A stretch of DNA of 64,000 nt. Source: Candidatus Magasanikbacteria bacterium RIFCSPHIGHO2_01_FULL_33_34 (GTDB lineage: Bacteria > Patescibacteriota > Patescibacteriia > Magasanikbacterales > UBA922). How positions within the stretch are numbered: the first letter of the stretch is position 1; the number at the start of each line of letters is the position of its first letter. Where the stretch lies: contig MFPS01000009.1 in assembly GCA_001782825.1 (NCBI GenBank), forward strand, positions 122,102-186,101, in the 5' to 3' direction. The notes below the pieces were generated by a model. The model ran no database searches, had not been told where the DNA came from, and was given only the letters and a program-made list of their open reading frames with translations. The translations under genes were made by a program, and so were the position numbers. Positions 1 through 64,000 of the stretch are shown piece by piece.

Positions 1-145
1 CCCCATTTCCACAGCCAATCTCCAAGATACTTTTACCTAATATCAATTTAACCAATTTACTAATTAGATTGGCATTTCTAAAATCATTATCTAGTTCATC
101 TAGATCATTATAAATCTCAGCTAATTTTTTATCAGTATTTTCCAT
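1..145 (-). CDS. Class I SAM-dependent methyltransferase, N-terminal part (runs off the left edge of the window)
   Basis: Reverse-strand translation from ATG (reverse complement of 143-145) reads MENTDKKLAEIYNDLDELDNDFRNANLISKLVKLILGKSILEIGCGNG, with the glycine-rich SAM-binding motif I (LEIGCGNG). The frame is still open at position 1. Confidence 0.6.
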   Translation of the reverse strand, partial: MENTDKKLAEIYNDLDELDNDFRNANLISKLVKLILGKSILEIGCGNG

Positions 146-212
146 ATAATATTTATCAATATACCAAGAAAATGATCATAAGTCTATATAAACCAATAAA
201 TCATAAAAATCA

Positions 213-887
213 TTGAAAAAAATACCAATAAATGATAATCTACTATTAAACTCAAAGAAAAATCACATGAATTTAATAAATTTACTCAAAAAAATCCCCC
301 TAGACCTCGGTCAAGGCAACCTAAGAACAACCACAAAAGGCAAGCTAATTGCCTTAAATTTAATTTCTGATGGCCATAACAAAACGGCAATAGATATAGG
401 GTGTAGAGAAGGTGCACAATCAAAATGGCTTGAAAACAAAGGTTATACTGTAACCTCTGTAGATATAGAAAAAGTGTATGAAAAATGCATTATAGTTGAT
501 GTCAATAAACCCTTGCCTTACCAAACAGAAAGTTTTGACTTAATTTGGTGTAGTGAAGTTATTGAACATTTGGATAATCCTGAATTTACCACAAATGAAT
601 TCAGAAGAATCCTAAAACCTAGTGGATCAATGATACTCACAACCCCAAACAGTTATTTTTGGTTACAAATACTGATGAGTATGTTTGGACTAACACCTCA
701 AAAAGTTCAGCGTGATGATCATAAGTTTTTCTTTGATATACATGACATTAAAAAACTTTTTCCAAAAGCAAAGTTATTTGGTTTCTTTCCATATTTTATA
801 TTAAAATTCACAATTACATCTCTACCTTTTATTGGTTTCCTGTCCCCTACATTTGTAATCCACGAAATTAAAGAACAGAATAATTAA
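213..887 (+). CDS. Class I SAM-dependent methyltransferase (Methyltransf_11/25-like)
   Basis: 224 aa. Motif I-like AIDIGCREGAQ and motif LIWCSEVIEHLDNP, typical of small-molecule/lipid SAM methyltransferases. Confidence 0.7.
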   Translation: MKKIPINDNLLLNSKKNHMNLINLLKKIPLDLGQGNLRTTTKGKLIALNLISDGHNKTAIDIGCREGAQSKWLENKGYTVTSVDIEKVYEKCIIVDVNKPLPYQTESFDLIWCSEVIEHLDNPEFTTNEFRRILKPSGSMILTTPNSYFWLQILMSMFGLTPQKVQRDDHKFFFDIHDIKKLFPKAKLFGFFPYFILKFTITSLPFIGFLSPTFVIHEIKEQNN

Positions 888-889
888 AT

Positions 890-1831
890 ATGAAAATCTC
901 CATTATAGTGCCAGTTTATAATGAAAAAGAAAATCTTGATATATTTTTGGAAGAATTGCAATTTTCTTTTACAAAACAAGAGGTTGAAAAAGAAGTGATT
1001 TTTATTGATGATGGCTCAACTGATGGCAGTACAAAAATCATAAAAAAACTTACAGAAAGTGATCCATCAGTAAAAGCGATTATTTTCAAAATTAATCATG
1101 GTCAAACAGCAGCTATGTCTGCTGGCATAAAATTTGCAACCGGAGATATTATTATACCAATGGATGCTGATCTACAAAATGACCCTGCAGATATTTGGCC
1201 ATTGGTTGATAAACTAAATGAAGGCTATGATCTAGTATCTGGTTGGCGCAAAAATCGCAAGGATAAATTTATCAGCAGAAGACTACCTTCTATACTTGCA
1301 AACAAACTAATATCCTATGTTACTGATGTCAATCTTCATGATTATGGCTGTACCATCAAGGCTTACAAAAAAAATATAATTGATGATGTAAATTTGTATG
1401 GTGAAATGCATCGTTTTATCCCTATATATATCAAACAACTCGGTGGCAAAATAACAGAAATAGTCGTCAATCACCGAGAAAGAAAATATGGCAAATCAAA
1501 ATATGGCATTGGACGAGTATCCAGAGTAATGTTAGATCTTCTTGTAGTAAAATTTTTAAATAACTATATTACCAAACCAATCCATTTCTTTGGTGGCGCC
1601 GGAGTTCTTTCATTCTTACTCGGTATGGCATCCTTTACAATTGCTTTGGTTTTGAAATTTAGTGGCTATGCATCCCTAAACAGAACCCCTCTACCATTAA
1701 TCGGAGTATTCTTTTCTTTGATTGGCTTCCAATTAATATTGATGGGATTGCTTGCAGAAATAATAATGAGAAATTATTTTGAATCAAATAATAAAACAAC
1801 CTACTTAATTAAAGAAAAATTAAATCTTTAA
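890..1831 (+). CDS. GT2-family polyprenyl-phosphate glycosyltransferase (DPM1/GtrB/CsbB-like) with two C-terminal TM helices
   Basis: N-terminus IIVPVYNEKENL...FIDDGSTDGST and a DAD motif. C-terminal hydrophobic helices as in GtrB/ArnC-type enzymes. Confidence 0.85.
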   Translation: MKISIIVPVYNEKENLDIFLEELQFSFTKQEVEKEVIFIDDGSTDGSTKIIKKLTESDPSVKAIIFKINHGQTAAMSAGIKFATGDIIIPMDADLQNDPADIWPLVDKLNEGYDLVSGWRKNRKDKFISRRLPSILANKLISYVTDVNLHDYGCTIKAYKKNIIDDVNLYGEMHRFIPIYIKQLGGKITEIVVNHRERKYGKSKYGIGRVSRVMLDLLVVKFLNNYITKPIHFFGGAGVLSFLLGMASFTIALVLKFSGYASLNRTPLPLIGVFFSLIGFQLILMGLLAEIIMRNYFESNNKTTYLIKEKLNL

Positions 1832-1842
1832 TTTTTAAAAAA

Positions 1843-3153
1843 GTGATAATTATCACTTTTGCTGAACTCTCTATGACCTCAAGATTATTTAAATTAATAA
1901 AATCAAAAGAATTTTTAGTTTTTATAATTGCTTTTTTTATCATCACCATCTTCCAAACCAATTTTATTACCGATCTATCAGCTTCACGCATAATGACTAT
2001 TCAAGCCTTGATTGAACACAATACTTTTGCTATTGATGATATTGAATTTTTTAAAACTATAGACAAAATTTACTACAATGGTCATTTTTATTCTTCCAAA
2101 CCACCTTTTATATCCATAATTGGCGCTGGCGCATATTTTTTGTATAGATTATTTACTGGCAATGAATTTGGTCTACCTGCCTACTTTGTAATAAAATTGT
2201 TTACCGTTATTTTACCATTTTCCCTACTCCTTCTCTTCTTCTACAAATCACTTCAATGGCAAGACATACCAAAAACTATCAGATTTATTATTCCATTCTT
2301 ACTTGGTTTTGCGACAATTTTATTTCCTTATTCTGTAATATTACAAAACCATACAATGTCTACTTTTTTAATTTTCTTGAGCTTTTACTGCATACTAAAA
2401 AATAAATTAAATGGTTACAAAAAATATTTAATTTTTTTGTCAGGCCTATTTGCCTCATTATCTGTCACAACAGAATTTGTTCAATCATCATTAATTCTCT
2501 TTGTATTTTCCCTTTATTTAATTTTTACTTTGAAACAAAAAAGTGATATAAAATGGTTTTTGTTAGGATGCGCGCCAATCGCTATTTTATATATTATCTA
2601 CAATTTACATACAAACGGTTCATTTTTACCACCCTACGCAAATTTTGATTCTCTTTATGGTTATGAAGATTCCTATTGGAAAAATCCTACTGGCATTGAT
2701 GCCTATGATCACCCAAAATGGTTATACTTTTTTAATATTCTTTTTGGCACCCATGGTTTATTCATCTATAGTCCTATTCTTATTTTTGGTTTTATTGGGC
2801 TATACAAAACTATCAAAGACAAGACCAATCAATTACATGATATTGCCATAATGCTTGGTGCGTCTATTGTCCTTGTAATATTTATGATCGGTTTTTTTAC
2901 CTACAACTATGGTGGCACCACATTTGGTATGCGTTGGCTTATTATTATCTACCCATTAATCATGTTTTTTATGGCAACCACCATTTCAAAAATTAAAAAA
3001 CCGCAGTATATTATAATTTTGTCTTTTATAATCATATTGAGCATATTATTAAATTACTCTGGTATGCACCACAAATGGTTTTTAACCGAATTTACAATAA
3101 ATGGTATTCAAATGGCCTCTCCACTGCTGGATATTATTAGAATTAATTTTTAA
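1843..3153 (+). CDS. GT-C fold integral-membrane glycosyltransferase (ArnT/PMT/YkcB-like)
   Basis: 436 aa, about 11 TM helices. First-loop acidic motif AIDDIEF and a SSKPPF (KPP) motif characteristic of GT39/GT83-type enzymes. Immediately follows the GT2 gene, as in GtrB/GtrC or YkcC/YkcB pairs. Confidence 0.6.
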   Translation: MIIITFAELSMTSRLFKLIKSKEFLVFIIAFFIITIFQTNFITDLSASRIMTIQALIEHNTFAIDDIEFFKTIDKIYYNGHFYSSKPPFISIIGAGAYFLYRLFTGNEFGLPAYFVIKLFTVILPFSLLLLFFYKSLQWQDIPKTIRFIIPFLLGFATILFPYSVILQNHTMSTFLIFLSFYCILKNKLNGYKKYLIFLSGLFASLSVTTEFVQSSLILFVFSLYLIFTLKQKSDIKWFLLGCAPIAILYIIYNLHTNGSFLPPYANFDSLYGYEDSYWKNPTGIDAYDHPKWLYFFNILFGTHGLFIYSPILIFGFIGLYKTIKDKTNQLHDIAIMLGASIVLVIFMIGFFTYNYGGTTFGMRWLIIIYPLIMFFMATTISKIKKPQYIIILSFIIILSILLNYSGMHHKWFLTEFTINGIQMASPLLDIIRINF

Positions 3154-3243
3154 TTTATTACCATTGAAAAAACTATCGCAAAATGATATTCTATAATAAC
3201 TTATATAAAAAATATAGAATTAATTATAGTATAACAAAAGTTT

Positions 3244-3356
3244 GATAATTATCTTTTTTACGGATTTGGTTGTCACAACAGACAACCACCTCGGAGCCAC
3301 AGCGAGAATCCTGCCTGCCGGCAGGCAGGGAGTAAAAACAAATAATTGAAATTAAT
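3244..3356 (+). repeat. Nested-hairpin repeat element, copy 1 (carries an extra GC-rich perfect palindrome CCTGCCTGCCGGCAGGCAGG)
   Basis: Shares the core ACGGATTTGGTTG(t/c)CACAACAG(a/g)CAACCACCTCGGAGCCACAGCGAGAAT...GAGTAAAAACAAATAATT with copies at 19461, 22513 and 23930, flanked by long inverted repeats. Confidence 0.7.
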
Positions 3357-3405
3357 GAAATCATGATTGAAAATATAAACAAAACTATTCTAGTTTACAA
3401 ATCAT

Positions 3406-4353
3406 ATGAAAAAAAACATACTCCTATCTGGCTCACTCGCATACGACTATATAATGGACTTTCCAGATAGCTTCAAAAACCATATCCTTCCTGATCACCT
3501 ACATATATTAAATGTATGTTTTATGGTTGACAAATTAGAAAAAAACTATGGTGGTACAGCCGGTAATATTGCTTACAACATAAAATTGCTTGGCGGTGAA
3601 CCATTGATCTTATGTCCTCTAGGCAAAGATGGTGATGACTACAAAAAATACCTAAAAAATCTGAATATCAATACAAACTACATATCAGAAACAAAAGAAA
3701 AAATGACTAGCGCTGCCCATATCACCACTGACAAAGACAACAACCAAATCACTGCCTTTTACAATGGGGCTCTTGCTGAAGCTACCAAATTAAATATATC
3801 TGATATCAAAGATGAATTTGATATAGTCCTAATTTCCCCTACCCAAAAAGAAGCCATGATAAAACATGCGCACGAATGTTATGATCAAAAAATTAAATTT
3901 GTGTTTGATCCAGGTCAACAAATAACGGCCTTTGACCAGCAAGAAATGTTGATGATGCTCGGTATGGCAAATTTCCTTATTGCTAACGATTATGAAATCA
4001 AATTAATTGCCAATATAACCAATCTAACAGAACAAGATATTATAAAAAAAGTAGATATAATGATAAAAACTCTTGGCAGTGATGGCTCGGTTATTTATAC
4101 AAAAGATGAACTAATCAAGATAAATCCATGTCCAGCTAATTCAGTAGAAGATCCAACTGGCGCGGGAGACGCATATCGGGCAGGATTTTTTACAGCTCTA
4201 TCCCAAGACCGTGACTATGAAACTTGTGGACAGATTGCTAGTGTTTCAGCCACTTATGCTATTGAACAATACGGTACTCAAAATCATACTTATAACAAAA
4301 AAGGATTTGAGGAAAGATTTTTTAATACTTATAATAAAAAAATAATTTTGTAA
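3406..4353 (+). CDS. PfkB-family carbohydrate/nucleoside kinase (ribokinase/adenosine kinase-like)
   Basis: 315 aa. C-terminal PfkB signature DPTGAGDAYRAGF, plus GG-dipeptide and NxxE regions. Confidence 0.8.
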   Translation: MKKNILLSGSLAYDYIMDFPDSFKNHILPDHLHILNVCFMVDKLEKNYGGTAGNIAYNIKLLGGEPLILCPLGKDGDDYKKYLKNLNINTNYISETKEKMTSAAHITTDKDNNQITAFYNGALAEATKLNISDIKDEFDIVLISPTQKEAMIKHAHECYDQKIKFVFDPGQQITAFDQQEMLMMLGMANFLIANDYEIKLIANITNLTEQDIIKKVDIMIKTLGSDGSVIYTKDELIKINPCPANSVEDPTGAGDAYRAGFFTALSQDRDYETCGQIASVSATYAIEQYGTQNHTYNKKGFEERFFNTYNKKIIL

Positions 4354-4354
4354 T

Positions 4355-5311
4355 ATGTTAATCCCAATCATTTTAATCATAATTGGACTTACTATTCTAA
4401 TTATAGGTGGTGAGCTAGTAGTGCGCGGTTCAGCTTCTATAGCAAAAAAATTAGGTGTCAAACCGATTGTTATTGGTTTAACTGTAGTAGCTTTTGGCAC
4501 TTCTGCCCCTGAATTAGTTGTAAATATATTCTCAGCTTTAAGAGGCACACCTGATATTGCTATTGGGAATGTGGTGGGCAGTAATATTGCCAATATTTTA
4601 TTAATCCTTGGTATCTGTGCCTTAATTAGACCACTAAAAGTATCTATAGGCACAGTTTGGAAAGAAGTCCCACTGGCACTACTTGCTGTAATTTTAATTT
4701 TATTTTTGGGTAATGATGCTTTTACTGATGGTATGAATTTTAATTTATTATCTCGTACAGACGGTTTTGCCTTAATTGCATTTTTTATTATATTTTTATA
4801 TTATACTTTTGGTATTTCCAAAGTTGAAAATAAAGGAAGTGAAGAAATTGCCAAATATTCTTGGACTATTTCTATCCTTTTAACCTTGTTGGGTTTTGCT
4901 GGATTAGTTTTGGGTGGAAAACTGCTGATTGATAATGCCATAATTTTGGCTACAATTGCTGGTATGTCTGAGGCTCTGATTGGTCTCACTATAGTAGCGA
5001 TAGGGACTTCCCTACCAGAACTGGTCACCTCGCTGATTGCCGTTCGTCACGGCCACGATGATATTGCTATTGGCAACATTGTTGGCTCTAATATTTTTAA
5101 TATATTTTGGATTTTAGGCCTAACAGCAACCTTACTACCACTACCATTTAACCCAGCAGTAAATTTGGACATTGCCATAAATATTTTTGCTACTTTATTA
5201 TTATTTATTTTCATGTTTATACATAGCCGACACAAACTTAATCGCTGGCAAGGTGGTTTAATGTTACTATCATATATAGCTTATATTATATATTTAATTT
5301 ACCGTGGTTAA
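4355..5311 (+). CDS. Ca2+:cation antiporter (CaCA family, YrbG-like)
   Basis: 318 aa polytopic membrane protein with the two alpha-repeat signatures GTSAPELVV and GTSLPELVTS. Confidence 0.8.
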   Translation: MLIPIILIIIGLTILIIGGELVVRGSASIAKKLGVKPIVIGLTVVAFGTSAPELVVNIFSALRGTPDIAIGNVVGSNIANILLILGICALIRPLKVSIGTVWKEVPLALLAVILILFLGNDAFTDGMNFNLLSRTDGFALIAFFIIFLYYTFGISKVENKGSEEIAKYSWTISILLTLLGFAGLVLGGKLLIDNAIILATIAGMSEALIGLTIVAIGTSLPELVTSLIAVRHGHDDIAIGNIVGSNIFNIFWILGLTATLLPLPFNPAVNLDIAINIFATLLLFIFMFIHSRHKLNRWQGGLMLLSYIAYIIYLIYRG

Positions 5312-5316
5312 ATTCT

Positions 5317-5895
5317 ATGTGGAATTGGATAAAAAAATACCCTTACAGCTTAATCTTTATATTATCAATTATCCTTGCAATTATTTTATATTTTCTAGGA
5401 ATAATAGACTTGATAGTTTTAACTTTAGGGCCACTTGGTTATATAGGCGCTTTTTTAGCCGGGATGTTTTTTTCTACAAGTTTTGGCGGAGCAATAGGCG
5501 CATTATTCTTATTAGATTTAGGAGCCACTCTTAACCCTTATTTAGTAATAATATTAGGTGGTTTAGGAGCTATGTCTATGGACTTATTAATCTACAAATT
5601 AATAAAAGATCATCTTTTTCAAGAAATAAAAATTGGCCTTGCCTTTCTTGTTACAAACAAAAACAGAGAAAAACTAGAGTTGATATCTAGAAAAAGATTT
5701 TTTTTATGGGGCGTGCCATTTCTAGCCAGCTTTTTTATTGCATCGCCTTTGCCGGATGAAATTGGTGTATCACTATTTAGCATAATCAATTTTAAACCAA
5801 AATATCTCTCTGTTATTACTTTCATATTAAATACTTTAGGTATTTTTATTATAGTAATGCTAGGACACTCGGTAATCAATTTAAATCAATTATAA
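5317..5895 (+). CDS. Hypothetical integral membrane protein
   Basis: 192 aa, 4-5 predicted TM helices. No recognisable motif. Confidence 0.55.
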
Positions 5896-5908
5896 TTTAA
5901 AATTAAAT

Positions 5909-7309
5909 ATGAATTACAAAGTAAAAGATCTTAATTTATCTGATTGGGGAAGAAAAGAAATTTCAATTGCCGAGCACGAAATGCCCGGCCTTATGTCTCT
6001 GCGTGAAAAATACTCCAATGAAAAACCCCTCAAAGATGTAAAAATAATGGGTTCACTTCACATGACTATCCAGACCGCAGTATTGATTGAAACATTGGTA
6101 GAACTGGGTGCAGAAGTACGCTGGGCTAGTTGTAATATATTTTCTACCCAAGATCACGCAGCCGCAGCCATTGCCAAAGTTGGTATACCAGTATTTGCTT
6201 GGAAAGGTGAAAATCTAGAAGAATATTGGTGGTGTACTGAGCGCGCTCTTGATTTTGGTGAAGGAGTTGGTCCTGATATGATAGTAGACGATGGATCTGA
6301 TGCCACTTTACTTGTTCACAAAGGAGTTGAAATTGAAGCCAATCCAACTATTCTTGAAGAGGATTACACTAACAAGGGAGAAGATATGCGAGAATTAATG
6401 AAACTCCTCAAAACAGAATTCAACAAAAATCCAAAACGCTGGACTAATGTATCCAAGAAAATAAAAGGTGTTTCAGAAGAAACCACAACCGGCGTTCACC
6501 GACTCTACCAACTCCACAAAGAAAACAAATTGCTCTTCCCTGCCATCAATGTTAATGACTCTGTTACAAAAAGCAAATTTGATAATGTCTATGGTTGTCG
6601 TCACTCTGTAATTGATGGACTCAACCGCGCCCTAGATGTCATGCTCGGTGGCAAGACTGCAGTTATTTGTGGTTATGGTGATGTTGGCAAAGGCTGTGCC
6701 CAAGCACTCAAAGGACAAGGCTGTCGCGTAATTGTCACAGAGATTGATCCTATCTGCGCCCTTCAAGCAACTATGGAAGGACACGAGGTCACAACCGTTG
6801 AAGACACACTCGGTCGAGCTGATATTTATGTGACAACTACTGGCAACAAAGATATTATCCGAGTTGAACATATGGAAAAAATGAAAGATCAAGCAGTAGT
6901 TTGTAATATTGGCCACTTTGATAATGAAATCCAAATTGAACCATTAAACGCTCGCGCTGATATCAAAAAATTAAATATAAAACCCCAAGTAGACAAATAC
7001 ACTTTCCCCTCAGGCAATGAAATTTTCATGCTAGCAGAAGGAAGACTGATGAATCTAGGTTGTGCCACCGGCCACCCAAGTTTTGTAATGAGCAATTCCT
7101 TTACCAATCAAGTCCTAGCCCAACTAGAATTATGGAAAAACAATTATGAAATTGGCGTCCACACATTACCAAAAAAACTAGACGAAGAAGTCGCTCGATT
7201 ACACCTCGCAAAGATTGGAGTCAAACTAACCAAGCTTAACCAAGAGCAAGCTGATTATCTAGGTATAAAAATTGAAGGTCCATACAAACCAGATCATTAC
7301 CGATACTAA
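5909..7309 (+). CDS. ahcY: Adenosylhomocysteinase (S-adenosyl-L-homocysteine hydrolase)
   Basis: 466 aa. N-terminus [27 protein letters not shown] and an NAD-binding [10 protein letters not shown] motif. Full-length SAHH architecture. Confidence 0.95.
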
Positions 7310-7315
7310 ATCAAA

Positions 7316-7345
7316 AGACCGTCCATACAAGACGGTTTTTTGATT
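7316..7345 (+). terminator. Rho-independent terminator after ahcY
   Basis: AAAAGACCGTCCATACAAGACGGTTTTTTGA: GC stem GACCGTC/GACGGT followed by a T-run. Confidence 0.7.
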
Positions 7346-7439
7346 TATATAATTAAATTTAATTATATTACTATTGACAAAAATATTATTTTGTGATTAT
7401 ATTGATTTACTCTTTAACCGAAATTTCCTCGGCAGAGCA

Positions 7440-7745
7440 AAGGGGTTTAAAATGCCAAACATCAGAACCGTTGAAGTTCACATCAAAAACGAAGTGATCG
7501 ATACAATACGAGCAATACAACAAAGAACAATGCTAGTTGGCATAGATTCCGACATCCTCCGCCAGGGGGCATATCTCCTGCTGGAGGTGTTGCAAAAAAG
7601 CCAAAACGGAAACTCGGTTTCCGTTTCGATGGATCAATACGGCTCCTTCTCAGTGGAGCCCATTCCAAAACCCTAACCACACCCCCGACCACAGACCGCC
7701 TCGGCATCTGTACTGGTCGGGGTCAAACAAAAGCAACTCATAATG
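7440..7745. other. GC-rich, hairpin-dense island: candidate structured ncRNA (an alternative small ORF 7452-7676 is possible)
   Basis: GC content far above the local background. At least four strong stems: CCTCCGCCAGG..CCTGCTGGAGG, AACGGAAAC-TCG-GTTTCCGTT (9 bp perfect), GGCTCC..GGAGCC, and CCGACCA..TGGTCGG. Both strands lack stop codons, as expected for a GC island in an AT-rich genome. Confidence 0.3.
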
Positions 7746-7767
7746 GGTTGTTTTTGTTTTATTTATT

Positions 7768-8370
7768 TTGAATAATCATCTTGAAAAATTACTCCAAATA
7801 TGCTATGCTCTAGATATGAAAAAAGCTAAATTTGGAAAATTAAAACCTAAATACAAAGGAAAAATATTCTCAATCTCACAAAGAGAAATAACTTTTCCTG
7901 ATGGAGTAACCGAAACTTATGAATACTGCAAACGCGCACCAAGTGTCAGTGTTTTGGCTTTTAATGAAAAAAATGAAATCTTGATGATAAAAGAGCGTCG
8001 ACATGGTTACCATAAAAATATATGGTTTTTGCCTGGTGGCCGAGCTGATCAACCAAAAGATACTCCCCGCACAGCTGCTCTACGAGAACTAGAGGAAGAG
8101 GCCGGTTACAAAGCCAAACAAATAAAAATGATCCACAAAAAATCTCCTAGTAATACTTTGTTATGGGATATATACATTTTTTATGCCACCGACCTAAAAT
8201 TTGTGGGGAATCACCCCGAACGAGGTGAACATATTGAGAGTACTCAATTTATCCCATTTAAAAAGGCCGTAAAAATGGCGCTGGATGGTACGATTGAAAA
8301 TGAATTTATCTCTTACAATATAATCCGTTTTGACCAAATGCTCAAAAATAAAAAATTTAAAATAAAATAA
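7768..8370 (+). CDS. NUDIX hydrolase (ADP-ribose pyrophosphatase-like)
   Basis: Nudix box GGRADQPKDTPRTAALRELEEEAGY (GX5EX7REUXEEXGU). An alternative start is at 7816 (MKKAKF). Confidence 0.85.
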   Translation: MNNHLEKLLQICYALDMKKAKFGKLKPKYKGKIFSISQREITFPDGVTETYEYCKRAPSVSVLAFNEKNEILMIKERRHGYHKNIWFLPGGRADQPKDTPRTAALRELEEEAGYKAKQIKMIHKKSPSNTLLWDIYIFYATDLKFVGNHPERGEHIESTQFIPFKKAVKMALDGTIENEFISYNIIRFDQMLKNKKFKIK

Positions 8371-8372
8371 TT

Positions 8373-9119
8373 ATGGAAGTACGATTACAAAAACAAATGG
8401 CTGACTTGGGAATATGCTCTCGTAGAAAAGCAGAAATTTTGATTGCTGAAGGCAAAGTAAAAGTAAATGGTAAAATCATAAAAAAACTTGGAACAAAAGT
8501 AAATTCTGAAAAAGATAAAATTGAAGTTATAGACACAAAAATAAAAACAAATGTAGACAATAAAACCAAAGTATATATTGCGCTAAACAAACCAATAGAC
8601 TATATCAGCTCAGCTAGCAATGAACAAGGTCAAACAGTTTTAGACTTATTGAATCCAGAAAACAATGTTGGAAAATTCAAAAAACTACTAACTGCTCGCG
8701 TATATCCTGTAGGCAGATTAGACAAAGATTCTGAAGGTTTGATTCTACTCACCAATGATGGTGAACTGACAAATGAACTCACCCACCCTAGCAATGAACA
8801 CGAAAAAGAATATGAAGTGATTATCAATCATCCATTATCCCGTGATTCCAAAAAAGTGTTAGAATCTGGAATGAATGTTGATGGTGAACATTATAACGGT
8901 ATAGAAGTAAAAAAAGAATTCAACAAAGGCAGACAAACAATTGTAACTGTTGTGCTAAAAGAAGGAAAAAATAGACAAATTAGAAAAATGTTTGGACGAC
9001 TTGGTTACAATGTCTCAACTCTACGACGTATACGACTAGGTAAATTAAAACTAGGAACATTACCTATTGGTAAATGGAAACTTGTCAAAAAAGAAGATAT
9101 TATATATAATAAATTGTAA
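8373..9119 (+). CDS. rRNA pseudouridine synthase, RsuA/RluB family
   Basis: N-terminal S4 domain (LQKQMADLGICSRRKAEILIAEGKVKVNGK) and catalytic motif YPVGRLDKDSEGLILLTNDG. Confidence 0.85.
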   Translation: MEVRLQKQMADLGICSRRKAEILIAEGKVKVNGKIIKKLGTKVNSEKDKIEVIDTKIKTNVDNKTKVYIALNKPIDYISSASNEQGQTVLDLLNPENNVGKFKKLLTARVYPVGRLDKDSEGLILLTNDGELTNELTHPSNEHEKEYEVIINHPLSRDSKKVLESGMNVDGEHYNGIEVKKEFNKGRQTIVTVVLKEGKNRQIRKMFGRLGYNVSTLRRIRLGKLKLGTLPIGKWKLVKKEDIIYNKL

Positions 9120-9142
9120 TATTATTTTTAACAATAAAATAT

Positions 9143-9355
9143 ATGAATGGAGAAAAATTTGAAGGTCTAAGTAACTTATCCGAAGAAGAACTAAACAACG
9201 CAATTAACGCACCAATAGCAGAAGCTGGCGCAGAACATGAAAATCCAGATAAATTAGAAGGCTTAACAGATGAAGATGTTGGTGCCGGTCTAAGCGATTT
9301 AGAAATGGATAGACAACAAGATGCAAATGAAAGAGAAGATGAAGAAACTAGTTAG
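9143..9355 (+). CDS. Small acidic hypothetical protein
   Basis: 70 aa, Glu/Asp-rich. Followed by a strong terminator. Confidence 0.45.
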   Translation: MNGEKFEGLSNLSEEELNNAINAPIAEAGAEHENPDKLEGLTDEDVGAGLSDLEMDRQQDANEREDEETS

Positions 9356-9368
9356 AAAAATTATATAA

Positions 9369-9400
9369 CAACCCCCGTTTTTGCGGGGGTTTGTTATTTT
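9369..9400 (+). terminator. Rho-independent terminator
   Basis: ACCCCCG-TTTTT-GCGGGGGT followed by TTGTTATTTT. Confidence 0.75.
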
Positions 9401-9449
9401 GTAATAAAAAATGCTATAATAGTATTATTAGCTTTTCAAAATTTTTAAT

Positions 9450-10517
9450 ATGCCAACCAAAAACAACATGAGTTTTGACAAATTACGCTCAGCCATTTTT
9501 TTAGGCTTTGTGGCAATTTTACTTATAACTTTTTTATATCTTATCAGACCTTTTATATACGCTATTTTTTGGGCCGCTATTATAGCAATTCTATTACACC
9601 CCATTAACAAATTTATCAAAAAATATATTGATATGCCGGCAATCAGTTCACTTATTAGTGTAATATTAGTAATAGTAATTATCTTTTTACCTCTATTTTT
9701 ACTCTCTATTTTACTGGTACAACAATCAGTCCAATTATATATATCATTTGCACAAAATGGTTCAATATTCACCAATGTAGAAGGTCTAACAGCTTGGCTA
9801 CAAAGAACACCAGTAGCGCCATATGTCCAACAAGTCAGCGAACAATGGAGTCAATATGCAGTTAGTGCAGCCAAAAGCATCAGTCTATTCTTATTTAACA
9901 ATATAAAAAGCATTACTCAAAATTCTGTAACATTTCTTTTCATGCTTTTTATAATGTTATATACTCTTTATTATTTCTTCAAAGATGGAGAAAAAATTGC
10001 CAAATATTTATCATTCGTTTCACCCATTGGTGACAAATACGAATTAATGTTTTACACAAAATTCAGAACTACAGCTATATCCACTCTCAAAACCACATTG
10101 ATTATTGGTGGACTTCAAGGAACAATGGGTGGATTATTATTTTGGGCAGTCGGCATAAAAGGCGCTTTTGTTTGGGGAGTAATAATGACAGCACTTTCCT
10201 TGATACCTGCTCTAGGTACATTTATAGTTTGGTTTCCAGCCGCTATCATCATGCTTGCTACAGGTAATATTTGGCAAGGTGTGGTTATATTAGTGATTGG
10301 AACATTCTTGATCAGTACAATTGACAATTTGTTGAGACCAGTGCTGGTTGGCAAAGGCACAGAAATGCACCCACTTATAGTACTCTTTACTACTCTTGGT
10401 GGACTTATACTTTTTGGACTTTCTGGTTTTGTTATCGGGCCAATTGTCGGATCACTATTTTTAGCTACTATGTCAATTTATTCTCATTATTTCAAAACTG
10501 AACTTAGTTCAAACTAA
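9450..10517 (+). CDS. AI-2E family transporter (PerM/YhhT/UPF0118-like permease)
   Basis: 355 aa, about 8 TM helices. Topology and conserved C-terminal G-rich helix region (LLRPVLVGKGTEMHPLIVLFTTLGG) typical of AI-2E family. Confidence 0.7.
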   Translation: MPTKNNMSFDKLRSAIFLGFVAILLITFLYLIRPFIYAIFWAAIIAILLHPINKFIKKYIDMPAISSLISVILVIVIIFLPLFLLSILLVQQSVQLYISFAQNGSIFTNVEGLTAWLQRTPVAPYVQQVSEQWSQYAVSAAKSISLFLFNNIKSITQNSVTFLFMLFIMLYTLYYFFKDGEKIAKYLSFVSPIGDKYELMFYTKFRTTAISTLKTTLIIGGLQGTMGGLLFWAVGIKGAFVWGVIMTALSLIPALGTFIVWFPAAIIMLATGNIWQGVVILVIGTFLISTIDNLLRPVLVGKGTEMHPLIVLFTTLGGLILFGLSGFVIGPIVGSLFLATMSIYSHYFKTELSSN

Positions 10518-10545
10518 TCAATCTCAAAAAATATATAAACAAACT

Positions 10546-10575
10546 AAAAAATCCCTTATGAGGATTTTTTAGTTT
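10546..10575 (+). terminator. Rho-independent terminator after the transporter gene
   Basis: AAAAAATCCCTTATGAGGATTTTTTAG hairpin plus T-run. A second hairpin, CCGTAAAGCGCTTTCCG plus T7, lies at 10590-10615. Confidence 0.65.
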
Positions 10576-10624
10576 GTTATTTCAAAAAACCGTAAAGCGC
10601 TTTCCGTTTTTTTAAAATAACTAT

Positions 10625-10738
10625 GACCTTAGAATAACACCTACTATACCCGCTACTGAAAGAACGTACATCACAGCAGCAAAGCATAAGAAGCCTACCA
10701 AAATTCCTATACCTAGAACAGAACGACTCTTGTTCATA
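10625..10738 (-). CDS. Small hydrophobic peptide (37 aa; below the ORF-track length cutoff)
   Basis: MNKSRSVLGIGILVGFLCFAAVMYVLSVAGIVGVILRS: a single TM helix, with its own downstream terminator. No SD, but SD sites are generally absent here. Confidence 0.3.
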
Positions 10739-10882
10739 TAGTTTTTGATTAATGAGTTAATTAATTGTTATAAACATTATACCACAAAACAAAATAAAAA
10801 AACACCTAATATGTGCAAAAAAGGTAAGCCCGCTAAAGAATAATCTATTCTAGCGGGCACAAATTTTGCAAAGTATTTACTA

Positions 10883-11095
10883 TTATAAAAAATAAGTATT
10901 TTTAATTGTCCATGAAAAAGATGCCAATTGAACCAAAATAGCCTGCTCTTGATTAATACCCTGAGCTACAACCAAATACTTTCTACGCATTGTCTTATCA
11001 TACCATTTGATAAATTTATCTTCATTATCAAATTTTGATAAAGTTATATTACCCTTACCTGAACCAGTTACACACAAAAGAATAACATTGTGCAT
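10883..11095 (-). CDS. Hypothetical protein
   Basis: 70 aa. Downstream hairpin terminator GCCCGCTAGAATAGATTATTCTTTAGCGGGC plus T-run on the coding strand. Confidence 0.5.
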   Translation of the reverse strand: MHNVILLCVTGSGKGNITLSKFDNEDKFIKWYDKTMRRKYLVVAQGINQEQAILVQLASFSWTIKNTYFL

Positions 11096-11192
11096 TGGTC
11101 ACCTCCATGGTGGACATAAAACATTATTATAGTTTATCAATACTTACAAACAAAATTTTAAAATAAAATCGCTTCAAAGCGATTTTATTTTG

Positions 11193-11276
11193 TGCCCAGG
11201 GCGGGAATCGAACCCGCACGGTATAATTACCACAGGATTTTAAGTCCGGCGTGTCTACCAATTTCACCACCTGGGC
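11193..11276 (-). tRNA. tRNA-Leu (anticodon TAA), type II long variable arm
   Basis: Reverse complement GCCCAGGTGGTGAAATTGGTAGACACGCCGGACTTAAAATCCTGTGGTAATTATACCGTGCGGGTTCGATTCCCGCCCTGGGCA. 7-bp acceptor stem, GTTCGATTC T-loop, anticodon loop CTTAAAA, discriminator A. CCA is not encoded. Confidence 0.85.
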
Positions 11277-11289
11277 TTTTTCTCAACAT

Positions 11290-11318
11290 ATTTAACCACA
11301 AAATTACATATAAGTCAA
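11290..11318 (-). promoter_or_regulatory. Sigma70-type promoter for tRNA-Leu
   Basis: On the minus strand: TTGACT, 17 nt, TTAAAT, ending about 12 nt upstream of the tRNA 5' end. Confidence 0.5.
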
Positions 11319-11387
11319 CTAAACAAAAACCCCTCAAAGTGAGGGGTTTTTGTTTTGTTTGTTTCTTTTTATTTTTTGGCCAATTTT

Positions 11388-12653
11388 TTATTTTTTTGTT
11401 TTTACTTTTTTTGTATCTTCAGACTTTTTATCTGATTCAAGCTCAACAGCATCAGATTTTTCTTTTTTATCTTTTCCAGACTCTTTCTTTTCTTTCTTAT
11501 CTGGTTTTACTTCTGTTTTTTCACTTCTCTTGCCTTTTACACCTTCAGCTTTCAAACCTAAACGGTGTTCTGCTGGTTCAATATTTACAATCTCAAATTT
11601 ATATTCTTTACCAAGTTCAAATTTTTCTTTGAGCTCTTCAACACTCTTGATAGGTGTATCTGACAATTCAGAAATATGAGCAAGACCATGAATATCTTCA
11701 TCCAACTTTACCATAAGTCCAAACTGTTCAACTTTGTGAACTTCACCCTTAACAATTTGTCCCACTTTATAATTATCTTTCACTTTTTTCCATGGATCAT
11801 CAACCAAACGTTTGATTGACAAATAAATTTTTGATTTGTTCAAGTCAATAATTTGGGCTTTGACATTGTCGCCTACTTTCAAAACATCCTTTGGGTGATC
11901 AATTCTTTGCCAAACAATTTCCGAAATATGTACCAAACCTTCAAGACCCTCACCAAATTTTACAAATGCTCCAAATGGAGTAAGAGCAGCAATTTCTCCA
12001 TCAACCACATCCCCAATCTTGAATGCATCTAGAACTGCTTTTTGTTCATCTTCCCAAACTGCTTTTTCAGAAACAATCAATTTATCTTCTTTCTGATTGG
12101 CATCAAGGACTTTTACTTGTACTTTTTCACCAATTAATTTTTTTAATTTTTCTAAAATTCTTGACTTGTCTCCACCAGGTACACGTGGATAATGATCAGG
12201 ATTCAACTGAGAAACAGGCATAAATCCAACAATGGCGTCCACCTGCATCATCAAACCACCTTTGTTTGCGTCCAAAATTTTAGCTTCAATAGTAACACCA
12301 TCTTTAACCAATTCTGCCATTCTATCCCATACTCTCTGATTACCTGCGCTACGAAGTGACAATTCCATTTCACCATTTTCATTTTCTTGTTCAATTATGG
12401 TAGCTTCTACTTTATCTCCAATTTTGATATTGGCAAATTCATCAGATTCTGTAAAAAGTTCATGTCCTCTTACAATACCAGTAGTTAAGCCATTGATATC
12501 CAATCTAATAGCGCTACTATCAACTGAGATTACTGACCCCTCTACCAAATCTCCTTCATTTGGCATTTTTGCAAAATAATCTTTCAAAAGCTTACCAAAC
12601 TCACTATTGTCTTTAGCTTCATCTTTTGCACTCAAATTTAATTTCTTTGACAT
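11388..12653 (-). CDS. rpsA: 30S ribosomal protein S1 (four S1 domains, Lys-rich C-terminal tail)
   Basis: 421 aa with repeated S1-domain signatures (GxV..I..fGaFV). A bidirectional hairpin terminator, AAAACCCCTCAAAGTGAGGGGTTTTTG, lies at 11330-11360. Confidence 0.9.
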   Translation of the reverse strand: MSKKLNLSAKDEAKDNSEFGKLLKDYFAKMPNEGDLVEGSVISVDSSAIRLDINGLTTGIVRGHELFTESDEFANIKIGDKVEATIIEQENENGEMELSLRSAGNQRVWDRMAELVKDGVTIEAKILDANKGGLMMQVDAIVGFMPVSQLNPDHYPRVPGGDKSRILEKLKKLIGEKVQVKVLDANQKEDKLIVSEKAVWEDEQKAVLDAFKIGDVVDGEIAALTPFGAFVKFGEGLEGLVHISEIVWQRIDHPKDVLKVGDNVKAQIIDLNKSKIYLSIKRLVDDPWKKVKDNYKVGQIVKGEVHKVEQFGLMVKLDEDIHGLAHISELSDTPIKSVEELKEKFELGKEYKFEIVNIEPAEHRLGLKAEGVKGKRSEKTEVKPDKKEKKESGKDKKEKSDAVELESDKKSEDTKKVKTKK

Positions 12654-12916
12654 AAATTAATAATTAATAATTATCCTTGCTATTAGCAAAGCCTATCTAA
12701 ACTCCTGTCAAAAGGAAGTAGACAGATGATTTAATATATTTGGAATAGACTAAATAGCCTATTTCAAGGTGGCAGTAATATACACCATTTAAAATATTAT
12801 GTCAATATAAATTTATTTTATAGTATCTACCAACAAACCAATACTAAACAAACTTTATCAAACAAAAATACCTTATTTAAGCCAAAAAATATCACATTTT
12901 ACCCACCAATAACCTC

Positions 12917-12945
12917 TTGCAGTCCCAAACAAATTATTGTATAAT
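12917..12945 (+). promoter_or_regulatory. Sigma70-type promoter upstream of 13011 gene
   Basis: TTGCAG, 17 nt, TATAAT. Confidence 0.4.
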
Positions 12946-13010
12946 ATTATCACTATATTCACCGTATTTAATGGCTATTTACCCTTTAAACTACACTTAT
13001 TTAGACAAAT

Positions 13011-13625
13011 ATGCATTTATCATGGCTAGGAAGCACTGCAATCAAAATACAAGCAAAACCATTCAATGAAGACATAACATTGGTATTAGACACATACAAA
13101 CCAAAAATAGGGTCATTTCCACGCAATCTGACAGCTCATATCGCTCTTTATACCAGAGGAGAAGAAGACTCCATTACTATCTCAGGAAATCCATTTACAT
13201 TGTCAATCCCTGGTGAATGCGAAAACAAAGGCATATTAATTATGGGTGTGCAAGGTGAAAAAGCAGATGAAACAATGTTTAGAATTGATGCCGAAGATAT
13301 CAGTGTCGCCCATCTTGGCCTCGCTAGCAAACAGCTCACTGATGCTCAGTTGGAAGTTTTTGCTGGAGTTGACGTTTTAATTTTGCCTATTGGTGGCCAA
13401 GATAGCTATGACGCCGAAACTGCAGTAAAAATTGTTAATTCTATTGAACCTAGGATCATAATCCCTATGGCATTCAAATCTGATAACGATCCAAAAGCAA
13501 CAACGGTTGATAATTTCCTAAAAGAAATGGGTAGCGCTGATATAAAACCAGAAAAAAAAGTTATCCTAAAACAAAAGGACCTACCACAAGAAGAAACACA
13601 GATAATTGTTCTAGAAAAAGAATAA
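13011..13625 (+). CDS. Metal-dependent hydrolase of the MBL fold (Lactamase_B_3/UPF0173-like)
   Basis: 204 aa. N-terminus MHLSWLGSTAIKIQ resembles the M-ITWLGH start of the UPF0173 family. The canonical HxHxDH motif is not obvious. Confidence 0.5.
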   Translation: MHLSWLGSTAIKIQAKPFNEDITLVLDTYKPKIGSFPRNLTAHIALYTRGEEDSITISGNPFTLSIPGECENKGILIMGVQGEKADETMFRIDAEDISVAHLGLASKQLTDAQLEVFAGVDVLILPIGGQDSYDAETAVKIVNSIEPRIIIPMAFKSDNDPKATTVDNFLKEMGSADIKPEKKVILKQKDLPQEETQIIVLEKE

Positions 13626-13633
13626 TATTTTTT

Positions 13634-14197
13634 ATGCCTGTTAAAAAAAGAAAAAATAATGAAGCCGACAATGAAATGAAAGAGCGTATAAAAAATACAA
13701 TTGAAGAATTGCCAAAAATTATTGCTGAAGAAATGCGTGAAAATAAAAAAGAAAAAAAATTAACCAAAAATTCTACCCCATACAATGATCCCAGCTACAA
13801 AAAAAGAAAACTTATTATGTGGTCATTTGTAATCGTATTTATCTTAATTATATTTACAATGTGGGCCATAAATATCAATTCTGTATTCTATGATTTCAAT
13901 AAAAAAATACAAAATGATGATAGTTTGTCTAACATAAATAAAGGCAAAGAAATAATCCAAGAAACATATGACAACAATATAAAAAATGTTTTTGATAAAT
14001 TTGATACACTAATAGAAGATTCACTTGAAGAAAAAGCTACAGAAAAAGAAAATAATAATATAAGTTTAGAATCACTTGTTAACGCTATCAATAATTTTAC
14101 TAGTACAACAATCAATACAACTTCTTCCACTGACATAATTGCGACATCCACAATGGATACAACAACTACAACAGAAGAAGTTCCTAATAAAAATTAA
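13634..14197 (+). CDS. Hypothetical low-complexity protein with one TM helix (Lys/Asn/Thr-rich)
   Basis: 187 aa. Internal hydrophobic helix [20 protein letters not shown] and a Thr-rich C-terminus. Confidence 0.5.
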
Positions 14198-14219
14198 TCA
14201 GTTATTTATACGTAAGTTT

Positions 14220-16706
14220 ATGGCAAAAGATATTGCAAAAGACCAAACAAAACTTCCAGCAGAAGGTAATGTGGGCAAAATTGAACCAATCAGACTAATT
14301 GATGAAATGCAAACATCATATCTAGATTATGCAATGAGTGTGATAGTATCTCGCGCTCTACCTGATGTCCGCGATGGTTTAAAACCAGTACACAGACGTA
14401 TTTTATACGCAATGTGGGGACTTGGTCTCAGACATAGTTCCAAATTCCTCAAGTCTGCTCGTGTAGTCGGAGATGTGATGGGTAAATATCATCCTCATGG
14501 CGACTCAGCAATTTATGACTCTCTGGTACGCATGGCCCAAGATTTTTCTATGCGCCACCAACTCGTCCACGGTCAAGGAAACTTCGGATCAATGGACGGA
14601 GACTCGGCGGCGGCTATGCGTTATACAGAAGCCAAGCTCAAAGCAATTGCCGAAGAACTTTTGTTTGATATAGAAAAAGATACTGTAGACTTTGGTCCAA
14701 ACTATGACGGTTCTACACGAGAGCCCAGAGTATTGCCAGGCAAACTACCCAATCTACTCTTAAATGGCAGTATGGGTATCGCTGTTGGAATGGCTACAAA
14801 TATTCCACCACATAATTTACGTGAACTTTGCGAAGCAATTACTCTATTGATAGACAAACCAAAATGTAGTATTGAAGAATTGACCGAATTTGTCAAAGGA
14901 CCAGATTTTCCTACTGGCGGAATAATTTACAACAAAAAAGATATAGTAACAGCTTATGCTACCGGCAAAGGCGGAGTTATATTGCGAGCCAAAGCTGATA
15001 TCCAAGAAAATAAATCAGGACAATTTCAAATTATTGTCACAGAAATTCCTTACCAAGTTAACAAATCAAACTTATTAGAAAAAATTGCCACACTAGTCCA
15101 AGAAAAAAAGCTAGAAGGTATAAAAGATTTGCGTGATGAATCAAACAAAGAAGGTGTCCGCGTTGTCCTTGATTTGAAAAAAGACTCATACCCAAAAAAG
15201 ATTTTAAATCGCTTGTACAAATTAACTGAACTCCAAACTACTTTCCACTTCAATACCATTGCGCTAGTTGATGGTATTCAACCTCGCTTACTAAACCTCA
15301 AAACCATTTTAGAAGAATTCATCAAACACAGACAAGTAGTGATTGTCCGCCGAACTGAGTTCGACTTGAGAAAAGCCAAAGACCGCGCTCATATTTTGGA
15401 AGGTTTGAAAATGGCATTGGACAAAATTGATATTATCATCAATACAATTCGCAAATCCAAAGACAAAGAAGAAGCCAAAATAAATTTGATGAATAAATTT
15501 AAGTTTAGTGATAGGCAAACACTTGCAATTTTAGAAATGAAATTGCAACAATTGGCAAATTTGGAAAGAAAAAAGATAGAAGATGAATTAAAAGAGAAAA
15601 AAGCCTTAATCAAAGAATTAGAAGCATTACTCTCAAGTCCAAAAATGATTCTAAATGTTATCAAAAAAGAAACAGCTGAAGTAGCTGAAAAATTTGGTGA
15701 AGATAGACGAACAAAAGTTGTAGCTGGTGGAGTAAAAGAATTTTCTATGGAAGATCTAGTACCAAATGAACCAACAATTATCATGGCCACCAAAGACGGC
15801 TACATAAAACGCATGCCGGTTGACACCTTCAAAACTCAAGCTCGTGGTGGCAAAGGTGTAGTCGGATTAACAACCAAAGAAGAAGACGTCATTGACCACC
15901 TCATAGCCACCAATACCCATGACAATATGTTATTCTTCACTACTCGTGGACGAATATTCCAAATGATGGCTTATGATATTCCGGTAACTAGTCGTACAGC
16001 CAAAGGACAAGCCTTGGTAAATTTCTTACAACTAGCCCCAAATGAAAAAGTATCCGCCATACGCTCAATGGAAGATATCAGTAAATACAAATATTTAGTA
16101 ATGGTTACCAGCAAAGGCGTAATCAAAAAAACTGACTTATCTGACTTCTCAAATGTTCGCGCTTCAGGACTGATTGCTCTTAAAATCAAACCAGACGATA
16201 CACTTGAGTGGGTAATACCTTCTACTGGCAAAGATGATATTATCATTATAACTTCTGGTGGCCAAGCCATCAGATTCAAAGAAACCAGTGTGAGACCTAT
16301 GGGACGTACAGCTAGTGGTGTTCGCGGTATAAAACTTCGCTCGCATGATGAAGTAGTCGGAATGGATGTTGTATCCCCTGAACTGGTTGGTAAAAAAGTC
16401 TTAGAATTATTAGTAATATCAGAAAATGGGCTCGGAAAAAGAACAGTACTGACAGAGTACAAAGTCCAAGGTCGTGGTGGCAGTGGAATAAAAACCATGT
16501 CTGTAACAACCAAAACAGGCAAAATAATCAGCGCTCAAGTAATTAATAATACCGAAGAAAAAGACTTGATGATGATATCTGTCAAAGGACAAGTAGTAAG
16601 AACACCAATGAAAACTGTCTCCACTCTAGGTCGCGCTACCCAAGGTGTTAGGATGATGCGATTCAAACAAGATGGCGACAAAGTTGCAAGTATTGCTCTC
16701 CTATAA
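14220..16706 (+). CDS. gyrA: DNA gyrase subunit A
   Basis: MAKDIAKD...[43 protein letters not shown], including the active-site Tyr region, plus C-terminal beta-pinwheel repeats. The ORF-track start at 14139 is upstream read-through; ATG at 14220 fits the GyrA N-terminus. Confidence 0.95.
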
Positions 16707-16713
16707 AATATAA

Positions 16714-16757
16714 ATACCAATAACAAAACTCCCATTAGGGAGTTTTGTTATTGGTAT
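16714..16757 (+). terminator. Rho-independent terminator after gyrA (20-bp perfect stem)
   Basis: ATACCAATAACAAAACTCCC-ATTA-GGGAGTTTTGTTATTGGTAT. Confidence 0.7.
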
Positions 16758-16817
16758 TTATAAATTTTATTTTTCATAATATAAATTTATGATATAGTTA
16801 CTTTAAACCAAACTGAA

Positions 16818-17144
16818 ATGGAGTCCATCATGATATTGCCAATAATAGAATATGATATACTTCCAAGCAACACAAATCTTAGTAGTGAAAATATAATTAA
16901 AGCATTTGAAAATAGTAATAATATCGTATTCAATGTTTACAATAGAAATTCTAAAAAAATAGAAACCCTACAACTAAGATTCACAATGCTTTTAAATTCA
17001 CATGACACACCCCACTTATTTGAATTTCAAGCTATATTAATTACAGATTCATCAGAATACATTTGTGATGTTGAAGGAACATACAACTCCCAGGATGGTT
17101 CTGGCTCTATCAAGATTGATTATAATAATTACCTTGTGGTCTAG
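16818..17144 (+). CDS. Hypothetical protein
   Basis: 108 aa. No motif. Flanked by terminators. Confidence 0.5.
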   Translation: MESIMILPIIEYDILPSNTNLSSENIIKAFENSNNIVFNVYNRNSKKIETLQLRFTMLLNSHDTPHLFEFQAILITDSSEYICDVEGTYNSQDGSGSIKIDYNNYLVV

Positions 17145-17146
17145 CC

Positions 17147-17192
17147 AATATCTGCGTTCATCATTGCCCTAATATTGATGAACGCAGATAAA
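17147..17192. terminator. Bidirectional hairpin terminator between converging genes
   Basis: ATCTGCGTTCATCA...TGATGAACGCAGAT, a 14-bp perfect inverted repeat. Confidence 0.6.
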
Positions 17193-17270
17193 ATACTCAA
17201 TTTATCAATAAAATTTTATTTAAAAAATAAAAAAATTCCTATTAAAGAATTTTTTTATTAAGATATAATA

Positions 17271-17849
17271 TTATTTAGACAACTGTCGCAAAACAATTTT
17301 CAACAACTCCTCTGCATTTTTGTCTGCAGTATTGAGTCCATTCACCACTGCCTTTATTTCTTCTTTTCCATAGCCCATCGCAGTCAGTCCATCTATCACA
17401 TCTGTTAAAGCTTTGTTATCACTTGTCAGCTCACCAATATTTTCCAATTTTCCAATTTTATTTTTTAATTCTACTACCAATCTCTCGGCAGTTTTTTGTC
17501 CCATACCTTGAACAGCCGTCAGATATTTTACATCCTCACGAGCAATTGCTCCTTTGATATCTTCCATTGATCCCAAATTCAATATATTCATCGCGCTTTT
17601 TGGACCAACACCAGAAACAGACAAAAGAATTTCAAAAAACTCTTTTTGAGATATATCTTCAAAACCATACAAATCCATCGCATTTTCACTTACTTTTAGA
17701 TAAGTAAAAAATTCCACATTTTGGCCTGCAAAATATTTGGACGCTAAAATTTTTGATAAATAAATTTCATAACCAATCCCACTAGCAGTTTCTACAACCA
17801 CATTATCTTTGCCAACTGCTTGAATTTTCCCTTTGATATATGAAATCAT
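17271..17849 (-). CDS. ruvA: Holliday junction DNA helicase RuvA
   Basis: MISYIKGKI..VVVETASGIGYEI, an HhH motif pair, and the C-terminal RuvB-interaction domain. Confidence 0.9.
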   Translation of the reverse strand: MISYIKGKIQAVGKDNVVVETASGIGYEIYLSKILASKYFAGQNVEFFTYLKVSENAMDLYGFEDISQKEFFEILLSVSGVGPKSAMNILNLGSMEDIKGAIAREDVKYLTAVQGMGQKTAERLVVELKNKIGKLENIGELTSDNKALTDVIDGLTAMGYGKEEIKAVVNGLNTADKNAEELLKIVLRQLSK

Positions 17850-17852
17850 ATA

Positions 17853-19340
17853 TTATCTCAAATACTCTACCAGTGTCTGTATACCAAAACCATTAGCCCC
17901 ATGTCTTATCCATGGTTTGCCTTTACCATCATAATGAGAACAAGACAAATCAATATGCGCCCAAGGATAATCCGTAAAAAATTGCAAAAATGCAGCCGCC
18001 GTACTAGCTCCACCATAACCAGGACCACCAACACCAGCCAAATTCTTTACATCAGCCACTTCACTTTTAATCGCTTCTGTATATTCTTCACCAACTGGCA
18101 AATGCCACAATTGTTCACCAACTTCTTTTGATTTATCTTCTAAATTTTTTATTATACTTTCATCATTACCAAACAATCCTGATCTCTCATTTCCCAGTGC
18201 CACCATACATGCCCCAGTCAAAGTAGCAAAATCAATTACTTCACGTGGTTTATACTTTACAGCATAAGCTAATGCATCAGCCAATATCAAACGCCCTTCT
18301 GCATCAGTGTGAATTATCTCTACTGTCTTGCCATTGTGCGCAGTCAAAATATCATCTGGTCTATATGAACTGCCACTCGGCATATTCTCACAAGATGGAA
18401 TCAGACCAATTACATTTTTCTTTAATTTGAGAGACGCTACTGCTTTTATAACTCCAAGCACTGTTCCTGCACCCAACATATCAAACTTCATATCATTCAT
18501 ATAATTGCCCGGTTTTATTCCCAAACCACCAGAATCAAATGTGATTCCTTTACCAACCAAAACTACTGGTTTTTGACTAGATCCACCACCCAAATACTCT
18601 ACAATTATAAATTTTGGTTCTTCAACTGATCCTTGTGAAACACCCAACAAACATCCCATATTCAATTTTTTTATTTCAGGTCGTGACAATACTTTCACTT
18701 TTATAGCGTTATTTTCTTTTGCCAATTTTTGCGCTTCTTTTGCCAACAAACTAGGTGTCATAATACTTGGTGGAGTATTACCAAGATGACGAGTATAATT
18801 TACACTATGCCCAATCACTTCTCCTTCAGCAATACCTTTTTGCAAATTGGTTTTTTCACTTGCAGAAAATTTTCCAACCACTGATAATTTTTCCAACTTT
18901 TGCACCCGAGCATCAGCTTCACTCTTGTGCTCGTCAAATGCATAACTGGCAGTCTCAACAGCCACAGCCAATTCTAACCCCAATTTTTTTGCACCAAATT
19001 TCTTTATCAATTCATTTGATAAAACCAAAGAAAAATTTCCAATTTTTTTGCCTTGCATACCGATCACACAAGCACCCACTACTTGCTTTAATGAACGAAT
19101 ATCAAAATCCGTATCTTTGCCCAAACCAACCAAAAGCACAGCCGGCACATCCTTGTTTTGCGTCCGACTAAAACTCATTTGCATTTTTTTACTCTCAAAA
19201 TTGTCTGATATACACATCTCAGACAAAAGTCCATTCAATTTTTTATCAAGTTCTTTAGCTTGTACACTCAATCCTTTACCTTCAAAAACTGGCACTACCA
19301 TAACTCCTGCAAAATTATTTTCTATACTATATTTTGTCAT
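17853..19340 (-). CDS. pepA: Leucyl aminopeptidase (M17 family)
   Basis: M17 signature NTDAEGRL (IHTDAEGRLILADAL) and upstream metal ligands. Confidence 0.9.
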   Translation of the reverse strand: MTKYSIENNFAGVMVVPVFEGKGLSVQAKELDKKLNGLLSEMCISDNFESKKMQMSFSRTQNKDVPAVLLVGLGKDTDFDIRSLKQVVGACVIGMQGKKIGNFSLVLSNELIKKFGAKKLGLELAVAVETASYAFDEHKSEADARVQKLEKLSVVGKFSASEKTNLQKGIAEGEVIGHSVNYTRHLGNTPPSIMTPSLLAKEAQKLAKENNAIKVKVLSRPEIKKLNMGCLLGVSQGSVEEPKFIIVEYLGGGSSQKPVVLVGKGITFDSGGLGIKPGNYMNDMKFDMLGAGTVLGVIKAVASLKLKKNVIGLIPSCENMPSGSSYRPDDILTAHNGKTVEIIHTDAEGRLILADALAYAVKYKPREVIDFATLTGACMVALGNERSGLFGNDESIIKNLEDKSKEVGEQLWHLPVGEEYTEAIKSEVADVKNLAGVGGPGYGGASTAAAFLQFFTDYPWAHIDLSCSHYDGKGKPWIRHGANGFGIQTLVEYLR

Positions 19341-19460
19341 AAATAATATGAATAAAAGAAATACCGAGACTACCTAAGCATTTCTAAATGAATTAAATTT
19401 ATATCGAAACATATCTATTATTTTATTTATAAAAATTAATAATATTATTTATAATCAAGC

Positions 19461-19560
19461 ATTAGTTCTAATTATTTGTTTTTACGGATTTGGTTGCCAC
19501 AACAGGCAACCACCTCGGAGCCACAGCGAGAATGAGTAAAAACAAATAATTAGAACTAAT
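19461..19560 (+). repeat. Nested-hairpin repeat element, copy 2
   Basis: 25-bp perfect terminal inverted repeat ATTAGTTCTAATTATTTGTTTTTAC/GTAAAAACAAATAATTAGAACTAAT enclosing the conserved core. Confidence 0.7.
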
Positions 19561-19591
19561 ATAATCATGATCTAAAGTATAAATAACACTA

Positions 19592-22462
19592 TTATACCTC
19601 ACATTTTACTTTTAACTTTAATTTTTTTTGATTTATTTCCACTTCTTCTTCACCTTCACCTATTTCAACATTATCCGCACTCACTTGCTTTTTGATTTCA
19701 TCTGCAAATTCATCAAAAACAGCCTTAATCTCCTCATCTTCTGTTTCATACAAAATACTTACCTTAATTTCCCGTGTCAAACCTTTTTCTTTACGGATTT
19801 GATTTATTGCCCGTACTACTTCACGAACCAATCCTTCTTTTATTAATTCTTCTGATAACTGTGTATCCAATTCAATTTTCTCACCAAACAAAACTTCTTT
19901 TACATTTACTTCATCTGCAATTATATTCTTTAATCCATCTGGAAAATCTTTGTCTATAACCAATTTTTGCAATGGTTGCCTTACTTTTATTTTGGCCTCT
20001 TTTCTCAAAAATAAACTCTCTTCTACAATTTTTCTAGCTTCATTCATTTGAATTAAAACTTCTTCACCAACATAATCATCATTTATTTCTGGCCAATTTT
20101 CCAAATGCACACTAGTCTCTCCACTATTCAAATCCATAAATATTTTCTCAGAAACAAATGGAGTAAACGGCGCCATTACTTTTGACAAAGTTAATAAAAC
20201 TTCTTTGAGCGTAGCCAGAGCAAATTGCTTATCCTTTTCATCATCACCCTTAAATCTATCTCGACTCCTGCGCACATACCACTGCGACAGCTCCAAAATA
20301 AAATCCATAATCGGACGACTTGCCTCTGCCAGTTTGTAAGCCTTCATATTATCAGTTACTTCACGAACTAACTCTTGTTGTTTTGCTAATATCCAAGTGT
20401 CCAATATATTTTCTGACTTACCCACGTCTATTTCTTTTGCATCAACCTCAAACATTTTGTAAAAAGAATAAACATTCCAAAGTGTATTCACAACTTTATT
20501 ATACACATCACGCACAGCTGATTCTGAAAATCGCAAATCTTCTGCATACATAACTGGTGAAGATACCAAATAATACCTCATAGCATCAGCACCATATTTT
20601 TCAAGCATTTCATTTGGATCCGGATAATTTTTCAACCTCTTACTCATCTTTTTGCCATCTTCTGCCAAAACTATGCCGTTTACTATTACATTTTTGAAAG
20701 CACCGCTAGTTTTTTCTTTTGGAATTGACGACTCACTCCCGATTGTAAGAGCAGTTGCAAGCACATGAAGTGTATAAAACCAACCACGAGTTTGATCTTG
20801 ACCTTCGGCAATAAATTCTGATGGAAAACCGGCTTCAAATTTAGCTTTATTTTCAAATGGATAATGCATTTGTGCATATGGCATAGAACCAGATTCAAAC
20901 CAACAATCCAAAACTTCTGGAATTCTAGTATATTTCTTTCCATTTTTTTCTATGACTATATTATCAACAATATGCTTGTGTAAATCTGTTATTTTCTGTC
21001 CTGACAATTCTTCCAACTCTTTTACATTACCAATACAAAATACATCACCATCATCACTTTTCCATATTGGTAATGGAGTACCCCAAAAACGATTGCGAGA
21101 AATTGCCCAATCGCGTGCACCTTCCAACCATTTACCAAACCGACCTTCTTTCAAATGTTCTGGCACCCAGCTTATATCATGATTATTATTCACCAAATCA
21201 TCTTTCAAATCAGTGACCCGAACAAACCAAGATGAAGTCGCATAATTTAAAAGCGGAGTATCGCAACGCCAACAATGTGGATAGCTATGTTCATATTTTG
21301 CCTTACTAAACAATTTGTTATTATGCGCTAGCCATTTGATAATTTCTACATCAGTCTTAGTTATATCTTCTTTTGGCTTAACCTCAAACCCTGCAAAATC
21401 CGTAACTTCATTTGTAAATAATCCATCCATTGTCACATGTTGCACCCAACCAATCTTTTCTTTTTGACCAACTTCATAATCGTCATTACCAAATGCAGGG
21501 GCAATATGGACAATACCAGTTCCATTTTCAACCGTTACAAAATCAGCCGACACAACTTTAAAGGCATTTTCTGTATTTGCAAAATATGGAAACAATGGCT
21601 CATACTCTAAACCTACCAAATCTTTATTGTTAATTTTTTGTACAACTTCAAACTCTTTTTCCTTAAACACTTCCTGCAATCTTTCTTTTGCAACCACAAA
21701 ATTTTCATTTTCAAATCTGACCACCATATATTCAATATCTCCACCAACCGCAAGTGCAACATTTCCTGGCAAAGTCCAAGGTGTTGTCGTCCAAGCGAGT
21801 ACATACACATCGCCATCAACCCCCAACTTTTCTTTGGCATTCTTTAATTTAAATTTGGCTGTTGCAGACAAATCTTTCACATCTTTATATCCTTGAGTCA
21901 CTTCAAAATTTGAAAGTGGTGTAACACAGCGAGGGCAAATATGCATTGCCTTATAACCTTCATAAATCAAACCTTTATTAAACAATTCTTTAAAGACCCA
22001 CCACACACTCTCCATATACTCAATATCCATTGTCTTATACGAATGCTCCATATCTACCCATCTACCCATTCGCTCTACAGTCTTGCGCCATTCTTCTGTA
22101 TATTTCAAAACCGCAACTCGGCAAGCTTCATTAAACTTATCAACCCCCAATTTTTCAATATCTTTTTTACTATTAAGCTTGAGATCACTTTCAATAATAT
22201 TTTCAACTGGCAATCCATGACAATCCCAACCCCATACCCGCTCTACCCGATAACCCTGCATAGTCCAATATCTAGGTACTACATCTTTCATAAGACCTGC
22301 AACAATATGACCATAATGAGGCAAACCAGTCGCAAATGGAGGCCCATCATAAAAAACATACGGCTTATTCTCTGGCCGTTCATTAACAGATTTTTCAAAT
22401 GTTTTGTCTTTTTTCCAAAACTCTAGTATCTCACTCTCTTGTTCATTTGCATTATATGGCAT
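19592..22462 (-). CDS. ileS: Isoleucine--tRNA ligase (type 2)
   Basis: 956 aa. N-terminus FYDGPPFATGLPHYGH (HIGH) and KMSKRL (KMSKS). Type-2 IleS N-terminal signature. Confidence 0.95.
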   Translation of the reverse strand: MPYNANEQESEILEFWKKDKTFEKSVNERPENKPYVFYDGPPFATGLPHYGHIVAGLMKDVVPRYWTMQGYRVERVWGWDCHGLPVENIIESDLKLNSKKDIEKLGVDKFNEACRVAVLKYTEEWRKTVERMGRWVDMEHSYKTMDIEYMESVWWVFKELFNKGLIYEGYKAMHICPRCVTPLSNFEVTQGYKDVKDLSATAKFKLKNAKEKLGVDGDVYVLAWTTTPWTLPGNVALAVGGDIEYMVVRFENENFVVAKERLQEVFKEKEFEVVQKINNKDLVGLEYEPLFPYFANTENAFKVVSADFVTVENGTGIVHIAPAFGNDDYEVGQKEKIGWVQHVTMDGLFTNEVTDFAGFEVKPKEDITKTDVEIIKWLAHNNKLFSKAKYEHSYPHCWRCDTPLLNYATSSWFVRVTDLKDDLVNNNHDISWVPEHLKEGRFGKWLEGARDWAISRNRFWGTPLPIWKSDDGDVFCIGNVKELEELSGQKITDLHKHIVDNIVIEKNGKKYTRIPEVLDCWFESGSMPYAQMHYPFENKAKFEAGFPSEFIAEGQDQTRGWFYTLHVLATALTIGSESSIPKEKTSGAFKNVIVNGIVLAEDGKKMSKRLKNYPDPNEMLEKYGADAMRYYLVSSPVMYAEDLRFSESAVRDVYNKVVNTLWNVYSFYKMFEVDAKEIDVGKSENILDTWILAKQQELVREVTDNMKAYKLAEASRPIMDFILELSQWYVRRSRDRFKGDDEKDKQFALATLKEVLLTLSKVMAPFTPFVSEKIFMDLNSGETSVHLENWPEINDDYVGEEVLIQMNEARKIVEESLFLRKEAKIKVRQPLQKLVIDKDFPDGLKNIIADEVNVKEVLFGEKIELDTQLSEELIKEGLVREVVRAINQIRKEKGLTREIKVSILYETEDEEIKAVFDEFADEIKKQVSADNVEIGEGEEEVEINQKKLKLKVKCEV

Positions 22463-22512
22463 AAAATAATCACTAAGGTATAAAAATTGAAATCATCATT
22501 TATAATTAAGTA

Positions 22513-22608
22513 TTAATTTCAATTATTTGTTTTTACGGATTTGATGCTCCAATAAGCATCACCCTCGGAGCCAAAGCGAGAATGAGTAAAAACAAATAAT
22601 TGAAATTA
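22513..22608 (+). repeat. Nested-hairpin repeat element, copy 3
   Basis: 24-bp perfect inverted repeat TTAATTTCAATTATTTGTTTTTAC/GTAAAAACAAATAATTGAAATTAA. Inner hairpin GATGCT-CCAATAA-GCATC shows compensatory changes relative to GGTTGCC-ACAACA-GGCAACC in copy 2. Confidence 0.7.
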
Positions 22609-22714
22609 ATACAATCTTGGTCAAAAATATAAACAACACTGTCTTATCTTACAATCAAGAAATTTGCCTAATTATAGGCACAAGTATAAACTACTATACA
22701 AAAGAAATGCAGGA

Positions 22715-22743
22715 TTGTAAAGACCAGCCTCACATGTTATAAT
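22715..22743 (+). promoter_or_regulatory. Sigma70-type promoter for rpiB
   Basis: TTGTAA, 17 nt, TATAAT, 23 nt upstream of the ATG. Confidence 0.5.
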
Positions 22744-22765
22744 TTTATTACATTAATATAAACTT

Positions 22766-23221
22766 ATGTATACAGGATTATTATATATTGCCTCAGACCA
22801 TGCTGGTTATGGCCTCAAAAAAAGACTAATTAGATATATAAACAACGAACTAAACCTCAAGGTAGAAGATATGGGAGCCAAGCAATACGATGAAAACGAT
22901 GACTTTCCTGACTTTATATTACCCGCTACCCAAAAAGCAGTTGCTAACAATGGCCGAGTCATCGTTATTGGTGGTAGCGGAAACGGTGAAGCCATAGCCG
23001 CAAACAAAGTAACCGGCATGCGTTGTATCTTGGCCCACAGTATAGAAACAGCCCAACTAGGTAGAACTCACAACAATGCCAATGGCATTGCTTTTGGTGC
23101 ACGCATTATAACAGAAGAACACGCCATGGCTATGCTAAAAATATGGCTAGAAACAGAATTTCTAGGTGGTAAATATGAACTACGCAATATAAAAATAAAA
23201 CAATTTGAAGAAAAAAAATAA
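22766..23221 (+). CDS. rpiB: Ribose-5-phosphate isomerase B
   Basis: 151 aa. N-terminus LYIASDHAGYGLKKRL. RpiB/LacAB fold. Confidence 0.9.
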   Translation: MYTGLLYIASDHAGYGLKKRLIRYINNELNLKVEDMGAKQYDENDDFPDFILPATQKAVANNGRVIVIGGSGNGEAIAANKVTGMRCILAHSIETAQLGRTHNNANGIAFGARIITEEHAMAMLKIWLETEFLGGKYELRNIKIKQFEEKK

Positions 23222-23870
23222 TATGCCAAAAATTATACCTTCACTACTTGTCACAAATGAAACAGATTTTGAATCACAAATAAAATCTGTGACAGGACTC
23301 GTTGATATGATACAAGTTGACTTAGCTGATGGTAAATTTGTACCCAACACCACTTGGCCTTATCAAGAACCACAAAAAGCACAAAAACATCTTGAAAATA
23401 TTGATTTTGAACTACATCTCATGGTTGAAGAACCACTAAAGATCATAAAACAATGGATCAATCACAAACGACTCAAACGCATTTTAGTTCATATTGAATC
23501 AACCAATGATATAGAATCAATACTTTCAGAAATAAAAATGTTCCATAAAGAAGCTGGGATAGTCCTCAATCCAACTACCTCTATATATGATGCAGAACCA
23601 TACTTTGACAAAATAGACTCTCTAATGCTAATGGGTGTCAAACCTGGTTTTCAAGGACAAGCTTTTATACCAAGCACAATAGATAAAATCAAAAAAGTAA
23701 AAGAAATTAATAAAAATGTATTTATTGAAATTGATGGAGGTGTAAACAAACTGACAATTACCCAGATTGCTAGAGCTGGAGCTGATGTAATTTGCCCTGG
23801 CAGTGCAGTTTTTAAAGGAGATAATATAGAAAATAATATAACAGACTTAACTAATTTACTCACAGCTTAA
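23205..23870 (+). CDS. rpe: Ribulose-phosphate 3-epimerase
   Basis: IIPSLL..VDLADGKFVPN, HLMV, and a C-terminal GxDGG motif. An alternative start is at 23223. Confidence 0.85.
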   Translation: MKKKNNMPKIIPSLLVTNETDFESQIKSVTGLVDMIQVDLADGKFVPNTTWPYQEPQKAQKHLENIDFELHLMVEEPLKIIKQWINHKRLKRILVHIESTNDIESILSEIKMFHKEAGIVLNPTTSIYDAEPYFDKIDSLMLMGVKPGFQGQAFIPSTIDKIKKVKEINKNVFIEIDGGVNKLTITQIARAGADVICPGSAVFKGDNIENNITDLTNLLTA

Positions 23871-23929
23871 TTAAAATTTACTTAATTAATAACTTGTTAG
23901 AAAAACTAATGTTATTTATAAAATAATAA

Positions 23930-24027
23930 AAGTCTGATAATTATATTTTTTACGGATTTGGTTGCTACAACAAACAACCACCTCGGAGTCCAAACGAGAA
24001 TGAGTAAAAAATATAATTATCAGACTT
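23930..24027 (+). repeat. Nested-hairpin repeat element, copy 4
   Basis: 24-bp perfect inverted repeat AAGTCTGATAATTATATTTTTTAC/GTAAAAAATATAATTATCAGACTT. The stem sequence differs from the other copies, but pairing is preserved. Confidence 0.7.
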
Positions 24028-24087
24028 TACTACCAAAAAACAATACAAATAACATTACAAAATCTTACAAATAACTTAATAAATATT

Positions 24088-25032
24088 ATGTACGACCTAG
24101 TCATTATAGGCGCTTCAGCAGCCTCATTTCCAGCAGCCATTTACTCAGCCCGCAGACATCTAAATTTTGTAATGGTCACCAAAGATATCGGTGGCGAATT
24201 AGCTTTGTCTGGATCAGTAAACAATTGGCCTGGAGTAATTGAGACCAATGGATATGAATTGGCCAAACAAATGCACGAACACGCAAAATCATATGGAACA
24301 CAAATTGATGAAGGTATAGAAGTACAAGAAATAAAGCAAAATGGCAAAACTCATACCGTGATTGCAAAAGATGCCGTTGGTAAAGAAAAAATATATGAAA
24401 CAAAATCTATCATAATAGCCAGTGGAATTCATCCTCGTGAACTTGGAATTGAAGGAGAAGACAAATTCAGAGGAAAAGGGGTTACTTATTGTACAGTCTG
24501 CGATGGTCCATTATTCAAAGGAAAAACAACCGCTACGATTGGCTCAGGAAATTCAGCCTTAGAATCAGCTTTGATGATGGCTGGCATTGCTGAAAAAGTC
24601 TATATTGTAACCAAATACACAGAGAGTAATATGGGAGGATTTCCAAGAGGCGAATCTATTCTTGTAAAAAAATTAAAAGAACTTAAAAATGTAGAAATCC
24701 TATACAATACAGACACAAGAGAAATACAAGGAGAGAATATGGTAAACAAAATCATAGTGGCCGATAATGAAAGTGGTGAAATCAAAGACATAACTGTACA
24801 AGGCGTAATGGTTCATATTGGTATGATACCAAATAGTGATTTTGTTGAATGTGTTAAAAAAAATAAACAAAAAGAAATTGAAGTAGACCTAAAATGCGAA
24901 ACCTCTGTTGCTGGCATTTTTGCTGCTGGAGACGTTACCAATATACCTTATAAACAAATTGTCATTGCCGCTGGTCAAGGAGTAACCGCTGCCTTATCAG
25001 CTATTGATTATCTTAATAAGTTTGATGAATAA
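24088..25032 (+). CDS. trxB: Thioredoxin-disulfide reductase
   Basis: 314 aa. FAD-binding motif, redox-active CTVCDG (the CATC-equivalent), and NADPH-binding GSGNSALE. Confidence 0.85.
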   Translation: MYDLVIIGASAASFPAAIYSARRHLNFVMVTKDIGGELALSGSVNNWPGVIETNGYELAKQMHEHAKSYGTQIDEGIEVQEIKQNGKTHTVIAKDAVGKEKIYETKSIIIASGIHPRELGIEGEDKFRGKGVTYCTVCDGPLFKGKTTATIGSGNSALESALMMAGIAEKVYIVTKYTESNMGGFPRGESILVKKLKELKNVEILYNTDTREIQGENMVNKIIVADNESGEIKDITVQGVMVHIGMIPNSDFVECVKKNKQKEIEVDLKCETSVAGIFAAGDVTNIPYKQIVIAAGQGVTAALSAIDYLNKFDE

Positions 25033-25077
25033 AAGGCTCAAATTAGCCAAAAAAAATAAAAAATCACATTAAAATGA

Positions 25078-25106
25078 TTGACAAATCAACTTTTTTAAGG
25101 TATACT
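25078..25106 (+). promoter_or_regulatory. Sigma70-type promoter for the ATP-grasp gene
   Basis: TTGACA, 17 nt, TATACT. Confidence 0.45.
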
Positions 25107-25168
25107 ACAAACTTATAAATATAATTTTAACTACAAATCCATCATAATTTTTCTTATAAAAAAGACTT

Positions 25169-26548
25169 ATGTCTAATCAAAAAGGGAAACAAACTGCTCA
25201 AATCATAAACAAAATATTTGACCAAATGATAAAAGCAGTCAATGATACAGGTGAAGAAAAACAAAAAAATATTATTCTCTTCGTAGGTAAAATACAAGAC
25301 TTCACATACTCTTCAATAGAAGCATACAACAAATCATCCGAAAAAAAATATCGTATTGGTTTAATTTATGATTCAAAATCAAAATTTGATTTATCAGGAC
25401 AAAAAATTTTTGATTCCATTGAAATTAAAATTCCTTGCGATATTAACAATCCTTCATCTATTCAAAAGGCTTTGTTACCTTATCAAGACGAACTATTGGC
25501 TATCACCTGTCGTGGAGAAGATAAAATACCAACATTTTCCAAAATAATTCCCCATGTACCATATCTAAATACTCCAAGCTCAAAATCACTAGAATGGGCA
25601 TCTGACAAAATCATGATGCGTGAAAGATTGCGCATACACAACAAAAATATAACACCAGCATTTACCATAATAAAAGACTACAAAAATTCATCCATAAAAA
25701 AAATAGAAGACGAAGTAGGCTTTCCAATAGTTGTAAAACCATCAGGACTGGCAGCTAGTAGGCTAGTATCAATTTGCTTCCACAAAGAAGAACTGGAACA
25801 AATTTTGAAAAAGATTTTTAAAAAAATAGATTCAGTTTACAAAGAAAATAATTTTACTGGTGAACCACAAGTACTAGTAGAAAAATTTATGGATGGTGAA
25901 ATGTACTCTATAGATGGCTATGTCAATAGAAGAGGTATTATAAATTTTTGTCCAATGGTACACATAAAAACAGGTAGATCAATCGGATTTGATGATTTTT
26001 TTGGTTATCAACAAATTACCCCAACACTTCTTGGAAAAGAAAAAATAATAAATGCAGAATTTGTTGCCCAAGAAGCTGTTCATGCACTAGCATTAAGAAA
26101 TACCACTGTACATGTTGAAATGATTAAAACAGAGTCTGGCTGGAAAATTATTGAATTGGCTGCTAGAGCTGGTGGTTTCCGTCATCAAATGTACAAATAT
26201 TCTTATGATATTGATCACACCCTAAATGATATTTATATACATATACCAGAAAAAACAATAATCCCAAAAAAAGTCTTAGGCTATACTGTGGCAATGAAAT
26301 TTTTTGCAAAACAAGAAGGTACTTTGACTAAACTAACTGGAATAAAAAAAATACAACTTCTAAGCTCATTCAAAGAAATTAGTGTTAACAAAAATATTGG
26401 TGATATGTGTTTATATGCCAAAAATGGTGGAAATAGTGTTTTTAATTTAATAATGTTTAACAAAGAAAGATCAAAACTACTAGCAGATATCAGAAGAGTA
26501 GAGCAAACAATAGAAATAGAAACTAGTAAAAACGGAAATACTAAATAA
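25169..26548 (+). CDS. ATP-grasp domain ligase with N-terminal extension (carboxylate-amine ligase family)
   Basis: 459 aa. Central ATP-grasp core GFPIVVKPSGLAASRLV...LVEKFMDGEMYSIDGYV. Substrate unknown. Confidence 0.6.
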   Translation: MSNQKGKQTAQIINKIFDQMIKAVNDTGEEKQKNIILFVGKIQDFTYSSIEAYNKSSEKKYRIGLIYDSKSKFDLSGQKIFDSIEIKIPCDINNPSSIQKALLPYQDELLAITCRGEDKIPTFSKIIPHVPYLNTPSSKSLEWASDKIMMRERLRIHNKNITPAFTIIKDYKNSSIKKIEDEVGFPIVVKPSGLAASRLVSICFHKEELEQILKKIFKKIDSVYKENNFTGEPQVLVEKFMDGEMYSIDGYVNRRGIINFCPMVHIKTGRSIGFDDFFGYQQITPTLLGKEKIINAEFVAQEAVHALALRNTTVHVEMIKTESGWKIIELAARAGGFRHQMYKYSYDIDHTLNDIYIHIPEKTIIPKKVLGYTVAMKFFAKQEGTLTKLTGIKKIQLLSSFKEISVNKNIGDMCLYAKNGGNSVFNLIMFNKERSKLLADIRRVEQTIEIETSKNGNTK

Positions 26549-26571
26549 AAAATCCCTAATAGGGATTTTTT
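26546..26571 (+). terminator. Rho-independent terminator
   Basis: AAAAAATCCCTA-ATAGGGATTTTTT. Confidence 0.7.
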
Positions 26572-26612
26572 AAATTATTAATAATTATTGATTTTATTAT
26601 TATTTTAATAAA

Positions 26613-27323
26613 TCATACAAAATTTCTCATCTTATAATCATGTTTTCTACCAACAAAATGCTCTACAGTTTGGCATATGCTATCATAATGATAAGGTGGC
26701 CCAAGCAAACACAAACCATATTCAAAAGCCAAAACTTGCCCACGAATTTCTTCTGCCAAATTAGGATACTCTTGCTCGTCATCTGCCATAGCCGACAAAA
26801 CATTTAATCTTTTTTCTATATCATCTAAAATTATTTGAAACCTAGCAACTTTTTTTTCATATTCAATTCTACTAGAAGCAAAAACTGCTTGCGCAGTATG
26901 CCCCCAAATGTCTCTTTTTACATCAACTAATGCTTCACCAACTTTCACCCTATCTTCAACATCAAAAAACATTGCAGGGTTACCACTATACAAATCAACA
27001 AAATTACCACCATATCCAACAAACTCTTTATACCTACGCTTTAAATTTGGTTCAAGTTTTCCTAATAAAAAACTTTCACCTAATTTATTTTCAAATACAT
27101 TAAAAAACTCCTTAAAAGCCTGACGATATGGCCATAATTTCTTACCAAAAAATATAATAGTTTTTTCCATTTCTCCCAACTCCAAATCAAAATTTGATTC
27201 CATTTGCTTATAAGCCTGTTTAGCATCTGCAACCATATTTTTTGGAGCCAAAGGTGGAATTCTATTAACTAAATGAGAAAAAATATTTAATGTATGTTTT
27301 ATATGTGGTTTATGCATACTCAA
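26613..27323 (-). CDS. Hypothetical protein
   Basis: 236 aa, soluble. No motif. Confidence 0.5.
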   Translation of the reverse strand: MSMHKPHIKHTLNIFSHLVNRIPPLAPKNMVADAKQAYKQMESNFDLELGEMEKTIIFFGKKLWPYRQAFKEFFNVFENKLGESFLLGKLEPNLKRRYKEFVGYGGNFVDLYSGNPAMFFDVEDRVKVGEALVDVKRDIWGHTAQAVFASSRIEYEKKVARFQIILDDIEKRLNVLSAMADDEQEYPNLAEEIRGQVLAFEYGLCLLGPPYHYDSICQTVEHFVGRKHDYKMRNFV

Positions 27324-27435
27324 TAAAAACTATAATTACCAATGTTAGTATACACTTTTTTTAAAAATGACTCAACAAAAAACCCCGATCCGTTGTAAAC
27401 GGACCGAGGCAAGCACGGTACAGGCAAGATAATGC

Positions 27436-27741
27436 CTACTTTTTTTCCATGCTTTTGAGCACATCACGGCGCTCCTTATCTGAACAAGGTTGACCCGATG
27501 GCTCCCACCGACAATCAACCAAAGAAACCCCTCCATCTTCCTCGTCTGTCCATATTATGATACGCCTAGTTGGAAGTATAACAGAATTTTCTTCTGATTC
27601 GAGTTTTTCAAACACAGAACCACGATCAATCTTAGAGGTTATGTCCACATCCACAGACGTGGGAAAAAACATCAAAATCAACAAGGTTGAAACGACAAAA
27701 CCCACCACGAAATCAAACATCGACATTCTACGATTTTCCAT
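27436..27741 (-). CDS. Small membrane-anchored hypothetical protein (N-terminal TM, acidic ectodomain)
   Basis: 101 aa. The 3' part lies in a locally GC-rich patch (27370-27560). A downstream hairpin plus T-run on the coding strand acts as terminator. Confidence 0.45.
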   Translation of the reverse strand: MENRRMSMFDFVVGFVVSTLLILMFFPTSVDVDITSKIDRGSVFEKLESEENSVILPTRRIIIWTDEEDGGVSLVDCRWEPSGQPCSDKERRDVLKSMEKK

Positions 27742-27843
27742 GTTAACCCCCTATATCTTTCTTGGTCCCATACCAAAAAGACAAATAAGTATATCACAAA
27801 AAAATACTTTTGTCAAGTATTTTACACTTATTTTAAGCTAATC

Positions 27844-28302
27844 TTAGCTATTTTTTCTTAAAATATGCATAGCAATTCCACCAGCAATACTCACATTCAA
27901 ACTCTCCTTTTTACCTTGCATCGGTATATGTAAAACTTCATCACACAACCTTATTATATCCTCAGACACACCCTCTACTTCATTACCTACTATAAGTGCT
28001 ATGTCTCCTTTATATTTAAACTTATTTATATCATTACTTTTATTAGTTTTTTCTAAAGCTACTATCTTAATATTATTTTTTTTCAATTTTTGTATTAATA
28101 TTTTCAAATTTTTCTTTGTTTCAAATGGTACCCATTTTTCTGCGCCAAGAGAAACTTTGTCGATCTGTGGTTTTGGTGGAACCGGAGTATATCCAACCAA
28201 AAATATTTTATCAATACCAAAAGCATCAGCCGTACGAAACATAGCTCCAACATTATGACAAGATCTAATATTTGGTAAAATTAAAAAAAATTTTCCTTTC
28301 AC
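27844..28302 (-). CDS. SpoU/TrmH-family RNA 2'-O-methyltransferase (TrmL-like)
   Basis: 152 aa. SPOUT motifs NVGAMFRTADAFG and LVGNEVEGVS..IPM. Confidence 0.8.
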   Translation of the reverse strand: MKGKFFLILPNIRSCHNVGAMFRTADAFGIDKIFLVGYTPVPPKPQIDKVSLGAEKWVPFETKKNLKILIQKLKKNNIKIVALEKTNKSNDINKFKYKGDIALIVGNEVEGVSEDIIRLCDEVLHIPMQGKKESLNVSIAGGIAMHILRKNS

Positions 28303-28339
28303 ATCAATATATTATACTTGCATACATACAACTAAAAAT

Positions 28340-29569
28340 TTACTCTACTGTATTTGGATATCTTCTGAGTTCTGTTTCTCTATCACTTTCCAATCTTTCT
28401 GCCTTGATACGAGCAGACTCTATCTCTGCACGCATATCTTGTCTATCTTCTATAAACTCACTTTGAGCCCTTCTCAGCTCTACAGACTTACCCTTCAAAT
28501 CTTCAATCTTTTTAGTATGTTCATCTATCAATTGTTGCATTCTCTCTCTAATCTGTTCCTCTGTTAAACCCTCACTTTTAAGTTCCATCATTTTTTGAGA
28601 ACGTTCCTTAAATAAATTATTTTTTTCTTGAAGAATTTTCTTTGCATCACTAATTACTTCCAACCGATGTCCAGCCTGCAAATCCCCAGACTGAGCTTTA
28701 CTAACAAGATCTTCATAAAACCCTTTATAATTCAAACGAATAGACTCTAGCTTTAATTTTCTTTCCTCCTGAAGAATACGAATTTGTTCAACCTTTTCTT
28801 CTGTAGTCAATTCACTATTATTCAAAATCTCTTTCTTTTGTTTATTAAATTCTTTTACCGCACCTAAATGTGTTTGAATTCTCTCCCAAACACTATTCAA
28901 ATGTTCAAAAGTTCTACTAGTAACCTCAGCATCATCAATATCCCCAATCAAAGATCTCCCTCGATCAAGCATTTGCTCTCTCAATAACTCAAATCTATCT
29001 TTAGCATCTTCAGGTAAATTATCAGCCAAATCTTCCATAATTTTATCCCTTCTCAATTGATGAGTAGCCAAATTCTTTTTTAATTTTTCTGCTCTTTCAG
29101 TTGTTTTTTCAATCCAACTATCCTTTTTTCTCTGTATATTATCCATATGCTTTTGCGCAATTTCAATCATTTGTTCTGCTTTTTTTTGGGCATTTGCATT
29201 TGTAGATTCTTCAAGAATTTTTTGAGCAATCGCCATTCTTTCTTCAGCATATATCAATTGCTTTTCAGCTTTTTTTACTGGATCAAAAGTTAAGGCAATA
29301 GATATTTTTTCTCTCCAATCACGCAACCACATACCAAACCCACTTGGTACTTTTGTAATATTCTCTAATTCCACACCCTCCAACTCTTCTGGTTCTTCCA
29401 ATTCAACCAAAATATCATCCACTGTCTCTAAATCACCAGAATTATCTGATGTTTCTCCTACATTATTATCTGTTAATACAGGCTCTTCTGTCTGCGCAGA
29501 AACAAAAGAAATGGCAAAAAAAGCCACAAAAAAGCTCAAAGATAAACTCAAAAATACATTCTTCTTCAT
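28340..29569 (-). CDS. Secreted coiled-coil protein (signal peptide, heptad-rich, Glu/Lys/Arg-rich)
   Basis: 409 aa. N-terminal signal peptide ending VSAQ, then a long charged alpha-helical region. Confidence 0.6.
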   Translation of the reverse strand: MKKNVFLSLSLSFFVAFFAISFVSAQTEEPVLTDNNVGETSDNSGDLETVDDILVELEEPEELEGVELENITKVPSGFGMWLRDWREKISIALTFDPVKKAEKQLIYAEERMAIAQKILEESTNANAQKKAEQMIEIAQKHMDNIQRKKDSWIEKTTERAEKLKKNLATHQLRRDKIMEDLADNLPEDAKDRFELLREQMLDRGRSLIGDIDDAEVTSRTFEHLNSVWERIQTHLGAVKEFNKQKKEILNNSELTTEEKVEQIRILQEERKLKLESIRLNYKGFYEDLVSKAQSGDLQAGHRLEVISDAKKILQEKNNLFKERSQKMMELKSEGLTEEQIRERMQQLIDEHTKKIEDLKGKSVELRRAQSEFIEDRQDMRAEIESARIKAERLESDRETELRRYPNTVE

Positions 29570-29820
29570 ATTAAATAAAATTATATTATAACTAAAATAT
29601 ATTATACTCCATTAGAAATTCTTGGCAAGAACAAAAAAACAGACACCAACAGCATGATACCTGCAAATAAATAATAATAAATAGGGGCAAAACCTTCATT
29701 CTGTATTTCTGTTGTGCCCAAAACTGACCCAAACTTATCTTGTTTGTTACTCATATGTTTATGTTTATGTTTATTTTTGTATAAAAAAATCTTGAAGTCA
29801 ATGACAACAAGAAATTTTTT

Positions 29821-30018
29821 TTACATTGATTGTTTGTCACTATCGTCTTCTAAAACATCTGAAACAGGTGCTTCAGGTGCTTGTACTTCTTCTACTGAAG
29901 TGTCCTCAACAACAGGAGCTTCTGGAGAAGTAGGCATTTCTGGAGAAACAGGTGCTTGTGATTCACCAGATTCTTCTGACCCTTTACTACCTTTAAAAAG
30001 TTCTGAAAAAAAACCCAT
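29821..30018 (-). CDS. Small acidic Pro/Glu/Ser-rich protein (uncertain)
   Basis: 65 aa from MGFFSELFKG.... Preferred over the overlapping plus-strand Cys/Leu-rich ORF 29714-30046 on composition grounds only. Confidence 0.3.
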   Translation of the reverse strand: MGFFSELFKGSKGSEESGESQAPVSPEMPTSPEAPVVEDTSVEEVQAPEAPVSDVLEDDSDKQSM

Positions 30019-30082
30019 AGATTTATTTTTAAAAATTAATTTTTGATTAATTACTCTATTAGTATAGCACAAAATTGACGTT

Positions 30083-30976
30083 TTGTCAATAGTGTCGTAC
30101 AATATATTTATGAAATTATCCAAACTAATTGACAACTACCTTGATAATCTAGAAAAAAACAAAGGTAGAACAAAAAAAACTATAAAAAACTACCAATTTT
30201 ATTTATCTAGATTTGTAGATTTTTTTGGCAATAAAAAACCTGAAAAAATAAATACTGAGATAATCAAAAAATATAAAAAGTGGTTAGATAATCTCATAGA
30301 TGTACATGGAGAATCATTGAAAAAAAATACTCAAAATTATCATTTGATAGCCTTGAGAAATTTTCTAAAATATTTAAAACAAACAGACAGTCAAACATTT
30401 TCCTACCAAGATATAAAATTACAACCAAGTAAACTAAACAAACCTAGTGTTTTGAGTGAATCTGAAATTGAAAGTTTATTGAATTCTCCTCTACACGTTA
30501 AAAAAACAGGCAAAAATGATAATTTAATAAATCACAGAGATAAAGCCTTATTAGAATTATTATATTGCACTGGTTTATTGGTATCCGAAATATCAGATTT
30601 AAAAAAATCAGATATTGATCTAAATAAAAATGGATTCACACTAAAATCTAAAAATCATGCCCAAAAAACAGTCTCCTTATCACAACAAGCCAAATATTGG
30701 ATAAAACAATATCTAAACCTACGAAATGACTCCAACTCTTATTTATTCATATCTCATGACAAAAGGACTGGCAAAATAACTATAGATGGCATAACTCCAC
30801 GCACAGTCCAAAGAATAGTTAACAAATGTGCAAAGATTGCTGGGATAAATAAAAATATCACCCCTCACTCCCTAAGACATTCTTACACTCTTTCTATGAT
30901 AAAAAGTGGTGTAAACACCTCTCAAATAAAACAACTCTTGGGTATCAAAAATGATAATAGCAAAAGATATGCCTAA
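30083..30976 (+). CDS. Tyrosine-type site-specific recombinase/integrase (phage integrase/XerC-XerD family)
   Basis: 297 aa. Catalytic-domain signature RDKALLELLYCTGLLVSE (Arg I), HSLRHSYTLSMI (HxxR), and a C-terminal Tyr. Sits directly upstream of the tRNA-Arg/tRNA-His locus. Confidence 0.8.
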   Translation: MSIVSYNIFMKLSKLIDNYLDNLEKNKGRTKKTIKNYQFYLSRFVDFFGNKKPEKINTEIIKKYKKWLDNLIDVHGESLKKNTQNYHLIALRNFLKYLKQTDSQTFSYQDIKLQPSKLNKPSVLSESEIESLLNSPLHVKKTGKNDNLINHRDKALLELLYCTGLLVSEISDLKKSDIDLNKNGFTLKSKNHAQKTVSLSQQAKYWIKQYLNLRNDSNSYLFISHDKRTGKITIDGITPRTVQRIVNKCAKIAGINKNITPHSLRHSYTLSMIKSGVNTSQIKQLLGIKNDNSKRYA

Positions 30977-30989
30977 TCACTACAAAACA

Positions 30990-31018
30990 TTGACAAACGA
31001 CAAAAATGATGATACAAT
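30990..31018 (+). promoter_or_regulatory. Sigma70-type promoter upstream of the tRNA-Arg/tRNA-His locus
   Basis: TTGACA, 17 nt (AACGACAAAAATGATGA), TACAAT, then TTTGTGCATAA. Almost the same architecture as the tRNA-Ala promoter (TTGACA, 17 nt ending in GATGA, TACAAT, TGTTGCACATAA). Confidence 0.5.
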
Positions 31019-31127
31019 TTTGTGCATAATGCGCCCATAGTTTCAACCAGAGGCTGATCAGCCTTTGGCTGACAATGGATATTTCTACAAGATAGAATTA
31101 ATAAGATTGACAAAATTAACAAATAAT

Positions 31128-31199
31128 GCGCCCATAGTTCAATGGATAGAACACCAGCCTTCTAAGCTGGTTATGTAGGTTCGATTCCTGCTGGGCGTA
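31128..31199 (+). tRNA. tRNA-Arg (anticodon TCT)
   Basis: GCGCCCATAGTTCAATGGATAGAACACCAGCCTTCTAAGCTGGTTATGTAGGTTCGATTCCTGCTGGGCGTA. Cloverleaf with anticodon loop CTTCTAA and T-loop TTCGATT. Confidence 0.8.
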
Positions 31200-31215
31200 C
31201 AAAAGAATGCATCGG

Positions 31216-31291
31216 GGTGGCTATTGTATAATGGTTATTACTTCGGCTTGTGGAGCCGATAATACGGGTTCAATTCCCGTTAGCCACCCCA
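31216..31291 (+). tRNA. tRNA-His (anticodon GTG) with G-1 and encoded CCA
   Basis: G(-1)GTGGCTATTGTATAATGGTTATTACTTCGGCTTGTGGAGCCGATAATACGGGTTCAATTCCCGTTAGCCACC-CCA. Anticodon loop TTGTGGA. The extra 5' G pairs with discriminator C73, the hallmark of tRNA-His. Confidence 0.85.
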
Positions 31292-31413
31292 ATGTGTTTT
31301 TTTAATTGAAGAAAATTACTATTCCAGCATAGGCTCCTGGAAGCCGAAAGATATAGGTTGTTTCCCGTTAGCCACCCCAATGTGTTTTTTTATTTGTTCA
31401 AATTATTGTTAAT

Positions 31414-32559
31414 TTGCTATACTATAATAAAATTATAGCTTATTTATACTCTATGGAAAAAAGTAAAATTTTACTTATATCTGTTTCCACTGGTTCTGGT
31501 CATGTTAAAGCTGCTGAAGCATTAAAAAAAACTGCTAATATTTTATATCCAAAACTTGATATTGAACATATCAATATGATGGATTATGTAAGTTTGGCAA
31601 TGAAAAAAACCATTACTGAATTCTACGATATCATGGCAAAAAAAATTCCAGACTTATGGGGCTACTTTTATAAAAAAACCAATTCTGCAAAATTGGCACC
31701 TCACACAAATAAAATAGCCAGTCTTTTCAATCAATTAAATTCTGCTACTTTTTTCAAATTTGTTCTTGACTACAAACCAACTCACATACTTTGTACTCAT
31801 TTTATTCCATTATATGCTCTACTAGCTTTGCAGAATAAAAATGAATTAAATACTAAAATAAGTATTTTAATGACTGACTATTTTTCTCATGATTTGCAAA
31901 TTATAAAAAATGTTAATCATTATTTTGTCCCATCTAAAAAAACAAAATACCATCTAATTGAAAGTGGAATAAAAAATGAAAATATTACTATCAGTGGTAT
32001 ACCAATTGATCCAATATTTTATACAAAAAAAAATATAAGGGGGCTTTATAAAAAATATAAAAGTGATAAAAATAAAATAAATTTATTAATACTATCTGGT
32101 GGTCAAGGATTAGTGGATACCAGCCATATTATACAAATATTATCTAAATTAAACACACAATATAGGGTATTTGCTATAGCTGGAAAAAACGCAAACCTTC
32201 AAACTATATTAGAAAAAATAGAACCACCAAACAATGTTGAACTTCATACAATAGGTTGGACAGACAATATGGACGAATATATGAGAATTGCCGACTATAT
32301 AATTACCAAACCTGGCGGACTCACCACTACTGAATGTATTACGCTTGGTAAACCAATAATTGCAATCTCACCAATTCCTGGTCAAGAAGAATGCAATACT
32401 GAATACTTGCTTGAAAAAAATTATGGAGTTGTCGTTAGAACTCCATCAGATTTATTATATTACCTAGAAAACACCAATGAATGGACTCCTAAAATAAAAA
32501 AAATAACCTCACTGCCATCAACCAATGAGATTATATTAAAAAAACTATTAAATTTATAA
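31414..32559 (+). CDS. GT28-family diacylglycerol glycosyltransferase (MGDG synthase/UgtP/MurG-like)
   Basis: N-terminal ILLISVSTGSGHVKAAEAL and C-terminal ITKPGGLTTTECITLGKPII, typical of MGDG synthases and processive DAG glucosyltransferases. The likely true start is MEKSK at 31453. Confidence 0.75.
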   Translation: MLYYNKIIAYLYSMEKSKILLISVSTGSGHVKAAEALKKTANILYPKLDIEHINMMDYVSLAMKKTITEFYDIMAKKIPDLWGYFYKKTNSAKLAPHTNKIASLFNQLNSATFFKFVLDYKPTHILCTHFIPLYALLALQNKNELNTKISILMTDYFSHDLQIIKNVNHYFVPSKKTKYHLIESGIKNENITISGIPIDPIFYTKKNIRGLYKKYKSDKNKINLLILSGGQGLVDTSHIIQILSKLNTQYRVFAIAGKNANLQTILEKIEPPNNVELHTIGWTDNMDEYMRIADYIITKPGGLTTTECITLGKPIIAISPIPGQEECNTEYLLEKNYGVVVRTPSDLLYYLENTNEWTPKIKKITSLPSTNEIILKKLLNL

Positions 32560-32560
32560 T

Positions 32561-33058
32561 CTAAAGTCCACGAGAACAGCTACTAACAGTCCCTCCAGAT
32601 GCTATACAAGCATCATACTCACTCGTTCCAATATCATAATCAAAATAAGCTGGTGGCTTATCCTGCGTAGCATTAAGTGCTACACTAGAAACTAAAGCCA
32701 AAATTGAATAAGCACTCATAATTACAAAAATACCGATTATACCCGTACGCAAAGTGCTCTTGCCTTTTTTTACTTTTTCCTCATCCCCTGCCGAAGACAT
32801 TATCAAATATCCAGCATAAACAGAATACGCAAAAAACATTATACCAATCATCCCTAACAAAAATTTTACCAACTGAGCCACGACAATCCTTGGATCAGTT
32901 GGAATAGTATCTCCTGCGCCAGACTTATTTGCAAAAGTTTTTAATTGTTGAGTAAAATCCTGAGCATTAACTTTTGCAAAATCAACAAAACTGTAGCCTA
33001 AAAATAAAATAGTTATCAATATATATAATGTTAAAAAATTTTTTTTATGTTTTTTCAT
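32561..33058 (-). CDS. VirB2/TrbC-like (T4SS-pilin-like) small secreted protein, paralog 1
   Basis: 165 aa. Signal peptide then the two-helix module ...VYAGYLIMSSAGDEEKVKKGKSTLRTGIIGIFVIMSAYSIL, followed by a short Cys-containing tail. Confidence 0.65.
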   Translation of the reverse strand: MKKHKKNFLTLYILITILFLGYSFVDFAKVNAQDFTQQLKTFANKSGAGDTIPTDPRIVVAQLVKFLLGMIGIMFFAYSVYAGYLIMSSAGDEEKVKKGKSTLRTGIIGIFVIMSAYSILALVSSVALNATQDKPPAYFDYDIGTSEYDACIASGGTVSSCSRGL

Positions 33059-33064
33059 ATAAAA

Positions 33065-33526
33065 TTATCCAGCAAAATCATCCCAACAACTTTCATCTTC
33101 CAGACAATCAAAGCGATCAGAACTTTGAGGTTCTTGAACAGCTTTCTGTAAACCTGAAGCAACAAAACTAGTGATTGCATAGGACAAAACTACTATAAAC
33201 AGTCCTATTACTGCACCACGCATTGTAGCTGATGCTTTTTCAATCTTTTCTGATCTACCACGAGCAATTATAAACCAATATGATGCCATCGCAATCAATA
33301 TAATAAAAATTGAGCCAATAAACCCTAAAAATATCTTTATAACTGAAGCTATGGTAACTTGAGGTGCGACCGCATCAGTATAACCTGCACTAGTCTTGCC
33401 AGCATTCAATTGGCCAAGTACTTTATCATTTAAACTTCCAGCTTGAACAACATTTGTAAATAATAAAGTACTTACAAATAAAATGACTATACTAAATATA
33501 AATTTATATACACTTTTTTGTTGCAT
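33065..33526 (-). CDS. VirB2/TrbC-like small secreted protein, paralog 2
   Basis: Start moved to MQQKSVYKF (ATG at 33526) to remove the overlap. Module ASYWFIIARGRSEKIEKASATMRGAVIGLFIVVLSYAIT, with a Cys-containing acidic tail. Confidence 0.6.
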   Translation of the reverse strand: MQQKSVYKFIFSIVILFVSTLLFTNVVQAGSLNDKVLGQLNAGKTSAGYTDAVAPQVTIASVIKIFLGFIGSIFIILIAMASYWFIIARGRSEKIEKASATMRGAVIGLFIVVLSYAITSFVASGLQKAVQEPQSSDRFDCLEDESCWDDFAG

Positions 33527-33530
33527 AATA

Positions 33531-33947
33531 TTAAAGCGATTCCTCAGATGGCGCAGTTTCAAGCAAAATCCTTGGAACAATAAAGAATGTAATACTGTAT
33601 GCACTAACAGCAATCACCAAACCAATCACTGAAGCGCGAATTATATTTTTTGCTTTATCAACTTGCGCTTCTTCACCACGGGCAGTCATCCAAAGAAAAC
33701 CAGCATAAACTGTCAAACTCATAAATATGATACCAGAAAATGACATCAATATTTTTACAACCGTACCCAATGTAGCTGCAAAAGTTGTTTCACTAGTATT
33801 TTCATCATATTGAGCAGCTTTGGCAGCATCACGTAAAAGTGAATTTGAATTAGATGAAGTTCCAAAACCAATATTTGGTTGAGCAAAAATAACTGTCGGT
33901 ACAAAAATTAAACTTAATAAAGTTATAAAAAATAATATTTTTTTCAT
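33531..33947 (-). CDS. VirB2/TrbC-like small secreted protein, paralog 3
   Basis: 138 aa. Signal peptide VIFAQ. Module VYAGFLWMTARGEEAQVDKAKNIIRASVIGLVIAVSAYSIT. Confidence 0.65.
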   Translation of the reverse strand: MKKILFFITLLSLIFVPTVIFAQPNIGFGTSSNSNSLLRDAAKAAQYDENTSETTFAATLGTVVKILMSFSGIIFMSLTVYAGFLWMTARGEEAQVDKAKNIIRASVIGLVIAVSAYSITFFIVPRILLETAPSEESL

Positions 33948-33956
33948 AAATATATG

Positions 33957-34340
33957 TTATTTATTTAAAGCCCCAGCTACCAGGAAAGTAATAGCATAAG
34001 CCGACAATACAAGCACAAGTCCAATAACAGTTCCTTTTATAATTGATTTTGCTTTGTTAACTTGATCTTCTTCACCCCTAGCTGTCATCCACAAAAATCC
34101 AGCATATACCATAAGCAACAAAAACATAAGACCAACCATAGACAATGCTACATTTATAACTCGTCCACTAATAGTCCCCAAACTATCAGATGCTTCAAAT
34201 CCAGCTTGACCACGAACAGTTTCCAAAGGACTATTTGTACCACCAAAAGCATTCTTAAGACCTTGGGCAGAAACAATTTGTGGTAAAACTACACTACTCA
34301 ATAAAACTATTATTATAATTATTTTTTTTATTGAAAACAT
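33957..34340 (-). CDS. VirB2/TrbC-like small secreted protein, paralog 4
   Basis: 127 aa. Signal peptide IVSAQ. Module VYAGFLWMTARGEEDQVNKAKSIIKGTVIGLVLVLSAYAIT. Confidence 0.65.
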   Translation of the reverse strand: MFSIKKIIIIIVLLSSVVLPQIVSAQGLKNAFGGTNSPLETVRGQAGFEASDSLGTISGRVINVALSMVGLMFLLLMVYAGFLWMTARGEEDQVNKAKSIIKGTVIGLVLVLSAYAITFLVAGALNK

Positions 34341-34348
34341 ATATATAA

Positions 34349-34717
34349 TTAATTTTCTAAAACGCCACCCAATAAAACTGTGATTGCATAAGATGCCAGC
34401 ACTACAATCAAACCTATTATAGCAGCAATTACAGTATTTTTTGCTTTCTTAATTTTATCCTCACTACCACTTGCCATCATCCAACTAAAACCTCCATAAA
34501 AAACCAAAATAAAAAATAATAAACCAACCGCAGTCAAACTTCCTTTTATCATACTACCAAATGTTCCACTAACACTCTCATTGGTAATACCTGCTTTCCC
34601 GGCTACTTTACCTAAATTACCACTAGCACTATTCAATGTGTATGCTGTTGCAAAATCTGCTTGAAAAAAAGAACACAAAATTATGATAAAACAAATATTT
34701 CTTAAAAATTTCTTCAT
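34349..34717 (-). CDS. VirB2/TrbC-like small secreted protein, paralog 5
   Basis: 122 aa. Module FYGGFSWMMASGSEDKIKKAKNTVIAAIIGLIVVLASYAIT. Confidence 0.65.
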   Translation of the reverse strand: MKKFLRNICFIIILCSFFQADFATAYTLNSASGNLGKVAGKAGITNESVSGTFGSMIKGSLTAVGLLFFILVFYGGFSWMMASGSEDKIKKAKNTVIAAIIGLIVVLASYAITVLLGGVLEN

Positions 34718-34733
34718 AAAAATTTACTAGCTA

Positions 34734-35228
34734 CTACGGACAAGCGCAAAACAAACCTCCAGAATTATTATCAACACAAGCTCTACCACCACATTCTGCT
34801 GATGAAGCTGATACTGTAGTACAAGGCTCAGTTGTTACACAACTACTATTTTGTGGTGTAGGCTCAGTAGTAGGTTCTCCACTAATAGCTCTAAATACAA
34901 AAGTAGTTATCGCATACGAGGCTACCACAATAATCAAACCAATCACAGCGGCCTTGATAGTACCCAATGCTTTATCAGTTTGCTGTTCATTACCACGAGC
35001 TATCATCCAAATAACACCACCATATATCATCAATAACAAAAATAATACACCAACCATAGTTAAGGCTGCCCCGACAACACTCCCAATAATATCTACTGGT
35101 GAGCTACCAGATACCGCCCCTTTCAAGCCTGAAACATCGGCAGTTTTGTCTAAACCATAATTTGCATAAACAGTTCCAGTACCAAATAAAGAAACAATGA
35201 TTGATAAAGTGATAATTATTTTTTTCAT
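34734..35228 (-). CDS. VirB2/TrbC-like small secreted protein, paralog 6, with Cys-rich C-terminal tail
   Basis: 164 aa. Module IYGGVIWMIARGNEQQTDKALGTIKAAVIGLIIVVASYAIT, then a tail with 6 Cys. Confidence 0.65.
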   Translation of the reverse strand: MKKIIITLSIIVSLFGTGTVYANYGLDKTADVSGLKGAVSGSSPVDIIGSVVGAALTMVGVLFLLLMIYGGVIWMIARGNEQQTDKALGTIKAAVIGLIIVVASYAITTFVFRAISGEPTTEPTPQNSSCVTTEPCTTVSASSAECGGRACVDNNSGGLFCACP

Positions 35229-35236
35229 AAATTTTA

Positions 35237-35857
35237 TTACTTAGGGATACAACAGACATTATCTGTCCCACCAGTACAATAACCAACCAAGGCTGTACCA
35301 GATACACAATCTGATGGATTACTACATTCAAATCTATCTCCACACTGGCTCGTACATAAACTATCATCATTTGAAATACACACATTTGCAGTTGGACTAC
35401 AAGATACAAGACTTGTACCAAAATCACATGGCTCAGTATCACTACAAGCAACCACCGTCAAACCATCTAGTCTATTTACACACTGTACAGAAGCACCAAT
35501 AGAACGAAAGATTAATCCTACAATCACATAAGAACCTAATACAATCACCAAACCAATTACTGCTGAAACGATTGTTTTGGTAGCTTTATCTGTTTGTTGT
35601 TCATTTCCTCTAGCCGTCATCCATATTATACCACCATATATAGTCAAAAGAAAGAATATAACACTTACAAAAGCAAGCGCTCCACCTATTACTTTTCCAA
35701 TCACTTCACTAGGAGTTCCAACATTCATTGATTTTGCAGAAGCTACCGACTTCAATCCATACTCACTATTTGATTGCGCATATATTGAATCTACAGATAC
35801 CAAAAAAAATCCGATGGCTGAAAAAAAAATAATTATCAAAATAATTAATTTTTTCAT
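35237..35857 (-). CDS. VirB2/TrbC-like small secreted protein, paralog 7, with long Cys-rich C-terminal extension
   Basis: 206 aa. Module IYGGIIWMTARGNEQQTDKATKTIVSAVIGLVIVLGSYVIV, then a roughly 90-aa Cys-rich domain. Confidence 0.65.
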   Translation of the reverse strand: MKKLIILIIIFFSAIGFFLVSVDSIYAQSNSEYGLKSVASAKSMNVGTPSEVIGKVIGGALAFVSVIFFLLTIYGGIIWMTARGNEQQTDKATKTIVSAVIGLVIVLGSYVIVGLIFRSIGASVQCVNRLDGLTVVACSDTEPCDFGTSLVSCSPTANVCISNDDSLCTSQCGDRFECSNPSDCVSGTALVGYCTGGTDNVCCIPK

Positions 35858-35858
35858 A

Positions 35859-36254
35859 TTAAAAATAATAAAAAAAGCCTCTGTGCGTCGCTTGAAATAA
35901 ACTCTTCAAAACAAAGCTAGTAATTGCATACGAACTCATTATTATTGCCAATCCGATAGAAGCTCCCCAAATAATTTTTTTGGCTTTATTTACTTTTTCA
36001 TCATTTCCCATAGATGTCATCCATAAAAAGCCAGCATACAACATCAAAACCATTGTTCCAATTCCAAGAAACCCTAAAACAGTCTGAATTATAGAACCAA
36101 TACTATATCTAATATCCCTATTTTCAAGTCCAGAATACCGAGCATAATTAACACCCAATAAATCATCTTCTGTAGCTACAACTGGACTAATAACAAAAAA
36201 TCCTAGTGATATAAAAAATAATAGGGAAAAAATAATGTATCTTTTTTTTTGCAT
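35859..36254 (-). CDS. VirB2/TrbC-like small secreted protein, paralog 8
   Basis: Start at MQKKRYII (36254). Module LYAGFLWMTSMGNDEKVNKAKKIIWGASIGLAIIMSSYAIT. Confidence 0.6.
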   Translation of the reverse strand: MQKKRYIIFSLLFFISLGFFVISPVVATEDDLLGVNYARYSGLENRDIRYSIGSIIQTVLGFLGIGTMVLMLYAGFLWMTSMGNDEKVNKAKKIIWGASIGLAIIMSSYAITSFVLKSLFQATHRGFFYYF

Positions 36255-36295
36255 ATAAAATATTTGTTTATACAAACAAATGTTTGCATATATAA

Positions 36296-36356
36296 ACAAA
36301 TAGGGCAGGGCTCCTAAAGCAAGGTTTTTCCCTTACATCAGGGGCCCTGCCCTTTA
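36296..36356 (-). terminator. GC-rich hairpin terminator after pilin-like paralog 9
   Basis: On the coding strand: GGGCAGGGCCCC...GGAGCCCTGCCC followed by a T-rich run. A strongly GC-rich stem in an AT-rich background. Confidence 0.6.
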
Positions 36357-36368
36357 ATAATTTGTTTC

Positions 36369-36764
36369 TTATGTTCCGTATCCAGTTGCTGTTCCAAGTT
36401 GTACAAGTACAAAACTTGAAATTGCGTAAGCACTCAAGATAACTGCAAGACCTACAACACCAGCGATGATGATTTTTCTAGCTTCACCAACTCCTTCATC
36501 GTTACCACCAGCTGTCATCCATTTAAAACCACCGTAAAGTACTATTACTAAAGCGATTATACCTAAAAGGCTGAGAGCTACATTGATAATAGAAGCAATT
36601 GTTGTTCTTAAATCTTGATTTCCAAGACGACTAACAGTACCGTAAGTCAAACCAAAATCAGCTTCAATAGAACCAGCTAATGCAGCTGGGGCCAAAGCCA
36701 AACTAAATACCATTGCAGCTAAAACTGAAAGTCCTACCTTGTATTTTAGAATTTTCGATAACAT
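36369..36764 (-). CDS. VirB2/TrbC-like small secreted protein, paralog 9 (candidate major subunit)
   Basis: 131 aa. Module LYGGFKWMTAGGNDEGVGEARKIIIAGVVGLAVILSAYAIS. The only gene here with a strong SD (GGAGGTGA, 7 nt before the ATG), plus a strong terminator. Confidence 0.7.
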   Translation of the reverse strand: MLSKILKYKVGLSVLAAMVFSLALAPAALAGSIEADFGLTYGTVSRLGNQDLRTTIASIINVALSLLGIIALVIVLYGGFKWMTAGGNDEGVGEARKIIIAGVVGLAVILSAYAISSFVLVQLGTATGYGT

Positions 36765-36891
36765 ATTCTCACCTCCCTTCCTATTATAGATTCATTTTTC
36801 ATAGTTAAATTATACTACAAATACTTTAATTAAACAACATTAGTGTGGATAATAATTTAACTATACAATCCTACTTAAAAAATTTTATTTT

Positions 36892-37281
36892 TTATGTGCC
36901 ATAACCAGTTGCGCTACCCAGACTAGTCAATACAAAACTAGAAATTGCATAAGCACTCAAAACTATTGCCAATCCAACTACACCAGCTATAATCGCTTTT
37001 CTACCTTGACCCGCTTGTTCATCATTACCACCAGACACCATCATCTGAAAACCACCATATAATACACCCACTAATGCCAATATACCTAAAAGTCCCAAAA
37101 TAACATTAATAATTGAAGCAATCGTTGAACGCACATCTTGATTCCCCAGACGACTAACAGTACCATAAGTCAAACCAAAATCTTCTTCAATAGAACCAGC
37201 TAACACAGTTGGTGTTAAAACTAAACTAAATATTACCAAAATTAAAGTCGCAAATATATTTAATTTTATTTTTTTATTCAT
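36892..37281 (-). CDS. VirB2/TrbC-like small secreted protein, paralog 10 (near-duplicate of paralog 9)
   Basis: 129 aa. Near-identical to paralog 9 over most of its length (AGSIEEDFGLTYGTVSRLGNQDVRSTIASIINV...). No SD. Confidence 0.65.
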   Translation of the reverse strand: MNKKIKLNIFATLILVIFSLVLTPTVLAGSIEEDFGLTYGTVSRLGNQDVRSTIASIINVILGLLGILALVGVLYGGFQMMVSGGNDEQAGQGRKAIIAGVVGLAIVLSAYAISSFVLTSLGSATGYGT

Positions 37282-37298
37282 AACATTTTTAATAAAAA

Positions 37299-37685
37299 TT
37301 ATTTGGCTATGACCCCAATTAATGCGCTTAAAATTGCATACGAAGAAAATATCACAAGAATACCTATGGTTGCATAAAGCATTGTCTTGGTACCTTTATC
37401 AACTCTCTGTTCATTTCCTGCAGAAGTGAGCCATAAAAATCCACCAATAACAAAAACTATCAACGTTACTGATCCCAAAATTCCTAAACTAGTATCTATT
37501 ATTTTCTTTATCAAAGGATTAATAACCGTACCATCTTCACCGGTAACCATCTCTCCCAAAGGATTTTGTAATCTTGATACACCACTACTATCTTCTTGGG
37601 CATTAACAGATACTGAACCATACACACCCAAAAACATAAAAGAAAAAATCATATAGCCTATTATATATTTTTTGAATATTTTCAT
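37299..37685 (-). CDS. VirB2/TrbC-like small secreted protein, paralog 11
   Basis: Start at MKIFKKYII (37685). Module VIGGFLWLTSAGNEQRVDKGTKTMLYATIGILVIFSSYAIL. Confidence 0.6.
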   Translation of the reverse strand: MKIFKKYIIGYMIFSFMFLGVYGSVSVNAQEDSSGVSRLQNPLGEMVTGEDGTVINPLIKKIIDTSLGILGSVTLIVFVIGGFLWLTSAGNEQRVDKGTKTMLYATIGILVIFSSYAILSALIGVIAK

Positions 37686-37692
37686 AAAAAAT

Positions 37693-38514
37693 TTATTTAA
37701 ATACATTTAATCTATCTGATACACCAAGCACATCAAGCAAAAAACCAACTATAAAATAACCAGCAAAGACTATTACCATACCAATCACTGACGCCACCAA
37801 AACATTTTGTCCTTGTTTGAAACGCTCTGCATTACCAAATGACAATACCATTAAACCACCACCAAAAACAAAGAAAGCAAAAACAATTGCGCCTATATAT
37901 TTGAATATACTACCAGCTGCATTTGAAACAATGACCACTATATCATTTGGGCTATTACAAGTACCCAATTTTGCGCATTTTGGCAATGTTCCTAATATGC
38001 CAGCTTTAAAATCATAATCATATACATTATCCAAATATTGCAAGGCTTCACTATAACAAGTCTCAGCATCTTCATTCCATTTACAAACATCACTTACAAT
38101 ACAATCTGTCTTTTTTTGCATATATGAACAATCCGAATTGGAAAATCTAGATAAACAACTACCATCTGTTGTAAAAAAACAACCAGATCTACGTATACAA
38201 AGATTTTTAGGCAAATCATTGCAGGTAACACAGTAATTTTCTGTACAAGATACACCCACTTCAACTCTATAAAAAGACTGGTCAACATACTTTATCAATG
38301 TATCACAAGGCAATACCTCCATATCATCGCGTCTACAACCAACTGGTTTCAAACTACTCTGGCTCGGTTCTGTACCTTCTGATATTAAACAGCAACCTAT
38401 AGATTCAGCTTTTAATTCTTGAGGACTAAATATAATTGCAACAAAAAAAACCAAAAACACAAAGCTAAATTTTTGTATTTTATGAATAAATTTTTTTTTA
38501 TTGATAAATAACAT
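37693..38514 (-). CDS. Cys-rich ectodomain protein with C-terminal VirB2-like two-helix anchor (subfamily A)
   Basis: 273 aa. Signal peptide, then a roughly 170-aa domain with about 20 Cys, then IGAIVFAFFVFGGGLMVLSFGNAERFKQGQNVLVASVIGMVIVFAGYFIV. Confidence 0.6.
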   Translation of the reverse strand: MLFINKKKFIHKIQKFSFVFLVFFVAIIFSPQELKAESIGCCLISEGTEPSQSSLKPVGCRRDDMEVLPCDTLIKYVDQSFYRVEVGVSCTENYCVTCNDLPKNLCIRRSGCFFTTDGSCLSRFSNSDCSYMQKKTDCIVSDVCKWNEDAETCYSEALQYLDNVYDYDFKAGILGTLPKCAKLGTCNSPNDIVVIVSNAAGSIFKYIGAIVFAFFVFGGGLMVLSFGNAERFKQGQNVLVASVIGMVIVFAGYFIVGFLLDVLGVSDRLNVFK

Positions 38515-38520
38515 TTTATA

Positions 38521-39903
38521 TTACATTGTTTGTTGAATAATTTTTACAGCATTTCCTATTAAACCAATATTTCTCTTGAGTTCACTTTCTTTTTCTCCAA
38601 CTGGTTTTAAGTAATTGCTAAATAATTCATCAAATGCTTTTTCTGCTGAAATAATATTTTTACCTCTATACCAATTTTCTGCTGTGATTGCTTGTAATGC
38701 AAACGGGCCAATATTCACATCTTCTTTTTGTACCAATAATTGCTCGCGCAAAGGACTTGGTTGACCAGTTTTTTTGGAATATTTTTCAACATTTTCAGGC
38801 AATGTTATGAATCTAACAAAATCCCATGCCTCTGATTTGTGTTGCGATTTTGCAACCACAGACTCAACCCAATAATTAGCGACGTTTGAAGGATCTGCAG
38901 AATTCAACTGTGGTACTGGCTCAATATCAAATTTAATCTGAGGGCCTCTAGCTTTAAGCCGAGGGAGATCATAGGCAAAACCAAAATAAAATACGCTTTT
39001 ACCACGCGCAAATTCATCCAATGAATTCGCCATTTTTGCATTCCAGGAATATACATCTTTTGTTGGTCTGGCAAAATCAGAATAAAATTGTAATGTTTGA
39101 AGTACAGGATGATCACTTGACCTGTCAGTCAACCCATTAGCAAAAGTTACTCTATCTCCCTGTGACATAATGAGACTATTTTGCATCATCAACAAAGAAA
39201 TTATATCAAAAGAATTATCAATATTTTCCCCAAGACCTAGGGCAACTCCTGATTGGATAATATTACCATCACGATCATATTTGGTTGATTTTTTGACAGC
39301 ACTAGAAAACTCATCCCAAGTTTTTGGTGGAATTGGAATTCCAGCTTTATCAAGCAATTCTACATTGTAATACATCGCCAATGTATCCATAAACAAAGGA
39401 AGTCCATAAACTTTGTCACCTACAATAATATCCTGCGCTACCGTTGTCACATATGATTTTTTGATATAATCAATTGTTGGCATTGCATTATTTTCTGTTG
39501 AAATAACAGTTTTTGGTTTAAATTCACCTTCAGTAAAAACATTAGTTACTTGAACATTATCAGGCATAGGATCAAGCCTATTCAAATATTTGTTAACCCA
39601 TCTAGGATGCATAGAAACAATATCCGGAGCATTATCATCAGCCAAAGCATTGGCAAACAAACTATCAAATTCATCATATCTAACTTGTTTTACTTTTATA
39701 GTTACATAACTATGCAAATTTTGATATGAGACTGCAAATGATCTCAACGCATCAACATCATTATAAACAGTCCAGTAATTTATTGTGATTGGTTTTACTG
39801 CTTCTTGTTGTTCTTGTGTAAGACCTTTACAACCCAACCCAGTCAAAACAAATATACTTATCAAAGAAAATATTATTAAGTATCTTTTATTTATTAATTT
39901 CAT
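38521..39903 (-). CDS. ABC transporter substrate-binding lipoprotein (SBP family 1, sugar-type). Orphan; no permease or ATPase gene adjacent
   Basis: 460 aa. Signal peptide with lipobox-like LTGLGC. Length and composition fit a maltose/sugar-type SBP. Confidence 0.6.
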   Translation of the reverse strand: MKLINKRYLIIFSLISIFVLTGLGCKGLTQEQQEAVKPITINYWTVYNDVDALRSFAVSYQNLHSYVTIKVKQVRYDEFDSLFANALADDNAPDIVSMHPRWVNKYLNRLDPMPDNVQVTNVFTEGEFKPKTVISTENNAMPTIDYIKKSYVTTVAQDIIVGDKVYGLPLFMDTLAMYYNVELLDKAGIPIPPKTWDEFSSAVKKSTKYDRDGNIIQSGVALGLGENIDNSFDIISLLMMQNSLIMSQGDRVTFANGLTDRSSDHPVLQTLQFYSDFARPTKDVYSWNAKMANSLDEFARGKSVFYFGFAYDLPRLKARGPQIKFDIEPVPQLNSADPSNVANYWVESVVAKSQHKSEAWDFVRFITLPENVEKYSKKTGQPSPLREQLLVQKEDVNIGPFALQAITAENWYRGKNIISAEKAFDELFSNYLKPVGEKESELKRNIGLIGNAVKIIQQTM

Positions 39904-39908
39904 ATTAT

Positions 39909-41201
39909 TTATACAAATAAACCAAATATAAATTTAAGTATAACATAACTAGACAAAATTACTACGACACCCAAAGATGACCAAGTCATCATTTTCAAAG
40001 CTTTACTAGTTTTCTCAGAATTCCCTCTAGCAGTCATCCACATAAATCCACTACCAACAAACATAGCGAGCGCCACACTGCCAGTGAAACCTAATATATA
40101 TTCTATAATCTTACCAACCAAAGTTTGAATCTGTTCTGTTTTGGTCCCAGAACCCAATTTTAGTTTATTGAGATTAGCAATACTATCTCCAACATCACAA
40201 CCCAACAACCCCGGTCTTTCACCTGTCTTTGGGCAAAGGCCTTCACATTCACGTGCTATATATTCTCTACATTTTGTTAAGGCTTCTCCAGTACCTTCTC
40301 CTTCTTTTTTACATACTTCATCAATTTGTGTCTGATCTTCACAAAAACTTAACACAGGTTTATCTTCAACCGCTTCTAATACAGTTTTGCAAGTAACATC
40401 AAACCAAAAATCTGGAAATAATTGATCAGAAAAATTAACTAAACCACATTTATCATAAGTAAAATTTGTTTGTATCCATTCTTTATCAAGACATTTTTTT
40501 TCTTCAACTGGCTGTTCTACTAGTGTTGGTATACCACAAAAACCATGACCATCTTCAGTAAAACTTAATTCACAATTAACTTGATTGACAGATCCACCAC
40601 AACCAAAACCCCCTTCATCATCTGTATTAATAAAACTACAATTAGCATTTGGAATTATTCTGATTACTCGTGTAGGTATTGGTTGGAATGCTAGTGGACC
40701 AATCCCAGGGGTAGTAGGCATACTACCAAGTATAGGACTACAATTGTCCTTAAACAGTCCCTCATCAAACGTATAACCACCAATTGTACTGGCAAACTCT
40801 CTAACAAATTTTTGTATTGCTTCAGTAAAACTAAAACAAGCAAAGCCACTTTCTGGAAATGCAATACTACCCAAATTTCCTGCAAGCGCACGATAACCAG
40901 ATGCCTCAAGATTCCTACGAACCCCATGACATGACGGGCAATCATCAGTACTTATACCAGTCGGAGGGACTTGCATATTTCTTATACTGATACTACAGCT
41001 ACATTGCCCAGCATCAGTCTTACTTCTGACAACCACTGCTTCTCCCAAAGAAGTAGTATATTCAGGTGGTGTAGCAGATTGAAAATTAGCGCATTGTTGA
41101 TTGGTCTGCGCATTAACTTTTACTCCAAAAAATAATCCTGTTATCAAAGAAGTAAAAAATAATATAGTAATAAATATTTTTTTTGAAAAAAATATACTCA
41201 T
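39909..41201 (-). CDS. Cys-rich ectodomain protein with C-terminal VirB2-like two-helix anchor (subfamily B)
   Basis: Start at MSIFFSKK (41201). About 30 Cys in the ectodomain. C-terminus GSVALAMFVGSGFMWMTARGNSEKTSKALKMMTWSSLGVVVILSSYVIL. Confidence 0.6.
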   Translation of the reverse strand: MSIFFSKKIFITILFFTSLITGLFFGVKVNAQTNQQCANFQSATPPEYTTSLGEAVVVRSKTDAGQCSCSISIRNMQVPPTGISTDDCPSCHGVRRNLEASGYRALAGNLGSIAFPESGFACFSFTEAIQKFVREFASTIGGYTFDEGLFKDNCSPILGSMPTTPGIGPLAFQPIPTRVIRIIPNANCSFINTDDEGGFGCGGSVNQVNCELSFTEDGHGFCGIPTLVEQPVEEKKCLDKEWIQTNFTYDKCGLVNFSDQLFPDFWFDVTCKTVLEAVEDKPVLSFCEDQTQIDEVCKKEGEGTGEALTKCREYIARECEGLCPKTGERPGLLGCDVGDSIANLNKLKLGSGTKTEQIQTLVGKIIEYILGFTGSVALAMFVGSGFMWMTARGNSEKTSKALKMMTWSSLGVVVILSSYVILKFIFGLFV

Positions 41202-41205
41202 AAAT

Positions 41206-42240
41206 TTATTCTGGTCTAAATTCAATACTGACACCAAATGATTTTATAATAAAATCTGTTATAAAATACGCGCCAAACACAATGATTAACCCTATCACAG
41301 CTGCCACTATTATGCCCTTACCTTTGGCTACCTTCTCTTGATTTCCAAAAGACAAAACCATAGTAATACCACCTATAATGAAAAAAATAAAAGCAAGAGC
41401 GCCCACATATTTGAATATTTCTTTGGCAAACATAAGTGGTACACCTAGCAAATCCCCAATACTATTACAAGTTCCAGCGACTGCACATGGTGGCATAAAT
41501 TTGCCACTATCTCTAGTACCATAAGTTTCATTTATATATTGTTGATATTCATCAATACACGTAGTTGATTCAAAATCCCATTTACATTTGTTACTTCTAG
41601 CACAATCAAATTCACTATTTATGTGTGGACATTCACTACCTCTCTCTGCTTCAAAACATGTTCCTTGTCCTTCAGACCAAAAACAAGCTCCTGTGTTATT
41701 ACAAGATCGTTTATCATTCTTGTTATGACATTCATCAATTCCATTGTATTTTCTCCAATAATCTACAGCAGTATTACATATATCTGAATATTTAGGTGGA
41801 GGCACATAATCCAAACATTTCATTTCAGTCTCCATATACTGTGGACATTCAGTTGGCAAACCTTCTCCTCCCATAACTCCTGAAATAAACTCAACTTGAT
41901 CAAGTTTATCTGATATACCACTCAAACCTCTACCAACTATAGCCCCAAAATCAAAAAGACCAAAATATTCATTGCAATTACTTTTTGTTTGTACACCTAT
42001 TTTACATGGCTTTGCTGTTGTTTTTAAACGACACCCTGATAAACTCCAATCACTTGTACACCTGTCCATACCTACTACATCCCCTATCCATGTTTTTCCA
42101 CACCAATTCGTCCAACTGCTTTTCTCTGTTCTAATTTCATTAATACAACAAACTGGCTCACTTTCACCTTGAGCAAAAACAATATTTGGACTAAAAAATA
42201 ATCCCATTACAAATATGCTGATTATTAAAAACTTTTTCAT
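41206..42240 (-). CDS. Cys-rich ectodomain protein with C-terminal VirB2-like anchor (subfamily A paralog)
   Basis: 344 aa. C-terminus VGALAFIFFIIGGITMVLSFGNQEKVAKGKGIIVAAVIGLIIVFGAYFIT is homologous to 37693-38514. The N-terminal Cys-rich domain is divergent. Confidence 0.6.
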   Translation of the reverse strand: MKKFLIISIFVMGLFFSPNIVFAQGESEPVCCINEIRTEKSSWTNWCGKTWIGDVVGMDRCTSDWSLSGCRLKTTAKPCKIGVQTKSNCNEYFGLFDFGAIVGRGLSGISDKLDQVEFISGVMGGEGLPTECPQYMETEMKCLDYVPPPKYSDICNTAVDYWRKYNGIDECHNKNDKRSCNNTGACFWSEGQGTCFEAERGSECPHINSEFDCARSNKCKWDFESTTCIDEYQQYINETYGTRDSGKFMPPCAVAGTCNSIGDLLGVPLMFAKEIFKYVGALAFIFFIIGGITMVLSFGNQEKVAKGKGIIVAAVIGLIIVFGAYFITDFIIKSFGVSIEFRPE

Positions 42241-42245
42241 AAAAA

Positions 42246-43373
42246 TTAACTAAAAATACTGAAAATAAAATCCAAAATCACATAACTAGACAAGATTACC
42301 ACAACACCCAAAGATGACCACGTCATCATTTTCAAAGCTTTGCTAGTTTTTTCAGAATTCCCTCCTGCAGTCATCCACAAAAATCCACTGCCAACAAACA
42401 TAGCGAGCGCCACACTACCGGTGAAGCCCAATATATACTCTATAACCCTACCTAAAAATGTTTGGATTGGTTGATCCCCTTCAATATTAAGTTGATTTAA
42501 AGCTCCATAAAGTTTTGCCACATCACAACCCAAATTACCCTTTTCTGAACCATCAGCACATTTTCCTTCACATTCATTTATCAATCTTTCCACACAATTA
42601 TCTAATTCATCTCCAGAAATTCCATCTTTACTTTTTTTACAATACTCTGATATTTTATCAACTGAACAATTTTCAAATAAATTCTCATCAATATCATCTT
42701 TAGTATGTAGTTTACAAGTCAAACTAAAATCTAATACATCATTATGCACTAGCCCCATCCAACTACAACCTCGTTCACTACAGATTCTATTTATCTCCTC
42801 AGTCCAATTTATAATTAAATTAAAATCATAAGTATCACCTTCACAATTTGATTCATTTATAATACCTTCAGTAGTACCTAATCGTTCTCTCATGCTTTGT
42901 TCTGTAGCAATCAAATCACCAACCAAAAAATTACAATTACTATTTATCATTGCAGCTCTAAAAGCATCGAACAAATCAAACCTAGAATTCAAAGCATAAA
43001 CTGTTGTACTCTGTCCTTGACAATATTGAGTTGATGGCCCTAATTCTTCATAATTAGGACTGTTTACTCCTATTACTTTTGCTCTACTGATTTGCAATCC
43101 ACATTCACAATATCCTGTTTCATATAATTTTTTTTTATATTCAACATATGCAACACATTCTGCTCTTCTGGCATCAGTACAATCACTACCATAATCCTCC
43201 AATATATTACATATATCTGTGTAATACTCTTGAGCACCCACAGAATCACAATCTTCATTGTAGCCTGGTTGATTTGTACTATCTAATTGCGCAGAAACAT
43301 TTTGAGTAAATACAAAAAATAAAAGCGCTATAAAAAAAGCTTTTAAAAAATAAATTTTTTTTCTTGCCTTCAT
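42246..43373 (-). CDS. Cys-rich ectodomain protein with C-terminal VirB2-like anchor (subfamily B paralog)
   Basis: 375 aa. C-terminal roughly 90 aa nearly identical to 39909-41201 (EGKCADGSEKGNLGCDV...GSVALAMFVGSGFLWMTAGGNSEKTSKALKMMTW). The N-terminal domain is divergent. Confidence 0.6.
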   Translation of the reverse strand: MKARKKIYFLKAFFIALLFFVFTQNVSAQLDSTNQPGYNEDCDSVGAQEYYTDICNILEDYGSDCTDARRAECVAYVEYKKKLYETGYCECGLQISRAKVIGVNSPNYEELGPSTQYCQGQSTTVYALNSRFDLFDAFRAAMINSNCNFLVGDLIATEQSMRERLGTTEGIINESNCEGDTYDFNLIINWTEEINRICSERGCSWMGLVHNDVLDFSLTCKLHTKDDIDENLFENCSVDKISEYCKKSKDGISGDELDNCVERLINECEGKCADGSEKGNLGCDVAKLYGALNQLNIEGDQPIQTFLGRVIEYILGFTGSVALAMFVGSGFLWMTAGGNSEKTSKALKMMTWSSLGVVVILSSYVILDFIFSIFS

Positions 43374-43388
43374 TTTATTAAATTATTT

Positions 43389-44237
43389 TTACAACAACCC
43401 TTCCTTCTTGGCGAAATGAATAGTTGTTTTTAATAAGGCTAATTTGTTTCCGGTATCAAAATATTGACCATCATATTCATAAGCATAAAATGGTTTTTTT
43501 TGTGTCAATGAATTGGCTGCGTCAGACAACCATATCTCACCATCTTTACCTTTGCCTTGATCCTCTAAATGACTCCAGATATCCTTGGTAAAAATATATC
43601 TCATACCACCGACAATTAATCCAAATGGTGAAGTCTTGGATACTGCTGGTTTTTCTACAAATTTTTCCACCCGAAAAATTTTTTTGTCTTTTGTTCCTTT
43701 TGCGTAGACATTGCCATATTTGGTCATTTCTTGTGGGTCTTCAATTCGCTGTACACCAATCACTGATGAACCAACCTCATTAAAAACTTTCACCAATTGT
43801 TTGATAACTGGAACTTCCGCATCAATGATACTGTCACCATCAGAAAAAGCAAAAGCATCGTCTCCTATAAAATCCTTGGCACACAATAGCGCATGTCCAT
43901 TACCTTTTGGTTCACTTTGACGAGTATAAAAAAACCGTACTTTTTTACAAAGATCAATCAAAGGTTGAACTCTATCCAATTTTCCTTTGCTCTCCAAGAA
44001 CCTTTCAAGCGCCTCATCTCGATCAAAATGATCCTCAATAGCTCGCTTTTGAGAGCTAGTTACAAACATAATATCTGTGATTCCACTCTCTGCCATTTCC
44101 TCAACAATATATTGAACTACCGGCTTATCAAGCACCGGCAACATTTCTTTTGGCATGGCCTTGGTAGCTGGCAAAAATCTAGTCCCCACCCCAGCAACGG
44201 TAATAACTCCTTTGGTTATTTTTGTTTGTTTTGGCAT
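43389..44237 (-). CDS. galU: UTP--glucose-1-phosphate uridylyltransferase
   Basis: VITVAGVGTRFLPATKAMPKEMLPVLDKPVVQYIVEE, the canonical GalU N-terminus. Confidence 0.9.
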   Translation of the reverse strand: MPKQTKITKGVITVAGVGTRFLPATKAMPKEMLPVLDKPVVQYIVEEMAESGITDIMFVTSSQKRAIEDHFDRDEALERFLESKGKLDRVQPLIDLCKKVRFFYTRQSEPKGNGHALLCAKDFIGDDAFAFSDGDSIIDAEVPVIKQLVKVFNEVGSSVIGVQRIEDPQEMTKYGNVYAKGTKDKKIFRVEKFVEKPAVSKTSPFGLIVGGMRYIFTKDIWSHLEDQGKGKDGEIWLSDAANSLTQKKPFYAYEYDGQYFDTGNKLALLKTTIHFAKKEGLL

Positions 44238-44307
44238 ATCTTTTATCAGTTATTAACACAGATATTATAGCAAAAAAAATATTAAAAATAAAGAGTCTAA
44301 AATTAAA

Positions 44308-45603
44308 TTATTGTATTGTCTCCAGCCAATTGCCAATAAGCCAACCACCACCCGGACCACTAGTAAAATTCAAATTCACCAAACCAGATTCATAAATAAT
44401 AGTTGAATTATTTTCAACTTGCATTTGATAGGCCGTAGCTTCTTTCAAAGTAGCTGAATTTTGTATAAACAATAATCCATAAGGCGCATATAATATTCCC
44501 CGAAGTTGAGTATTGTTTTGCATCATTATAGCTGGATCAGAAGTATCCAATTGATTAGCAGTCGTAATAAACATTATATAACTATCATTTGGAGTATTGC
44601 AGTCCACAATATCTTCATTATAACCCTCAGAACCACAAATTATTACATTATTTTTTAGATCAATATCACCATCTACTATCATAACCCCACTATTATCCCC
44701 ATAACCAGCATTCAATTCAATTCCGGCACTATTTTCCAAAACTAAATTTCCAGTTACCCATACTGTTCCATCAAATGTAAAAGTATCATCACCGTTACCA
44801 CTTATTCTTAAATCTCCATTAATCCTAACTGGCCCCAAAGAAAAATCCATATCATCAATATCCTGTGTACCAATTGTACCACCCGCAAGAGCGGCCGCTT
44901 TCCAACTATTTATTTGATCATCTGTTATAGGAAAATCTACAGTATCGGGATCCGCACTACCCGGAAATTCAGCTCCATTAAAAGTATTACCACCACTATC
45001 AACCGCATAATATGCATCACCATCAACAACAGTATCTGTAATTGTATGAGCACGAACATCTCCACCAACATTAAAATTATCAACCAGACCAGATGGACCA
45101 GCAACCCAAACATCACCAGTTGCATTAGCAGAGTTCACTCCAACAATATTACCATTTGAATATATACTCCCTTCAATTGTACTATCATTTTTCATTAAAA
45201 TTCCACCTTGACCCACCTGCATACCATAATTAAAACTAATCCCTTCTGTTGCTGGCACTAAACTAACTTCCACACCTCTCACAAATGAATCCTTGTCTGC
45301 AAATGATTCTATAACATAAACTCCATCATCCAAACCAAGACCTATTTCAGCCGTAGCACCTGCCAATGACAAAGTATATTCCCAATCATAAGACAAATCC
45401 GGATCAATCATTCGAAGTAACATATCTTCCAATCCTGCCTCAGCCGTATAATAACTTTGCGCTGAACCAACTACATTGCGAATTAATTTTTCTCTGGATA
45501 TCATCGATGAAGTTAAACTCATCACAATAATAAGACCAACTATGGTTGCCAAAAGCACACTGACAATTGCTGAATATCCTTTATTATTTAATAATTTACC
45601 CAT
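44308..45603 (-). CDS. Large pilus-associated protein (N-terminal pilin-like TM helix, Gly/Asn/Asp-rich beta-rich body; PilY1/tip-adhesin-like)
   Basis: 431 aa. N-terminus MGKLLNNKGYSAIVSVLLATIVGLIIV resembles a degenerate prepilin leader. First gene of a four-gene prepilin-type run. Confidence 0.45.
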   Translation of the reverse strand: MGKLLNNKGYSAIVSVLLATIVGLIIVMSLTSSMISREKLIRNVVGSAQSYYTAEAGLEDMLLRMIDPDLSYDWEYTLSLAGATAEIGLGLDDGVYVIESFADKDSFVRGVEVSLVPATEGISFNYGMQVGQGGILMKNDSTIEGSIYSNGNIVGVNSANATGDVWVAGPSGLVDNFNVGGDVRAHTITDTVVDGDAYYAVDSGGNTFNGAEFPGSADPDTVDFPITDDQINSWKAAALAGGTIGTQDIDDMDFSLGPVRINGDLRISGNGDDTFTFDGTVWVTGNLVLENSAGIELNAGYGDNSGVMIVDGDIDLKNNVIICGSEGYNEDIVDCNTPNDSYIMFITTANQLDTSDPAIMMQNNTQLRGILYAPYGLLFIQNSATLKEATAYQMQVENNSTIIYESGLVNLNFTSGPGGGWLIGNWLETIQ

Positions 45604-45607
45604 AATA

Positions 45608-46147
45608 TTAATATGATCTTAATGATGCGGTTGTTGTCAAAGTAACACTACTCTTTTCTTGAATTTCGGTCGACGGTGAATCATACGAAGCAGTGATTGA
45701 AACTCTCACCGCTTGATAGCTACCAGCAGAATTGATATGAGTGAATGTCAAATCATCAATTTTTGTTTTTTGAGATACAATTATTTCTGAGACAACTCCC
45801 TCTCTCTTCATATAAAGCCTATCCCCATCAACAAAAAAATCAATAAAAGTAATTGTTTCACCAACAGGCACATTATTTGTACTCTCCAAACTTAACTGCC
45901 CAGGACTTGAATCAAAAATACTTGTCGGTGTATAAATATTTGATGCATGCCTAATTTCTTGAGCAATGACTTCAAGCGCGCTTCTAGTATTTCCTAGGAC
46001 TTCACCTCTAGCTTGAATATTTAAATTATTTCTGACCAATTGAGGGAGAAAAGAAGCTACCATAGTCGTAATCAAAAGCATAATAAATATATACATCATC
46101 ATTTCTATCAAAGTAAATCCTTTTTTATTTTTTTTCAAAAAAAACAT
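45608..46147 (-). CDS. Type IV pilin/pseudopilin (prepilin-type N-terminal cleavage/methylation domain)
   Basis: KKGFTLIEMMMYIFIMLL: G-F-T-L-I-E with Glu at +5. Confidence 0.8.
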   Translation of the reverse strand: MFFLKKNKKGFTLIEMMMYIFIMLLITTMVASFLPQLVRNNLNIQARGEVLGNTRSALEVIAQEIRHASNIYTPTSIFDSSPGQLSLESTNNVPVGETITFIDFFVDGDRLYMKREGVVSEIIVSQKTKIDDLTFTHINSAGSYQAVRVSITASYDSPSTEIQEKSSVTLTTTASLRSY

Positions 46148-46150
46148 AAA

Positions 46151-46672
46151 CTAATTATTCAAAAAATTAGTTAAATAAGTTTCCAATACAACACTATTAG
46201 TTACACTTTTCTCCACCCAAGAAACTGTAACTACCACCCTCTTTGTTTTGGGGTCATCAGTGCCAACAACTGCAATATCATCATTTGCATCACGATTAAC
46301 CGCATAAATCGATATAGTTCTCGTAAAAGTTCCATTAATCAATGGCTGAGAAATAGTAGATAAAGTCCACAAATCACCCACCAAAACTGGATAATACACA
46401 GTACCACTAGTCAAAGTCGCTATATCATCAGTCCAACTAACATTTTTTATTGTTCTAACTATTTCAATACCCTCCTGAGCAAATTGCACTGCCTCAGTCT
46501 TTCTCAATGCTCTATGCATAGTTTGATTTGAAAAGAAAATTATACTATATATTGAACTGAAAAACATAAGAGCGATAGCGATAGCAATCACTACTTCTAC
46601 AATACTAAATCCAGAATTATTTTTTTTATTATTTTTATTTTGAATAAAATATTTTTTAAAAATTTTCAACAT
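46151..46672 (-). CDS. Type IV pilin/pseudopilin (prepilin-type N-terminus)
   Basis: NNSGFSIVEVVIAIAIALMFF. Start trimmed to MLKIFKKY (46672) to avoid overlap with the next gene. Confidence 0.7.
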   Translation of the reverse strand: MLKIFKKYFIQNKNNKKNNSGFSIVEVVIAIAIALMFFSSIYSIIFFSNQTMHRALRKTEAVQFAQEGIEIVRTIKNVSWTDDIATLTSGTVYYPVLVGDLWTLSTISQPLINGTFTRTISIYAVNRDANDDIAVVGTDDPKTKRVVVTVSWVEKSVTNSVVLETYLTNFLNN

Positions 46673-46676
46673 ATTA

Positions 46677-47534
46677 TTATTGAATAGACATTGTACCACC
46701 AAATACACCTACACTAGGTACACCATCTGCTGTAAACGATGCAATAGCATTGCCATCAACAGAAACATCTAGCATCTTTGTATTATATCTACCATCACGA
46801 TGTATACACAAAACAGTATCAAATTCATCCAATGAGTGAGTGTGTACCCTCAAAGTCTGAGGCTCACCATTTACATCAATAGTCCCAGTCCAATCAAACT
46901 CTGTTTCATCTGGATTAAAATAATCTGCCATTACAACAGTCTCATCAACATCTACTGTATCATCAAAATGAAGTTCTAAATCAGATGCACCTTGCAAACT
47001 CCACCCCAGTGCAAAATGAATATGTCTAGAATCTATTACTCTTGTATCTGTCAAATTTATTGTTCCCGCAAGACCTACTCGTCCAGAAGGCGATATTTTT
47101 ATTACTCTATTTTCATCATTGTCATCCACCAGTCTCAAAATAATATCACCTACATGGTCAGTTTTACCTGTAATCCGATCAAAAACGACTGACACGCCAA
47201 AAGTATTACCCCAAATATCTGTATACTCAACATTATCTGAAAAATAAAAAACTTCATTATTTGGATCATTTACATCCCAATCAAATCCCTTATATATGGC
47301 ATAATAAGTCGGCTCAAAACGAACCCCATATTGATCATTCTCCTTGGAAGAAAGAGTTCTTTCTGATGCTAAATGTAATGCAGAAATCACATCATTTACC
47401 GAAGTATTCAATTCTAATCTTTTGACAAACGATCTATAACTTACAAAACCACCAACTACCAAAATACTTGCTGTTGAAACAACCAATAAAATTTCTACAA
47501 GTGAAAAACCTCGTTTATTTAAACATTTAAGCAT
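46677..47534 (-). CDS. Type IV pilin/pseudopilin (prepilin-type N-terminus)
   Basis: True start is MLKCLNKRGFSLVEILLVVSTASILVVGG (ATG at 47534). The upstream 18 codons of the ORF-track call lie in the AT-rich palindromic leader. Confidence 0.75.
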   Translation of the reverse strand: MLKCLNKRGFSLVEILLVVSTASILVVGGFVSYRSFVKRLELNTSVNDVISALHLASERTLSSKENDQYGVRFEPTYYAIYKGFDWDVNDPNNEVFYFSDNVEYTDIWGNTFGVSVVFDRITGKTDHVGDIILRLVDDNDENRVIKISPSGRVGLAGTINLTDTRVIDSRHIHFALGWSLQGASDLELHFDDTVDVDETVVMADYFNPDETEFDWTGTIDVNGEPQTLRVHTHSLDEFDTVLCIHRDGRYNTKMLDVSVDGNAIASFTADGVPSVGVFGGTMSIQ

Positions 47535-47650
47535 ATAAACATATAAACATTCCATCGTTCCCAATAACAAATAAATTATTTGATGCAAATTTTATTAAAA
47601 ACAAAATATGTTTATATGTTTGTATGTTTACATGTTAAGTATTATATCAC
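47535..47650 (-). promoter_or_regulatory. Conserved palindromic AT-rich leader A (TATAAT, then CATACAAACATATAAACATAT, then AATGTTTATATGTTTATATG overlapping the start codon)
   Basis: Minus-strand reading: GATATAATACTTAACATGTAAACATACAAACATATAAACATATTTTGTTT ... GGAATGTTTATATGTTTATATGCTTAAATG. A near-identical arrangement is found at 62456-62592. Confidence 0.5.
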
Positions 47651-47691
47651 AAAAAACAAAAAACCGCCCTTTCAGACGATTTTTCTGTTTT

Positions 47692-47931
47692 TTATTTTGG
47701 AACAAAGGCTAGCAATCCGGCGATTCTTGCCTGTTTGATAGCTTTTGTAACTTTGCGTTGATGAAACGCACATAGTCCACTGCGTCTTCTTGGAGCAATT
47801 TTCATATATGATGAAACAAATCTGCGTAGAGTTTGAATATCTTTATAATCAATTGCTTTTTTATTGTTAACACAGTAATGACATTGTCTTTCAGTTTTTT
47901 TCATGATATGTCTATTAAGTAATAATTTCAC
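47692..47931 (-). CDS. rpsR: 30S ribosomal protein S18
   Basis: 79 aa. RRRSGLCAFHQRKVTKAIKQARIAGLL. Confidence 0.9.
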   Translation of the reverse strand: MKLLLNRHIMKKTERQCHYCVNNKKAIDYKDIQTLRRFVSSYMKIAPRRRSGLCAFHQRKVTKAIKQARIAGLLAFVPK

Positions 47932-47940
47932 TTGTTTCTA

Positions 47941-48378
47941 TTAAAATGGAATATCTTCTACTTTTACTTCGTCAATTGGTTCTTCTTGATAAGCAGGTCC
48001 AGAATCTTGGGTAGAGACAGTATTATCAGATGCAGGTGAACCACCAGTTCTACCACCATCTAACATTATCATATTGTCTACTACAATTTCTGTTTTATAT
48101 TTTTTGACACCATCAGTTCCAGTCCAATCACTAGTTTGCAATCGTCCTTCTACATAGACTCTCTTACCTTTTGACAAATATTGTCCTGCAATTTCGGCAA
48201 TCTTTCCCCAAAGGACACAATTGTGATATTCTGGCTTCTCTTGTTTTTGGCCAGCAGAATCAGTCCAAACTCTATTGGTTGCAATACCTAATTTTGTTAC
48301 AGTACGTCCACTAGGGGTGCTTTTTACTTCAGGGTCACGAGTCAAACGACCCAAAATTGTTGCTCTATTTAAATCCAT
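47941..48378 (-). CDS. ssb: Single-stranded DNA-binding protein
   Basis: 145 aa. OB-fold N-terminus LNRATILGRLTRDPE and C-terminal acidic tip DIPF. Confidence 0.9.
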   Translation of the reverse strand: MDLNRATILGRLTRDPEVKSTPSGRTVTKLGIATNRVWTDSAGQKQEKPEYHNCVLWGKIAEIAGQYLSKGKRVYVEGRLQTSDWTGTDGVKKYKTEIVVDNMIMLDGGRTGGSPASDNTVSTQDSGPAYQEEPIDEVKVEDIPF

Positions 48379-48428
48379 ATTAATATTTTATGATTTAAGA
48401 TTGAGTTAAGCCAAATATTTATGACTTA

Positions 48429-48980
48429 TTATACGTCTCCAAGATTATTTCCCAAAAGTTCATCAAGTTTCTTGTCAATATCTTCCATTTTTATATTTTC
48501 AACTTTTGTTTCGGTATTTTCCTTTGATTTGGCCTCTGTTTTTACAGACTTTTTTACATCAATTTGATGACTAGCCTCTATGTCTTCTCTTGGTTTTACA
48601 ACTTCTTCATTAGTAGTAGTTTTTGTAGACTCTGTAGTGTCTCTTACAGTAACATCACTAATAGCGCTGATCTTGTCTGGAATAGACTCACTTGATCCAG
48701 CCAATTTCAGCACAACACGCAACATTTCACTCATCAAACCAAGATTTTCTCTAATAGTTTTAATATCTGTTGTTTCTGCATCAAAAGTACAAAGCTGAAA
48801 ATATCCATATCTAATATGTTTGATTGGATAAGCAATTCTACTTTTTCCCAAATCTTTCACTTTGATATCTGTTCCACCACCTTTTTGAACAGCTTCCTTC
48901 ACCTTATCTACCACCGGAACCACTTCATTTTCTGCCAAAGTTCCCGGCAAAATAAATAATAATTCGTATTGTTTTATCAT
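48429..48980 (-). CDS. rpsF: 30S ribosomal protein S6 (with extended C-terminal tail)
   Basis: MIKQYELLFILPGTLAENEV. Order rpsF-ssb-rpsR is a conserved operon. Confidence 0.9.
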   Translation of the reverse strand: MIKQYELLFILPGTLAENEVVPVVDKVKEAVQKGGGTDIKVKDLGKSRIAYPIKHIRYGYFQLCTFDAETTDIKTIRENLGLMSEMLRVVLKLAGSSESIPDKISAISDVTVRDTTESTKTTTNEEVVKPREDIEASHQIDVKKSVKTEAKSKENTETKVENIKMEDIDKKLDELLGNNLGDV

Positions 48981-49195
48981 AATTTAATGTATATTCTTAT
49001 TAATCCGCTTTCTTGTCTATCCTTGGGATCGACCGACAAACAATAATCACAAATAATATAGTGGAAATAATATACCATTATGATATAGAAATGTCAATAG
49101 TTAACCATAATTTAATCTAAATAATAAACTAAAATACAAAATAGCAAAATTAGTAAAAATATGATATAATTTATTTGAATAAATATTGCTATTTT

Positions 49196-50923
49196 ATGCT
49201 TTCTCAAAAAATAATCACAAAAATACTCAAAGAAAAATACGGAATAAATGCAAAAGAACTTAATACCCATATTGCTACTGCCGAGAAACAAAAAAAAACT
49301 CTTGAACAATATGTACTTGATGAAAACATTGCTGACGAAGTAGAACTTTACTCAGAAGCAGCTATCAAACTCAAAATTCCTTTTGTTGCTCTAAAAGGAA
49401 GAGAAATAAAAAAAGAAATCTTAAATATTATTCCAGCACCTTTGGCCCAAACACACCAAATGGTTGTTTTTGCTACCACAAAAGAAGAAATGCAACTAGC
49501 AATGTTAGATCCAACTGATATTCAAACTATAGAATTTATCCAAAGAAAAACAAACTTGACCCCAAAAGTATATATAACCACACCCAGTGATATCAAAGAT
49601 GCGCTACGTCGATACCATGCTGATCTTGGAGATGACATGTCTATTGAACAACTCAAAGAAGGTCCATCAGTTGGTGCAAGTGATCTTAAAAAAGCCGCTG
49701 AAGAACTTCCTGTCGTAAATATTGTCAACAATATTTTAGAACATGCTGTTTTTGAAAACGCATCTGATATACATATTGAACCACAAGAAAAAGAAGTGAC
49801 TATACGCTATCGCATTGATGGTATCTTAAAAAATGTAATGACTCTACCAAAAACAATTCAAGGTGGTATTATTGCCCGTATAAAAATTCTTTCCAAACTT
49901 AAAATCGACGAACACATGTTACCTCAAGACGGAAGATTTAAAATAAAAATACAAGAAGACAAATTATCATTTCGTGTTTCTATTATACCAGTTTATGATG
50001 GTGAAAAAATCGTAATGCGTCTTTTGCACGAAGGACAAAAACCATTAAATCTAGACCAACTTGGATTTCTACCCGTACCAAAAAAGAAAGTAGAACGCGC
50101 CATAAAAAGTCCTCACGGAATGATACTAGTAACTGGCCCGACCGGTAGTGGTAAAACCACAACCCTATATTCTGTGCTTGGGTTACTTAACCGACCTGGT
50201 GTAAATATTTGTACTATAGAAGATCCAATTGAATATCATGTCCAAGGAATCAACCAAAGCCAAATAAATGTACGAGCTGGTTTTACTTTTGCCAGTGGTC
50301 TTCGTTCTTTTTTGCGTCAAGATCCTGATATTATTATGGTTGGAGAAATTCGTGACAAAGAAACTGCTGAAATTGCTATCCACTCAGCCATGACTGGACA
50401 TCTAGTACTCTCCACACTCCACACAAATGACGCACCTACAACTGTACCCCGTCTAATTGATATGGATATTCCACCTTTTTTAATAGCTTTTACAGCCAAC
50501 ATCATAATCGCTCAACGTTTAGTAAGAAAAATGTGTGAATTTTGCAAAAAAGAATTAGTCTTAGAAAAAGATGCGATTACTGAATTACAAAAAATATCCG
50601 ATACCAAAAAACTATTAGAACTTTTCAAAGAACATAATATTGAATTAAAAAAACAAGAAATAAACTTCGACTCATTTACATTTTATAGAGGTGAAGGTTG
50701 TCGACGATGCAACAATAGTGGATACAAAGGACGAATAGGTATTTATGAAGTACTTGAAATTGATAGTACCCTTACAAACAAAATCAATGAAGGAGCCAAT
50801 GCTGACGACATCAAAAAATATGCCATTGAAAAAGGTATGATTACTATGCTACAAGATGGACTTATCAAAGCCAAGCAAGGAGTCACAACTATAGAAGAAG
50901 TACTTAGAGCAACTAGAGAATAA
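49196..50923 (+). CDS. pilB: Type IV pilus assembly ATPase PilB (GspE family)
   Basis: N-terminal T2SSE_N domain, Walker A GPTGSGKTT, Asp box, His box, and a C-terminal tetra-Cys motif (CEFC...CRRC). The ORF-track TTG start at 49175 sits on a putative -10 (TATAAT at 49165-49170); ATG at 49196 is more likely. Confidence 0.9.
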   Translation: MLSQKIITKILKEKYGINAKELNTHIATAEKQKKTLEQYVLDENIADEVELYSEAAIKLKIPFVALKGREIKKEILNIIPAPLAQTHQMVVFATTKEEMQLAMLDPTDIQTIEFIQRKTNLTPKVYITTPSDIKDALRRYHADLGDDMSIEQLKEGPSVGASDLKKAAEELPVVNIVNNILEHAVFENASDIHIEPQEKEVTIRYRIDGILKNVMTLPKTIQGGIIARIKILSKLKIDEHMLPQDGRFKIKIQEDKLSFRVSIIPVYDGEKIVMRLLHEGQKPLNLDQLGFLPVPKKKVERAIKSPHGMILVTGPTGSGKTTTLYSVLGLLNRPGVNICTIEDPIEYHVQGINQSQINVRAGFTFASGLRSFLRQDPDIIMVGEIRDKETAEIAIHSAMTGHLVLSTLHTNDAPTTVPRLIDMDIPPFLIAFTANIIIAQRLVRKMCEFCKKELVLEKDAITELQKISDTKKLLELFKEHNIELKKQEINFDSFTFYRGEGCRRCNNSGYKGRIGIYEVLEIDSTLTNKINEGANADDIKKYAIEKGMITMLQDGLIKAKQGVTTIEEVLRATRE

Positions 50924-50927
50924 TTTT

Positions 50928-52046
50928 ATGCCAAATAAACACAAAAAAAAAGAATTAAGCAAATTTGAAGAAAAATTAAATAATTTTGCTGCCAAATTTT
51001 CTAGAATTTCATTTGTTGAAAAGATTTTCTTTGTAGATCATTTGCGAACAATGATACATGCTAGTCTTTCTCTGATTGAAGCATTAGATATTTTGGGTAA
51101 AGAAATGGAAAGTAGAAAATTTAAAGGCATAATTTTGAAAGTAAAAAGTGAAGTAGAAAAAGGTAGGCAATTAAGTGAGGTGTTAGCAGAATATCCAAAA
51201 GTTTTTCCTCCAATTTATGTCAAAATGATTTCCTCCGGTGAATTATCTGGTAAATTAGACGAATCCCTTGAACAAATTGTGGTGCAAATGAAAAAAACCC
51301 AACAATTAATCTCCAGTATTCGTGGGGCTATGATTTACCCAAGTGTAATTATTATTGCAATAGTTGGCGTTGCAATCTTTATGATGATTGCAGTATTACC
51401 AAAAATGTTATCACTATTTTCAGAATTTGATGCCGAATTACCACTAGCTACAAAAATCTTAATCAAAGTCACTCATTTTTTCAATCAACCACTTAACCTA
51501 GTTTTACTATTTGGTGGAATTTTTGTTTTTGTAATATTTTTTATTTATTCTCTACGAAAATTTCCTAGATTTAAAAAGATTATTCATACCATGAATTTAA
51601 ATTTGCCTATCATTGGCCATGTTATCAAACAAATTAATCTAGCCAGATTTTCCTTAACGCTTTCATCTCTTTTAAAAAGTACCATCCCTATAATTGATGC
51701 TATGGATATTACAGCTGATACTTGCACAAACTTACAATACCAAATATCCCTGCACAAGACTGCATTAGAAATAAAAACTGGACGCCCCCTATCTGAACTT
51801 TTGGCAGAATATGATAAACTATATCCACCGATGGTAACAGAAATGATCATGGTTGGCGAAAGGTCTGGTCAAGTTGATCAACTTTTAAACGAATTATCAG
51901 AATTTTATGGATCAGAAGTTGATAATACCATGAAAAATTTTGCCCAAATAATAGAGCCAATTATTATTATAGTATTAGGGTTTGCTGTAGCTGGTATCGC
52001 GGTTGCGATTATTATGCCAATGTACTCCCTAGTAGAAGCCGTATAA
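50928..52046 (+). CDS. pilC: Type IV pilus assembly platform protein PilC (GspF family)
   Basis: 372 aa. Two T2SSF repeats and three TM segments. Confidence 0.85.
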   Translation: MPNKHKKKELSKFEEKLNNFAAKFSRISFVEKIFFVDHLRTMIHASLSLIEALDILGKEMESRKFKGIILKVKSEVEKGRQLSEVLAEYPKVFPPIYVKMISSGELSGKLDESLEQIVVQMKKTQQLISSIRGAMIYPSVIIIAIVGVAIFMMIAVLPKMLSLFSEFDAELPLATKILIKVTHFFNQPLNLVLLFGGIFVFVIFFIYSLRKFPRFKKIIHTMNLNLPIIGHVIKQINLARFSLTLSSLLKSTIPIIDAMDITADTCTNLQYQISLHKTALEIKTGRPLSELLAEYDKLYPPMVTEMIMVGERSGQVDQLLNELSEFYGSEVDNTMKNFAQIIEPIIIIVLGFAVAGIAVAIIMPMYSLVEAV

Positions 52047-52055
52047 AATTATAAA

Positions 52056-53159
52056 ATGTTTTTCAATCCTTTCCCACACGCAATTGGTCTTGACATAAGC
52101 GATCTATCAATCAAGATGGTCCAGCTTAATAATATCTCCAAACTAAAAAAAGGAAAGACTTTTGAGCTAATCAATGCAAAAAGTACACAACTTCCCCACG
52201 GACTAATAGTTAATGGCGAACTAGAAAAACCAGAAGCTGTTAGAAAATATCTACTTCACTTATTTGAAAAAAATGATAAAAAAGAAAAATTTTATAAAAC
52301 CCCATGGGTAGTGGCTTCTATTCCTGACAAACACGGCTTTATTAAACTCATTCAATTAGCCAAAGAACCAAATGACATAATTGAAGAAGATATTATTATT
52401 GCCTCTCAGAAACATGTTCCCTTCCAAGAAAACGATTATTACCTAGATTGGCAAATAGTTCCAAGCCACCATCATGATGGCATCCAATATACAAATATAT
52501 TATTAGCAAGTATACCCAAAAATATTGCCAACATGTACACATATCTGTTAGAAAGTGTAGGGCTAGCAGTCATTGCCTTAGAATTAGGCGCGCTCTCCAC
52601 TGCAAGATCTATGATAACTGCCAACAAAGATTATGTAGATGAAGGACGGGCTATATTATATATTGGGGCAACAGAATCTACTCTTACTGTCTATGATCAT
52701 GATCATGTTCAATTTAGCAAATCATTAAATTATTCTGGAGAAATACTTACAACTGCCATTGCTCAAAATCTACACATTTCCTATGATGAAGCAGAAATGA
52801 AAAAAAAGGCTTATGGACTGGCCTATTCAAAAAATAAAAGCTGGCCAATACTTGCTGAACAAACAGACAAATTCATAAAAGAAATTGAAGGGGTACTAGA
52901 ATTTTATGCCACTCACTTTCCTGTAACTAACAAAATAAATCATATTACAATGTGTGGTGGAGGATCTGCAATGAAAGGACTAGACAAAGTACTTACAGAA
53001 AAATTAAAAATAGAATCAAGCCCAGGAAAAGTTTGGAAAAATCTACATTCACCAAAACCAATCGATATAGATGCAAATAAATCTCTCCGTTTTGCTAAAG
53101 CCATAGGTCTTTCACTCCGAGCAGCCAGTAATCCTTTTTTTGACAATAACTATATCTAA
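52056..53159 (+). CDS. pilM: Type IV pilus assembly protein PilM (actin-like ATPase fold)
   Basis: 367 aa. N-terminus IGLDISDLSIKMVQL and a C-terminal GGGS motif (TMCGGGSAMKGL). Confidence 0.8.
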   Translation: MFFNPFPHAIGLDISDLSIKMVQLNNISKLKKGKTFELINAKSTQLPHGLIVNGELEKPEAVRKYLLHLFEKNDKKEKFYKTPWVVASIPDKHGFIKLIQLAKEPNDIIEEDIIIASQKHVPFQENDYYLDWQIVPSHHHDGIQYTNILLASIPKNIANMYTYLLESVGLAVIALELGALSTARSMITANKDYVDEGRAILYIGATESTLTVYDHDHVQFSKSLNYSGEILTTAIAQNLHISYDEAEMKKKAYGLAYSKNKSWPILAEQTDKFIKEIEGVLEFYATHFPVTNKINHITMCGGGSAMKGLDKVLTEKLKIESSPGKVWKNLHSPKPIDIDANKSLRFAKAIGLSLRAASNPFFDNNYI

Positions 53160-53172
53160 ATAATTTTATACC

Positions 53173-53700
53173 ATGTATCCACTACGAATAAATTTACTTT
53201 CTACTGAAAAAAGAAAATATCTCAACAAGATGATATATGTTCAGTTCGTAAAAAATACATTTATTAGTATTGTATTTGTATTTTGTTTATCTGGTATAAC
53301 CTTACTCGGTTGTCAATCAGTATTACAAGAATATTTTAGTGATGTCAGCAACAGCTTAACACTATCTGATAGTATGCATGCAGAAAAAAATAAAAACATT
53401 CAAGCAGTAAATGAAACCTTAAAAAAAGTAGAAGCTATGCAAGAAGTTCATAATCTTTGGTCACAAAAAATTATAAAGCTTGGTAATGCCATACCTACTG
53501 ACATAATTATCAACAATATACTAATAGTCAATCAAAATAAAGAAATAAATATATCTGGCACAGCGCTTAGCCGTACTGCTCTATTAGAACTTAAAGATAA
53601 TTTTAATAATTTAGATTTTATTAATAATATAAATATACCCTTATCTCAACTTACCGAAAAAGAAAATATAGATTTCTCAATAAGTATAGAAATGAAATAG
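53173..53700 (+). CDS. PilN-like bitopic membrane protein
   Basis: 175 aa. Single N-terminal TM helix. Position immediately after pilM. Confidence 0.5.
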   Translation: MYPLRINLLSTEKRKYLNKMIYVQFVKNTFISIVFVFCLSGITLLGCQSVLQEYFSDVSNSLTLSDSMHAEKNKNIQAVNETLKKVEAMQEVHNLWSQKIIKLGNAIPTDIIINNILIVNQNKEINISGTALSRTALLELKDNFNNLDFINNINIPLSQLTEKENIDFSISIEMK

Positions 53701-53701
53701 T

Positions 53702-54280
53702 ATGAAAAAAATAAACTTAAAAAATCAAATGATTACAGTAACTGTTGTTATTATTATTTTAAGTTTTGTAATTATTTTTCTAGTGATCATACCTGTAATA
53801 AAAAATATTATAGAATTACGAACAGATATTACCGGTACTCAACAATTTCTTGAAAATCAATATGAAAAAACTCAGAGAATGCGTCGTTCCGTCCACAATC
53901 TAGATGATATTCTAATACAAATAGAAAAATTTAAAAACATATCAGTAACAAGTAACTCTGAACTACAAATAATCACCCAACTTGAACAACTAGCCAACAA
54001 GCACAATGTAAATCAAGTTCTTAAAGCCACACTAAAAGAAGGAGAAAATAAAAATCCTATTATAGAAGAACTCCCTTCTCTACTAAAAGGAAAAGATTAC
54101 TATATTTTTTCATTTAATACTGAAGGAAATTATATAGATCTAATGAAATATTTAAAAGAAATTGAAGAACTTCCTTATTACTTTAGCATAAACTCTTTGC
54201 AATTATCTCAAAAAAACCAACTTAGCCCGACAATACTAAAATTTGATGCTATATTATTCATCCTCGATCATGAAAAATAA
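53702..54280 (+). CDS. PilO-like bitopic membrane protein
   Basis: 192 aa. N-terminal TM helix plus coiled coil. Position after the PilN-like gene. Confidence 0.5.
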   Translation: MKKINLKNQMITVTVVIIILSFVIIFLVIIPVIKNIIELRTDITGTQQFLENQYEKTQRMRRSVHNLDDILIQIEKFKNISVTSNSELQIITQLEQLANKHNVNQVLKATLKEGENKNPIIEELPSLLKGKDYYIFSFNTEGNYIDLMKYLKEIEELPYYFSINSLQLSQKNQLSPTILKFDAILFILDHEK

Positions 54281-54680
54281 TATGAATTTCCGTAATATAT
54301 TGAGTAAAATTAAATTAAAAAAATCTACAGAAAACCCCACTAATAAAAATAGTGACTCAAAATCTGTTATAAAAGACAAACGAAATAGACCAATATTTAT
54401 TTTAAGATTATTGAGTTATTTTGTTATATTTTTGTTACTCTTAGCAATAATGCTCACTGTTATTTTTGTACATTCAAGTATTACAAATTCCATCGGTCAA
54501 ATTGAATCTATTGCTTCATATCAAAATAAAATTCATATAGAATTAATTGATTTTAATGCCCTAGAAAAAACAGAGGAATATTGGCAAGAAAAAGTTAAAT
54601 CTGAATTAACCCCAATAGAAAGAAATCCTTTCTTGGAAACTATAATAGAAGTAACTACTACCACTGAATTATTAGAATAA
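54243..54680 (+). CDS. Hypothetical bitopic membrane protein (pilus-operon accessory; start may be 54270)
   Basis: 145 aa. One TM helix (IFILRLLSYFVIFLLLLAIMLTVIFV). Confidence 0.45.
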   Translation: MMLYYSSSIMKNNMNFRNILSKIKLKKSTENPTNKNSDSKSVIKDKRNRPIFILRLLSYFVIFLLLLAIMLTVIFVHSSITNSIGQIESIASYQNKIHIELIDFNALEKTEEYWQEKVKSELTPIERNPFLETIIEVTTTTELLE

Positions 54681-54698
54681 TATTGATTATTAAACAAG

Positions 54699-55829
54699 AT
54701 GAATAAATATTTATTTTTTTTAGGCATTCACCCAGAACTATCTACCGCTGAGATAAGAGCGGTTTTTTCTGCTGACAGTATTAAATATAATATAGACAAA
54801 CTCACAAAAAAATATCTTTTTATTTCAACCACAAATAAATTAAATGAAGTAAGTTTAATAAGTAGATTAGGTGGTACAATAAAAATAGCAAAATTAATAG
54901 ATGAAAAAAATAATACTTTAAGCCTAGTGGATTTCCTAATGAATGCCCAACCAGAAGGCAAAATACAATTTTCTATCACAGGAGCTGGAAACAAAGAACC
55001 GCTTGCTGTAAAACAAGCGCTAAAAAACAAAGGTAGAAGTGTCAGATACGTTGAAATAAAAAATACTGCCAGCATTCTTCATAATAATTTAATTAAAAAA
55101 CGTGGTGATATAACAATCATAGATAATAAAGCTTATATTACTGTGGCCATACAGCCTATTTATGAAATGAGCAAACGTGATTTTGATAGACCCGGAGTCG
55201 ACAGTTTCAGTGGTATGCTACCACCAAAACTTGCGCGTATGATGATTAACCTTAGTGACGCACCCTTTGGCTCTACCATACTTGATGCTTTTTGCGGATC
55301 AGGAACAGTTCTTACAGAAGCGCTTGCCATAGGGTATCATAATATTTATGGTAGTGACATATCAAAAAAAGCAATTGAAGATAGTGAAGCAAATATAGAA
55401 TGGTATATAAATGAAAAAAATTTAACCAAAATAAAATATAAATTATTTTTATCAGATTCCGCTAATTTAGCGGATATAATAGAAAAAAATTCTATTCAAT
55501 CAATTATTTCTGAACCTTTTATGGGCAAGCCATTGCATGGCAATGAACATGAAAAAAATTTACAAAAACAAGCAAAAGAACTTGCTCAATTATATATAAA
55601 TTCATTTACTGCATTTCACAAAATTTTACGTTATGATGGTACTATAATTTTTATTATTCCATCATTTAAATCAGGAAATAAATGGATAAAAATTGATTGT
55701 ATTGATGAGATAAAAAAAATAGGTTTTAATATTGAACCTCTTTCAGAAAATTCTCCCTATCTTAGATATATGAGAGAAGACCAACATCTAGCTCGTGATA
55801 TATGGAAATTTACAAAAAACAATCAATAA
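54699..55829 (+). CDS. SAM-dependent RNA methyltransferase, UPF0020/THUMP-type (putative tRNA or rRNA m2G methyltransferase)
   Basis: Motif I LDAFCGSGTVLTEA (compare LDPMCGSGT of RlmL/Trm14) and a motif IV-like ISEPFMGKP. An N-terminal roughly 150 aa is consistent with a THUMP-like domain. Confidence 0.5.
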   Translation: MNKYLFFLGIHPELSTAEIRAVFSADSIKYNIDKLTKKYLFISTTNKLNEVSLISRLGGTIKIAKLIDEKNNTLSLVDFLMNAQPEGKIQFSITGAGNKEPLAVKQALKNKGRSVRYVEIKNTASILHNNLIKKRGDITIIDNKAYITVAIQPIYEMSKRDFDRPGVDSFSGMLPPKLARMMINLSDAPFGSTILDAFCGSGTVLTEALAIGYHNIYGSDISKKAIEDSEANIEWYINEKNLTKIKYKLFLSDSANLADIIEKNSIQSIISEPFMGKPLHGNEHEKNLQKQAKELAQLYINSFTAFHKILRYDGTIIFIIPSFKSGNKWIKIDCIDEIKKIGFNIEPLSENSPYLRYMREDQHLARDIWKFTKNNQ

Positions 55830-56048
55830 ACTAAAATACTTCTCAAAAGAGAAGTATTTTTAAATATAAATTTAAATAAAAAAAGATTTGGTTTGTGGCC
55901 AAATCTCGAGAAACAATGTTTCTCGAGATTCGCTTCTATTTCCTATTTACTAAGACTTAGAAGTGAATCTCGATCAACAATTTATAGTTTCTTAAATAGA
56001 GTATAACCTATATATTATATTCTGTCAAATATCACATGTGGATAACTT

Positions 56049-56765
56049 TCAAGCAAAGTATTTTTCAACTAATTGTCCTACTACATAACCCACAGACGCT
56101 GCAACCGATGCTAAAGCAAACATCTCAAACCCAGCTTTAAACCAATTTCTTTTGGAAAATTTTGTAGTATAAACACCCAATATAAAAAGAGAAATAAGAG
56201 TAAGTATAATAGAAGCATATATTGCATAAGGCAATCCAAATACAAAATAAGTTGAAACCGGTATAATTCCACCAAATAAATATGACAACAGCATAACAAA
56301 GCCATTTTTCAAAGGATTTTTCATTTTTTCGGGTATAATACCTAATTCTCTATAGGCCATTTCTTGTAAAAATAACTTCTCGTCCTTAGAGGCCACCTCA
56401 GCCATTTTTTCTGCCAATTCTTTTGGCCAACCATCAACCACATACATCCCTACCAGTTCTTTTTTCTCTTCCATAGGGAAATCATTCAACTCTTCCTTTT
56501 CTTCAGACAATTTTCTCTCATCAATACTTTTGACAGATTTACTAGACAAATAAGACCCAACTGCCATAGAAATTGACTCAACTGATATAATAACAAAACC
56601 AGAAAGTATTACTGTAAAATGACTACTGGTTGCCGCCGCAATACCAGTAATAGTCCCCAAAGTAGACACCATACCATCTTCCATACCAAAAACAAACTCA
56701 CTAAATGAATTATCTAATTTGGGATTTTTGTGATGGATATAATCTGGATTAAATTTTACAGTCAT
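56049..56765 (-). CDS. VIT1/CCC1-family Fe/Mn transporter
   Basis: FSEFVFGMEDGMVSTLGTITGIAAAT plus 5 TM helices. VIT family signature. Confidence 0.75.
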   Translation of the reverse strand: MTVKFNPDYIHHKNPKLDNSFSEFVFGMEDGMVSTLGTITGIAAATSSHFTVILSGFVIISVESISMAVGSYLSSKSVKSIDERKLSEEKEELNDFPMEEKKELVGMYVVDGWPKELAEKMAEVASKDEKLFLQEMAYRELGIIPEKMKNPLKNGFVMLLSYLFGGIIPVSTYFVFGLPYAIYASIILTLISLFILGVYTTKFSKRNWFKAGFEMFALASVAASVGYVVGQLVEKYFA

Positions 56766-56829
56766 ATTTTATATTATAAATAATCTATATATAGTATATA
56801 TTAGTTATTACCAAAAAACAAAAAGAGAC

Positions 56830-58026
56830 CTACAAATATTTAGCAAATAAATCTAACCAATCTTCAATAAGCCGTGTAATCAAAAAATTTTCTTCTATAT
56901 ACTTTTTTCCTCTTTTTCCCAATTTAACTGCATGTTTTTTATCTTTTAAAATCTTTACTATACTATCTGCAAAACTTTTATAATCCAATGGATCATGCAA
57001 ATATCCAGACTCATTATTTATTATTTGCAATGGCATACCGCCTATATTTGAAGCTACAACTGGTGTAGATTTATAGGCTGCTTCAGATATTGTCAAAGCA
57101 AAACCTTCTCGTATAGATTTTTGAATAACCACACTAGCTTTGCTCTGTAGAGCATTTACAGTCAAATCATTATTTTTTACATTAACTAATATTTTTATAT
57201 CTTTTTTATTGGAAAATTTTTTGATATAAGAATAGACTTTTACACCTTCTGGGTCATCAGTGGCAGTATTACCTAGTAGCACCAATTGACAATCGCTTTT
57301 TTTCTTAACCATATCAAATATTTTTATCACACCTTCTGGATCTTTCCATTTGTCAAACCTAGAAATTTGAGTAATAATTGGCTTACTTAAGCTTATTGAC
57401 TGCTCAGATAAAATTTTATTTATTTGACTACTTGTTAATTTTCTATTTTTATCACTCAATGGATCTATAGCTGGATGTATAATATCTTGAGAATTAGACA
57501 AATCTTTTCTATAAGCTTCATCTGAAACTACCACTTGATCGTATTTATCAATATATTCAGATAAAAAATTCCATACTTTTTTATCTGAATTGGTTAAATC
57601 AATATGACATCTCCAAATCCACGGCTGTCTCTTTTTATAAAAGTTTATCAAAGCTAAAGGCTGTGGATCGTGTACAATAACCAAATCATGATTTAAATGT
57701 GTAAAAATAGAATATCTTTCATTAGTATTCAGATATATTTCTTTTTCATGTCTAGACAAATTTACTGGCGCACCTTGCAATGCATTGTGTAAAGACTTAG
57801 TTATAGCAAAAAAATCTGGAGATCCATGGATAATCCTCCAACCAAAATTAATCCCCAAATCATTAAATAAAATCACAAGGCTATTTAACATTTCTGCTAC
57901 ACCACCACCTTGATTAGTTGAACTAATACAAACAATTCTTTTATCCTTAAATTTCTTAGCTTTCTTTTTAAGATTGTTTATGACATCTTTCCCCACGATG
58001 TCTATATAATCATTAATTTTTATCAT
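56830..58026 (-). CDS. GT4-family glycosyltransferase (trehalose synthase TreT-like candidate)
   Basis: 398 aa GT-B fold with C-terminal E..E region (ISEAAYKSTPVVASNIGG). Overlaps by 14 nt with a ROK glucokinase gene, suggesting sugar-nucleotide plus glucose chemistry. Confidence 0.55.
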   Translation of the reverse strand: MIKINDYIDIVGKDVINNLKKKAKKFKDKRIVCISSTNQGGGVAEMLNSLVILFNDLGINFGWRIIHGSPDFFAITKSLHNALQGAPVNLSRHEKEIYLNTNERYSIFTHLNHDLVIVHDPQPLALINFYKKRQPWIWRCHIDLTNSDKKVWNFLSEYIDKYDQVVVSDEAYRKDLSNSQDIIHPAIDPLSDKNRKLTSSQINKILSEQSISLSKPIITQISRFDKWKDPEGVIKIFDMVKKKSDCQLVLLGNTATDDPEGVKVYSYIKKFSNKKDIKILVNVKNNDLTVNALQSKASVVIQKSIREGFALTISEAAYKSTPVVASNIGGMPLQIINNESGYLHDPLDYKSFADSIVKILKDKKHAVKLGKRGKKYIEENFLITRLIEDWLDLFAKYL

Positions 58027-58843
58027 AATATTTTAATAAAGCCAATGCGCCAGCCAAACTAGAATAATCTTTAAAACTAGAGACCATCAATTTTGTTGGC
58101 GGTTTTATAATATGTAAGTTATTTTTTAAATTTTGTTTTATTTGCTTTATTTGATTCTTGCGATGCACTGCTATTGCACCGGCAAAAATAATAATATCTA
58201 CTGGATTATTCACCAACATTTGAGCTATACCCAATGCTATACGATTACCTACTTCATTCCACTGTTTATCTGTAATTTTTAAGATATTTTTTTTATATGT
58301 CTTTACTATGCCATCTCCACCACAACTCAATTCCAAACATCCTATTTGTCCGCAACCACATTTTCTTTTTGTAAAATTAAATACTTGATGACCCGGCTCG
58401 AGTGCAGTAATAATTGGTTTGTGATTATTTACCCTCACAATTGCTCCACCAATTCCAGTCCCCCATATTATATACAAAAACTCTTTTTTTCTACCTTTAC
58501 CAAATTCTGCTTCAGCCAATGCGCCGGCATAAGCATCATTTTGTATTACTACCCTACATTTAAAATGTTTATTTAAATCTAAGGCTGGCTTTTTACCATT
58601 CCATCCAGTTAAATTTGGTGATACTAATATTTTACCAGAAGAATCCAACTTACCCGCTACAGAAACTCCAATACTATCTACTTTTACTTTAAAATCCGTA
58701 ATAGTACTAATTATTTTTTCTAAATCCTGTTTATAATTATTCACCACAAAAAATTTCTTCAAAAATTTGAATTTAAATTGATTGTTGTTTTTAAAGGCAG
58801 CCACCCGTATATTGGTACCGCCGATATCTATGGCTATATACAT
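58013..58843 (-). CDS. ROK-family glucokinase
   Basis: MYIAIDIGGTNIRVA, and the zinc motif CGCGQIGCLE. Confidence 0.8.
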   Translation of the reverse strand: MYIAIDIGGTNIRVAAFKNNNQFKFKFLKKFFVVNNYKQDLEKIISTITDFKVKVDSIGVSVAGKLDSSGKILVSPNLTGWNGKKPALDLNKHFKCRVVIQNDAYAGALAEAEFGKGRKKEFLYIIWGTGIGGAIVRVNNHKPIITALEPGHQVFNFTKRKCGCGQIGCLELSCGGDGIVKTYKKNILKITDKQWNEVGNRIALGIAQMLVNNPVDIIIFAGAIAVHRKNQIKQIKQNLKNNLHIIKPPTKLMVSSFKDYSSLAGALALLKYYDKN

Positions 58844-58936
58844 AAGGTTTTTTTATATTTTACACCAAATGAATATATCAGTAAATGACAAAGCCCTTTG
58901 ATATTATCTTAGGGCTTGTGCAATACACCACTTTTA

Positions 58937-59431
58937 TTAAAATACATAATAGATGACAGCAAACATAGCTTTTACATTTTGTTTGCCATAAATATCATAA
59001 TAAAGATAAGTACCATCTATAACTTGCATACTACGCAAATCGATTCTGTCACCAAATAATGCAGGTAAAATATTTTTATATTCTTGAGCAAATTCTCTAG
59101 CCTTTGTATATCCATTAATATTATCAGCCACAAAACAATTCATGTGCATTTTATATTTTTTATCTGAAACACCAAATACTCCATGAAACCTAACAACAAC
59201 AAAAATCTCTGAACGCTGTCTATCCCCCTCATAAAAAATAACTTGCTCCAAACTTATTCTGATATCCCTTGGTCTTGCCCCTCTATCTAACAAGGAATTT
59301 ATAAAGTCATTAACTTTTTTCAAAGTATTTCTATACTCAAAATAAAATCCATCAATACCAATACTCAAAGTCTCATTTTCAAACTTGAATATTTGTCCAC
59401 GAAATGGTCCAAAAAACATGGTACTACTCAC
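58937..59431 (-). CDS. Hypothetical protein
   Basis: 164 aa. No motif. Confidence 0.5.
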   Translation of the reverse strand: MSSTMFFGPFRGQIFKFENETLSIGIDGFYFEYRNTLKKVNDFINSLLDRGARPRDIRISLEQVIFYEGDRQRSEIFVVVRFHGVFGVSDKKYKMHMNCFVADNINGYTKAREFAQEYKNILPALFGDRIDLRSMQVIDGTYLYYDIYGKQNVKAMFAVIYYVF

Positions 59432-59504
59432 TCCTTTTTGTGTATTACACTATAATATATAGAAACACAAAAATTACCATTTAGTCAACTCGTATACAAA
59501 AACC

Positions 59505-60584
59505 TCAAGGGCTTATATGAAAATAACAAACATCTCCATCTTGAACAATATAATCTTTCCCGACCAATAACATTTTTCCATTTTCTTTCACCCCATTCCA
59601 ACCATTAAACTCAACGAAGTTTTCATATTTGGTAACATCAGCTTTAATATACCCTTTTTCAAAATCAGTATGAATAACAGCAGCCGCTTTTGGGGCTATA
59701 GTTCCTTCTTTTACAGTCCAAGCACGAGTTTCCTGTTCACCAGAAGTAAAATAAGTAACTAATTTCAATAATTTATAACCAGCCAAAATAATTTTATCTA
59801 ATCCAGATTGATTCATACCCAAATCTTTCATAAATTCTTTTGCATCTTCGACCGACAATTCTGCCAATTCTGCTTCTAACTTTGCACAAACTTTGACACT
59901 AACTTCATTTTTAGAAAATTTTATTTTTTCTTCACTTGCGCTCAAATTATCATCATCATTAATCACATACATCATCGGTTTCATAGTGAGCAAATGTAAA
60001 TCCTGCAAAATCAAAAACTCATCATCAGTATACTCCAAAGTACGAGCCGGTTTCCCCTCAAGCAAATGTTTATCTAACTTTTCTAATAAAGCAATTTCAA
60101 TAGCAAACTCTTTGACTGCGATCCCTTTTGCTTTTTTACTAGTATTTTCCAATCTCTTTTTTACTGTTTGAGAATCAGCCAAAACTAATTCCAAATTTAT
60201 AATGTCAACATCATTATTTGGATCAATCTTATTGTGAACATGCGTTATATTATTATTTTCAAATGCACGCACAACCTGAACAATCGCATCAACTTCACGA
60301 ATATGTGACAAAAATTTATTACCAAGCCCTTCACCCTCTGAAGCACCGGCCACCAGACCAGCAATATCAACAAACTCAATTGCAGTTGGAATAATTTTTT
60401 TTGATTTGGAAATATCTGAAAGTTTTTGTAGACGATTATCTGGCACTTCTACTATTCCCACATTTGGTTCAATTGTACAAAAAGGATAATTTTGAGCATC
60501 TGCCTGCTTACTGCGAGTTAATGCATTAAACAATGTTGATTTGCCAACATTTGGTAGACCTACAATTCCCAGAGATAATGACAT
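59505..60584 (-). CDS. ychF: Ribosome-binding ATPase YchF (Obg-family GTPase)
   Basis: [22 protein letters not shown]1 motif and a C-terminal TGS domain. Confidence 0.9.
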
Positions 60585-60626
60585 ATTTTTATTTTTTAAA
60601 ACCCCTGCTTTAGGGGTTAAAAAGTG

Positions 60627-60699
60627 TGGACCGAACAGGACTTGAACCCGCTACCTCCGCAGTGCAAATGCGGCGCTCTACCAGATGAGCTATCGGCCC
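60627..60699 (-). tRNA. tRNA-Ala (anticodon TGC)
   Basis: Reverse complement GGGCCGATAGCTCATCTGGTAGAGCGCCGCATTTGCACTGCGGAGGTAGCGGGTTCAAGTCCTGTTCGGTCCA. G3:U70 identity pair and anticodon loop TTTGCAC. No encoded CCA. Confidence 0.8.
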
Positions 60700-60718
60700 T
60701 TATAATTTATGTGCAACA

Positions 60719-60748
60719 ATTGTATCATCACTTTAAAGCATTGTCAAC
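60719..60748 (-). promoter_or_regulatory. Sigma70-type promoter for tRNA-Ala
   Basis: Minus strand: TTGACA, 17 nt (ATGCTTTAAAGTGATGA), TACAAT. Confidence 0.55.
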
Positions 60749-60754
60749 ACCAAA

Positions 60755-62455
60755 TCAATGGCTACTATCCTTAAATCTCTGTCTCATTTCATTGATTTGG
60801 TCTTTTTTGAGTTCATTAAAAGTATGTTTGGTCCATGGTTTATTTTTCAAAATATTAGACATCCATGAACCACCCAACAAATGTGGCATCATAACATAAT
60901 TGGCGCCAGCTTTGTATACATCATCTATATGAACAGGGTGATACAAATTACCAATAATAACAGCTTTGCCACCATTTTGTCTCACCGTTCTTATCAATGT
61001 ATTTTGTGAATCAAACTCAGGTATAGTTGAAACAATCAATTTTGCCTTTTCAAGCGGAAGAATCTGTAAAAATTCAACATCAGCTGCATCACCAAAATAG
61101 GCTGGAATATTTCTACTTTTTAATCTACTAATAGCTTCAGGGTTAAAATCTACTACAGCATATTTAACATTCATTTCTTCTAGTGCTTCACACACTTTCC
61201 AACCAATTCTATGATAACCAAACACCCATACTTTATATGGCTCAGCATCCTTTATTTTATCTTTAAATTTGTCATTCCCAAATTTTTTCAAAAAAGGTAA
61301 TATTTTTTGATATAACTGATCATTGTATGTAATAAAATATGAAGAAATTACAATCGTAATAAGAGCTGTCATTGTAAGTATAGTTACTTCATTTCCATAC
61401 AAATAACCCAAATCTTTACCTTTGAAAACCAATATAAAACCAAATTCACTAACTTGCGCAGCGGTAATACCAGCAAAAAAAGCATTTCTACGAGTATACT
61501 TCATACTTCTCATCACTACATACAAGACCAAAGGATCAACAATTAATATAAAAATAGACAAAATAATTGCTGGCCAAAAAGAAGAATACACATCACCTAT
61601 CTGCATTTGACTTCCCAAGACAATAAAAAATAAAACTATAAAAAAATCTCGCAAAGGCCTTATACGACTAACAATTTGAGATTGATAAGGAGATGCGCCT
61701 AAAGAAATACCCGCTATAACCGCCCCAATTTCAATATTAAAACCTGCCCAATAAACCAAGCTAGCCACCCCAAAACACCATGCAATCGTAAAAATAAATA
61801 ATAATTCTCCAGAGTGAGCTACCTTTTCAATCAATATTGGCAAAATATATCGTGCTGCCAAAAAAACAATACCTATCAAAAGTATACCCTTGCTTATTGT
61901 CATCATAAATACTTCCCCCAATGTTCCCTCTCCACCAACAGTATTCAAGAAAATCATTATAATAACAGCTATAATATCTTGTACCAAAAGCAATCCAATC
62001 ACATACCTGCCATACATTGATTCACTATCTTTCTTCTCTGACAAAAATTTAGTGACAATAATCGTACTAGAAAATGTAATGGCAACCGCAACAAACATTG
62101 CTGAAACAGCCCCGTACCCCAATGCTTTCATTATCAAAAATCCTAAAGATGCTGCCAAAAGAAACTGAACTATACCACCGATAAAAACAACCTTGCCAAC
62201 TTTTTTGATATATTCAAAATTCAAACTCAAACCCACAATAAACAATAATAATACAATCCCAAAATGCGCAAAAGTTTCAAAAAATGCTTCACCACCATGA
62301 AGTAAGTTAAAAAATAATGGACCACCAACAATACCGGCTATAATATACGCAACTACAAGAGGCTGTTTGAACAAACGCAAAACAAGAGCAATCGTCACTG
62401 TAATTGCAAGCAATGTACTAATTTGAATAAAAATATTATCAACCACATTTAACAT
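60755..62455 (-). CDS. Cation:proton antiporter (CPA2/Kef-type) with C-terminal RCK/TrkA-N domain
   Basis: 566 aa. N-terminal 12-13 TM Na+/H+-exchanger domain. C-terminal Rossmann segment KVWVFGYHRIGWKVCEALEEMNVKYAVVD. Start is MLNVVDN at 62455. Confidence 0.75.
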   Translation of the reverse strand: MLNVVDNIFIQISTLLAITVTIALVLRLFKQPLVVAYIIAGIVGGPLFFNLLHGGEAFFETFAHFGIVLLLFIVGLSLNFEYIKKVGKVVFIGGIVQFLLAASLGFLIMKALGYGAVSAMFVAVAITFSSTIIVTKFLSEKKDSESMYGRYVIGLLLVQDIIAVIIMIFLNTVGGEGTLGEVFMMTISKGILLIGIVFLAARYILPILIEKVAHSGELLFIFTIAWCFGVASLVYWAGFNIEIGAVIAGISLGASPYQSQIVSRIRPLRDFFIVLFFIVLGSQMQIGDVYSSFWPAIILSIFILIVDPLVLYVVMRSMKYTRRNAFFAGITAAQVSEFGFILVFKGKDLGYLYGNEVTILTMTALITIVISSYFITYNDQLYQKILPFLKKFGNDKFKDKIKDAEPYKVWVFGYHRIGWKVCEALEEMNVKYAVVDFNPEAISRLKSRNIPAYFGDAADVEFLQILPLEKAKLIVSTIPEFDSQNTLIRTVRQNGGKAVIIGNLYHPVHIDDVYKAGANYVMMPHLLGGSWMSNILKNKPWTKHTFNELKKDQINEMRQRFKDSSH

Positions 62456-62592
62456 TTAAACATATAAGCATATAAACATTAAAACATAAAAATTGACTTA
62501 CTATCATCAAAAAACTTTCAAACAAAATATTTCAATTTGTTTAAATGCTTATATGTTTATATGTTTGTATGCTTATTATTATACCAAATTTT
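62456..62592 (-). promoter_or_regulatory. Conserved palindromic AT-rich leader B (same arrangement as leader A)
   Basis: Minus-strand reading: GGTATAATAATAAGCATACAAACATATAAACATATAAGCATTTAAACAAATTGAAATATTTTGTTT ... TTAATGTTTATATGCTTATATGTTTAAATG overlapping the ATG. Confidence 0.5.
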
Positions 62593-64000
62593 TTAACGTT
62601 TTACGAATGATATAATAGATACTAAAAACCGTTTAAGAAATCTTTTGATAAAAAAAGCTCGTGATTTTAAACTTATACCAATCAACGTTAATACCAAACC
62701 AATAATTATGGCTGTCAAATATTTTTCAGTATTATTTTTTTTAATTTCTTGCGAATTTAATAAATTGTCAGTTGATGTGGCCACATCAATTAATTCTATA
62801 TCCATATCAAAGCGTGGCATTAATTGTACGCCAGATGTACTATTGCCTAATATTCCTTTTATGATCATATTGTCACCCACATCAAACAAGCTTTTGTCTA
62901 TATTTGCATTTTTTTTAAAATAAACTTTAATTTCTTCACTCCCATCATCAAGATAAATATATGTGCTTTTCTTTTCAGTTATTTCACCACTTATTTGCAA
63001 ATAACTTCCTATATAATTTTCTGTAATTTCATTTATTTCAATTTTTTGTTCAACAAGCTCAGCTTTATCTAATACAACAATATCTTTTTTTGCCTTTATT
63101 TTAACCCTAGTTTCTCCATAAGCCATAGAAATCTCCCCTACTATTTCAACTTCATCACCCACTTCAAATTCAGGAAAATCCTTGCTATACATATAAACCT
63201 GAACGCCAGCAATATTGTCTGTAATATAAAAATACTGCGTACCAAAAATATTTGGCATCACACTTACAATTCCTTTTGTTTTTATTTGAGTGCCAACCTC
63301 AAGAGTCCTTATTTCAGACAAGCTAACATTTACTATTAATTTATAACCACTAGTATTAGATACTATTTTTACCAATGGTTTTGAAAAAGTATTTTTTACA
63401 CCCGGAGTAATCTGTGTTGTCCATTGCCATTCATCATCTTCATCACGAGAAAAACTTGCGCCCTCAACCACACTCACATAATCAATCTCATCAACAACAG
63501 TATCGTCCAACCATAACAAACGTGCTGAATCAATTGTATTATTTAATGCAATCTTTGTATCCCATTTACCAAATACCATATATTCACCGGCTTTAATAAA
63601 AGTATTATCAGGAATTTTGTAAGGTCTTGAACCACCTTCTTCATCATCCAACCTTAATCCTGTCAAATCAAAATCTTCATTTGTTGGATTATACAGCTCA
63701 ATCATTTCTGTTGAATCTGACCCAGCTGGATTTGGTAAAATTTCTGTAATTATTATATTTACATCTTCAATATTTCTTTGACTATTTTTATTTCCTATAT
63801 TCTCCAAATTATTTTTTATGGTTGTTGTATTTGTAATTACAGAATTATAAATTTTTGTAGATGTACTTAATGTATATTCTTCTTCATCTGATTCTATATA
63901 TATTATATTTTCAATACCCTTGGTAATTTCCATTGTAATAACAAAATCAATAGAATCCATATCAGTATCTTGACCATCATAAACTCTCGCAACTGCAAAA
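62593..64000 (-). CDS. Lamin-tail-domain (LTD) surface protein with OB-fold-like domain and C-terminal TM anchor. N-terminus runs off the window edge
   Basis: LTD signature IIITEILPNPAGSDSTEMIELYNPTNEDFDLTGLRLDDE. C-terminal TM TAIIIGLVLTLIGISL. The frame is open through position 64000. Confidence 0.6.
   Translation of the reverse strand, partial: FAVARVYDGQDTDMDSIDFVITMEITKGIENIIYIESDEEEYTLSTSTKIYNSVITNTTTIKNNLENIGNKNSQRNIEDVNIIITEILPNPAGSDSTEMIELYNPTNEDFDLTGLRLDDEEGGSRPYKIPDNTFIKAGEYMVFGKWDTKIALNNTIDSARLLWLDDTVVDEIDYVSVVEGASFSRDEDDEWQWTTQITPGVKNTFSKPLVKIVSNTSGYKLIVNVSLSEIRTLEVGTQIKTKGIVSVMPNIFGTQYFYITDNIAGVQVYMYSKDFPEFEVGDEVEIVGEISMAYGETRVKIKAKKDIVVLDKAELVEQKIEINEITENYIGSYLQISGEITEKKSTYIYLDDGSEEIKVYFKKNANIDKSLFDVGDNMIIKGILGNSTSGVQLMPRFDMDIELIDVATSTDNLLNSQEIKKNNTEKYLTAIIIGLVLTLIGISLKSRAFFIKRFLKRFLVSIISFVKR

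What the first reader, a model, noticed from the sequence alone, without database searches (positions are those of the whole stretch)
3244..3356. Four-copy nested-hairpin element whose stems co-vary between copies: candidate novel structured RNA or REP-like element
Copies at 3244-3356, 19461-19560, 22513-22608 and 23930-24027 are all in the same orientation and all intergenic. Each has a 24-25-bp perfect outer inverted repeat whose sequence differs between copies but always pairs. The outer stem encloses a conserved ACGGATTTG, an inner 7-bp hairpin (GGTTGCC-ACAACA-GGCAACC / GATGCT-CCAATAA-GCATC / GGTTGCT-ACAACA-AACAACC), and a conserved unpaired CACCTCGGAGCCACAGCGAGAATGA segment. Copy 1 additionally carries a nested GC-rich perfect palindrome CCTGCCTGCCGGCAGGCAGG. 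Copies 1-3 share a further 3' extension (AATCATGATTGAAAATATAAACAAAACTATTC). The element lies both upstream and downstream of genes on either strand, so it is not a simple 5' leader.
Basis: seen in the sequence. Interest (0 to 1): 0.8.

Follow-up and report, generated by a model that had tools for sequence, protein, structure and literature searches.

The report
Mobile hairpin repeat with conserved core
The four "nested hairpins" are the inner parts of a previously undescribed 175-200 bp miniature transposon in a Candidate Phyla Radiation (CPR) bacterium; its central three-way-junction motif is better conserved than its own ends, so it is probably a functional folded RNA or single-stranded DNA module of unknown role.

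Summary
Each copy is the centre of a 175-198 bp unit. The unit has 26-bp terminal inverted repeats (TGTAAGA...GTTRTTTATA), a linker, a long stem P1 and a ~50-nt core. The core holds hairpin P2, an invariant mini-hairpin P3 and conserved unpaired bases. Flanking 7-8 bp direct repeats are significant (permutation p about 6e-5).

The host is a Candidatus Magasanikbacteria (CPR) genome from the Rifle aquifer. Four relatives keep the same gene order but have short spacers and no copy. A second Magasanikbacteria-like organism (45% GC) carries the same family and shows a filled/empty allele pair. Element ends supply the stop codons of ileS, grpE and hsp20.

The covariation is confirmed. Copies 2-4 have perfect 25-27 bp P1 stems with different sequences, and P2 covaries. 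Copy 1 is a chimera whose stem is broken. The 34 core bases outside P2 are identical between organisms, although stems and termini diverged.

Nothing matches in Rfam, and no transposase gene lies in the held DNA. Best reading: a new MITE-type element carrying a selected structured core. The core's function, the active strand and the partner transposase remain unknown.

The parts
3202..3399 (+). Copy 1, whole unit (198 nt). Chimeric: the left arm is like copy 4, the core like copy 2 and the right arm like copy 3. The right end lies 7 nt before the pfkB ATG.
3310..3329 (+). 20-nt perfect GC palindrome CCTGCCTGCCGGCAGGCAGG, inserted between P3 and the 3' arm of P1 in copy 1 only.
19428..19603 (+). 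Copy 2, whole unit (176 nt), between pepA and ileS. The right end supplies ileS codons C-E-V and the stop codon.
19421..19427 (.). Copy 2, left target-site duplication TTTTATT. Its partner is TTTTACT at 19604-19610.
19604..19610 (.). Copy 2, right target-site duplication TTTTACT. Keeping one copy restores ...KKLKLKVK-TAA, the C-terminus seen in relatives.
19428..19453 (+). Copy 2, left 26-bp terminal inverted repeat TATAAAAATTAATAATATTATTTATA.
19578..19603 (-). Copy 2, right 26-bp terminal inverted repeat (reverse complement TGTGAGGTATAATAGTGTTATTTATA).
19461..19485 (+). Copy 2, P1 5' arm. It forms a 25-bp perfect stem with 19536-19560.
19486..19535 (+). Copy 2 core: GGAUUU, then P2 (8 bp, 6-nt loop), then P3 (CUCG..CGAG, 9-nt loop), then AAUGA. 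It folds as a three-way junction.
19536..19560 (+). Copy 2, P1 3' arm.
22479..22653 (+). Copy 3, whole unit (175 nt), in the divergent ileS/rpiB spacer. P1 is 27 bp perfect (22510-22536 with 22586-22612). The core is 22537-22585. The TIRs are 22479-22504 and 22628-22653.
23895..24069 (+). Copy 4, whole unit (175 nt), between rpe and trxB. P1 is 25 bp perfect (23929-23953 with 24004-24028). The core is 23954-24003. The TIRs are 23895-23920 and 24044-24069.
23888..23894 (.). Copy 4, left target-site duplication AATAACT (7 of 7 match with 24070-24076).
24070..24076 (.). Copy 4, right target-site duplication AATAACT.

Best explanation
The four copies are insertions of a non-autonomous miniature inverted-repeat transposable element (MITE), 155-200 bp long and without coding capacity.

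**Architecture.** A 26-bp terminal inverted repeat (5'-TGTAAGA...RYGTTRTTTATA) sits at each end. Inside are a short linker, a 22-27 bp stem P1 and a ~50-nt core. The whole unit can fold end to end into one long hairpin.

**Mobility (shown).** The unit is mobile. It duplicates 7-8 bp of an AT-rich target (about AATAAYT). That target often sits at a stop codon, and the TIR then supplies a new TAA or TAG.

**Transposase (inferred).** A DDE-type transposase encoded elsewhere recognises the TIRs and makes a staggered cut.

**Core (shown).** The core forms a three-way junction whose helices P1 and P2 covary. Its 34 unpaired and P3 bases stay identical between two organisms, although the stems and even the TIRs have diverged.

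**Core (inferred).** The core is a cis-acting module that works as a folded single strand and is recognised sequence-specifically by a protein. Lineages that lose it stop propagating. A uniform orientation relative to the replication-type GC skew favours a role on single-stranded DNA or at the replication fork. An RNA role in read-through transcripts would see either strand, depending on the copy.
For: - **Termini.** The same 26-nt module is found at both ends of copies in both organisms.
- **Target-site duplications.** Flanks match at 7/7 positions for copy 4, L012 and L024a, and 6/7 for copy 2. Over nine copies 49 of 63 positions match, against 3.5 of 7 for cross pairs; permutation p is about 6e-5.
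- **Empty site.** The hsp20-dnaK spacer is filled in L024, L050 and L055 and empty in L012 and L054. The empty allele carries one AATTATTT and the filled allele two.
- **Synteny.** Four Magasanikbacteria relatives (IleRS 74-82% identical) keep the gene order. Their spacers are 115-184, 40-145 (477 in L042) and 55-85 nt, against 303, 251 and 217 nt in the window. The difference is about one element.
- **Absence elsewhere.** The covariance model R1 finds no copy in the ~113 kb of IleRS-anchored loci or in the three relatives' loci among the further ~47 kb of DnaK-anchored loci.
- **Restored gene ends.** Removing copy 2 plus one TSD restores the IleRS C-terminus seen in relatives. The same logic applies to grpE in L012.
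- **No coding capacity.** No conserved ORF crosses the element.
- **Orientation to genes.** Copies lie in either orientation relative to neighbouring genes.
- **Structure.** Fold z-scores are -8 to -10. P1 is perfect in copies 2-4, and 17 of 25 P1 positions show at least two Watson-Crick pair types. Covariation exceeds all shuffle and slide controls.
- **Core conservation.** Copy 3 and the second organism are identical at all 34 core positions outside P2.
- **Orientation to replication.** The GC-skew component is negative in element orientation at all testable loci.
Against: - No transposase gene lies in the 64-kb window or in any fetched locus. No longer element sharing the TIR was found.
- One copy (L024a) has a perfect duplication but no right TIR. 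That is awkward for a strict two-ended DDE mechanism.
- The TSD length (7, 8 or 9 bp) cannot be fixed in this AT-rich sequence. Three of nine copies show only 4 of 7 matches.
- A plain MITE should conserve its ends best, but here the centre is the most conserved part.
- Perfect yet mutually different P1 stems in one genome need either selection on pairing or arm-to-arm conversion. Neither was shown.
- Only two host organisms and nine independent copies are available.
- There are no expression data.
Confidence: 0.7

Rival explanations
1. A family of stand-alone small structured RNA genes. Each ~100-nt hairpin RNA would be transcribed from its own promoter and would act in trans or in cis. It would have multiplied by duplication rather than transposition.
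For: - The core shows the classic RNA signature of covarying helices and invariant loops.
- A sigma-70-like match (TTTATA-18-TATAAT) lies in the left arm of copy 2.
- An extra hairpin is tolerated at a junction in copy 1.
Against: - The element has terminal inverted repeats, target-site duplications, filled and empty alleles, and is absent at syntenic sites.
- The promoter-like sequence is part of an inverted repeat present on both arms, and it is not conserved in the second organism.
- No terminator follows.
- Promoter-like hits are common in this AT-rich DNA: 36 found against 22 expected.
- There is no Rfam match.
Confidence: 0.08
2. A hairpin element mobilised as single-stranded DNA by an HUH/Y1 transposase, of the REPIN-RAYT or IS200/IS605 'PATE' type. 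The folded core and stems would be what the enzyme recognises on the lagging-strand template.
For: - The whole unit folds into a long hairpin with compensatory changes, as described for REPINs (PMC3116915).
- The conserved unpaired bases and the covarying short hairpin P2 point to recognition of a folded single strand.
- All seven testable insertions share one orientation relative to the replication-type GC skew, p about 0.02.
- One copy lacks a TIR yet inserted.
Against: - Flanking 7-8 bp duplications and an empty site holding a single copy of the repeat are not produced by Y1/HUH transposition.
- In REPINs the conserved parts are the two terminal REPs and the centre is variable. Here it is the reverse.
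- There is no fixed tetranucleotide at the left flank.
- No Y1 transposase lies in the held DNA.
Confidence: 0.12
3. The pairing is not selected. The perfect arms would be kept by arm-to-arm gene conversion or template switching within a palindrome. The 'core' would be conserved only because the copies are young or were recently transferred between the two organisms.
For: - The two host organisms occur in the same aquifer sample, Ga0209541.
- Copies in the second organism are nearly identical to each other and carry uncompensated single mismatches.
- Wobble-type mismatches favour opposite strands in the two organisms: 14 A.C against 3 G.T in the window organism, and 4 against 9 in the second organism.
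Against: - Recent transfer cannot explain 34 of 34 identity in the core next to almost complete divergence of P1, P2 and the TIRs.
- P2 is only 7-8 bp and lies inside the asymmetric core, yet it shows several compensated changes. Arm conversion of the large palindrome would not produce these.
Confidence: 0.07

Closest known systems
Bacterial MITEs with long hairpin-forming arms, such as the Correia elements of Neisseria and the BOX/RUP elements of pneumococcus (from my own knowledge)
   Same: - Short, non-coding and multi-copy.
- Has terminal inverted repeats and a target-site duplication.
- Inserts in intergenic DNA next to gene ends.
- The whole unit folds into a long hairpin in a transcript.
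- Depends on a transposase supplied in trans.
   Different: - The best-conserved part here is a central asymmetric ~50-nt three-way junction, not the ends.
- The stems differ between copies of one genome yet stay perfect.
- The host is a CPR bacterium with a ~1.2-Mb genome.
- The termini (TGTAAGA) and the 7-8 bp duplication differ from Correia, which has a TA duplication.
REPINs (REP doublets forming hairpins) mobilised by RAYT transposases (PMC3116915)
   Same: - About 100-nt extragenic hairpin-forming repeats.
- Compensatory changes on the two sides of the hairpin.
- Non-autonomous.
   Different: - REPINs have two conserved terminal REP sequences and a variable spacer, and no target-site duplication. 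They are linked to a single-copy Y1 transposase.
- This element has a conserved centre, 26-bp TIRs and 7-8 bp duplications. No RAYT was seen.
Ends of IS66-family insertion sequences: 20-30 bp IR starting GTAAGCG, 8-bp direct repeats (PMC11946415; PMC12898284)
   Same: - The TIR is 25-26 bp and reads (T)GTAAGA...
- The flanking duplication is compatible with 8 bp in copy 2 and L024a.
   Different: - Only GTAAG is shared.
- The best overall fit is a 7-bp duplication with TGT...ACA termini. From my own knowledge, that equally recalls IS481, IS3 or Tn7-like ends.
- No IS66 transposase (TnpC) was found or could be searched for.

Membership tests
MITE (non-autonomous TIR transposon) | Short (under ~300 bp) with no coding capacity | tested here: met
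   Units are 142-198 nt. All six reading frames are broken or not conserved between copies.
MITE (non-autonomous TIR transposon) | Terminal inverted repeats | tested here: met
   A 26-nt module, TGTAAGA..GTTRTTTATA, is present at both ends in both organisms. It is missing at the right end of L024a.
MITE (non-autonomous TIR transposon) | Target-site duplication | tested here: met
   49 of 63 flank positions match, against 3.5 of 7 for cross pairs; permutation p is about 6e-5. The length is 7-8 bp and not resolved.
MITE (non-autonomous TIR transposon) | Insertion polymorphism or empty sites | tested here: met
   Filled alleles are L024, L050 and L055; empty alleles are L012 and L054. Copies are absent at syntenic spacers in L042-L046. 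The reconstructed ileS and grpE ends match relatives.
MITE (non-autonomous TIR transposon) | A cognate autonomous IS with the same TIRs, encoding the transposase | not testable with these tools
   None was found in the window or the fetched loci.
REP / REPIN-RAYT | Two conserved terminal REP palindromes around a variable spacer; no TIR or TSD | tested here: not met
   The conserved part is central, the arms vary, and a TSD is present. Features are compared with PMC3116915.
REP / REPIN-RAYT | A RAYT (Y1 transposase) gene in the genome | not testable with these tools
   No such gene was found among the window ORFs that were scanned. The rest of the genome was not available.
IS200/IS605-derived palindrome-associated elements | Different subterminal hairpins at the two ends; insertion 3' of a fixed tetra- or pentanucleotide; no duplication | tested here: not met
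   The ends are inverted repeats of each other. Left flanks vary, and a duplication is present.
IS66-family-derived element | IR of 20-30 bp starting GTAAGCG and an 8-bp direct repeat | tested here: inconclusive
   The IR is 25-26 bp and starts (T)GTAAGA. The duplication is 7 or 8 bp.
Any Rfam RNA family (ribozymes, riboswitches, sRNAs, tRNA-like RNAs, SRP RNA) | A match to a covariance model | tested here: not met
   At the gathering threshold the window gives only 4 tRNAs. At E up to 10 the region gives only chance plant-microRNA-type long-hairpin hits.
Intrinsic terminator | A GC-rich hairpin followed by a U tract | tested here: not met
   No terminator-like site was called at any copy, and no T run follows P1.
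Integron attC site | Conserved R''/R' core sites (RYYYAAC / GTTRRRY) at the stem base, with a variable centre | tested here: not met
   By direct reading, the stem bases read TTTTTAC/GTAAAAA and the centre is the conserved part. Neighbouring genes are housekeeping genes on both strands.

The most novel reading that the evidence does not exclude
The ~50-nt three-way-junction core is a new class of functional folded nucleic-acid motif. It could be a protein-binding or catalytic RNA, or a strand-specific single-stranded DNA recognition module. It rides as obligatory cargo inside a transposon of CPR bacteria. It would be under stronger purifying selection than the transposon's own ends, and would couple insertion to one replication strand.
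Probability: 0.3. Interest if true: 0.75.

Novelty: new variant of a known kind. Interest (0 to 1): 0.5.

Why it matters
- CPR/Patescibacteria genomes are tiny. In my literature searches no miniature transposon has been described for them. This is an active-looking MITE family with strain-level insertion polymorphism in Magasanikbacteria.
- The element rewrites the 3' ends of essential genes (ileS, grpE, hsp20).
- It probably fragments assemblies: contigs of the second organism never exceed 8 kb, and some end inside the element.
- The conservation pattern is inverted for a selfish DNA element. The ends diverge, the stems covary, and 34 core bases are frozen. That points to a structured module with a specific partner.
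- Identifying that partner could reveal either a new transposition cofactor or a new small RNA in a lineage where almost no non-coding RNAs are known.

Tried and rejected
- **Rfam.** The gathering search of the window and the permissive search of 19380-24130 gave only tRNAs and chance plant-microRNA-type long-hairpin hits.
- **GTDB genome scan** with GGATTTGN{12,28}CCTCGGAGNNNNNNCGAGAA gave 5 chance-level hits in unrelated GC-rich taxa.
- **Metagenome scan** gave true relatives in only one other organism; the other 23 loci were chance hits. It did not return the window organism, although a contig of it (L047) comes from the same JGI sample. Absence in these scans is therefore weak evidence.
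- **Spurious-ORF search.** A composite six-frame peptide query, meant to fish spurious ORFs crossing the element out of the protein database, found nothing. That search was wasted.
- **Other collections.** Two viral-contig scans and BLAST against plasmids and phages found nothing.
- **Weak model hit** in L051 (20 bits): by eye it is a T-rich coding stretch, not the element.
- **Motifs rejected by reading the junctions.**
  - Hammerhead: the junctions are 1, 1-2 and 0 nt, not CUGANGA / GAA / H.
  - K-turn, SRP Alu domain and tRNA-like fold.
  - Sigma-54 promoter: P2 covaries, so its sequence is not what is conserved.
  - attC site and intrinsic terminator.
- **SD-like GGAG plus AUG in the core.** The downstream peptides are not conserved (5, 24 and 14 aa).
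- **Choosing the functional strand from wobble pairs.** The two organisms point in opposite directions, so this was inconclusive.
- **Transposase search.** Pfam scans of 38 proteins, most from the window, found none. A TIR search over all loci found no additional ends.

Full report
**1. The observation**

All four copies are present on the + strand at the stated coordinates. The 21-nt core pattern is found 3 times at up to 3 mismatches, against 0.00 expected by chance; the more diverged fourth copy was seen directly and found by the covariance model. An alignment shows invariant TTTTTACGGATTTG, CCTCGGAG, CGAGAAT and GAGTAAAAA blocks.

The outer stem, measured base by base from the junction, is perfect in three copies:

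| Copy | Outer stem P1 |
|---|---|
| 2 | 25 bp perfect |
| 3 | 27 bp perfect |
| 4 | 25 bp perfect |
| 1 | 7 bp perfect, then 12 of 24 positions paired |

The 5' arm of copy 1 would pair 22/24 with the 3' arm of copy 4. The 3' arm of copy 1 pairs 24/24 with the 5' arm of copy 3. Copy 1 is therefore a chimera of two sub-lineages. It also carries a unique 20-nt GC palindrome at the joint.

**2. Structure**

Each unit folds far better than shuffles, with z-scores of -8.2, -9.1 and -10.2; the chimeric copy 1 gives -4.4. The apex is a three-way junction with these parts:
- P1, which continues into a 3-bp AUU/AAU helix above a GG/GA internal loop;
- P2, of 7-8 bp with a 6-nt loop;
- P3, CUCG/CGAG with a 9-nt loop.

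P2 changes with compensation between copies:
- GGTTGTC/GACAACC
- GGTTGCC/GGCAACC
- GATGCT/AGCATC
- TGTTTGGC/GCCAAACA in the second organism
- GGTTGCT/AACAACC, with one C.A mismatch

On an alignment fitted to my model, 10 of 24 pairs change on both sides. None of 500 shuffles reaches the observed values, and all slid controls are far lower. In P1, 17 of 25 positions show two or more Watson-Crick pair types. P3 never varies, so nothing supports or contradicts it.

**3. Host organism and relatives**

The window genes are housekeeping genes. Exact protein look-ups place the window in Rifle aquifer metagenomes, including a 1.17-Mb scaffold. The IleRS is annotated as Candidatus Magasanikbacteria, a CPR/Patescibacteria lineage.

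A GTDB-wide pattern scan gave only chance hits. A metagenome scan gave true relatives in one other organism. That organism has 45% GC, and its DnaK places it near Magasanikbacteria. Its contigs are never longer than 8 kb and sometimes end inside the element.

In that organism P1 has an entirely different sequence (AAGCCAATGGTTGTCCTTTTCGC / GCGAAAAGGACAACCATTGGCTT) yet still pairs, and P2 also differs and pairs. The 34 core bases outside P2 are identical to window copy 3.

**4. The element is larger than described, and it is mobile**

Conservation extends on both sides of the hairpin. Every arm ends in a 26-nt module, and the two ends are inverted repeats of each other. Examples:
- TGTAAGAATTACAAGCGTTGTTTATA
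- TGTAAGATAAGACAGTGTTGTTTATA
- TGTTAGAAAAACTAATGTTATTTATA
- TGTGAGGTATAATAGTGTTATTTATA

The whole unit of 155-198 nt folds end to end.

Flanking 7-mers match as follows:

| Copy | Flank match |
|---|---|
| Copy 4 | 7/7 |
| L012 | 7/7 |
| L024a | 7/7 |
| Copy 2 | 6/7 |
| Five other copies | 4-5 of 7 |

In total 49 of 63 positions match. Cross pairs match at 3.5 of 7 on average, and the permutation p is about 6e-5. The target consensus is roughly AATAAYT.

Further evidence of mobility:
- In the second organism the hsp20-dnaK spacer is filled in three contigs and empty in two. The empty allele has one copy of AATTATTT and the filled allele two.
- Four relatives of the window organism (IleRS 74-82% identical) keep the gene order. 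Their spacers are shorter by about one element, and my covariance model finds no copy in the ~113 kb of IleRS-anchored loci or in the three relatives' loci among the further ~47 kb of DnaK-anchored loci.
- Window IleRS ends ...KLKVK-CEV*. Relatives end at ...K*. The three extra codons and the stop codon lie in the right TIR of copy 2. Keeping one TSD copy restores KKLKLKVK-TAA.
- The same reconstruction works for grpE in L012. The hsp20 stop codon lies in the TSD of L024a.

Together these features define a MITE-type element.

**5. What it is not**

- It matches no Rfam family.
- It matches nothing in viral contigs, plasmids or phages.
- It has no conserved ORF.
- It has no terminator tail.
- It shows no consistent orientation relative to neighbouring genes: two copies are sense, five antisense and two lie in divergent spacers. 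It is therefore not a leader, and probably not a strand-specific RNA made by read-through.
- It does not fit REPIN/RAYT or IS200/IS605 elements. Those lack TIRs and TSDs, and they conserve their ends rather than their centre.
- The TIR start GTAAG and a duplication compatible with 8 bp recall the IS66 family. However, the best overall fit is 7 bp with TGT...ACA termini, so family assignment stays open.
- No transposase gene lies in the window or in any fetched locus. No other DNA carries the TIR.

**6. What remains odd**

- The core is more conserved than the ends.
- Copies 2-4 have perfect but mutually different stems. Copies in the second organism are near-identical to each other, yet each carries 1-2 uncompensated mismatches.
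- After separating the coding-strand effect, the replication-type GC-skew component is negative in element orientation at all testable loci: the window with four copies, plus three loci of the second organism. This is roughly p = 0.02. It hints at replication-coupled insertion or at function on one DNA strand.
- Wobble-type mismatches do not identify the active strand: 14 A.C against 3 G.T in the window organism, and 4 against 9 in the other.
- L024a inserted with a clean duplication but has no right TIR, only a terminal CA.

**7. Verdict**

This is a real and previously undescribed repeat family. It is best explained as a non-autonomous TIR transposon of Magasanikbacteria carrying a selected three-way-junction core.

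- **Shown:** the anatomy, the covariation, the mobility, the target duplication and the effects on gene ends.
- **Inferred:** a DDE transposase acting in trans, and a cis-acting, protein-recognised single-stranded core.
- **Unknown:** the partner transposase, whether the element is transcribed, the active strand and the core's function.

Noticed in passing
window 47517-47630 and 62446-62575: Two intergenic regions each carry an array of 8-nt units (ATTTAAAC ATTTAAGC ATATAAAC ATATAAAC). About 50 nt later comes the inverted array (ATATGTTT ATATGTTT GTATGTTT). They look like paired operator- or iteron-like arrays next to minus-strand genes.
   Followed up: partly
window 3310-3329: A perfect 20-nt GC-rich palindrome, CCTGCCTGCCGGCAGGCAGG, sits in a 32% GC genome. 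It is inserted exactly at the junction of the chimeric copy 1 and is found nowhere else in the window or in 53 loci. Its origin is unknown.
   Followed up: partly
window 19592-19610; L012 5620-5634; L024 3031-3038: Element ends rewrite gene 3' ends. IleRS gains C-E-V plus a stop codon from the right TIR. GrpE changes its last residue and takes a TAG from the TIR. The hsp20 stop codon lies in the duplicated target.
   Followed up: yes
window, whole; L011, L012, L014, L050, L055: Every testable insertion has the same orientation relative to the replication-type component of GC skew. The element's + strand lies on the C-rich strand.
   Followed up: partly
window 32561-37706 and 39909-43373: A tandem array of about a dozen small paralogous genes, followed by three larger genes that end in a T4SS_pilin domain (PF18895). 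Type IV pilus genes (PilB-like ATPase, PilC, PilM) lie at 49-53 kb.
   Followed up: partly
L047 (JGI Ga0209541_10000026) versus the scan: The metagenome pattern scan returned the second organism from sample Ga0209541. It did not return the window organism's own 247-kb contig from the same sample, which carries copy 1. The collection scans are therefore not exhaustive, or the source of the window is held out.
   Followed up: no
L045 17364-20762; L046 14566-14940: In relatives, gyrA carries an intein with a LAGLIDADG domain (L045). A bAvd / 23S_rRNA_IVP-type gene, as found in diversity-generating retroelements, sits between pepA and ruvA (L046).
   Followed up: no
window 1843-3153: A 436-aa ORF immediately upstream of copy 1 has no Pfam match even at E = 0.1. 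A strain variant (L048) has a 412-aa version.
   Followed up: no

Follow-up and report, generated by a model that had tools for sequence, protein, structure and literature searches.

The ahcY gene, which codes for S-adenosylhomocysteine hydrolase, and a NUDIX hydrolase gene are neighbours in the 64-kb stretch of DNA analysed here (the window). If a gap that holds a tRNA gene is set aside, no large intergenic gap of the window is as GC-rich as the one between them. The original prediction had described positions 7440-7745 of this gap as a GC-rich and hairpin-dense island in an AT-rich background, and this description held: the GC content of the island is 47.7% vs 32.6% window-wide, and the island is the top GC peak of the 64 kb at both the 200-nt and the 300-nt scale. 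Its best 200-nt segment reaches a GC fraction of 0.54, and just 0.2-0.4% of the segments of the 64 kb match the island's value. The runner-up GC peaks fall inside well-conserved coding segments, namely ahcY itself and the gyrA N-terminus. A set of 53 host genes has GC fractions of 0.43, 0.33 and 0.23 at codon positions 1, 2 and 3 (GC1, GC2 and GC3). The window derives from an uncultivated CPR bacterium, and its ahcY most resembles those of Candidatus Magasanikbacteria (identities of 79% and 77%) and of Moranbacteria MAGs. The neighbouring genes are housekeeping genes (ahcY, NUDIX and an rluB-like gene), and no prophage is recognisable.

The segment 7345-7775 (~425 nt), hereafter the cassette, is most likely an independent, lineage-specific transcription unit, flanked by the terminator of ahcY on the left and the conserved promoter of NUDIX on the right. 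It carries, in this order, a sigma-70 promoter, a 5′ hairpin, a Shine-Dalgarno (SD) sequence, a 74-codon frame, a 15-bp hairpin and an intrinsic terminator. The features of the region are as follows.

5909-7309: ahcY, S-adenosylhomocysteine hydrolase (Pfam AdoHcyase, E=4.5e-149)
7308-7344, plus strand: intrinsic terminator of ahcY, stem ACCGTC..GACGGT and then a T-run; left boundary, outside the cassette
7347-7368: loopless perfect 22-bp AT palindrome ATATAATTAAATTTAATTATAT, 5 bp upstream of the -35 element
7374-7403, plus strand: sigma-70-type promoter, TTGACA-18-TATATT, 11 of 12 consensus matches
7410-7437, plus strand: 5′-terminal stem-loop of the predicted transcript, CUCU/AGAG and CCGA/UCGG (pair probabilities 0.66 and 0.97)
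7440-7446, plus strand: SD sequence AAGGGGU, 5-6 nt before the ATG
7442-7454, plus strand: 5′ arm of a long-range helix, GGGGUUU (plus AAUG), pairing with 7661-7674 in a single-sequence prediction
7452-7676, plus strand: 74-codon open reading frame (ORF) MPNIRTVEVHIKNEVIDTIRAIQQRTMLVGIDSDILRQGAYLLLEVLQKSQNGNSVSVSMDQYGSFSVEPIPKP and TAA, with its ATG at 7452, supported by coding statistics
7550-7592, plus strand: three-tier hairpin within the ORF, CGACA/UGUUG, CCUCCG/UGGAGG and CAGGGG/CUCCUG (pair probabilities 0.97-0.99)
7604-7626, plus strand: perfect 10-bp hairpin AAACGGAAAC-TCG-GTTTCCGTTT within the ORF, encoding NGNSVSV
7641-7660, plus strand: GGCTCC-N8-GGAGCC hairpin within the ORF (pair probability 1.00)
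7661-7674, plus strand: 3′ arm of the predicted long-range helix, CAUU..AAACCCU, reaching over the final codons into the stop codon
7683-7722, plus strand: hairpin of ~15 bp in the 3′-UTR, arms CCCCGACCA/TGGTCGGGG extended by ACAGA/TCTGT
7725-7769, plus strand: intrinsic terminator of the cassette, a 16-17-bp stem (7725-7759) and a T-rich tail (probability 0.96)
7781-7809, plus strand: NUDIX promoter, CTTGAAAAA...TATGCT, kept in all relatives of a six-species alignment; right boundary, outside the cassette
7816: ATG of the NUDIX hydrolase gene (E=4.7e-17)

Transcription from the cassette promoter is predicted to start at ~7410, and we infer a transcript of ~355 nt (7410-7765), of which the island would be the body. 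Promoter-like sites with at least 11 of 12 matches number 12 in the 64 kb, against 4.5 expected; the cassette's is among them, and the remaining ones include several found in intergenic gaps or ahead of tRNA genes. The promoter region of the cassette is AT-rich and host-like. The 22-bp palindrome occurs once in the window (0.02 matches within 3 mismatches are expected), and the window as a whole holds 8 palindromes with arms of at least 11 bp vs 0.1 expected. The 22-bp palindrome is a candidate operator or UP-like element. At the other end of the cassette, the terminator follows the end of the ORF by ~50 nt. A role as an attenuator or leader of the NUDIX gene was rejected, since this gene has its own conserved promoter downstream of the cassette terminator, and no alternative pairing of the anti-terminator type was seen.

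The SD sequence, in the form AAAGGGG, had been called weak. Its duplex with the anti-SD reaches -7.5 kcal/mol; 0.2% of random positions and 2% of host genes attain this value, and the motif must therefore be regarded as strong. The median anti-SD duplex of host genes is +0.4, and SD sequences are mostly absent from them. A strong SD is also present on at least one small gene of host composition.

The stop-free frames noted on both strands (7374-7676 on the plus strand and 7483-7707 on the minus strand) are present, and so is the plus-strand ORF from the ATG at 7452, which has 74 amino acids and not 75. Among shuffles, 1.8% yield a plus-strand ATG ORF of 74 codons or more. The GC1, GC2 and GC3 of the native ORF are 0.53, 0.32 and 0.52. 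The base frequencies at position 2 (A.32, C.20, G.12, T.35) are nearly equal to those of the host (.34,.19,.14 and.33), and position 1 is purine-rich and T-poor, as in the host. A 3-base periodicity was detected (4x3 chi-square of 18.9, P=0.0023 with dinucleotide-preserving shuffles). Under host amino-acid frequencies the ORF has a log-likelihood of -4.18 per residue and so falls at the 30th percentile of 74-residue windows from host proteins; the mean of stop-free shuffled frames is -4.34 (P=0.018 for the composition of the ORF), and the antisense ORF 7483-7707, with -4.35, resembles this null. Together with a properly spaced SD and the placement of the frame between promoter and terminator, these values give the small ORF, originally offered only as an alternative, the more specific support. 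The codon-usage comparison that had been proposed as a check divided: the ORF as a whole is outside the host range, and its GC3 at unpaired sites is host-like (see below). Its codon-usage score is -0.05 (host minimum 0.08, mean 0.32), below every host 74-codon window, and its GC3 exceeds the host 74-codon-window maximum of 0.45. Thus, the intrinsic signals of a protein gene (a start codon with a ribosome-binding site, periodicity and composition) were found, and host-like codon usage was not. A further point counts against coding: a perfect in-frame 10-bp hairpin is unusual within a coding region. One gene-calling pipeline left the ORF uncalled.

The 74-amino acid product is acidic (pI 5.6) and not hydrophobic (GRAVY -0.13). 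In AF2 single-sequence predictions, the best model (pLDDT 73, pTM 0.51; the other four models, 52-58) has helices at residues 13-24 and 33-50 and a beta-hairpin at 55-71, with no membrane-like helix. The antisense ORF gave a pLDDT of 62 and a pTM of 0.34, so that the model confidence scarcely separates the sense from the antisense ORF.

The folding of the plus strand was compared with that of dinucleotide shuffles, and z-scores of -7.9 (7405-7765), -5.6 (7440-7680) and -4.3 (ORF alone) were obtained, a stability beyond composition of the kind looked for in structured ncRNAs generally. The minus strand scored more weakly (-4.7, -3.7 and -2.6, respectively). Among 530 windows of 240 nt, the segment 7440-7679 ranks ~16th in folding, and the higher-ranked windows, where they could be placed, are mostly tRNAs or terminators. 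When synonymous codons were swapped while the protein and the codon counts were held fixed, none of 300 permutations was as stable as the native ORF (-75.8 kcal/mol vs -58.3 +/- 4.4 kcal/mol; z=-4.0). Hence, the structure exceeds what a by-product of composition or of the protein would give.

All the hairpins named in the original prediction are present, and the one listed as a perfect 9-bp hairpin has perfect 10-bp arms (7604-7626). The core of the three-tier hairpin, CCTCCG..CAGGGG/CTCCTG..TGGAGG, lies at 7556-7587. The 3′-UTR hairpin, in full CCCCGACC+ACAGA.../...TCTGT+GGTCGGGG, has a z-score of -3.6 alone. Read on the minus strand, the 10-bp hairpin is followed by a T-run, which makes a terminator-like site (7629->7601); no convincing minus-strand promoter was found upstream of it, and the interval 7630-7830 has no promoter-like site on that strand.

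In the predicted fold of 7410-7765, the SD sequence pairs with the end of the coding sequence. The pairing 7442-7448:7668-7674 has a probability of 0.88, and its extension 7451-7454:7661-7664 (AAUG:CAUU) of 0.46; for the four SD G's the probability of being unpaired is at most 0.07, and the long-range helix is also present in the centroid structure. It would enclose the three local hairpins of the ORF and a second long-range helix (7468-7475:7625-7632); the hairpins of the 5′ and 3′ ends, together with the terminator, would lie outside it. The 6-7-nt complement to the SD has to be read with the caveat that, by simple arithmetic, a 6-mer complement is expected by chance in ~8% of 330-nt RNAs.

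The coding and folding signals overlap in a specific manner. GC3 rises from 0.37 in codons 1-30 to 0.64 in codons 31-74, where the hairpins cluster. At paired sites the GC fractions of codon positions 1, 2 and 3 are 0.70, 0.33 and 0.70, and at unpaired sites 0.35, 0.31 and 0.27, which corresponds to a GC enrichment in stems of 0.40, 0.06 and 0.45. Predicted stems are GC-enriched by construction, and in shuffles this enrichment is ~0.21 at each codon position; the exemption of position 2 in the native sequence has a P=0.01. The stems thus use the codon positions that cost a protein least, as is predicted for overlapping coding and structure constraints. Since a pure ncRNA would not spare codon position 2, the pattern speaks for a joint constraint. 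GC3 at unpaired sites (0.27) is near that of the host (0.23). Because the synonymous sites outside the stems are host-like, the stems explain the GC island better than a foreign codon bias does, and the suggestion that the island is a horizontally acquired GC-rich segment is weakened.

The cassette is confined to one species. The element is 100% identical in four further contigs of the same species from different samples (L001, L002, L083 and L084); over 2-12 kb, these contigs and the window show 0-8 differing sites, all of them outside the element. When population variation was examined, the differences amounted to 2-8 sites in 5-6.5 kb, which is too few to be informative. A 100-amino acid version of the ORF is recorded from this species only, and all the contigs that carry the protein have an identical gene context. 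In a sister species (L085 and L086), whose NUDIX protein is 85% identical, the gene order is kept and the gap between ahcY and NUDIX is just 90 nt; it contains only a terminator, equivalent to that of ahcY and in the same place, and the NUDIX promoter. The comparison of syntenic regions suggested at the outset thus found the element unchanged within the species and missing from the gap of its sister. In six further relatives, the slot just upstream of the conserved NUDIX promoter varies, and holds nothing, a histidine-phosphatase gene, or an unrelated mini-cassette with a 26-amino acid Lys-rich peptide. The difference is thus one of presence or absence at the level of species, in a slot that is itself variable. 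At the cassette boundaries, neither integrase genes nor terminal repeats nor a target duplication were found. Self-BLAST of the 64-kb window matched the element alone, with no second copy, and as a single-copy sequence in the window it was rejected as a DGR template/variable repeat, a MITE or a REP. Of the marks of a moron or mobile insertion, presence/absence and an own promoter and terminator were observed; a mobile context or a donor was not.

Relatives of the cassette were searched for as RNA, protein and DNA. With Rfam 15 (4227 models) at gathering thresholds, only 4 tRNAs were found in the whole window, and a permissive scan of 7250-7850 (E<=10) gave only sub-threshold matches, which lie on the two terminators. 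ARAGORN found no tmRNA. These scans agree with the failure to recognise RNase P, tmRNA, SRP or 6S motifs by eye; a housekeeping RNA of these classes was rejected, as no model matches and the element is missing at the syntenic site of the sister species. The proposal of a structured RNA gene was borne out only as regards the folding, which is significant; no Rfam family matches even at E<=10.

For the 74-amino acid product, no credible homologue was found among 5.8 billion clustered proteins (word-indexed search) or among 1.84 billion representatives (exhaustive HMMER). Two HMMER matches, P0002 (16 repeats) and P0003 (4 repeats), were rejected as repeat-inflated, the sum of weak per-unit scores; P0002 resembles an out-of-frame translation, and P0003 likewise "matches" seven unrelated Pfam families with no single stretch passing alone. 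The best Pfam model for the ORF was Npun_R1517 (PF18068; E=0.03), with 14.7 bits vs a 27-bit cut-off. Nothing credible for the ORF came from NCBIfam, PHROGs, PADLOC or PDB sequences, and fold searches were empty. The minus-strand ORF has no homologues. BLAST against phages and plasmids gave short AT-rich chance matches only. Viral contigs searched by the protein and by two hairpin patterns, and metagenome contigs searched by protein patterns, yielded nothing related; the 46 metagenome matches to a hairpin pattern share only the hairpin with the element. Nothing relevant to the cassette was found in the literature. The feature is real and statistically unusual, but it belongs to no known RNA family and is not a conserved element.

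We consider that the cassette is probably a lineage-specific, independently transcribed orphan small-protein gene, whose mRNA is strongly structured and possibly self-locking. The near-consensus promoter would drive the transcript, and the hairpins at both of its ends would protect the mRNA. The SD and start region (7442-7454) is predicted to pair with the last codons and stop codon (7661-7674), which would keep the full-length mRNA closed to translation, and with its ribosome-binding site masked the expression of the small protein may be restrained or conditional. The protein itself would begin with a segment resembling a beta-strand, continue with two amphipathic helices and end in a short beta-hairpin. 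Such a predicted product is compatible with a small dimeric regulator or an antitoxin-like protein, which, as a speculation, perhaps binds the 22-bp palindrome. A further-reaching version, that the cassette is a new species-restricted riboregulatory module of a CPR bacterium, acting as a dual-function RNA or as a self-locking toxin-like mRNA, seems unlikely to us. According to this version coding and stems would have been co-selected, with GC at positions 1 and 3 building the helices and position 2 keeping the protein.

The alternative that deserves most attention, possible if on the doubtful side, is that the transcript of ~355 nt (7410-7765) is a stand-alone structured sRNA, a regulator or protein-binding scaffold in which the ORF is incidental; GGGGUUU/AAACCCU would then be the closing stem of a multi-branched fold that is followed by the 3′ hairpin and the terminator. 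The location in the GC-richest large intergenic gap of the window apart from the tRNA-bearing one, the equally strong promoters that drive tRNAs in the window, the fold z-scores of -4 to -8 with high helix probabilities and a native ORF more stable than all its synonymous permutations, and the concentration of the GC excess in stems are all in agreement with it, as are the lack of a protein homologue and the omission of the ORF by one gene-calling pipeline. However, an ncRNA has no reason to show a codon periodicity (P=0.002) or to resemble the host in its position-2 and amino-acid composition. The stems also avoid GC at codon position 2 (P=0.01), and a strong SD stands exactly 5-6 nt before the ATG of a 74-codon frame that ends ~50 nt short of the terminator. 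There is also no Rfam match even at E<=10, and the absence from the syntenic site of the sister species means that the element is no housekeeping RNA at this locus.

A recent foreign insert, passively carried in the manner of a phage "moron" and with the GC content of its donor, would account for a variable slot that holds the element in one sister species and lacks it in the other, for the GC3 of 0.52 vs 0.23 in the host and above the host-window maximum of 0.45, for an SD in a genome that seldom uses one, and for the 100% identity across samples. We regard this origin as improbable: GC3 is 0.27 at unpaired and 0.70 at paired sites, so that the excess tracks structure and is not a uniform codon bias, the promoter region is AT-rich and host-like, at least one small gene of host composition also has a strong SD, the boundaries lack integrase genes, terminal repeats and target duplication, and no donor-like sequence was found in phages, plasmids, viral or metagenome contigs. 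It is very improbable that the cassette is a type I toxin-antitoxin-like module, with a locked toxin mRNA and an antisense RNA that ends at the 7629->7601 site. The long-range helix that would hide the SD (probability 0.88), the minus-strand terminator-like hairpin with its T-run inside the ORF, the strong promoter and the single-copy, lineage-specific nature of the cassette recall such systems, but the 6-7-nt complement could be due to chance, the AF2 models have no membrane-like helix, and the minus strand of 7630-7830 has no promoter-like site. Since a 74-amino acid product with a pI of 5.6 and a GRAVY of -0.13 is acidic and non-hydrophobic, and no antisense promoter is detectable, we do not file the cassette as a type I system. 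The reading that we prefer thus remains that of an orphan small-protein gene with a structured mRNA.

The cassette shares traits with several known systems. Like phage morons and ORFan cassettes, it brings a sigma-70 promoter and a factor-independent terminator of its own, has a divergent base composition and no homologues, and lies between two genes that are adjacent in the sister genome; unlike them, it is outside a recognisable prophage, its anomaly is concentrated in RNA stems, and no donor was found. The raiA, OLE, ROOL and HEARO RNAs are GC-rich structured ncRNAs that emerged from GC and intergenic screens of AT-rich genomes. The cassette resembles RNAs of this type in being a long GC-rich intergenic stretch with a strong fold z-score and promoter and terminator flanks, and it departs from them in its restriction to a single species, its codon periodicity, SD and intact 74-codon frame, and the lack of an Rfam match. 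With the mRNAs of type I toxins (the fbi-tac pairing of hok/Sok, and Helicobacter aapA1/IsoA1), it has in common a predicted pairing of the 5′ ribosome-binding region with the 3′ coding end, and, as in hok and aapA1, a small ORF, a strong promoter and a hairpin-rich mRNA; it differs in that its product is no short hydrophobic peptide, no antisense promoter was found, and the pairing is predicted from one sequence. Dual-function sRNAs (RNAIII/hld, SgrS/SgrT and SR1/SR1P) are likewise short, highly structured transcripts with a small ORF, whereas the ORF of the cassette occupies most of the transcript.

If the proposed interpretation is right, a streamlined CPR genome has here gained or lost a gene very recently, and the example is a clean one: a full mini-gene, from promoter to terminator, stands in a slot that holds different small cassettes among relatives. 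It would also show, in compact form, how the constraint of protein coding can be told apart from that of RNA structure in a single sequence, the stems being drawn from codon positions 1 and 3. As the element belongs to one species and has no homologues, its wider significance is limited. For GC-island screens of ncRNAs in AT-rich genomes there is a caution, namely that a GC peak with a strong z-score can correspond to a structured small-protein mRNA.

By eye, the product has some likeness to the RHH (CopG/Arc/MetJ) proteins: an N-terminal strand of alternating hydrophobic residues (RTVEVHI) is followed by two helices with a G-x-D/S turn between them. It is also small and acidic, and a palindrome stands beside its own promoter. 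The predicted inter-helix loop is longer than in RHH proteins, there is no partner toxin gene, and neither the RHH Pfam models (E<=10) nor an RHH fold matched the ORF. The likeness suggests, as a lead only, an RHH-type autoregulator or an orphan antitoxin. The tryptic peptides of the 74-amino acid product include TVEVHIK, NEVIDTIR, TMLVGIDSDILR and QGAYLLLEVLQK.

A single annotation pipeline, that of JGI (same-species contig L001), lists the 74-codon ORF (window 7452-7676, plus strand), or its 100-aa version, and places its start at a TTG that is really part of the -35 hexamer. The DNA of the ENA contigs L083 and L084 is identical to that of L001, yet these entries carry no call of the ORF. 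In the exhaustive HMMER search with the 74-aa product, two repeat proteins, P0002 and P0003, were matched with E-values of 5e-16 and 4e-7, respectively. These values arise only because weak per-repeat scores are summed, and the same summation was observed for P0003 with seven unrelated Pfam families. Hence, caution is needed with whole-sequence E-values when the targets are tandem-repeat proteins.

Shine-Dalgarno (SD) sequences are essentially missing from the host genes, as revealed by the analysis of 53 long ORFs over the whole window. For these genes, the median anti-SD duplex energy (+0.4 kcal/mol) equals that of random positions, and the sequence upstream of their starts is A/T-rich. SD-bearing genes are few in the window, and both the studied ORF and a 70-aa orphan ORF near tRNA-Leu are among them. 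Three further small ORFs were noted in the window:

9143-9355, small acidic ORF flanked by the genes for a pseudouridine synthase and an AI-2E transporter

about 10622-10736, minus strand, 38-aa ORF whose product (MNKSRSVLGIGILVGFLCFAAVMYVLSVAGIVGVILRS) is strongly hydrophobic; a terminator and a promoter of the TGgTATAAT type are present

10883-11095, minus strand, 70-aa orphan ORF adjoining tRNA-Leu

The orphan ORF carries a strong SD (GGAGGTGA) and is equipped with a promoter-like site and a terminator of its own; its composition is AT-rich and host-like, and no Pfam match was obtained. The 38-aa ORF could specify a type I-toxin-like product, or else a small membrane peptide. The acidic ORF and its equivalents, also without Pfam match, were found at the equivalent position in every relative examined (L085, L087 and L168-L171), with lengths, including that of the window, of 52-145 aa. 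In L087, an unannotated gene takes the place of the pseudouridine synthase gene as its neighbour. The acidic ORF is a predicted fast-evolving small gene with a retained position.

In two relatives whose NUDIX is 73-74% identical, the slot 5′ of the conserved NUDIX promoter is occupied by another self-contained mini-cassette, similar between the two loci over most of its length:

L169:2716-3000 and L170:2740-3000, promoter-like site, 26-aa Lys-rich ORF (L169: MYKKKKQAQKKRAKKGGKKISSLRYR) and terminator (ATAGCCGG...CCGGCTAT)

It seems that small genes accumulate in the slot upstream of the NUDIX promoter.

Two other palindromes were observed in the window, the first of which looks like an operator:

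1839-1860, loopless 22-bp palindrome AAAAGTGATAATTATCACTTTT at the start of a gene

3310-3329, 20-bp GC palindrome CCTGCCTGCCGGCAGGCAGG in an intergenic gap

Follow-up and report, generated by a model that had tools for sequence, protein, structure and literature searches.

A fifteen-gene array of VirB2-like pilins in Candidatus Magasanikbacteria and its probable assembly by an unlinked type IV secretion system

Within the 64-kb stretch of DNA analysed here (the window), positions 32561-43373 hold fifteen pilin-like open reading frames (ORFs; g01 to g15) and one solute-binding protein (SBP) gene, all on the minus strand. These ORFs are probably chromosomal, vertically inherited genes for VirB2-like (PF18895) pilins of a type IV secretion system (T4SS) in a member of Candidatus Magasanikbacteria (Patescibacteria, class ABY1), with an unlinked VirB4-type T4SS as the assembly machine. 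The chromosomal and vertical character is concluded from the gene order, which is retained in loci with an SBP of only 33-56% identity to that of the window. A hidden Markov model (HMM) derived from g09 homologs matches exactly the 15 array ORFs and no other ORF in the 64-kb window; hence the array is not a chance assemblage. ORF calls and this local HMM agree with the first-pass annotation, which had described 15 consecutive minus-strand genes interrupted by one SBP gene. Relative to the longest ORFs, the ATG starts of g02 (33065-33526), g08 (35859-36254) and g13 (39909-41201) have been corrected.

Cys-containing N- or C-terminal extensions are present in eight of the 15 paralogs (Cys count). 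N-terminal ectodomains have been identified in g15 (42246-43373; 375 aa, 18 Cys; PF18895 score 32.1 bits), g14 (41206-42240; 344 aa, 20 Cys; 31.8 bits), g13 (430 aa, 20 Cys; 30.9 bits) and the divergent g12 (37693-38514; 273 aa, 16 Cys; 16.4 bits). Those of the paralogs g15 and g13 are of type A, the two genes having in common a 191-nt tract of 88% identity and a module of 65% identity; those of the paralogs g14 and g12 are of type B, with a module identity of 43%. C-terminal tails are carried by g07 (35237-35857; 206 aa, 12 Cys; 28.4 bits), g06 (34734-35228; 164 aa, 6 Cys; 35.4 bits), the divergent g02 (153 aa, 2 Cys; 20.7 bits) and g01, the last gene of the array (32561-33058; 165 aa, 2 Cys; 32.3 bits), which is followed by a terminator-like site (32534-32503; sequence scan). 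The Cys numbers of the extensions (2, 2, 6, 12, 16, 20, 20 and 18) are all even at both termini, which fits a location of the N- and C-terminus alike outside the cell. A search of 5.8 billion clusters with g14 returned only 11 proteins at E <= 0.001, a number that counts the cluster of the query itself; Cys columns are conserved, and the AF2 confidence for g14 is low except in residues 160-235 and the hairpin. The short pilins are g11 (37299-37706; 135 aa, 33.5 bits), g10 (36892-37281; 129 aa, 39.0 bits), g09 (36369-36764; 131 aa, 36.7 bits), g08 (131 aa, 28.8 bits), g05 (34349-34717; 122 aa, 33.2 bits), g04 (33957-34340; 127 aa, 39.8 bits) and g03 (33531-33947; 138 aa, 31.9 bits).

The array had been described as lying between galU and a type IV pilus (T4P) gene set, of which the galU flank stands: a galU-like UTP-glucose-1-phosphate uridylyltransferase gene is located 15 bp upstream of g15 (43389-44237, minus strand; NTP_transferase 101 bits, TIGR01099 281 bits at a cut-off of 326.8, not reached). 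The other flank is a glycosyltransferase gene convergent with the array end (31414-32559, plus strand), similar to MGDG synthase and diglucosyl-diacylglycerol synthase (PF06925 76.9 bits; NF010135 182 bits, below its cut-off), and the T4P genes lie beyond galU. They comprise a minor-pilin operon (44308-47588, minus strand; 303, 185, 179 and 431 aa, three of these proteins bearing the N_methyl motif) and PilB/PilC/PilM/PilN (49175-53700).

The product of each array gene has a Sec-type signal peptide and, after it, an alpha-helical membrane hairpin homologous to VirB2/TrbC. PF18895 (T4SS_pilin) is the best Pfam match for all 15 proteins, and 13 of them reach its gathering score of 26.6 bits, at 28.4-39.8 bits; g02 and g12 fall below the cut-off, yet are clear paralogs by local HMM and alignment. 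The proposed VirB2/TrbC family assignment therefore holds. None of the 15 proteins reaches the gathering score of PF04956 (TrbC/VirB2; 27.9 bits), which matches five paralogs below that level, best g10 (20.9 bits, full-length, the only such case) and g15 (20.5 bits). Alignment by hhalign of the g09 family with five genuine VirB2/TrbC proteins gave 78% probability and a score of 35.8 (E = 1.8e-5, 84 aligned columns), against 13.9 for the reversed and at most 18.4 for the 40 shuffled profiles of the 41 controls; it pairs the A-x-A cleavage site, the G-x-W-M that closes helix 1, and helix 2. NCBIfam model NF045849, a pilin-like conjugal transfer protein of a mycoplasma integrative conjugative element (ICE), matches four paralogs at 21-33.5 bits (E = 2.5e-8 to 1.9e-4), all below its cut-off of 40 bits. 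The predicted signal peptide and two-helix hairpin with a short loop are borne out in all 15 proteins by hydropathy, which reveals a hydrophobic N-terminal segment with a small-x-A end and then two hydrophobic helices, and for g09 by the AF2 model (helices 52-84 and 89-126, pLDDT above 90 in the hairpin). Fold searches are of no help here, as a hairpin of helices finds thousands of matches among unrelated proteins. The module, said to be C-terminal in every protein, is so in most, but g01, g02, g06 and g07 bear their tails behind it.

Among the paralogs, g09 is the conserved core member with its own Shine-Dalgarno sequence and a strong terminator. Reciprocal-best orthologs of it have been found in 77 of 79 related loci, at the highest median identity of all paralogs (54%), although the loci were collected with a g09-type query, which biases this comparison in its favour. 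The Shine-Dalgarno GGGAGG (36777-36772) and the GC-rich hairpin after the gene (inverted repeat I17, 36302-36353; -44 kcal/mol, z = -8.06), both named in the first-pass annotation, are real. A promoter-like site read from the sequence upstream of g09 (36809-36837, minus strand; TTGTTT, 17 nt, TATAAT) has a perfect -10 hexamer, and it was missed by the consensus scan because its -35 hexamer matches at only three of six positions. In 76 related loci, the g09-type genes are followed by a hairpin equivalent to the g09 terminator and by a gap of about 112 bp (median -31.2 vs -13.5 kcal/mol, p = 3e-29). The comparative data, together with the gene's own Shine-Dalgarno and terminator, strengthen its proposed role, and g09 is probably the major subunit as judged from sequence. 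Its neighbour g10 is a lineage-specific duplicate, for which no reciprocal-best ortholog exists among the 79 loci and no match at E <= 10 was obtained by tblastn against 72,556 plasmids. The two genes, earlier called near-identical, share 70% protein and about 76% DNA identity.

The companion genes are conserved as well. The SBP gene within the array (38521-39903) encodes a family-1 (CUT1-type carbohydrate) protein (SBP_bac_8 84 bits, SBP_bac_1 72 bits) with a conserved lipobox-like motif G-x-G-C-K-G; a homolog is present in 63 of the 79 related loci, in each adjoining a pilin gene, and an SBP-seeded search added two further loci of the same layout. A galU homolog occurs in 49 of the 79, and a homolog of the diglucosyl-diacylglycerol-synthase-like transferase adjoins the array in 23. 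The lipoprotein-like SBP and galU are conserved companions of the array.

It may be argued that the two-helix module is a mere membrane anchor, that the 15 products are surface proteins or adhesins displayed singly and unpolymerised, and that the homology to VirB2 reflects ancestry, not present function. The extra Cys-containing ectodomains or tails of eight paralogs agree with this, as do the generic fold of the hairpin and the absence of linked T4SS genes from all 79 related loci. Relatives also encode giant products, of 704 and at least 3459 aa, that have the module N-terminally and cannot serve as repeating filament subunits. However, seven paralogs are nearly without an ectodomain, having about 20-35 residues before helix 1, and among these g09, the most conserved and probably the most expressed, has almost nothing to display. 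The hairpin itself is strongly conserved across relatives, G-x-W-M and loop included, which suggests constraints from protein-protein or protein-lipid packing. Furthermore, in other Patescibacteria 1135 of 1948 assemblies have pilin genes close to virB4 (PMC12102498), and the pilins of the T4SS cluster are essential in the cultured relative Southlakia epibionticum ML1 (Wang et al. 2023, PMC10633639). A simple anchor is accordingly considered rather unlikely.

As regards the assembly machine, 46 further ORFs of the window were scanned with Pfam and yielded no family of T4SS ATPases, VirB6 proteins or relaxases, in line with the earlier observation that VirB4, VirD4, VirB6 and relaxase genes are missing nearby. 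A VirB4-like gene beside the array was found neither in the 79 related loci nor in the two SBP-found loci, so genomic linkage gives no direct support for assembly by a T4SS. Assembly GCA_001784315.1 carries the same array, with 100% identity to the window over the genes present in both; PMC12102498 Table S1 gives it as VirB4-positive. Entries of the same study for related Magasanikbacteria record VirB4-TrsD-VirB3 clusters and mark the VirB2 hits as lying away from virB4. Of the two machines suggested earlier, the adjacent T4P and an unlinked T4SS, the latter is likely the one in use, VirB4 presence being taken from the published table. It is very improbable that the neighbouring T4P assembles or incorporates the array subunits. 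Minor-pilin genes are indeed immediate upstream neighbours of the same orientation, an arrangement shared by many Magasanikbacteria loci, where the minor-pilin trio also carries N_methyl; but the class III prepilin leader (G-F-T-L-I-E type, N_methyl PF07963) required for PilD processing and T4P assembly is missing from all 15 proteins, with no PF07963 match even at E <= 1, whereas the neighbouring minor pilins do match. All 15 combine a Sec-type signal peptide with a two-helix hairpin, not a single N-terminal helix with a globular head, and distant relatives (L033, L047, L048, L066, L067, L071, L075) keep galU, SBP and array together but not the T4P genes. That the array is cargo or the pilus module of an ICE for ordinary DNA conjugation is extremely improbable: a tyrosine recombinase gene (30083-30976) and a duplicated tRNA-His 3' end (31274-31308 and 31362-31396) are situated at a distance of about 1.2-2.5 kb from the end of the array, and the mycoplasma ICE protein is the closest NCBIfam model, but the duplicated ends are spaced by just 88 bp and do not enclose the array, the GC content of the array (0.32-0.35) is inside the range across the window, its position between galU and the glycosyltransferase is constant in highly diverged genomes, the window is without relaxase, coupling protein and VirB4, and few relaxases occur in Patescibacteria (109 across 3,035 genomes; PMC12102498).

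Pilin arrays of this kind, many of them distant from virB4, have already been described in Patescibacteria (PMC12102498, PMC10633639, PMC12857230), and the novelty implied at first was overstated. Under the definition used by Quinonero-Coronel et al. (2025), i.e. at least two VirB2/PF18895 genes of divergent sequence in tandem or with one non-pilin gene between them, the 15 divergent genes with one intervening SBP gene constitute a patescibacterial VirB2 pilin array (PMC12102498). The window array is a large example of the published type, with some conserved companion genes unreported before. It shares the family PF18895 with the known patescibacterial arrays, including the 'Sec secreted array' of TM7x, and resembles the 441 arrays of that study in being chromosomal, without a relaxase and, as is often the case there, far from virB4, as well as in low mean pairwise identity (29% among the 15 modules, range 20-71%, vs 25% reported). 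In contrast, it has 15 genes vs the reported 2-11, and one pair of 70% identity vs a maximum of 54%. Class ABY1 is not highlighted for arrays in that work, and two Magasanikbacteria genomes among the entries of its Table S3 have one to three VirB2 hits vs a median of eight pilin genes per locus here (local HMM, 79 loci). In S. epibionticum ML1 a predicted series of pilins (PMC10633639), six by the count of a 2025 review, is located inside the T4SS cluster, whereas the window array is unlinked from virB4. Further differences from the known arrays are the conserved lipoprotein-like SBP, the flanking galU and UgtP-like transferase, the adjoining T4P minor pilins and the Cys-containing extensions of eight members. 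Arrays of 8-15 genes seem to be the norm in the Magasanikbacteria order, and this detail appears to be new, as do the SBP/galU/transferase companions, the conserved g09 and the extensions.

Outside Patescibacteria, the conjugative VirB2/TrbC pilins (PF04956; the Agrobacterium T-pilus subunit) are alike in the A-x-A-cleaved signal peptide, the short mature N-terminus, the two hydrophobic helices with a short charged loop and G-x-W-M at the end of helix 1, and in a profile-profile homology to the g09 family. They differ in the PF04956 score and in a VirB2 leader of roughly 47 residues, compared with array signal peptides of about 25-35. Unlike the Gram-negative systems, the array has no adjacent VirB1/VirB3/VirB4, a monoderm host and many paralogs with fused ectodomains. 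Several divergent tandem VirB2 copies are also known from T4SS loci of Bartonella and Anaplasma phagocytophilum, where they are read as surface variation in host interaction (cited in PMC12102498); these are, however, of the PF04956 type, fewer, without an embedded SBP, in or beside Gram-negative VirB operons and from intracellular animal pathogens. The mycoplasma proteins Mbov_0395 and MMCAP2_0565 (NF045849) have the same two-helix module of 70-80 residues in a wall-less or monoderm T4SS context, but each is a single gene within a conjugative element, not a chromosomal array. The host of the window array is an ultra-small groundwater bacterium.

On the preferred reading of a T4SS pilin array, signal-peptidase cleavage would leave the hairpin with both termini outside and its short charged loop facing the cytoplasm. 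An unlinked VirB4-type, monoderm (MPF-FATA-like) T4SS elsewhere in the genome would then extract the pilins from the membrane and polymerise them. To our knowledge, no Patescibacterium has been observed to bear a pilus of these proteins, and T4SSs of other monoderm bacteria are not known to include VirB2. Cryo-ET of a Saccharibacterium has revealed an 8.6-nm tube-like conduit, assigned to no protein (PMC11880426). N-terminal domains of about 190-310 residues are difficult to accommodate in a VirB2-type repeating unit, which speaks against a filament. In the proposed filament g09 would form the bulk, with the other 14 paralogs as low-abundance or alternative subunits, and the terminator after g09 may provide a high ratio of major to minor subunits. 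The Cys-rich extensions would be disulfide-bonded ectodomains on the outer face, where they may act as modules of host recognition or adhesion.

The region 32561-43373 holds a run of 15 minus-strand open reading frames (ORFs), numbered from the array end as g01 (32561-33058) to g15 (42246-43373), and the ORF listing shows a single interruption, a 460-aa ORF at 38521-39903 that encodes a solute-binding protein (SBP). Once three starts had been reset to the first ATG (g02, 33065-33526; g08, 35859-36254; g13, 39909-41201), the genes are separated by about 20 bp or less or overlap slightly, the exceptions being both gaps flanking g09 (36369-36764). All 15 proteins have an N-terminal hydrophobic signal segment with a small-x-A site at its end, often with Q next to it, and then two hydrophobic segments with a short charged loop between them. 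An HMM derived from the homologs of a single member matched exactly these 15 ORFs and none other in the 64-kb window, and the coding modules are what makes up the DNA repeat families D1-D9. The common architecture, the specificity of this local HMM and the identity of the repeats indicate that the 15-gene array proposed in the first-pass annotation is real and far beyond chance.

The same annotation had assigned the module to the VirB2/TrbC conjugative pilins and the T4SS-pilin family, and this assignment is correct. PF18895 (T4SS_pilin) is the top match for all 15 proteins, 13 of which pass its gathering score of 26.6 bits (g02 and g12 reach 20.7 and 16.4 bits, respectively), whereas PF04956 (TrbC/VirB2) gives sub-threshold matches only, in five paralogs, that of g10 (36892-37281) being full-length at 20.9 bits. 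For a profile-profile comparison, five genuine VirB2/TrbC genes were taken from annotated plasmids and aligned; hhalign returned a probability of 78% (E = 1.8e-5, score 35.8, 84 columns), against 13.9 for the reversed alignment and at most 18.4 for 40 global or block-wise column shuffles. In the hhalign alignment the cleavage site (A-x-A), the end of helix 1 (G-x-W-M) and helix 2 all fall in register. Sub-threshold NCBIfam matches were to the pilin-like conjugal transfer protein of mycoplasma ICEs. Searching the PDB with a g09-family sequence profile gave nothing beyond one spurious match (E = 0.73), and tblastn of g10 against all PLSDB plasmids gave no match.

The gene g09 is preceded by the Shine-Dalgarno sequence GGGAGG and a perfect TATAAT, and is followed by a hairpin of -44 kcal/mol (z = -8) and a T-rich stretch. 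The array was compared with 79 related loci from other species; as these were retrieved by a g09-type query, the comparison is biased toward g09, which has reciprocal-best orthologs in 77 of them (median identity 54%), against 0-51 for the other paralogs (35-47% identity). The median folding energy of the 90 nt 3' of the gene is -31.2 kcal/mol for g09-type genes and -13.5 for other pilin genes, and the next gene follows after 112 bp versus 12 bp (Mann-Whitney p = 3e-29). Generic sigma-70 and terminator scans gave counts not above shuffled expectation. The Shine-Dalgarno sequence and terminator on which a candidate major subunit had been proposed are thus present, and the terminator pattern recurs after g09-type genes in relatives. 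Conserved orthologs, a strong 3' hairpin and a wide downstream gap are features to be expected of a major subunit with high expression and a terminator that limits downstream read-through.

The modules of the 15 paralogs share a mean identity of 29% (range 20-71%), and four sub-families can be distinguished: g09/g10 (70-71%), g13/g15 (65%, including a 191-nt tract at 88%), g06/g07 (49%) and g12/g14 (43%). Assembly GCA_001784315.1 (MFQM01000032.1, locus L006), which matches the window at 100% in the array genes that both contain, has a 16th pilin gene (9478-9873) between g10 and g09, identical to g09 in residues 1-52 and to g10 in residues 53-131; either recombination produced a genuine extra copy or the repeats misled the assembly. 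Four paralogs carry an N-terminal domain of about 190-310 residues that contains 16-20 Cys, type A in g13 and g15, type B in g12 (37693-38514) and g14 (41206-42240), and the order g15(A)-g14(B)-g13(A)-SBP-g12(B) points to a cassette of two genes having been duplicated. Another four end in a C-terminal tail containing 2-12 Cys. Cys counts are even in all extensions, and their placement at both ends would fit the VirB2 topology, with the N- and C-terminus outside the cell. Among 5.8 billion clusters just 11 proteins match the g14-type ectodomain, counting the query's own cluster, and its AF2 model from 10 sequences (mean pLDDT 57.5) is too low in confidence for a fold search. A search for invertible or shufflon-type variation revealed no long inverted repeats; the genes all share one orientation.

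The two-helix module could instead merely tether proteins to the membrane. Such a role agrees with the giant ORFs of one related locus (L060, 7880-9994 and 10001-20381), which encode proteins of 704 aa and, as the second ORF extends past the locus end, at least 3459 aa, with a pilin-like module at the N-terminus; the hairpin may also serve as the anchor of very large surface proteins. Anchoring alone, however, leaves the bare, highly conserved g09 unexplained and is the less probable reading.

Matches to the g09 protein at 100% identity come from Rifle aquifer assemblies that bear the name Candidatus Magasanikbacteria, as well as from other metagenomes. In six other assemblies of the locus every array gene present is 100% identical to the window, with two flanking segments at 99.7-99.8%, so an analysis of strain variation and selection over these assemblies gave no signal. 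The 79 loci of other species are labelled mostly Magasanikbacteria or plain Patescibacteria; several "Gammaproteobacteria" labels look like mis-binning. With the same HMM they contain a median of 8 and a maximum of 15 module genes, 13 loci having at least 12, which indicates that large arrays, above the published range, are normal in this lineage. In one relative (L092), the pilin array also includes, between its members, small 23S_rRNA_IVP-family (PF05635) genes at 9559-9972 and 17825-18202.

Several companions of the array are conserved. An SBP homolog is present in 63/79 loci, each time adjoining a pilin gene, galU (43389-44237 in the window) in 49/79, and an MGDG-synthase/diglucosyl-DAG-synthase-like transferase in 23/79, usually convergent with the array end. 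The SBP N-termini listed (38521-39903 and homologs in loci L007-L030) carry G-x-G-C after the signal peptide, mostly G-[FLIQ]-G-C-K-G. This motif looks like a non-canonical lipobox and suggests that the SBPs are anchored as lipoproteins, the recognition sequence in this lineage being unusual. In the window the SBP has no ABC permease or ATPase gene to accompany it. Two loci found from the SBP side have the same order: type IV pilus (T4P) minor pilins, galU, SBP, array. In the window, the T4P minor-pilin operon (44308-47588), galU and the T4SS-type pilin array lie close together on one strand, a layout by which many Magasanikbacteria carry the structural genes of two filament systems in one block. 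In another relative (L091), the galU-SBP-pilin block (8053-18151) lies about 7 kb from dnaN (44-1162) and thus probably near the replication origin, which echoes the origin-proximal T4SS genes already published for Patescibacteria.

Pfam scans of the 46 other window ORFs returned housekeeping genes, galU, a glycosyltransferase and a T4P set (PilB, PilC, PilM and PilN at 49175-53700, and minor pilins), with no VirB4, VirD4, VirB6 or relaxase family, bearing out the earlier remark that T4SS machinery is absent nearby. A 455-aa protein (62593-63960) has an unusual architecture, a lamin-tail domain (LTD) alongside OB-fold nucleic-acid-binding domains, possibly for extracellular DNA handling. No VirB4 was found beside the arrays of the 79 related loci, where the large ORFs are a PEP-utilising enzyme, ribonucleotide reductase, SMC, a TPR protein and T4P minor pilins; Walker-A ORFs adjoining the minor pilins, identified by position only, stand in the position of the window's PilB. 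Assembly GCA_001784315.1, locus L006 above, is listed as class ABY1 and VirB4-positive (Table S1 of Quinonero-Coronel et al. 2025, PMC12102498), and for two other Magasanikbacteria genomes Table S3 gives a VirB4-TrsD-VirB3 cluster, with VirB2 hits flagged as not near virB4 (PMC12102498). For these reasons, and with VirB4 presence here taken from the published table, an unlinked T4SS is most likely the assembly machine. Of the two machines first considered, the adjacent T4P is unlikely: despite its proximity, the array proteins lack a prepilin leader, and more distant relatives keep galU, SBP and array together with the T4P linkage gone. Carriage of the array as ICE cargo is also unlikely, since its chromosomal position is conserved, its GC content is ordinary and relaxase and coupling-protein genes are absent. 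An Rfam scan of 30000-48000 found two tRNAs and nothing else. The 3' end of tRNA-His (31217-31291) is duplicated 88 nt downstream (31274-31308/31362-31396, 35 nt at 97% identity), near the gene for a tyrosine recombinase (30083-30976); this looks like the att-type scar of an integrating element and does not bracket the pilin array.

Beyond the family, architecture, array organisation, conserved companions and conserved terminator shown here, a mechanism can be proposed. The pilins would be exported by Sec, cleaved by signal peptidase and inserted as N-out/C-out hairpins, then extracted and polymerised by the unlinked VirB4-type T4SS; g09 would form the backbone, and the paralogs with ectodomains would be minor or alternative subunits that serve in host recognition. 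Cryo-ET has revealed an unassigned tube, 8.6 nm in size, that links a Saccharibacterium to its host; its size is compatible with a conjugative-type pilus. Conjugative pili are stoichiometric pilin-lipid assemblies. It is a long shot that galU, the lipoprotein SBP, the array and the UgtP-like glycosyltransferase (31414-32559, plus strand) form one functional unit, a host-interface organelle. Its T4SS-type filament would comprise one conserved major pilin and ectodomain-bearing minor pilins, with a glucosyl-diacylglycerol glycolipid made from GalU-derived UDP-glucose as lipid partner, while the SBP would capture carbohydrate from the host where the two cells meet; the whole would act as a feeding or attachment conduit and not as a DNA-transfer pilus.

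VirB2-like pilins were reported in 1,948 VirB4-positive assemblies, near virB4 in only 1,135 (PMC12102498). Gram-positive T4SSs are normally without pili, and in S. epibionticum a series of predicted pilins encoded within the T4SS cluster proved essential (Wang et al. 2023, PMC10633639); a 2025 review regards these T4SSs as unique among monoderms in their potential to make conjugative pili. The array belongs to the same class as the published patescibacterial pilin arrays but is large and unlinked, so the kind of feature is already published and novelty is limited. Undescribed, as far as found, are the lipoprotein SBP inside the array, the UDP-glucose/glycolipid genes at its flanks, the conserved terminator of the candidate major pilin and the paralogs with fused ectodomains.

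Patescibacteria represent a large share of bacterial diversity and appear to live attached to host cells. Their T4SS and pilins are essential in the one species tested. Published array counts underestimate class ABY1. The locus leaves the overall picture of the patescibacterial T4SS unchanged and adds testable handles: g09 and its orthologs are a clear candidate major pilin for antibodies, cryo-EM and expression studies, the ectodomain-fused pilins could determine host range, and the conserved sugar-binding lipoprotein, together with the UDP-glucose/glycolipid genes, hints at what the structure may need or carry.

Follow-up and report, generated by a model that had tools for sequence, protein, structure and literature searches.

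Fifteen genes encoding proteins of the PF18895 family (T4SS_pilin, VirB2-like) form one array at positions 32561-43373 on the minus strand of the window, the 64 kb stretch of DNA that was analysed. All 15 match PF18895 in a Pfam profile search, and the sole interruption is a gene for a solute-binding lipoprotein (SBP). The array thus has the organization of a Patescibacteria VirB2 array, in which at least two pilin genes stand in tandem or are separated by a single non-pilin gene. Four large genes, A, B, A' and B', make up its upstream end; they fall into two subfamilies and are ordered B'-A'-B-[SBP]-A in the direction of transcription. Intergenic gaps are 4-15 nt, which indicates co-transcription. 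Type IV pilus genes adjoin the array. A first-pass annotation of this DNA described the four large genes and overlooked the 15-gene array to which they belong. The features referred to below are:

32561..37706, minus strand: eleven further PF18895 genes (Pfam), downstream of the large genes and tightly spaced
34734-35228 and 35237-35857, minus strand: p164 and p206, PF18895 genes with Cys-rich C-terminal tails
36369-36764 and 36892-37281, minus strand: p131 and p129, small PF18895 pilins
37693..38514, minus strand: A gene, 273 aa; signal peptide residues 1-36, ectodomain residues 37-190 (37945-38406, 16 Cys), anchor residues 191-273 (37696-37944)
38521..39903, minus strand: SBP gene, 460 aa, SBP_bac_8/SBP_bac_1 (E 1.5e-23), between the B-slot and the A-slot
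39909..41201, minus strand: B gene, 430 aa from the ATG at 41201; signal peptide residues 1-31, ectodomain residues 32-355 (40137-41108, 20 Cys), anchor residues 356-430 (39912-40136)
41206..42240, minus strand: A' gene, 344 aa; signal peptide residues 1-23, ectodomain residues 24-262 (41455-42171, 20 Cys), anchor residues 263-344 (41209-41454)
41557..41730, minus strand: tandem 4-Cys repeat in A', residues 171-228 (2 x C-x8-C-x5-C-x-W-x6-C)
42246..43373, minus strand: B' gene, 375 aa; signal peptide residues 1-28, ectodomain residues 29-300 (42474-43289, 18 Cys), PF18895 hairpin anchor residues 301-375 (42249-42473)
43389-44237, minus strand: GalU-like nucleotidyltransferase, a conserved upstream neighbour
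44308-47588, minus strand: PilX-like protein and three N-methyl-motif minor type IV pilins, conserved upstream neighbours

The upstream neighbours (43389..47588) keep their synteny in related loci L001-L014, and the SBP gene, whose sequence carries an 'LGC' lipobox, keeps its position in L002-L014. A search for T4SS core families covered every ORF of 100 aa or more in the 64 kb window and found none, VirB4, VirB6 and VirD4 included. The array therefore has no T4SS core genes near it within this stretch, and the locus itself provides no link to a T4SS.

All four large proteins consist of a signal peptide, a Cys-rich ectodomain of 154-324 aa and a C-terminal two-helix module; in each, hydropathy segments reveal a Sec-type signal peptide and, at the C-terminal end, two hydrophobic helices. 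The four reading frames, this three-part layout and the two subfamilies stand as first annotated, except that B has 430 aa from its ATG rather than 431; an alternative TTG start upstream, at 41237, would give 442 aa. The proposed alternation of A/B pairs holds as a subfamily order but is broken by the SBP gene (38521-39903), which had been missed. A Pfam search of the four proteins gave no match to the N_methyl type IV pilin motif (PF07963), which is present in the neighbouring genes at 45608-47588. Type IV (T4P) pilins are marked by an N-terminal class III signal peptide / N-methylation motif, and identity as such pilins was rejected on this result.

The anchors of B, A' and B' score 31.0, 31.8 and 32.1 bits against PF18895, above the gathering score of 26.6 bits. 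A falls below it (16.4 bits); it aligns with the A family, 10/10 members of which match PF18895 at E <= 0.1. Matches to TrbC/VirB2 are sub-threshold (B' reaches 20.5 bits against the TrbC profile, with E 4e-4 to 5e-4 for B' and p129), as are matches of the B, B', p131 and p206 anchors to the Mycoplasma ICE pilin-like family NF045849 (E 1e-7 to 2e-4; 21-31 bits against a 40-bit cut-off). In each large protein, beyond the signal peptide, a short basic loop connects the two hydrophobic helices; the loop sequences are TA(R/G)GNSEKTSKALK and SFGN(Q/A)E(K/R). Small single-module PF18895 precursors have about 110-170 aa. The four proteins, at 273-430 aa, are a variant of the family because of this size and their long ectodomains.

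Near-identity of the last 50-90 aa had been reported within both subfamilies. This is so for B and B', whose anchors are identical at 63/75 residues (54/60 over the last 60 aa, and 85% at the nucleotide level), but not for A and A', which have 37/84 in common; A' is less like A than like the orthologues of A' elsewhere (62-64%). For the B/B' anchor, dN is 0.098, dS 0.745 and omega about 0.13, and with so high a dS the likeness does not stem from recent gene conversion. Between genomes the anchors are 69-94% identical (omega 0.03-0.13), with the invariant motifs G..WMTA.GN.E and VILSSY. These comparisons support the anchor as a true VirB2-like (PF18895) module under strong purifying selection. 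We found no solved structure of any PF18895 protein.

The ectodomains change 4-10 times faster than the anchors and the neighbouring genes (dN 0.28-0.56 versus 0.04-0.13 for anchors and 0.05-0.10 for GalU/SBP), which bears out the earlier description of a conserved pilin-type anchor fused to a variable Cys-rich head. The diversifying selection proposed to explain this pattern does not follow. Omega is 0.13-0.34 where measurable, hence below 1, and dS is saturated, so the data are equally well explained by relaxed constraint on a conserved Cys scaffold; the positive selection expected for a host-range determinant is not demonstrated.

Homologous A and B slots occur elsewhere: the order GalU-B-SBP-A-p135-p131-p164/p206-p127 is kept in at least 10 genomes (Magasanikbacteria). 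Across genomes the A-slot protein varies from 216 to 501 aa and the B-slot protein from 137 to 517 aa, and the B-slot range marks the ectodomain as a hypervariable insert in an orthologous pilin. The small pilin p131 is 85-99% conserved with low dS, and p131/p129 are likely to be the major subunit. In sequence databases, more than 120 of the 150 best 50%-identity clusters carry the fusion of ectodomain and anchor, and NCBI already names some members 'pilin'.

Every Cys of the four proteins falls in the ectodomain (A 16, B 20, A' 20, B' 18), and the A' ectodomain starts with a vicinal CC. The count of 16-20 is lower than the 20-30 first stated, yet Cys still makes up 6.2-10.4% of the ectodomain, compared with a background of 0.65% across 40 other genes in the window, an enrichment of 10-16 times (P <= 1e-12). 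CxxC/CxC spacings, described before as numerous, are rare at 1-2 per protein, with CxxC alone at 0-1. The number of Cys is even in 110/126 homologous ectodomains (p = 2e-18). By column, conservation is 0.53-0.80 for ectodomain Cys, 0.13-0.18 for other ectodomain positions and 0.50-0.59 for the anchors.

The signal peptide, the positive inter-helix loop, the near absence of CxxC and the even Cys count point to disulfides rather than metal sites. A two-helix hairpin with its loop facing the cytoplasm places the N-terminal domain outside the cell, so by the logic of topology the heads should be extracellular. CPR genomes are enriched in an MdbA-like oxidoreductase and VKOR for extracytoplasmic disulfide formation (10.1101/335083). 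An Fe-S or zinc-ribbon metal-binding Cys protein was rejected on the 0-1 CxxC of each protein, the signal peptide and the predicted extracellular location. The ferredoxin-like metal clusters that the first-pass annotation had named as a refutation were not found, and the sole metal-type match was Zn_ribbon_TFIIB (E 0.05-0.08).

No known fold was found for the ectodomains. An AF2 model of B' has a mean pLDDT of 69.6, with the anchor and a membrane-proximal helical module (residues 230-290) at 82-93. A and A' each contain two copies of the motif C-x8-C-x5-C-x-W-x6-C, where shuffling predicts 0.01-0.02. In A' the tandem repeat lies close to the membrane, and no other stretch of the A-family ectodomain is as well conserved or as well predicted (pLDDT ~80). 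The repeat weakly resembles the PSI domain (PF01437), a small extracellular module that is likewise rich in disulfides and shows a C...C.W...C signature, and family A may bear a PSI-like tandem repeat. A PSI/plexin assignment for the A family was rejected: the excised A' module matches at E 0.004 and 17.9 bits, below the 23.1 cut-off, each repeat has 4 Cys versus 8 in PSI, and 1/10 family members match at E < 0.1.

The reading we favour, with a probability of about 0.6, is that the products of the four genes are oversized forms of the VirB2-like 'T4SS_pilin' proteins encoded in Patescibacteria tandem arrays, acting as adhesin-type minor pilins or hairpin-anchored surface proteins. Each would be exported by Sec and its signal peptide cut. 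The hairpin would then hold the protein in the cytoplasmic membrane with its short positive loop toward the cytoplasm and the entire N-terminal domain outside the cell, where the 16-20 Cys would form disulfides that give a stable scaffold and leave loops free to vary. The anchor is probably recognised by the assembly machinery of the downstream small pilins, or packs against their partners; its conservation, slot-specific across genomes, appears to exceed by far the needs of a passive membrane anchor. The highly conserved p131/p129 would make up the bulk of the structure. The large proteins would be low-abundance (minor or tip) subunits, or hairpin-anchored surface proteins, presenting variable binding heads to the host cell or to other surfaces. 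Filament incorporation, adhesin function and host specificity would follow from this scheme, and a receptor-binding or tip role of the heads is suggested by analogy. Counting against it are the score of A (16.4 bits, under the Pfam cut-off), the missing VirB4/VirB6/VirD4 in the 64 kb window, omega values below 1 and the estimated steric difficulty of a large head on every subunit of a VirB2-type filament. We know of no PF18895 protein experimentally shown to form a pilus.

Within this interpretation, a bolder scheme is possible, though we hold it only tentatively. In this monoderm, the ordered array may yield a VirB2-type filament or surface complex that is heteropolymeric and in which each slot-specific 'giant pilin' has a disulfide-rich head of its own for receptor binding. 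Such a protein would amount to an adhesin-pilin fusion like FimH, derived from the conjugative-pilin family and replacing a separate VirB5 tip protein or Gram-positive adhesins. If true, the heads and the embedded solute-binding lipoprotein would decide which host cell the epibiont attaches to and feeds on. A more radical version would have assembly independent of a T4SS and functionally coupled to the adjoining type IV pilus genes.

The strongest alternative, which we consider unlikely, is that the PF18895 hairpin is only a two-helix membrane anchor that forms no filament, and that the proteins are a variable surface coat or receptors. VirB4 and VirB6 are absent from the 64 kb window, and large heads are awkward in a pilus wall: by our own estimate from published F-pilus geometry, a head of 150-320 aa on every subunit is sterically hard to fit in a VirB2-type filament. 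An orphan solute-binding lipoprotein conserved mid-unit suits a surface or nutrient-capture set, and heads lie N-terminal to the hairpin in A/B but C-terminal to it in p164/p206 and P0022, as expected if both termini face outward. However, the conservation of these anchors (69-94% identity, omega 0.03-0.13, invariant motifs) far exceeds that of generic TM anchors, their slot-specific subfamily signature suggests specific protein-protein contacts, and the family is homologous to TrbC/VirB2. The pilin array of S. epibionticum lies inside a T4SS locus and is essential (PMC10633639).

It is improbable that the Cys-rich region is a long pro-region or secreted cargo, cleaved from the hairpin to release a toxin, effector or binding factor as a soluble disulfide-rich protein and to leave a mature pilin of normal size, as a parallel to long TraA/VirB2 leader peptides. 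VirB2-family pilins (TraA, VirB2, TrbC) are processed at both ends, which counts for such cleavage, as does a poorly predicted linker of ~30-40 aa between the last Cys and the first helix. The B-slot orthologue in locus L011 is an ordinary pilin of 137 aa lacking a head, so pilin function in that slot does not require one. Yet no conserved second cleavage motif is evident before the hairpin in alignments A3-A5, and the heads are best conserved in their membrane-proximal Cys modules, which are predicted to pack directly above the hairpin.

Antigenic or phase variation, in which B/B' (and A/A') swap heads by recombination through their anchors or are diversified by a retroelement, is very improbable. 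In its favour, a 238-nt direct repeat links the B and B' anchors (83% identical), L012 and L014 carry small Avd-like genes (23S_rRNA_IVP/bAvd) next to the B-slot, and the break in a near-identical metagenome contig falls within the 3' end of A'. On the other side, an anchor dS of 0.75 argues against ongoing gene conversion, and across B-SBP-A two assemblies made independently from one population agree at 99.93% identity. Positions 32000-48000 hold no silent cassettes, TR/VR-type repeats or reverse transcriptase, and the 64 kb window has no RT or Avd-like gene. A target of a diversity-generating retroelement or a pilS-type silent cassette system was rejected for want of template/variable repeats (32000-48000) and of an RT (window).

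The four proteins were first held to belong to no described class. This is right for the fusion itself, in that the papers searchable hold no description of Cys-rich ectodomains fused to a VirB2-like pilin, but the fusion is common in databases and Patescibacteria VirB2-like arrays are published (PMC12102498, PMC10633639). What is new is thus narrow: the arrays are known, and the oversized Cys-rich form is undescribed in searchable papers. The arrays occur widely across Patescibacteria (PMC10633639, PMC12102498), are essential in Ca. S. epibionticum (PMC10633639), and comprise 2-11 small pilins, often beside virB4 (Quinonero-Coronel et al. 2025, PMC12102498; Wang et al. 2023, PMC10633639). The present array shares with them the PF18895 module, chromosomal tandem arrangement, at times one non-pilin gene inside, high paralogue divergence and a monoderm ultrasmall bacterium as bearer. 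It differs in having 15 genes, of which four (273-430 aa) encode a Cys-rich ectodomain on the N-terminal side and two a Cys-rich tail at the C-terminus, and in adjoining type IV pilus genes with virB4 absent within the 64 kb window.

VirB2, TrbC and TraA (PF04956) resemble the large proteins in their signal peptide, two hydrophobic helices and short basic loop. These classical pilins are about 70-120 aa when mature, have no extra domain, are encoded with VirB4/VirB6 in diderm systems and are in some cases cyclised. The Mbov_0395 family pilin-like conjugal transfer protein (NF045849, Mycoplasma ICEs) is, like the present anchors, a VirB2-like hairpin, and it belongs to a monoderm conjugation system; unlike A/B/A'/B', it is a small protein of 80 positions with no ectodomain.

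FimH/PapG (chaperone-usher) and the TcpB/CofB-type and R64 PilV minor type IV pilins follow the logic proposed here, joining a conserved pilin module for incorporation to a variable domain that binds the receptor. This likeness is functional only, their folds and assembly pathways being unrelated, and no sequence or structural likeness to two-domain tip adhesins or large minor pilins of other pilus types was found. Host-adapted T4SSs have multicopy variant pilins, such as TrwL/TrwJ of Bartonella Trw and the VirB2 paralogues of Anaplasma (as cited in PMC12102498). As in the present array, VirB2-type genes there have been tandemly amplified and diversified, which is thought to broaden surface or host recognition. 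In those systems variation resides in small pilins and in the tip protein, a separate VirB5-type subunit, whereas in the present proteins a variable head is fused to the pilin module itself.

Four large genes for cysteine-rich proteins with a pilin module (A, B, A' and B') are transcribed in the order B'-A'-B-SBP-A, where SBP is a gene for a solute-binding protein. The first-pass annotation had recognized the four cysteine-rich reading frames in this region, all of which are present, and had left the fifth, the SBP gene, unmentioned.

42246-43373, minus strand: B' gene, 375 aa
41206-42240, minus strand: A' gene, 344 aa
39909-41201, minus strand: B gene, 430 aa from an ATG or 442 aa from an upstream TTG (441 aa in the public gene call)
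38521-39903, minus strand: SBP gene, 460 aa, SBP_bac_8 match with E 1.5e-23
37693-38514, minus strand: A gene, 273 aa

Neighboring genes within 37693-43373 are spaced by 4-15 nt or else overlap by 14 nt, and all five are therefore almost certainly carried on one transcript. A look-up found no public record for the exact A' protein. P0013, a strain variant of B', is missing the residues SDC (B' residues 63-65, window 43181-43189), which leaves one cysteine fewer and an odd count of 17. It also carries N104S, and both differences from B' fall within the ectodomain.

Each of the four proteins begins with a Sec-type signal peptide that has an AxA-like end (..VFA/Q, ..VSA/Q, ..VNA/Q and ..LKA/E). 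A hydrophilic middle region of 154-324 aa, the ectodomain or head, precedes an anchor of two C-terminal hydrophobic helices with a short basic loop between them. What had been described as a pilin-like anchor belongs to a published family, Pfam PF18895 (T4SS_pilin). With 31-32 bits, B, A' and B' exceed the family cut-off of 26.6 bits, and the A anchor falls below it with 16.4 bits. The B' anchor has an additional, weaker TrbC/VirB2 match, and NCBIfam returns sub-threshold matches to the 'Mbov_0395 pilin-like conjugal transfer protein' of Mycoplasma ICE. Eleven more PF18895 reading frames follow downstream on the same strand (32561-37706), so that the array has 15 genes, with the four large ones at its upstream end. 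A terminator-like hairpin (32503-32534) sits directly past the last array gene; this hairpin excepted, a promoter and terminator scan gave counts close to the shuffle expectation.

The smaller genes of the array are named by their length in amino acids. The paralogues p131 (36369-36764, minus strand) and p129 (36892-37281, minus strand) form a 300-nt repeat that is 77% identical, and the sole long intergenic gaps (69 and 127 nt) flank them. Genes of the p131 type are the most conserved of the locus, with 92-99% identity among three related loci (L007-L009) and 85% amino acid identity for p131/p129 between the window and a fourth (L003). Their dS is 0.15-0.75 among L007-L009, while neighboring genes are saturated. 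This combination of high conservation and low dS suggests that p131/p129 are a highly expressed major subunit. Two other genes, p164 (34734-35228, minus strand) and p206 (35237-35857, minus strand), have a reversed layout in which the PF18895 module comes first and is followed by a cysteine-rich C-terminal tail, with 6 cysteines in p164 and 12 in p206. In other genomes, tails at this position reach approximately 190 aa.

In all four large proteins the cysteines are confined to the middle region. There are 16, 20, 20 and 18 of them in A, B, A' and B', so that the earlier estimate of 20-30 per protein must be lowered to 16-20, and the CxxC and CxC spacings said to be numerous are rare (1-2 per protein). 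Within this region cysteine accounts for 6.2-10.4% of residues, whereas its share across 40 other window genes is 0.65% (binomial P <= 1e-12). Cysteine number is even in 110 of 126 database representatives with an N-terminal ectodomain (p = 2e-18), which is strong statistical evidence that the ectodomain cysteines pair as disulfides. A route to extracytoplasmic disulfides is offered by the enrichment of an MdbA-like oxidoreductase and VKOR in CPR genomes (10.1101/335083). Heads that bind metal clusters in the manner of ferredoxins were considered and rejected, given the scarcity of CxxC, the signal peptide and the even cysteine parity. Family A ectodomains open with a vicinal CC directly after the signal peptide, and those of family B open with CxC.

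Anchors and heads are conserved to different degrees. The B and B' anchors share 63 of 75 residues (54 of the last 60 aa, with nucleotide identity of 85%), whereas their ectodomains are 28% identical over alignable residues. With dN of 0.098 and dS of 0.745, the likeness of these anchors reflects purifying selection; this dS also excludes recent gene conversion as its source. The gradient between A and A' is weak (37 of 84 anchor residues; 33% of aligned ectodomain residues), and the A' anchor is nearer to orthologues at the A position elsewhere (62-64%) than to A. Thus, the statement that anchors are nearly identical within a subfamily holds for B/B' and not for A/A'. In family alignments, column identity is 0.53-0.80 at ectodomain cysteines, 0.13-0.18 at other ectodomain positions and 0.50-0.59 in anchors. 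Judged from sequence, the ectodomain combines a conserved disulfide scaffold with loops of hypervariable sequence.

Rates were compared among three moderately related genomes (L007, L008 and L009), whose GalU proteins are 87-91% identical.

Nonsynonymous divergence (dN) among L007-L009
Ectodomains: 0.28-0.56
Anchors: 0.04-0.13
GalU and SBP: 0.05-0.10

The heads clearly change 4-10 times faster. In these comparisons dS is saturated (> 1), and the computable omega values are 0.13-0.34. The proposal of diversifying selection is unsupported, because gene-wide omega is below 1 and dS is saturated. Relaxed constraint on the loops of a fixed cysteine scaffold explains the rates equally well as positive selection.

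An AF2 model of A' (10-sequence alignment) has a mean pLDDT of 57.5 and is confident only for residues ~165-235 and the hairpin (~80-85). That of B' (39 sequences) has a mean of 69.6, with values of ~90 for the hairpin, 82-93 for a membrane-proximal helical module (residues 230-290) and 55-73 for an alpha/beta head. Sequence-profile searches of the PDB, run with these models and alignments, gave no match. The confident module of family A is a tandem repeat, C-x8-C-x5-C-x-W-x6-C, which occurs twice in A and twice in A' (shuffle expectation 0.01-0.02). The excised repeat matches the PSI/plexin-repeat with E 0.004 and 17.9 bits, below the cut-off of 23.1 bits, and one of ten family A members has a PSI match at E < 0.1. 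It is not assigned as a PSI domain and is kept as a lead.

Directly ahead of the array lie a GalU gene and an operon of minor type IV pilins (window 43389-55829), an adjacency that is kept in all related loci.

Upstream, minus strand (that of the array): GalU-like nucleotidyltransferase, PilX-like protein, three minor type IV pilins with the N-methyl motif, SSB and ribosomal protein S6
Opposite the array, divergently transcribed: PilB, PilC, PilM and PilN

Pfam scans of the 64 kb window, which covered reading frames of 100 aa or more, found no VirB4, VirB6 or VirD4 family member. An inverted repeat (47517-47636) with arms of 28-29 nt, 86-90% complementary and ~60 nt apart, reaches from the sequence immediately upstream of the first minor type IV pilin gene (46677-47588) across the start of that gene, and may be a regulatory element.

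The related loci belong to MAGs of Candidatus Magasanikbacteria and to several that are titled 'uncultured Gammaproteobacteria'. Their syntenic positions, or slots, run in the order type IV pilus genes, GalU, B-slot, SBP, A-slot, p135-type, p131-type, p164/p206-type with its cysteine tail, and p127-type. From these matches, the DNA of the window almost certainly derives from a Magasanikbacteria-like organism. In most genomes a single B and a single A flank the SBP gene, and the window has an additional B'-A' pair in front; one locus (L001) has the order GalU-B-A-SBP. The SBP is a carbohydrate-type lipoprotein (SBP_bac_8/1, lipobox LGC) whose gene separates the B-slot pilin gene from that of the A-slot in every related genome (L002-L014). 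No ABC permease or ATPase gene is found near it. The B-slot protein ranges from 137 aa (a plain pilin, L011) to 517 aa (L012), the A-slot protein from 216 to 501 aa, and the p135-slot protein reaches 414 aa. Such large length variation marks the ectodomain as a hypervariable insert in pilins that are otherwise orthologous. Small 23S_rRNA_IVP/bAvd-like, GIY-YIG and PDDEXK_3 genes are inserted in some relatives, either beside the B-slot or between minor pilin genes.

L012, 4953-10196: insertion of such genes
L014, 6132-11326: insertion of such genes
L002, 6346-7128: insertion of such genes

None of these genes occurs in the window, where no reverse transcriptase was seen.

By the positive-inside rule, a basic loop stays cytoplasmic. 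The loop between the two anchor helices would lie in the cytoplasm and, with the signal peptide cleaved, both hairpin termini would face outward, so that a head could be accommodated on either side of the hairpin, as it is at the N-terminus of A and B and at the C-terminus of p164 and p206. The slot-specific conservation of the anchors, which is well above the needs of hydrophobicity, suggests that they bind specific machinery or partners. We therefore favor, with a probability of about 0.6, a role for the four proteins as minor or tip pilins, or as surface proteins anchored by the hairpin, that would present variable binding heads rich in disulfides and act in concert with the array's small pilins. 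A purely membrane-anchored surface coat that operates without a filament is possible and distinctly less probable. It is unlikely that the cysteine-rich region is a cleaved pro-region or secreted cargo. Variation by recombination or a retroelement is very improbable, considering the anchor dS, the lack of silent cassettes and TR/VR (DGR) repeats in 32000-48000 and, in Pfam scans, of reverse transcriptase, and the 99.93% identity of two assemblies. The second of these assemblies is an independent metagenome contig (L016; ENA ERZ4903070 k141_1874808) that matches window 33923-41268 over 7346 nt. It stops within the 3' end of A', perhaps because the assembly was interrupted there, either by differences between strains at the extra B'-A' pair or by the anchor repeat. 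The interpretation of the first-pass annotation is reasonable in outline, with its functional claims standing as proposals.

The breadth of this architecture is visible only by exhaustive HMM search. Word-indexed searches return just 9-11 relatives per family, whereas the B-family alignment has 21,470 matches at E <= 1e-3, and 175 at E <= 1e-30, among 1.84 billion representative proteins. We classified 26 proteins from the word-indexed searches and 140 new ones from the 150 best 50%-identity clusters of the exhaustive search. An N-terminal region of > 100 aa precedes a C-terminal pilin module in 137 of them; the remainder have a long C-terminal tail (4), extensions at both ends (2), two modules (8) or a plain pilin form (15). 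The 126 N-ectodomain representatives have a median head of 181 aa with 5% cysteine. Some members are labeled 'pilin' by NCBI, for example a 559-aa Magasanikbacteria protein with 34 cysteines. Other fusions join Big_5 to PF18895 (P0023/P0024), and a relative of the C-terminal tail type (P0022) has 470 aa and 36 cysteines. Tandem-fused pilins with two PF18895 hairpins per polypeptide are P0011, P0026, P0037-P0039, P0045 (718 aa, 48 cysteines), P0054 and P0090. A full-text literature search found no description of cysteine-rich ectodomains on VirB2-like pilins. As far as found, these giant, slot-specific proteins are widespread in sequence databases yet undescribed in the literature searched.

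To our knowledge, Ca. Southlakia epibionticum is the one Patescibacterium with a genome-wide gene-essentiality survey. Its VirB2-like array is essential (PMC10633639), the function of such arrays has been termed 'completely unknown' (PMC11665869), and no adhesin has so far been assigned to the Patescibacteria T4SS (PMC12102498). Fast-evolving, disulfide-stabilized heads on pilin modules are candidates for the missing host-recognition parts, and so provide concrete candidates for host-contact components of an essential, uncharacterized system. The kept slot order and the embedded SBP gene also give a comparative framework for the host range of Magasanikbacteria.

VirB2-like arrays of 2-11 genes, some split by a non-pilin gene, are reported from 383 Patescibacteria assemblies (PMC12102498), whereas the array described here (window 32561-43373, minus strand) has 15 PF18895 genes. 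Papers on these arrays make no mention of large ectodomains (PMC12102498, PMC10633639). The anchor family and the arrays were thus already known, and the giant, cysteine-rich, slot-specific form is the new part. These proteins show that a VirB2 hairpin can carry added domains at either of its ends, which is unusual among conjugative-type pilins.
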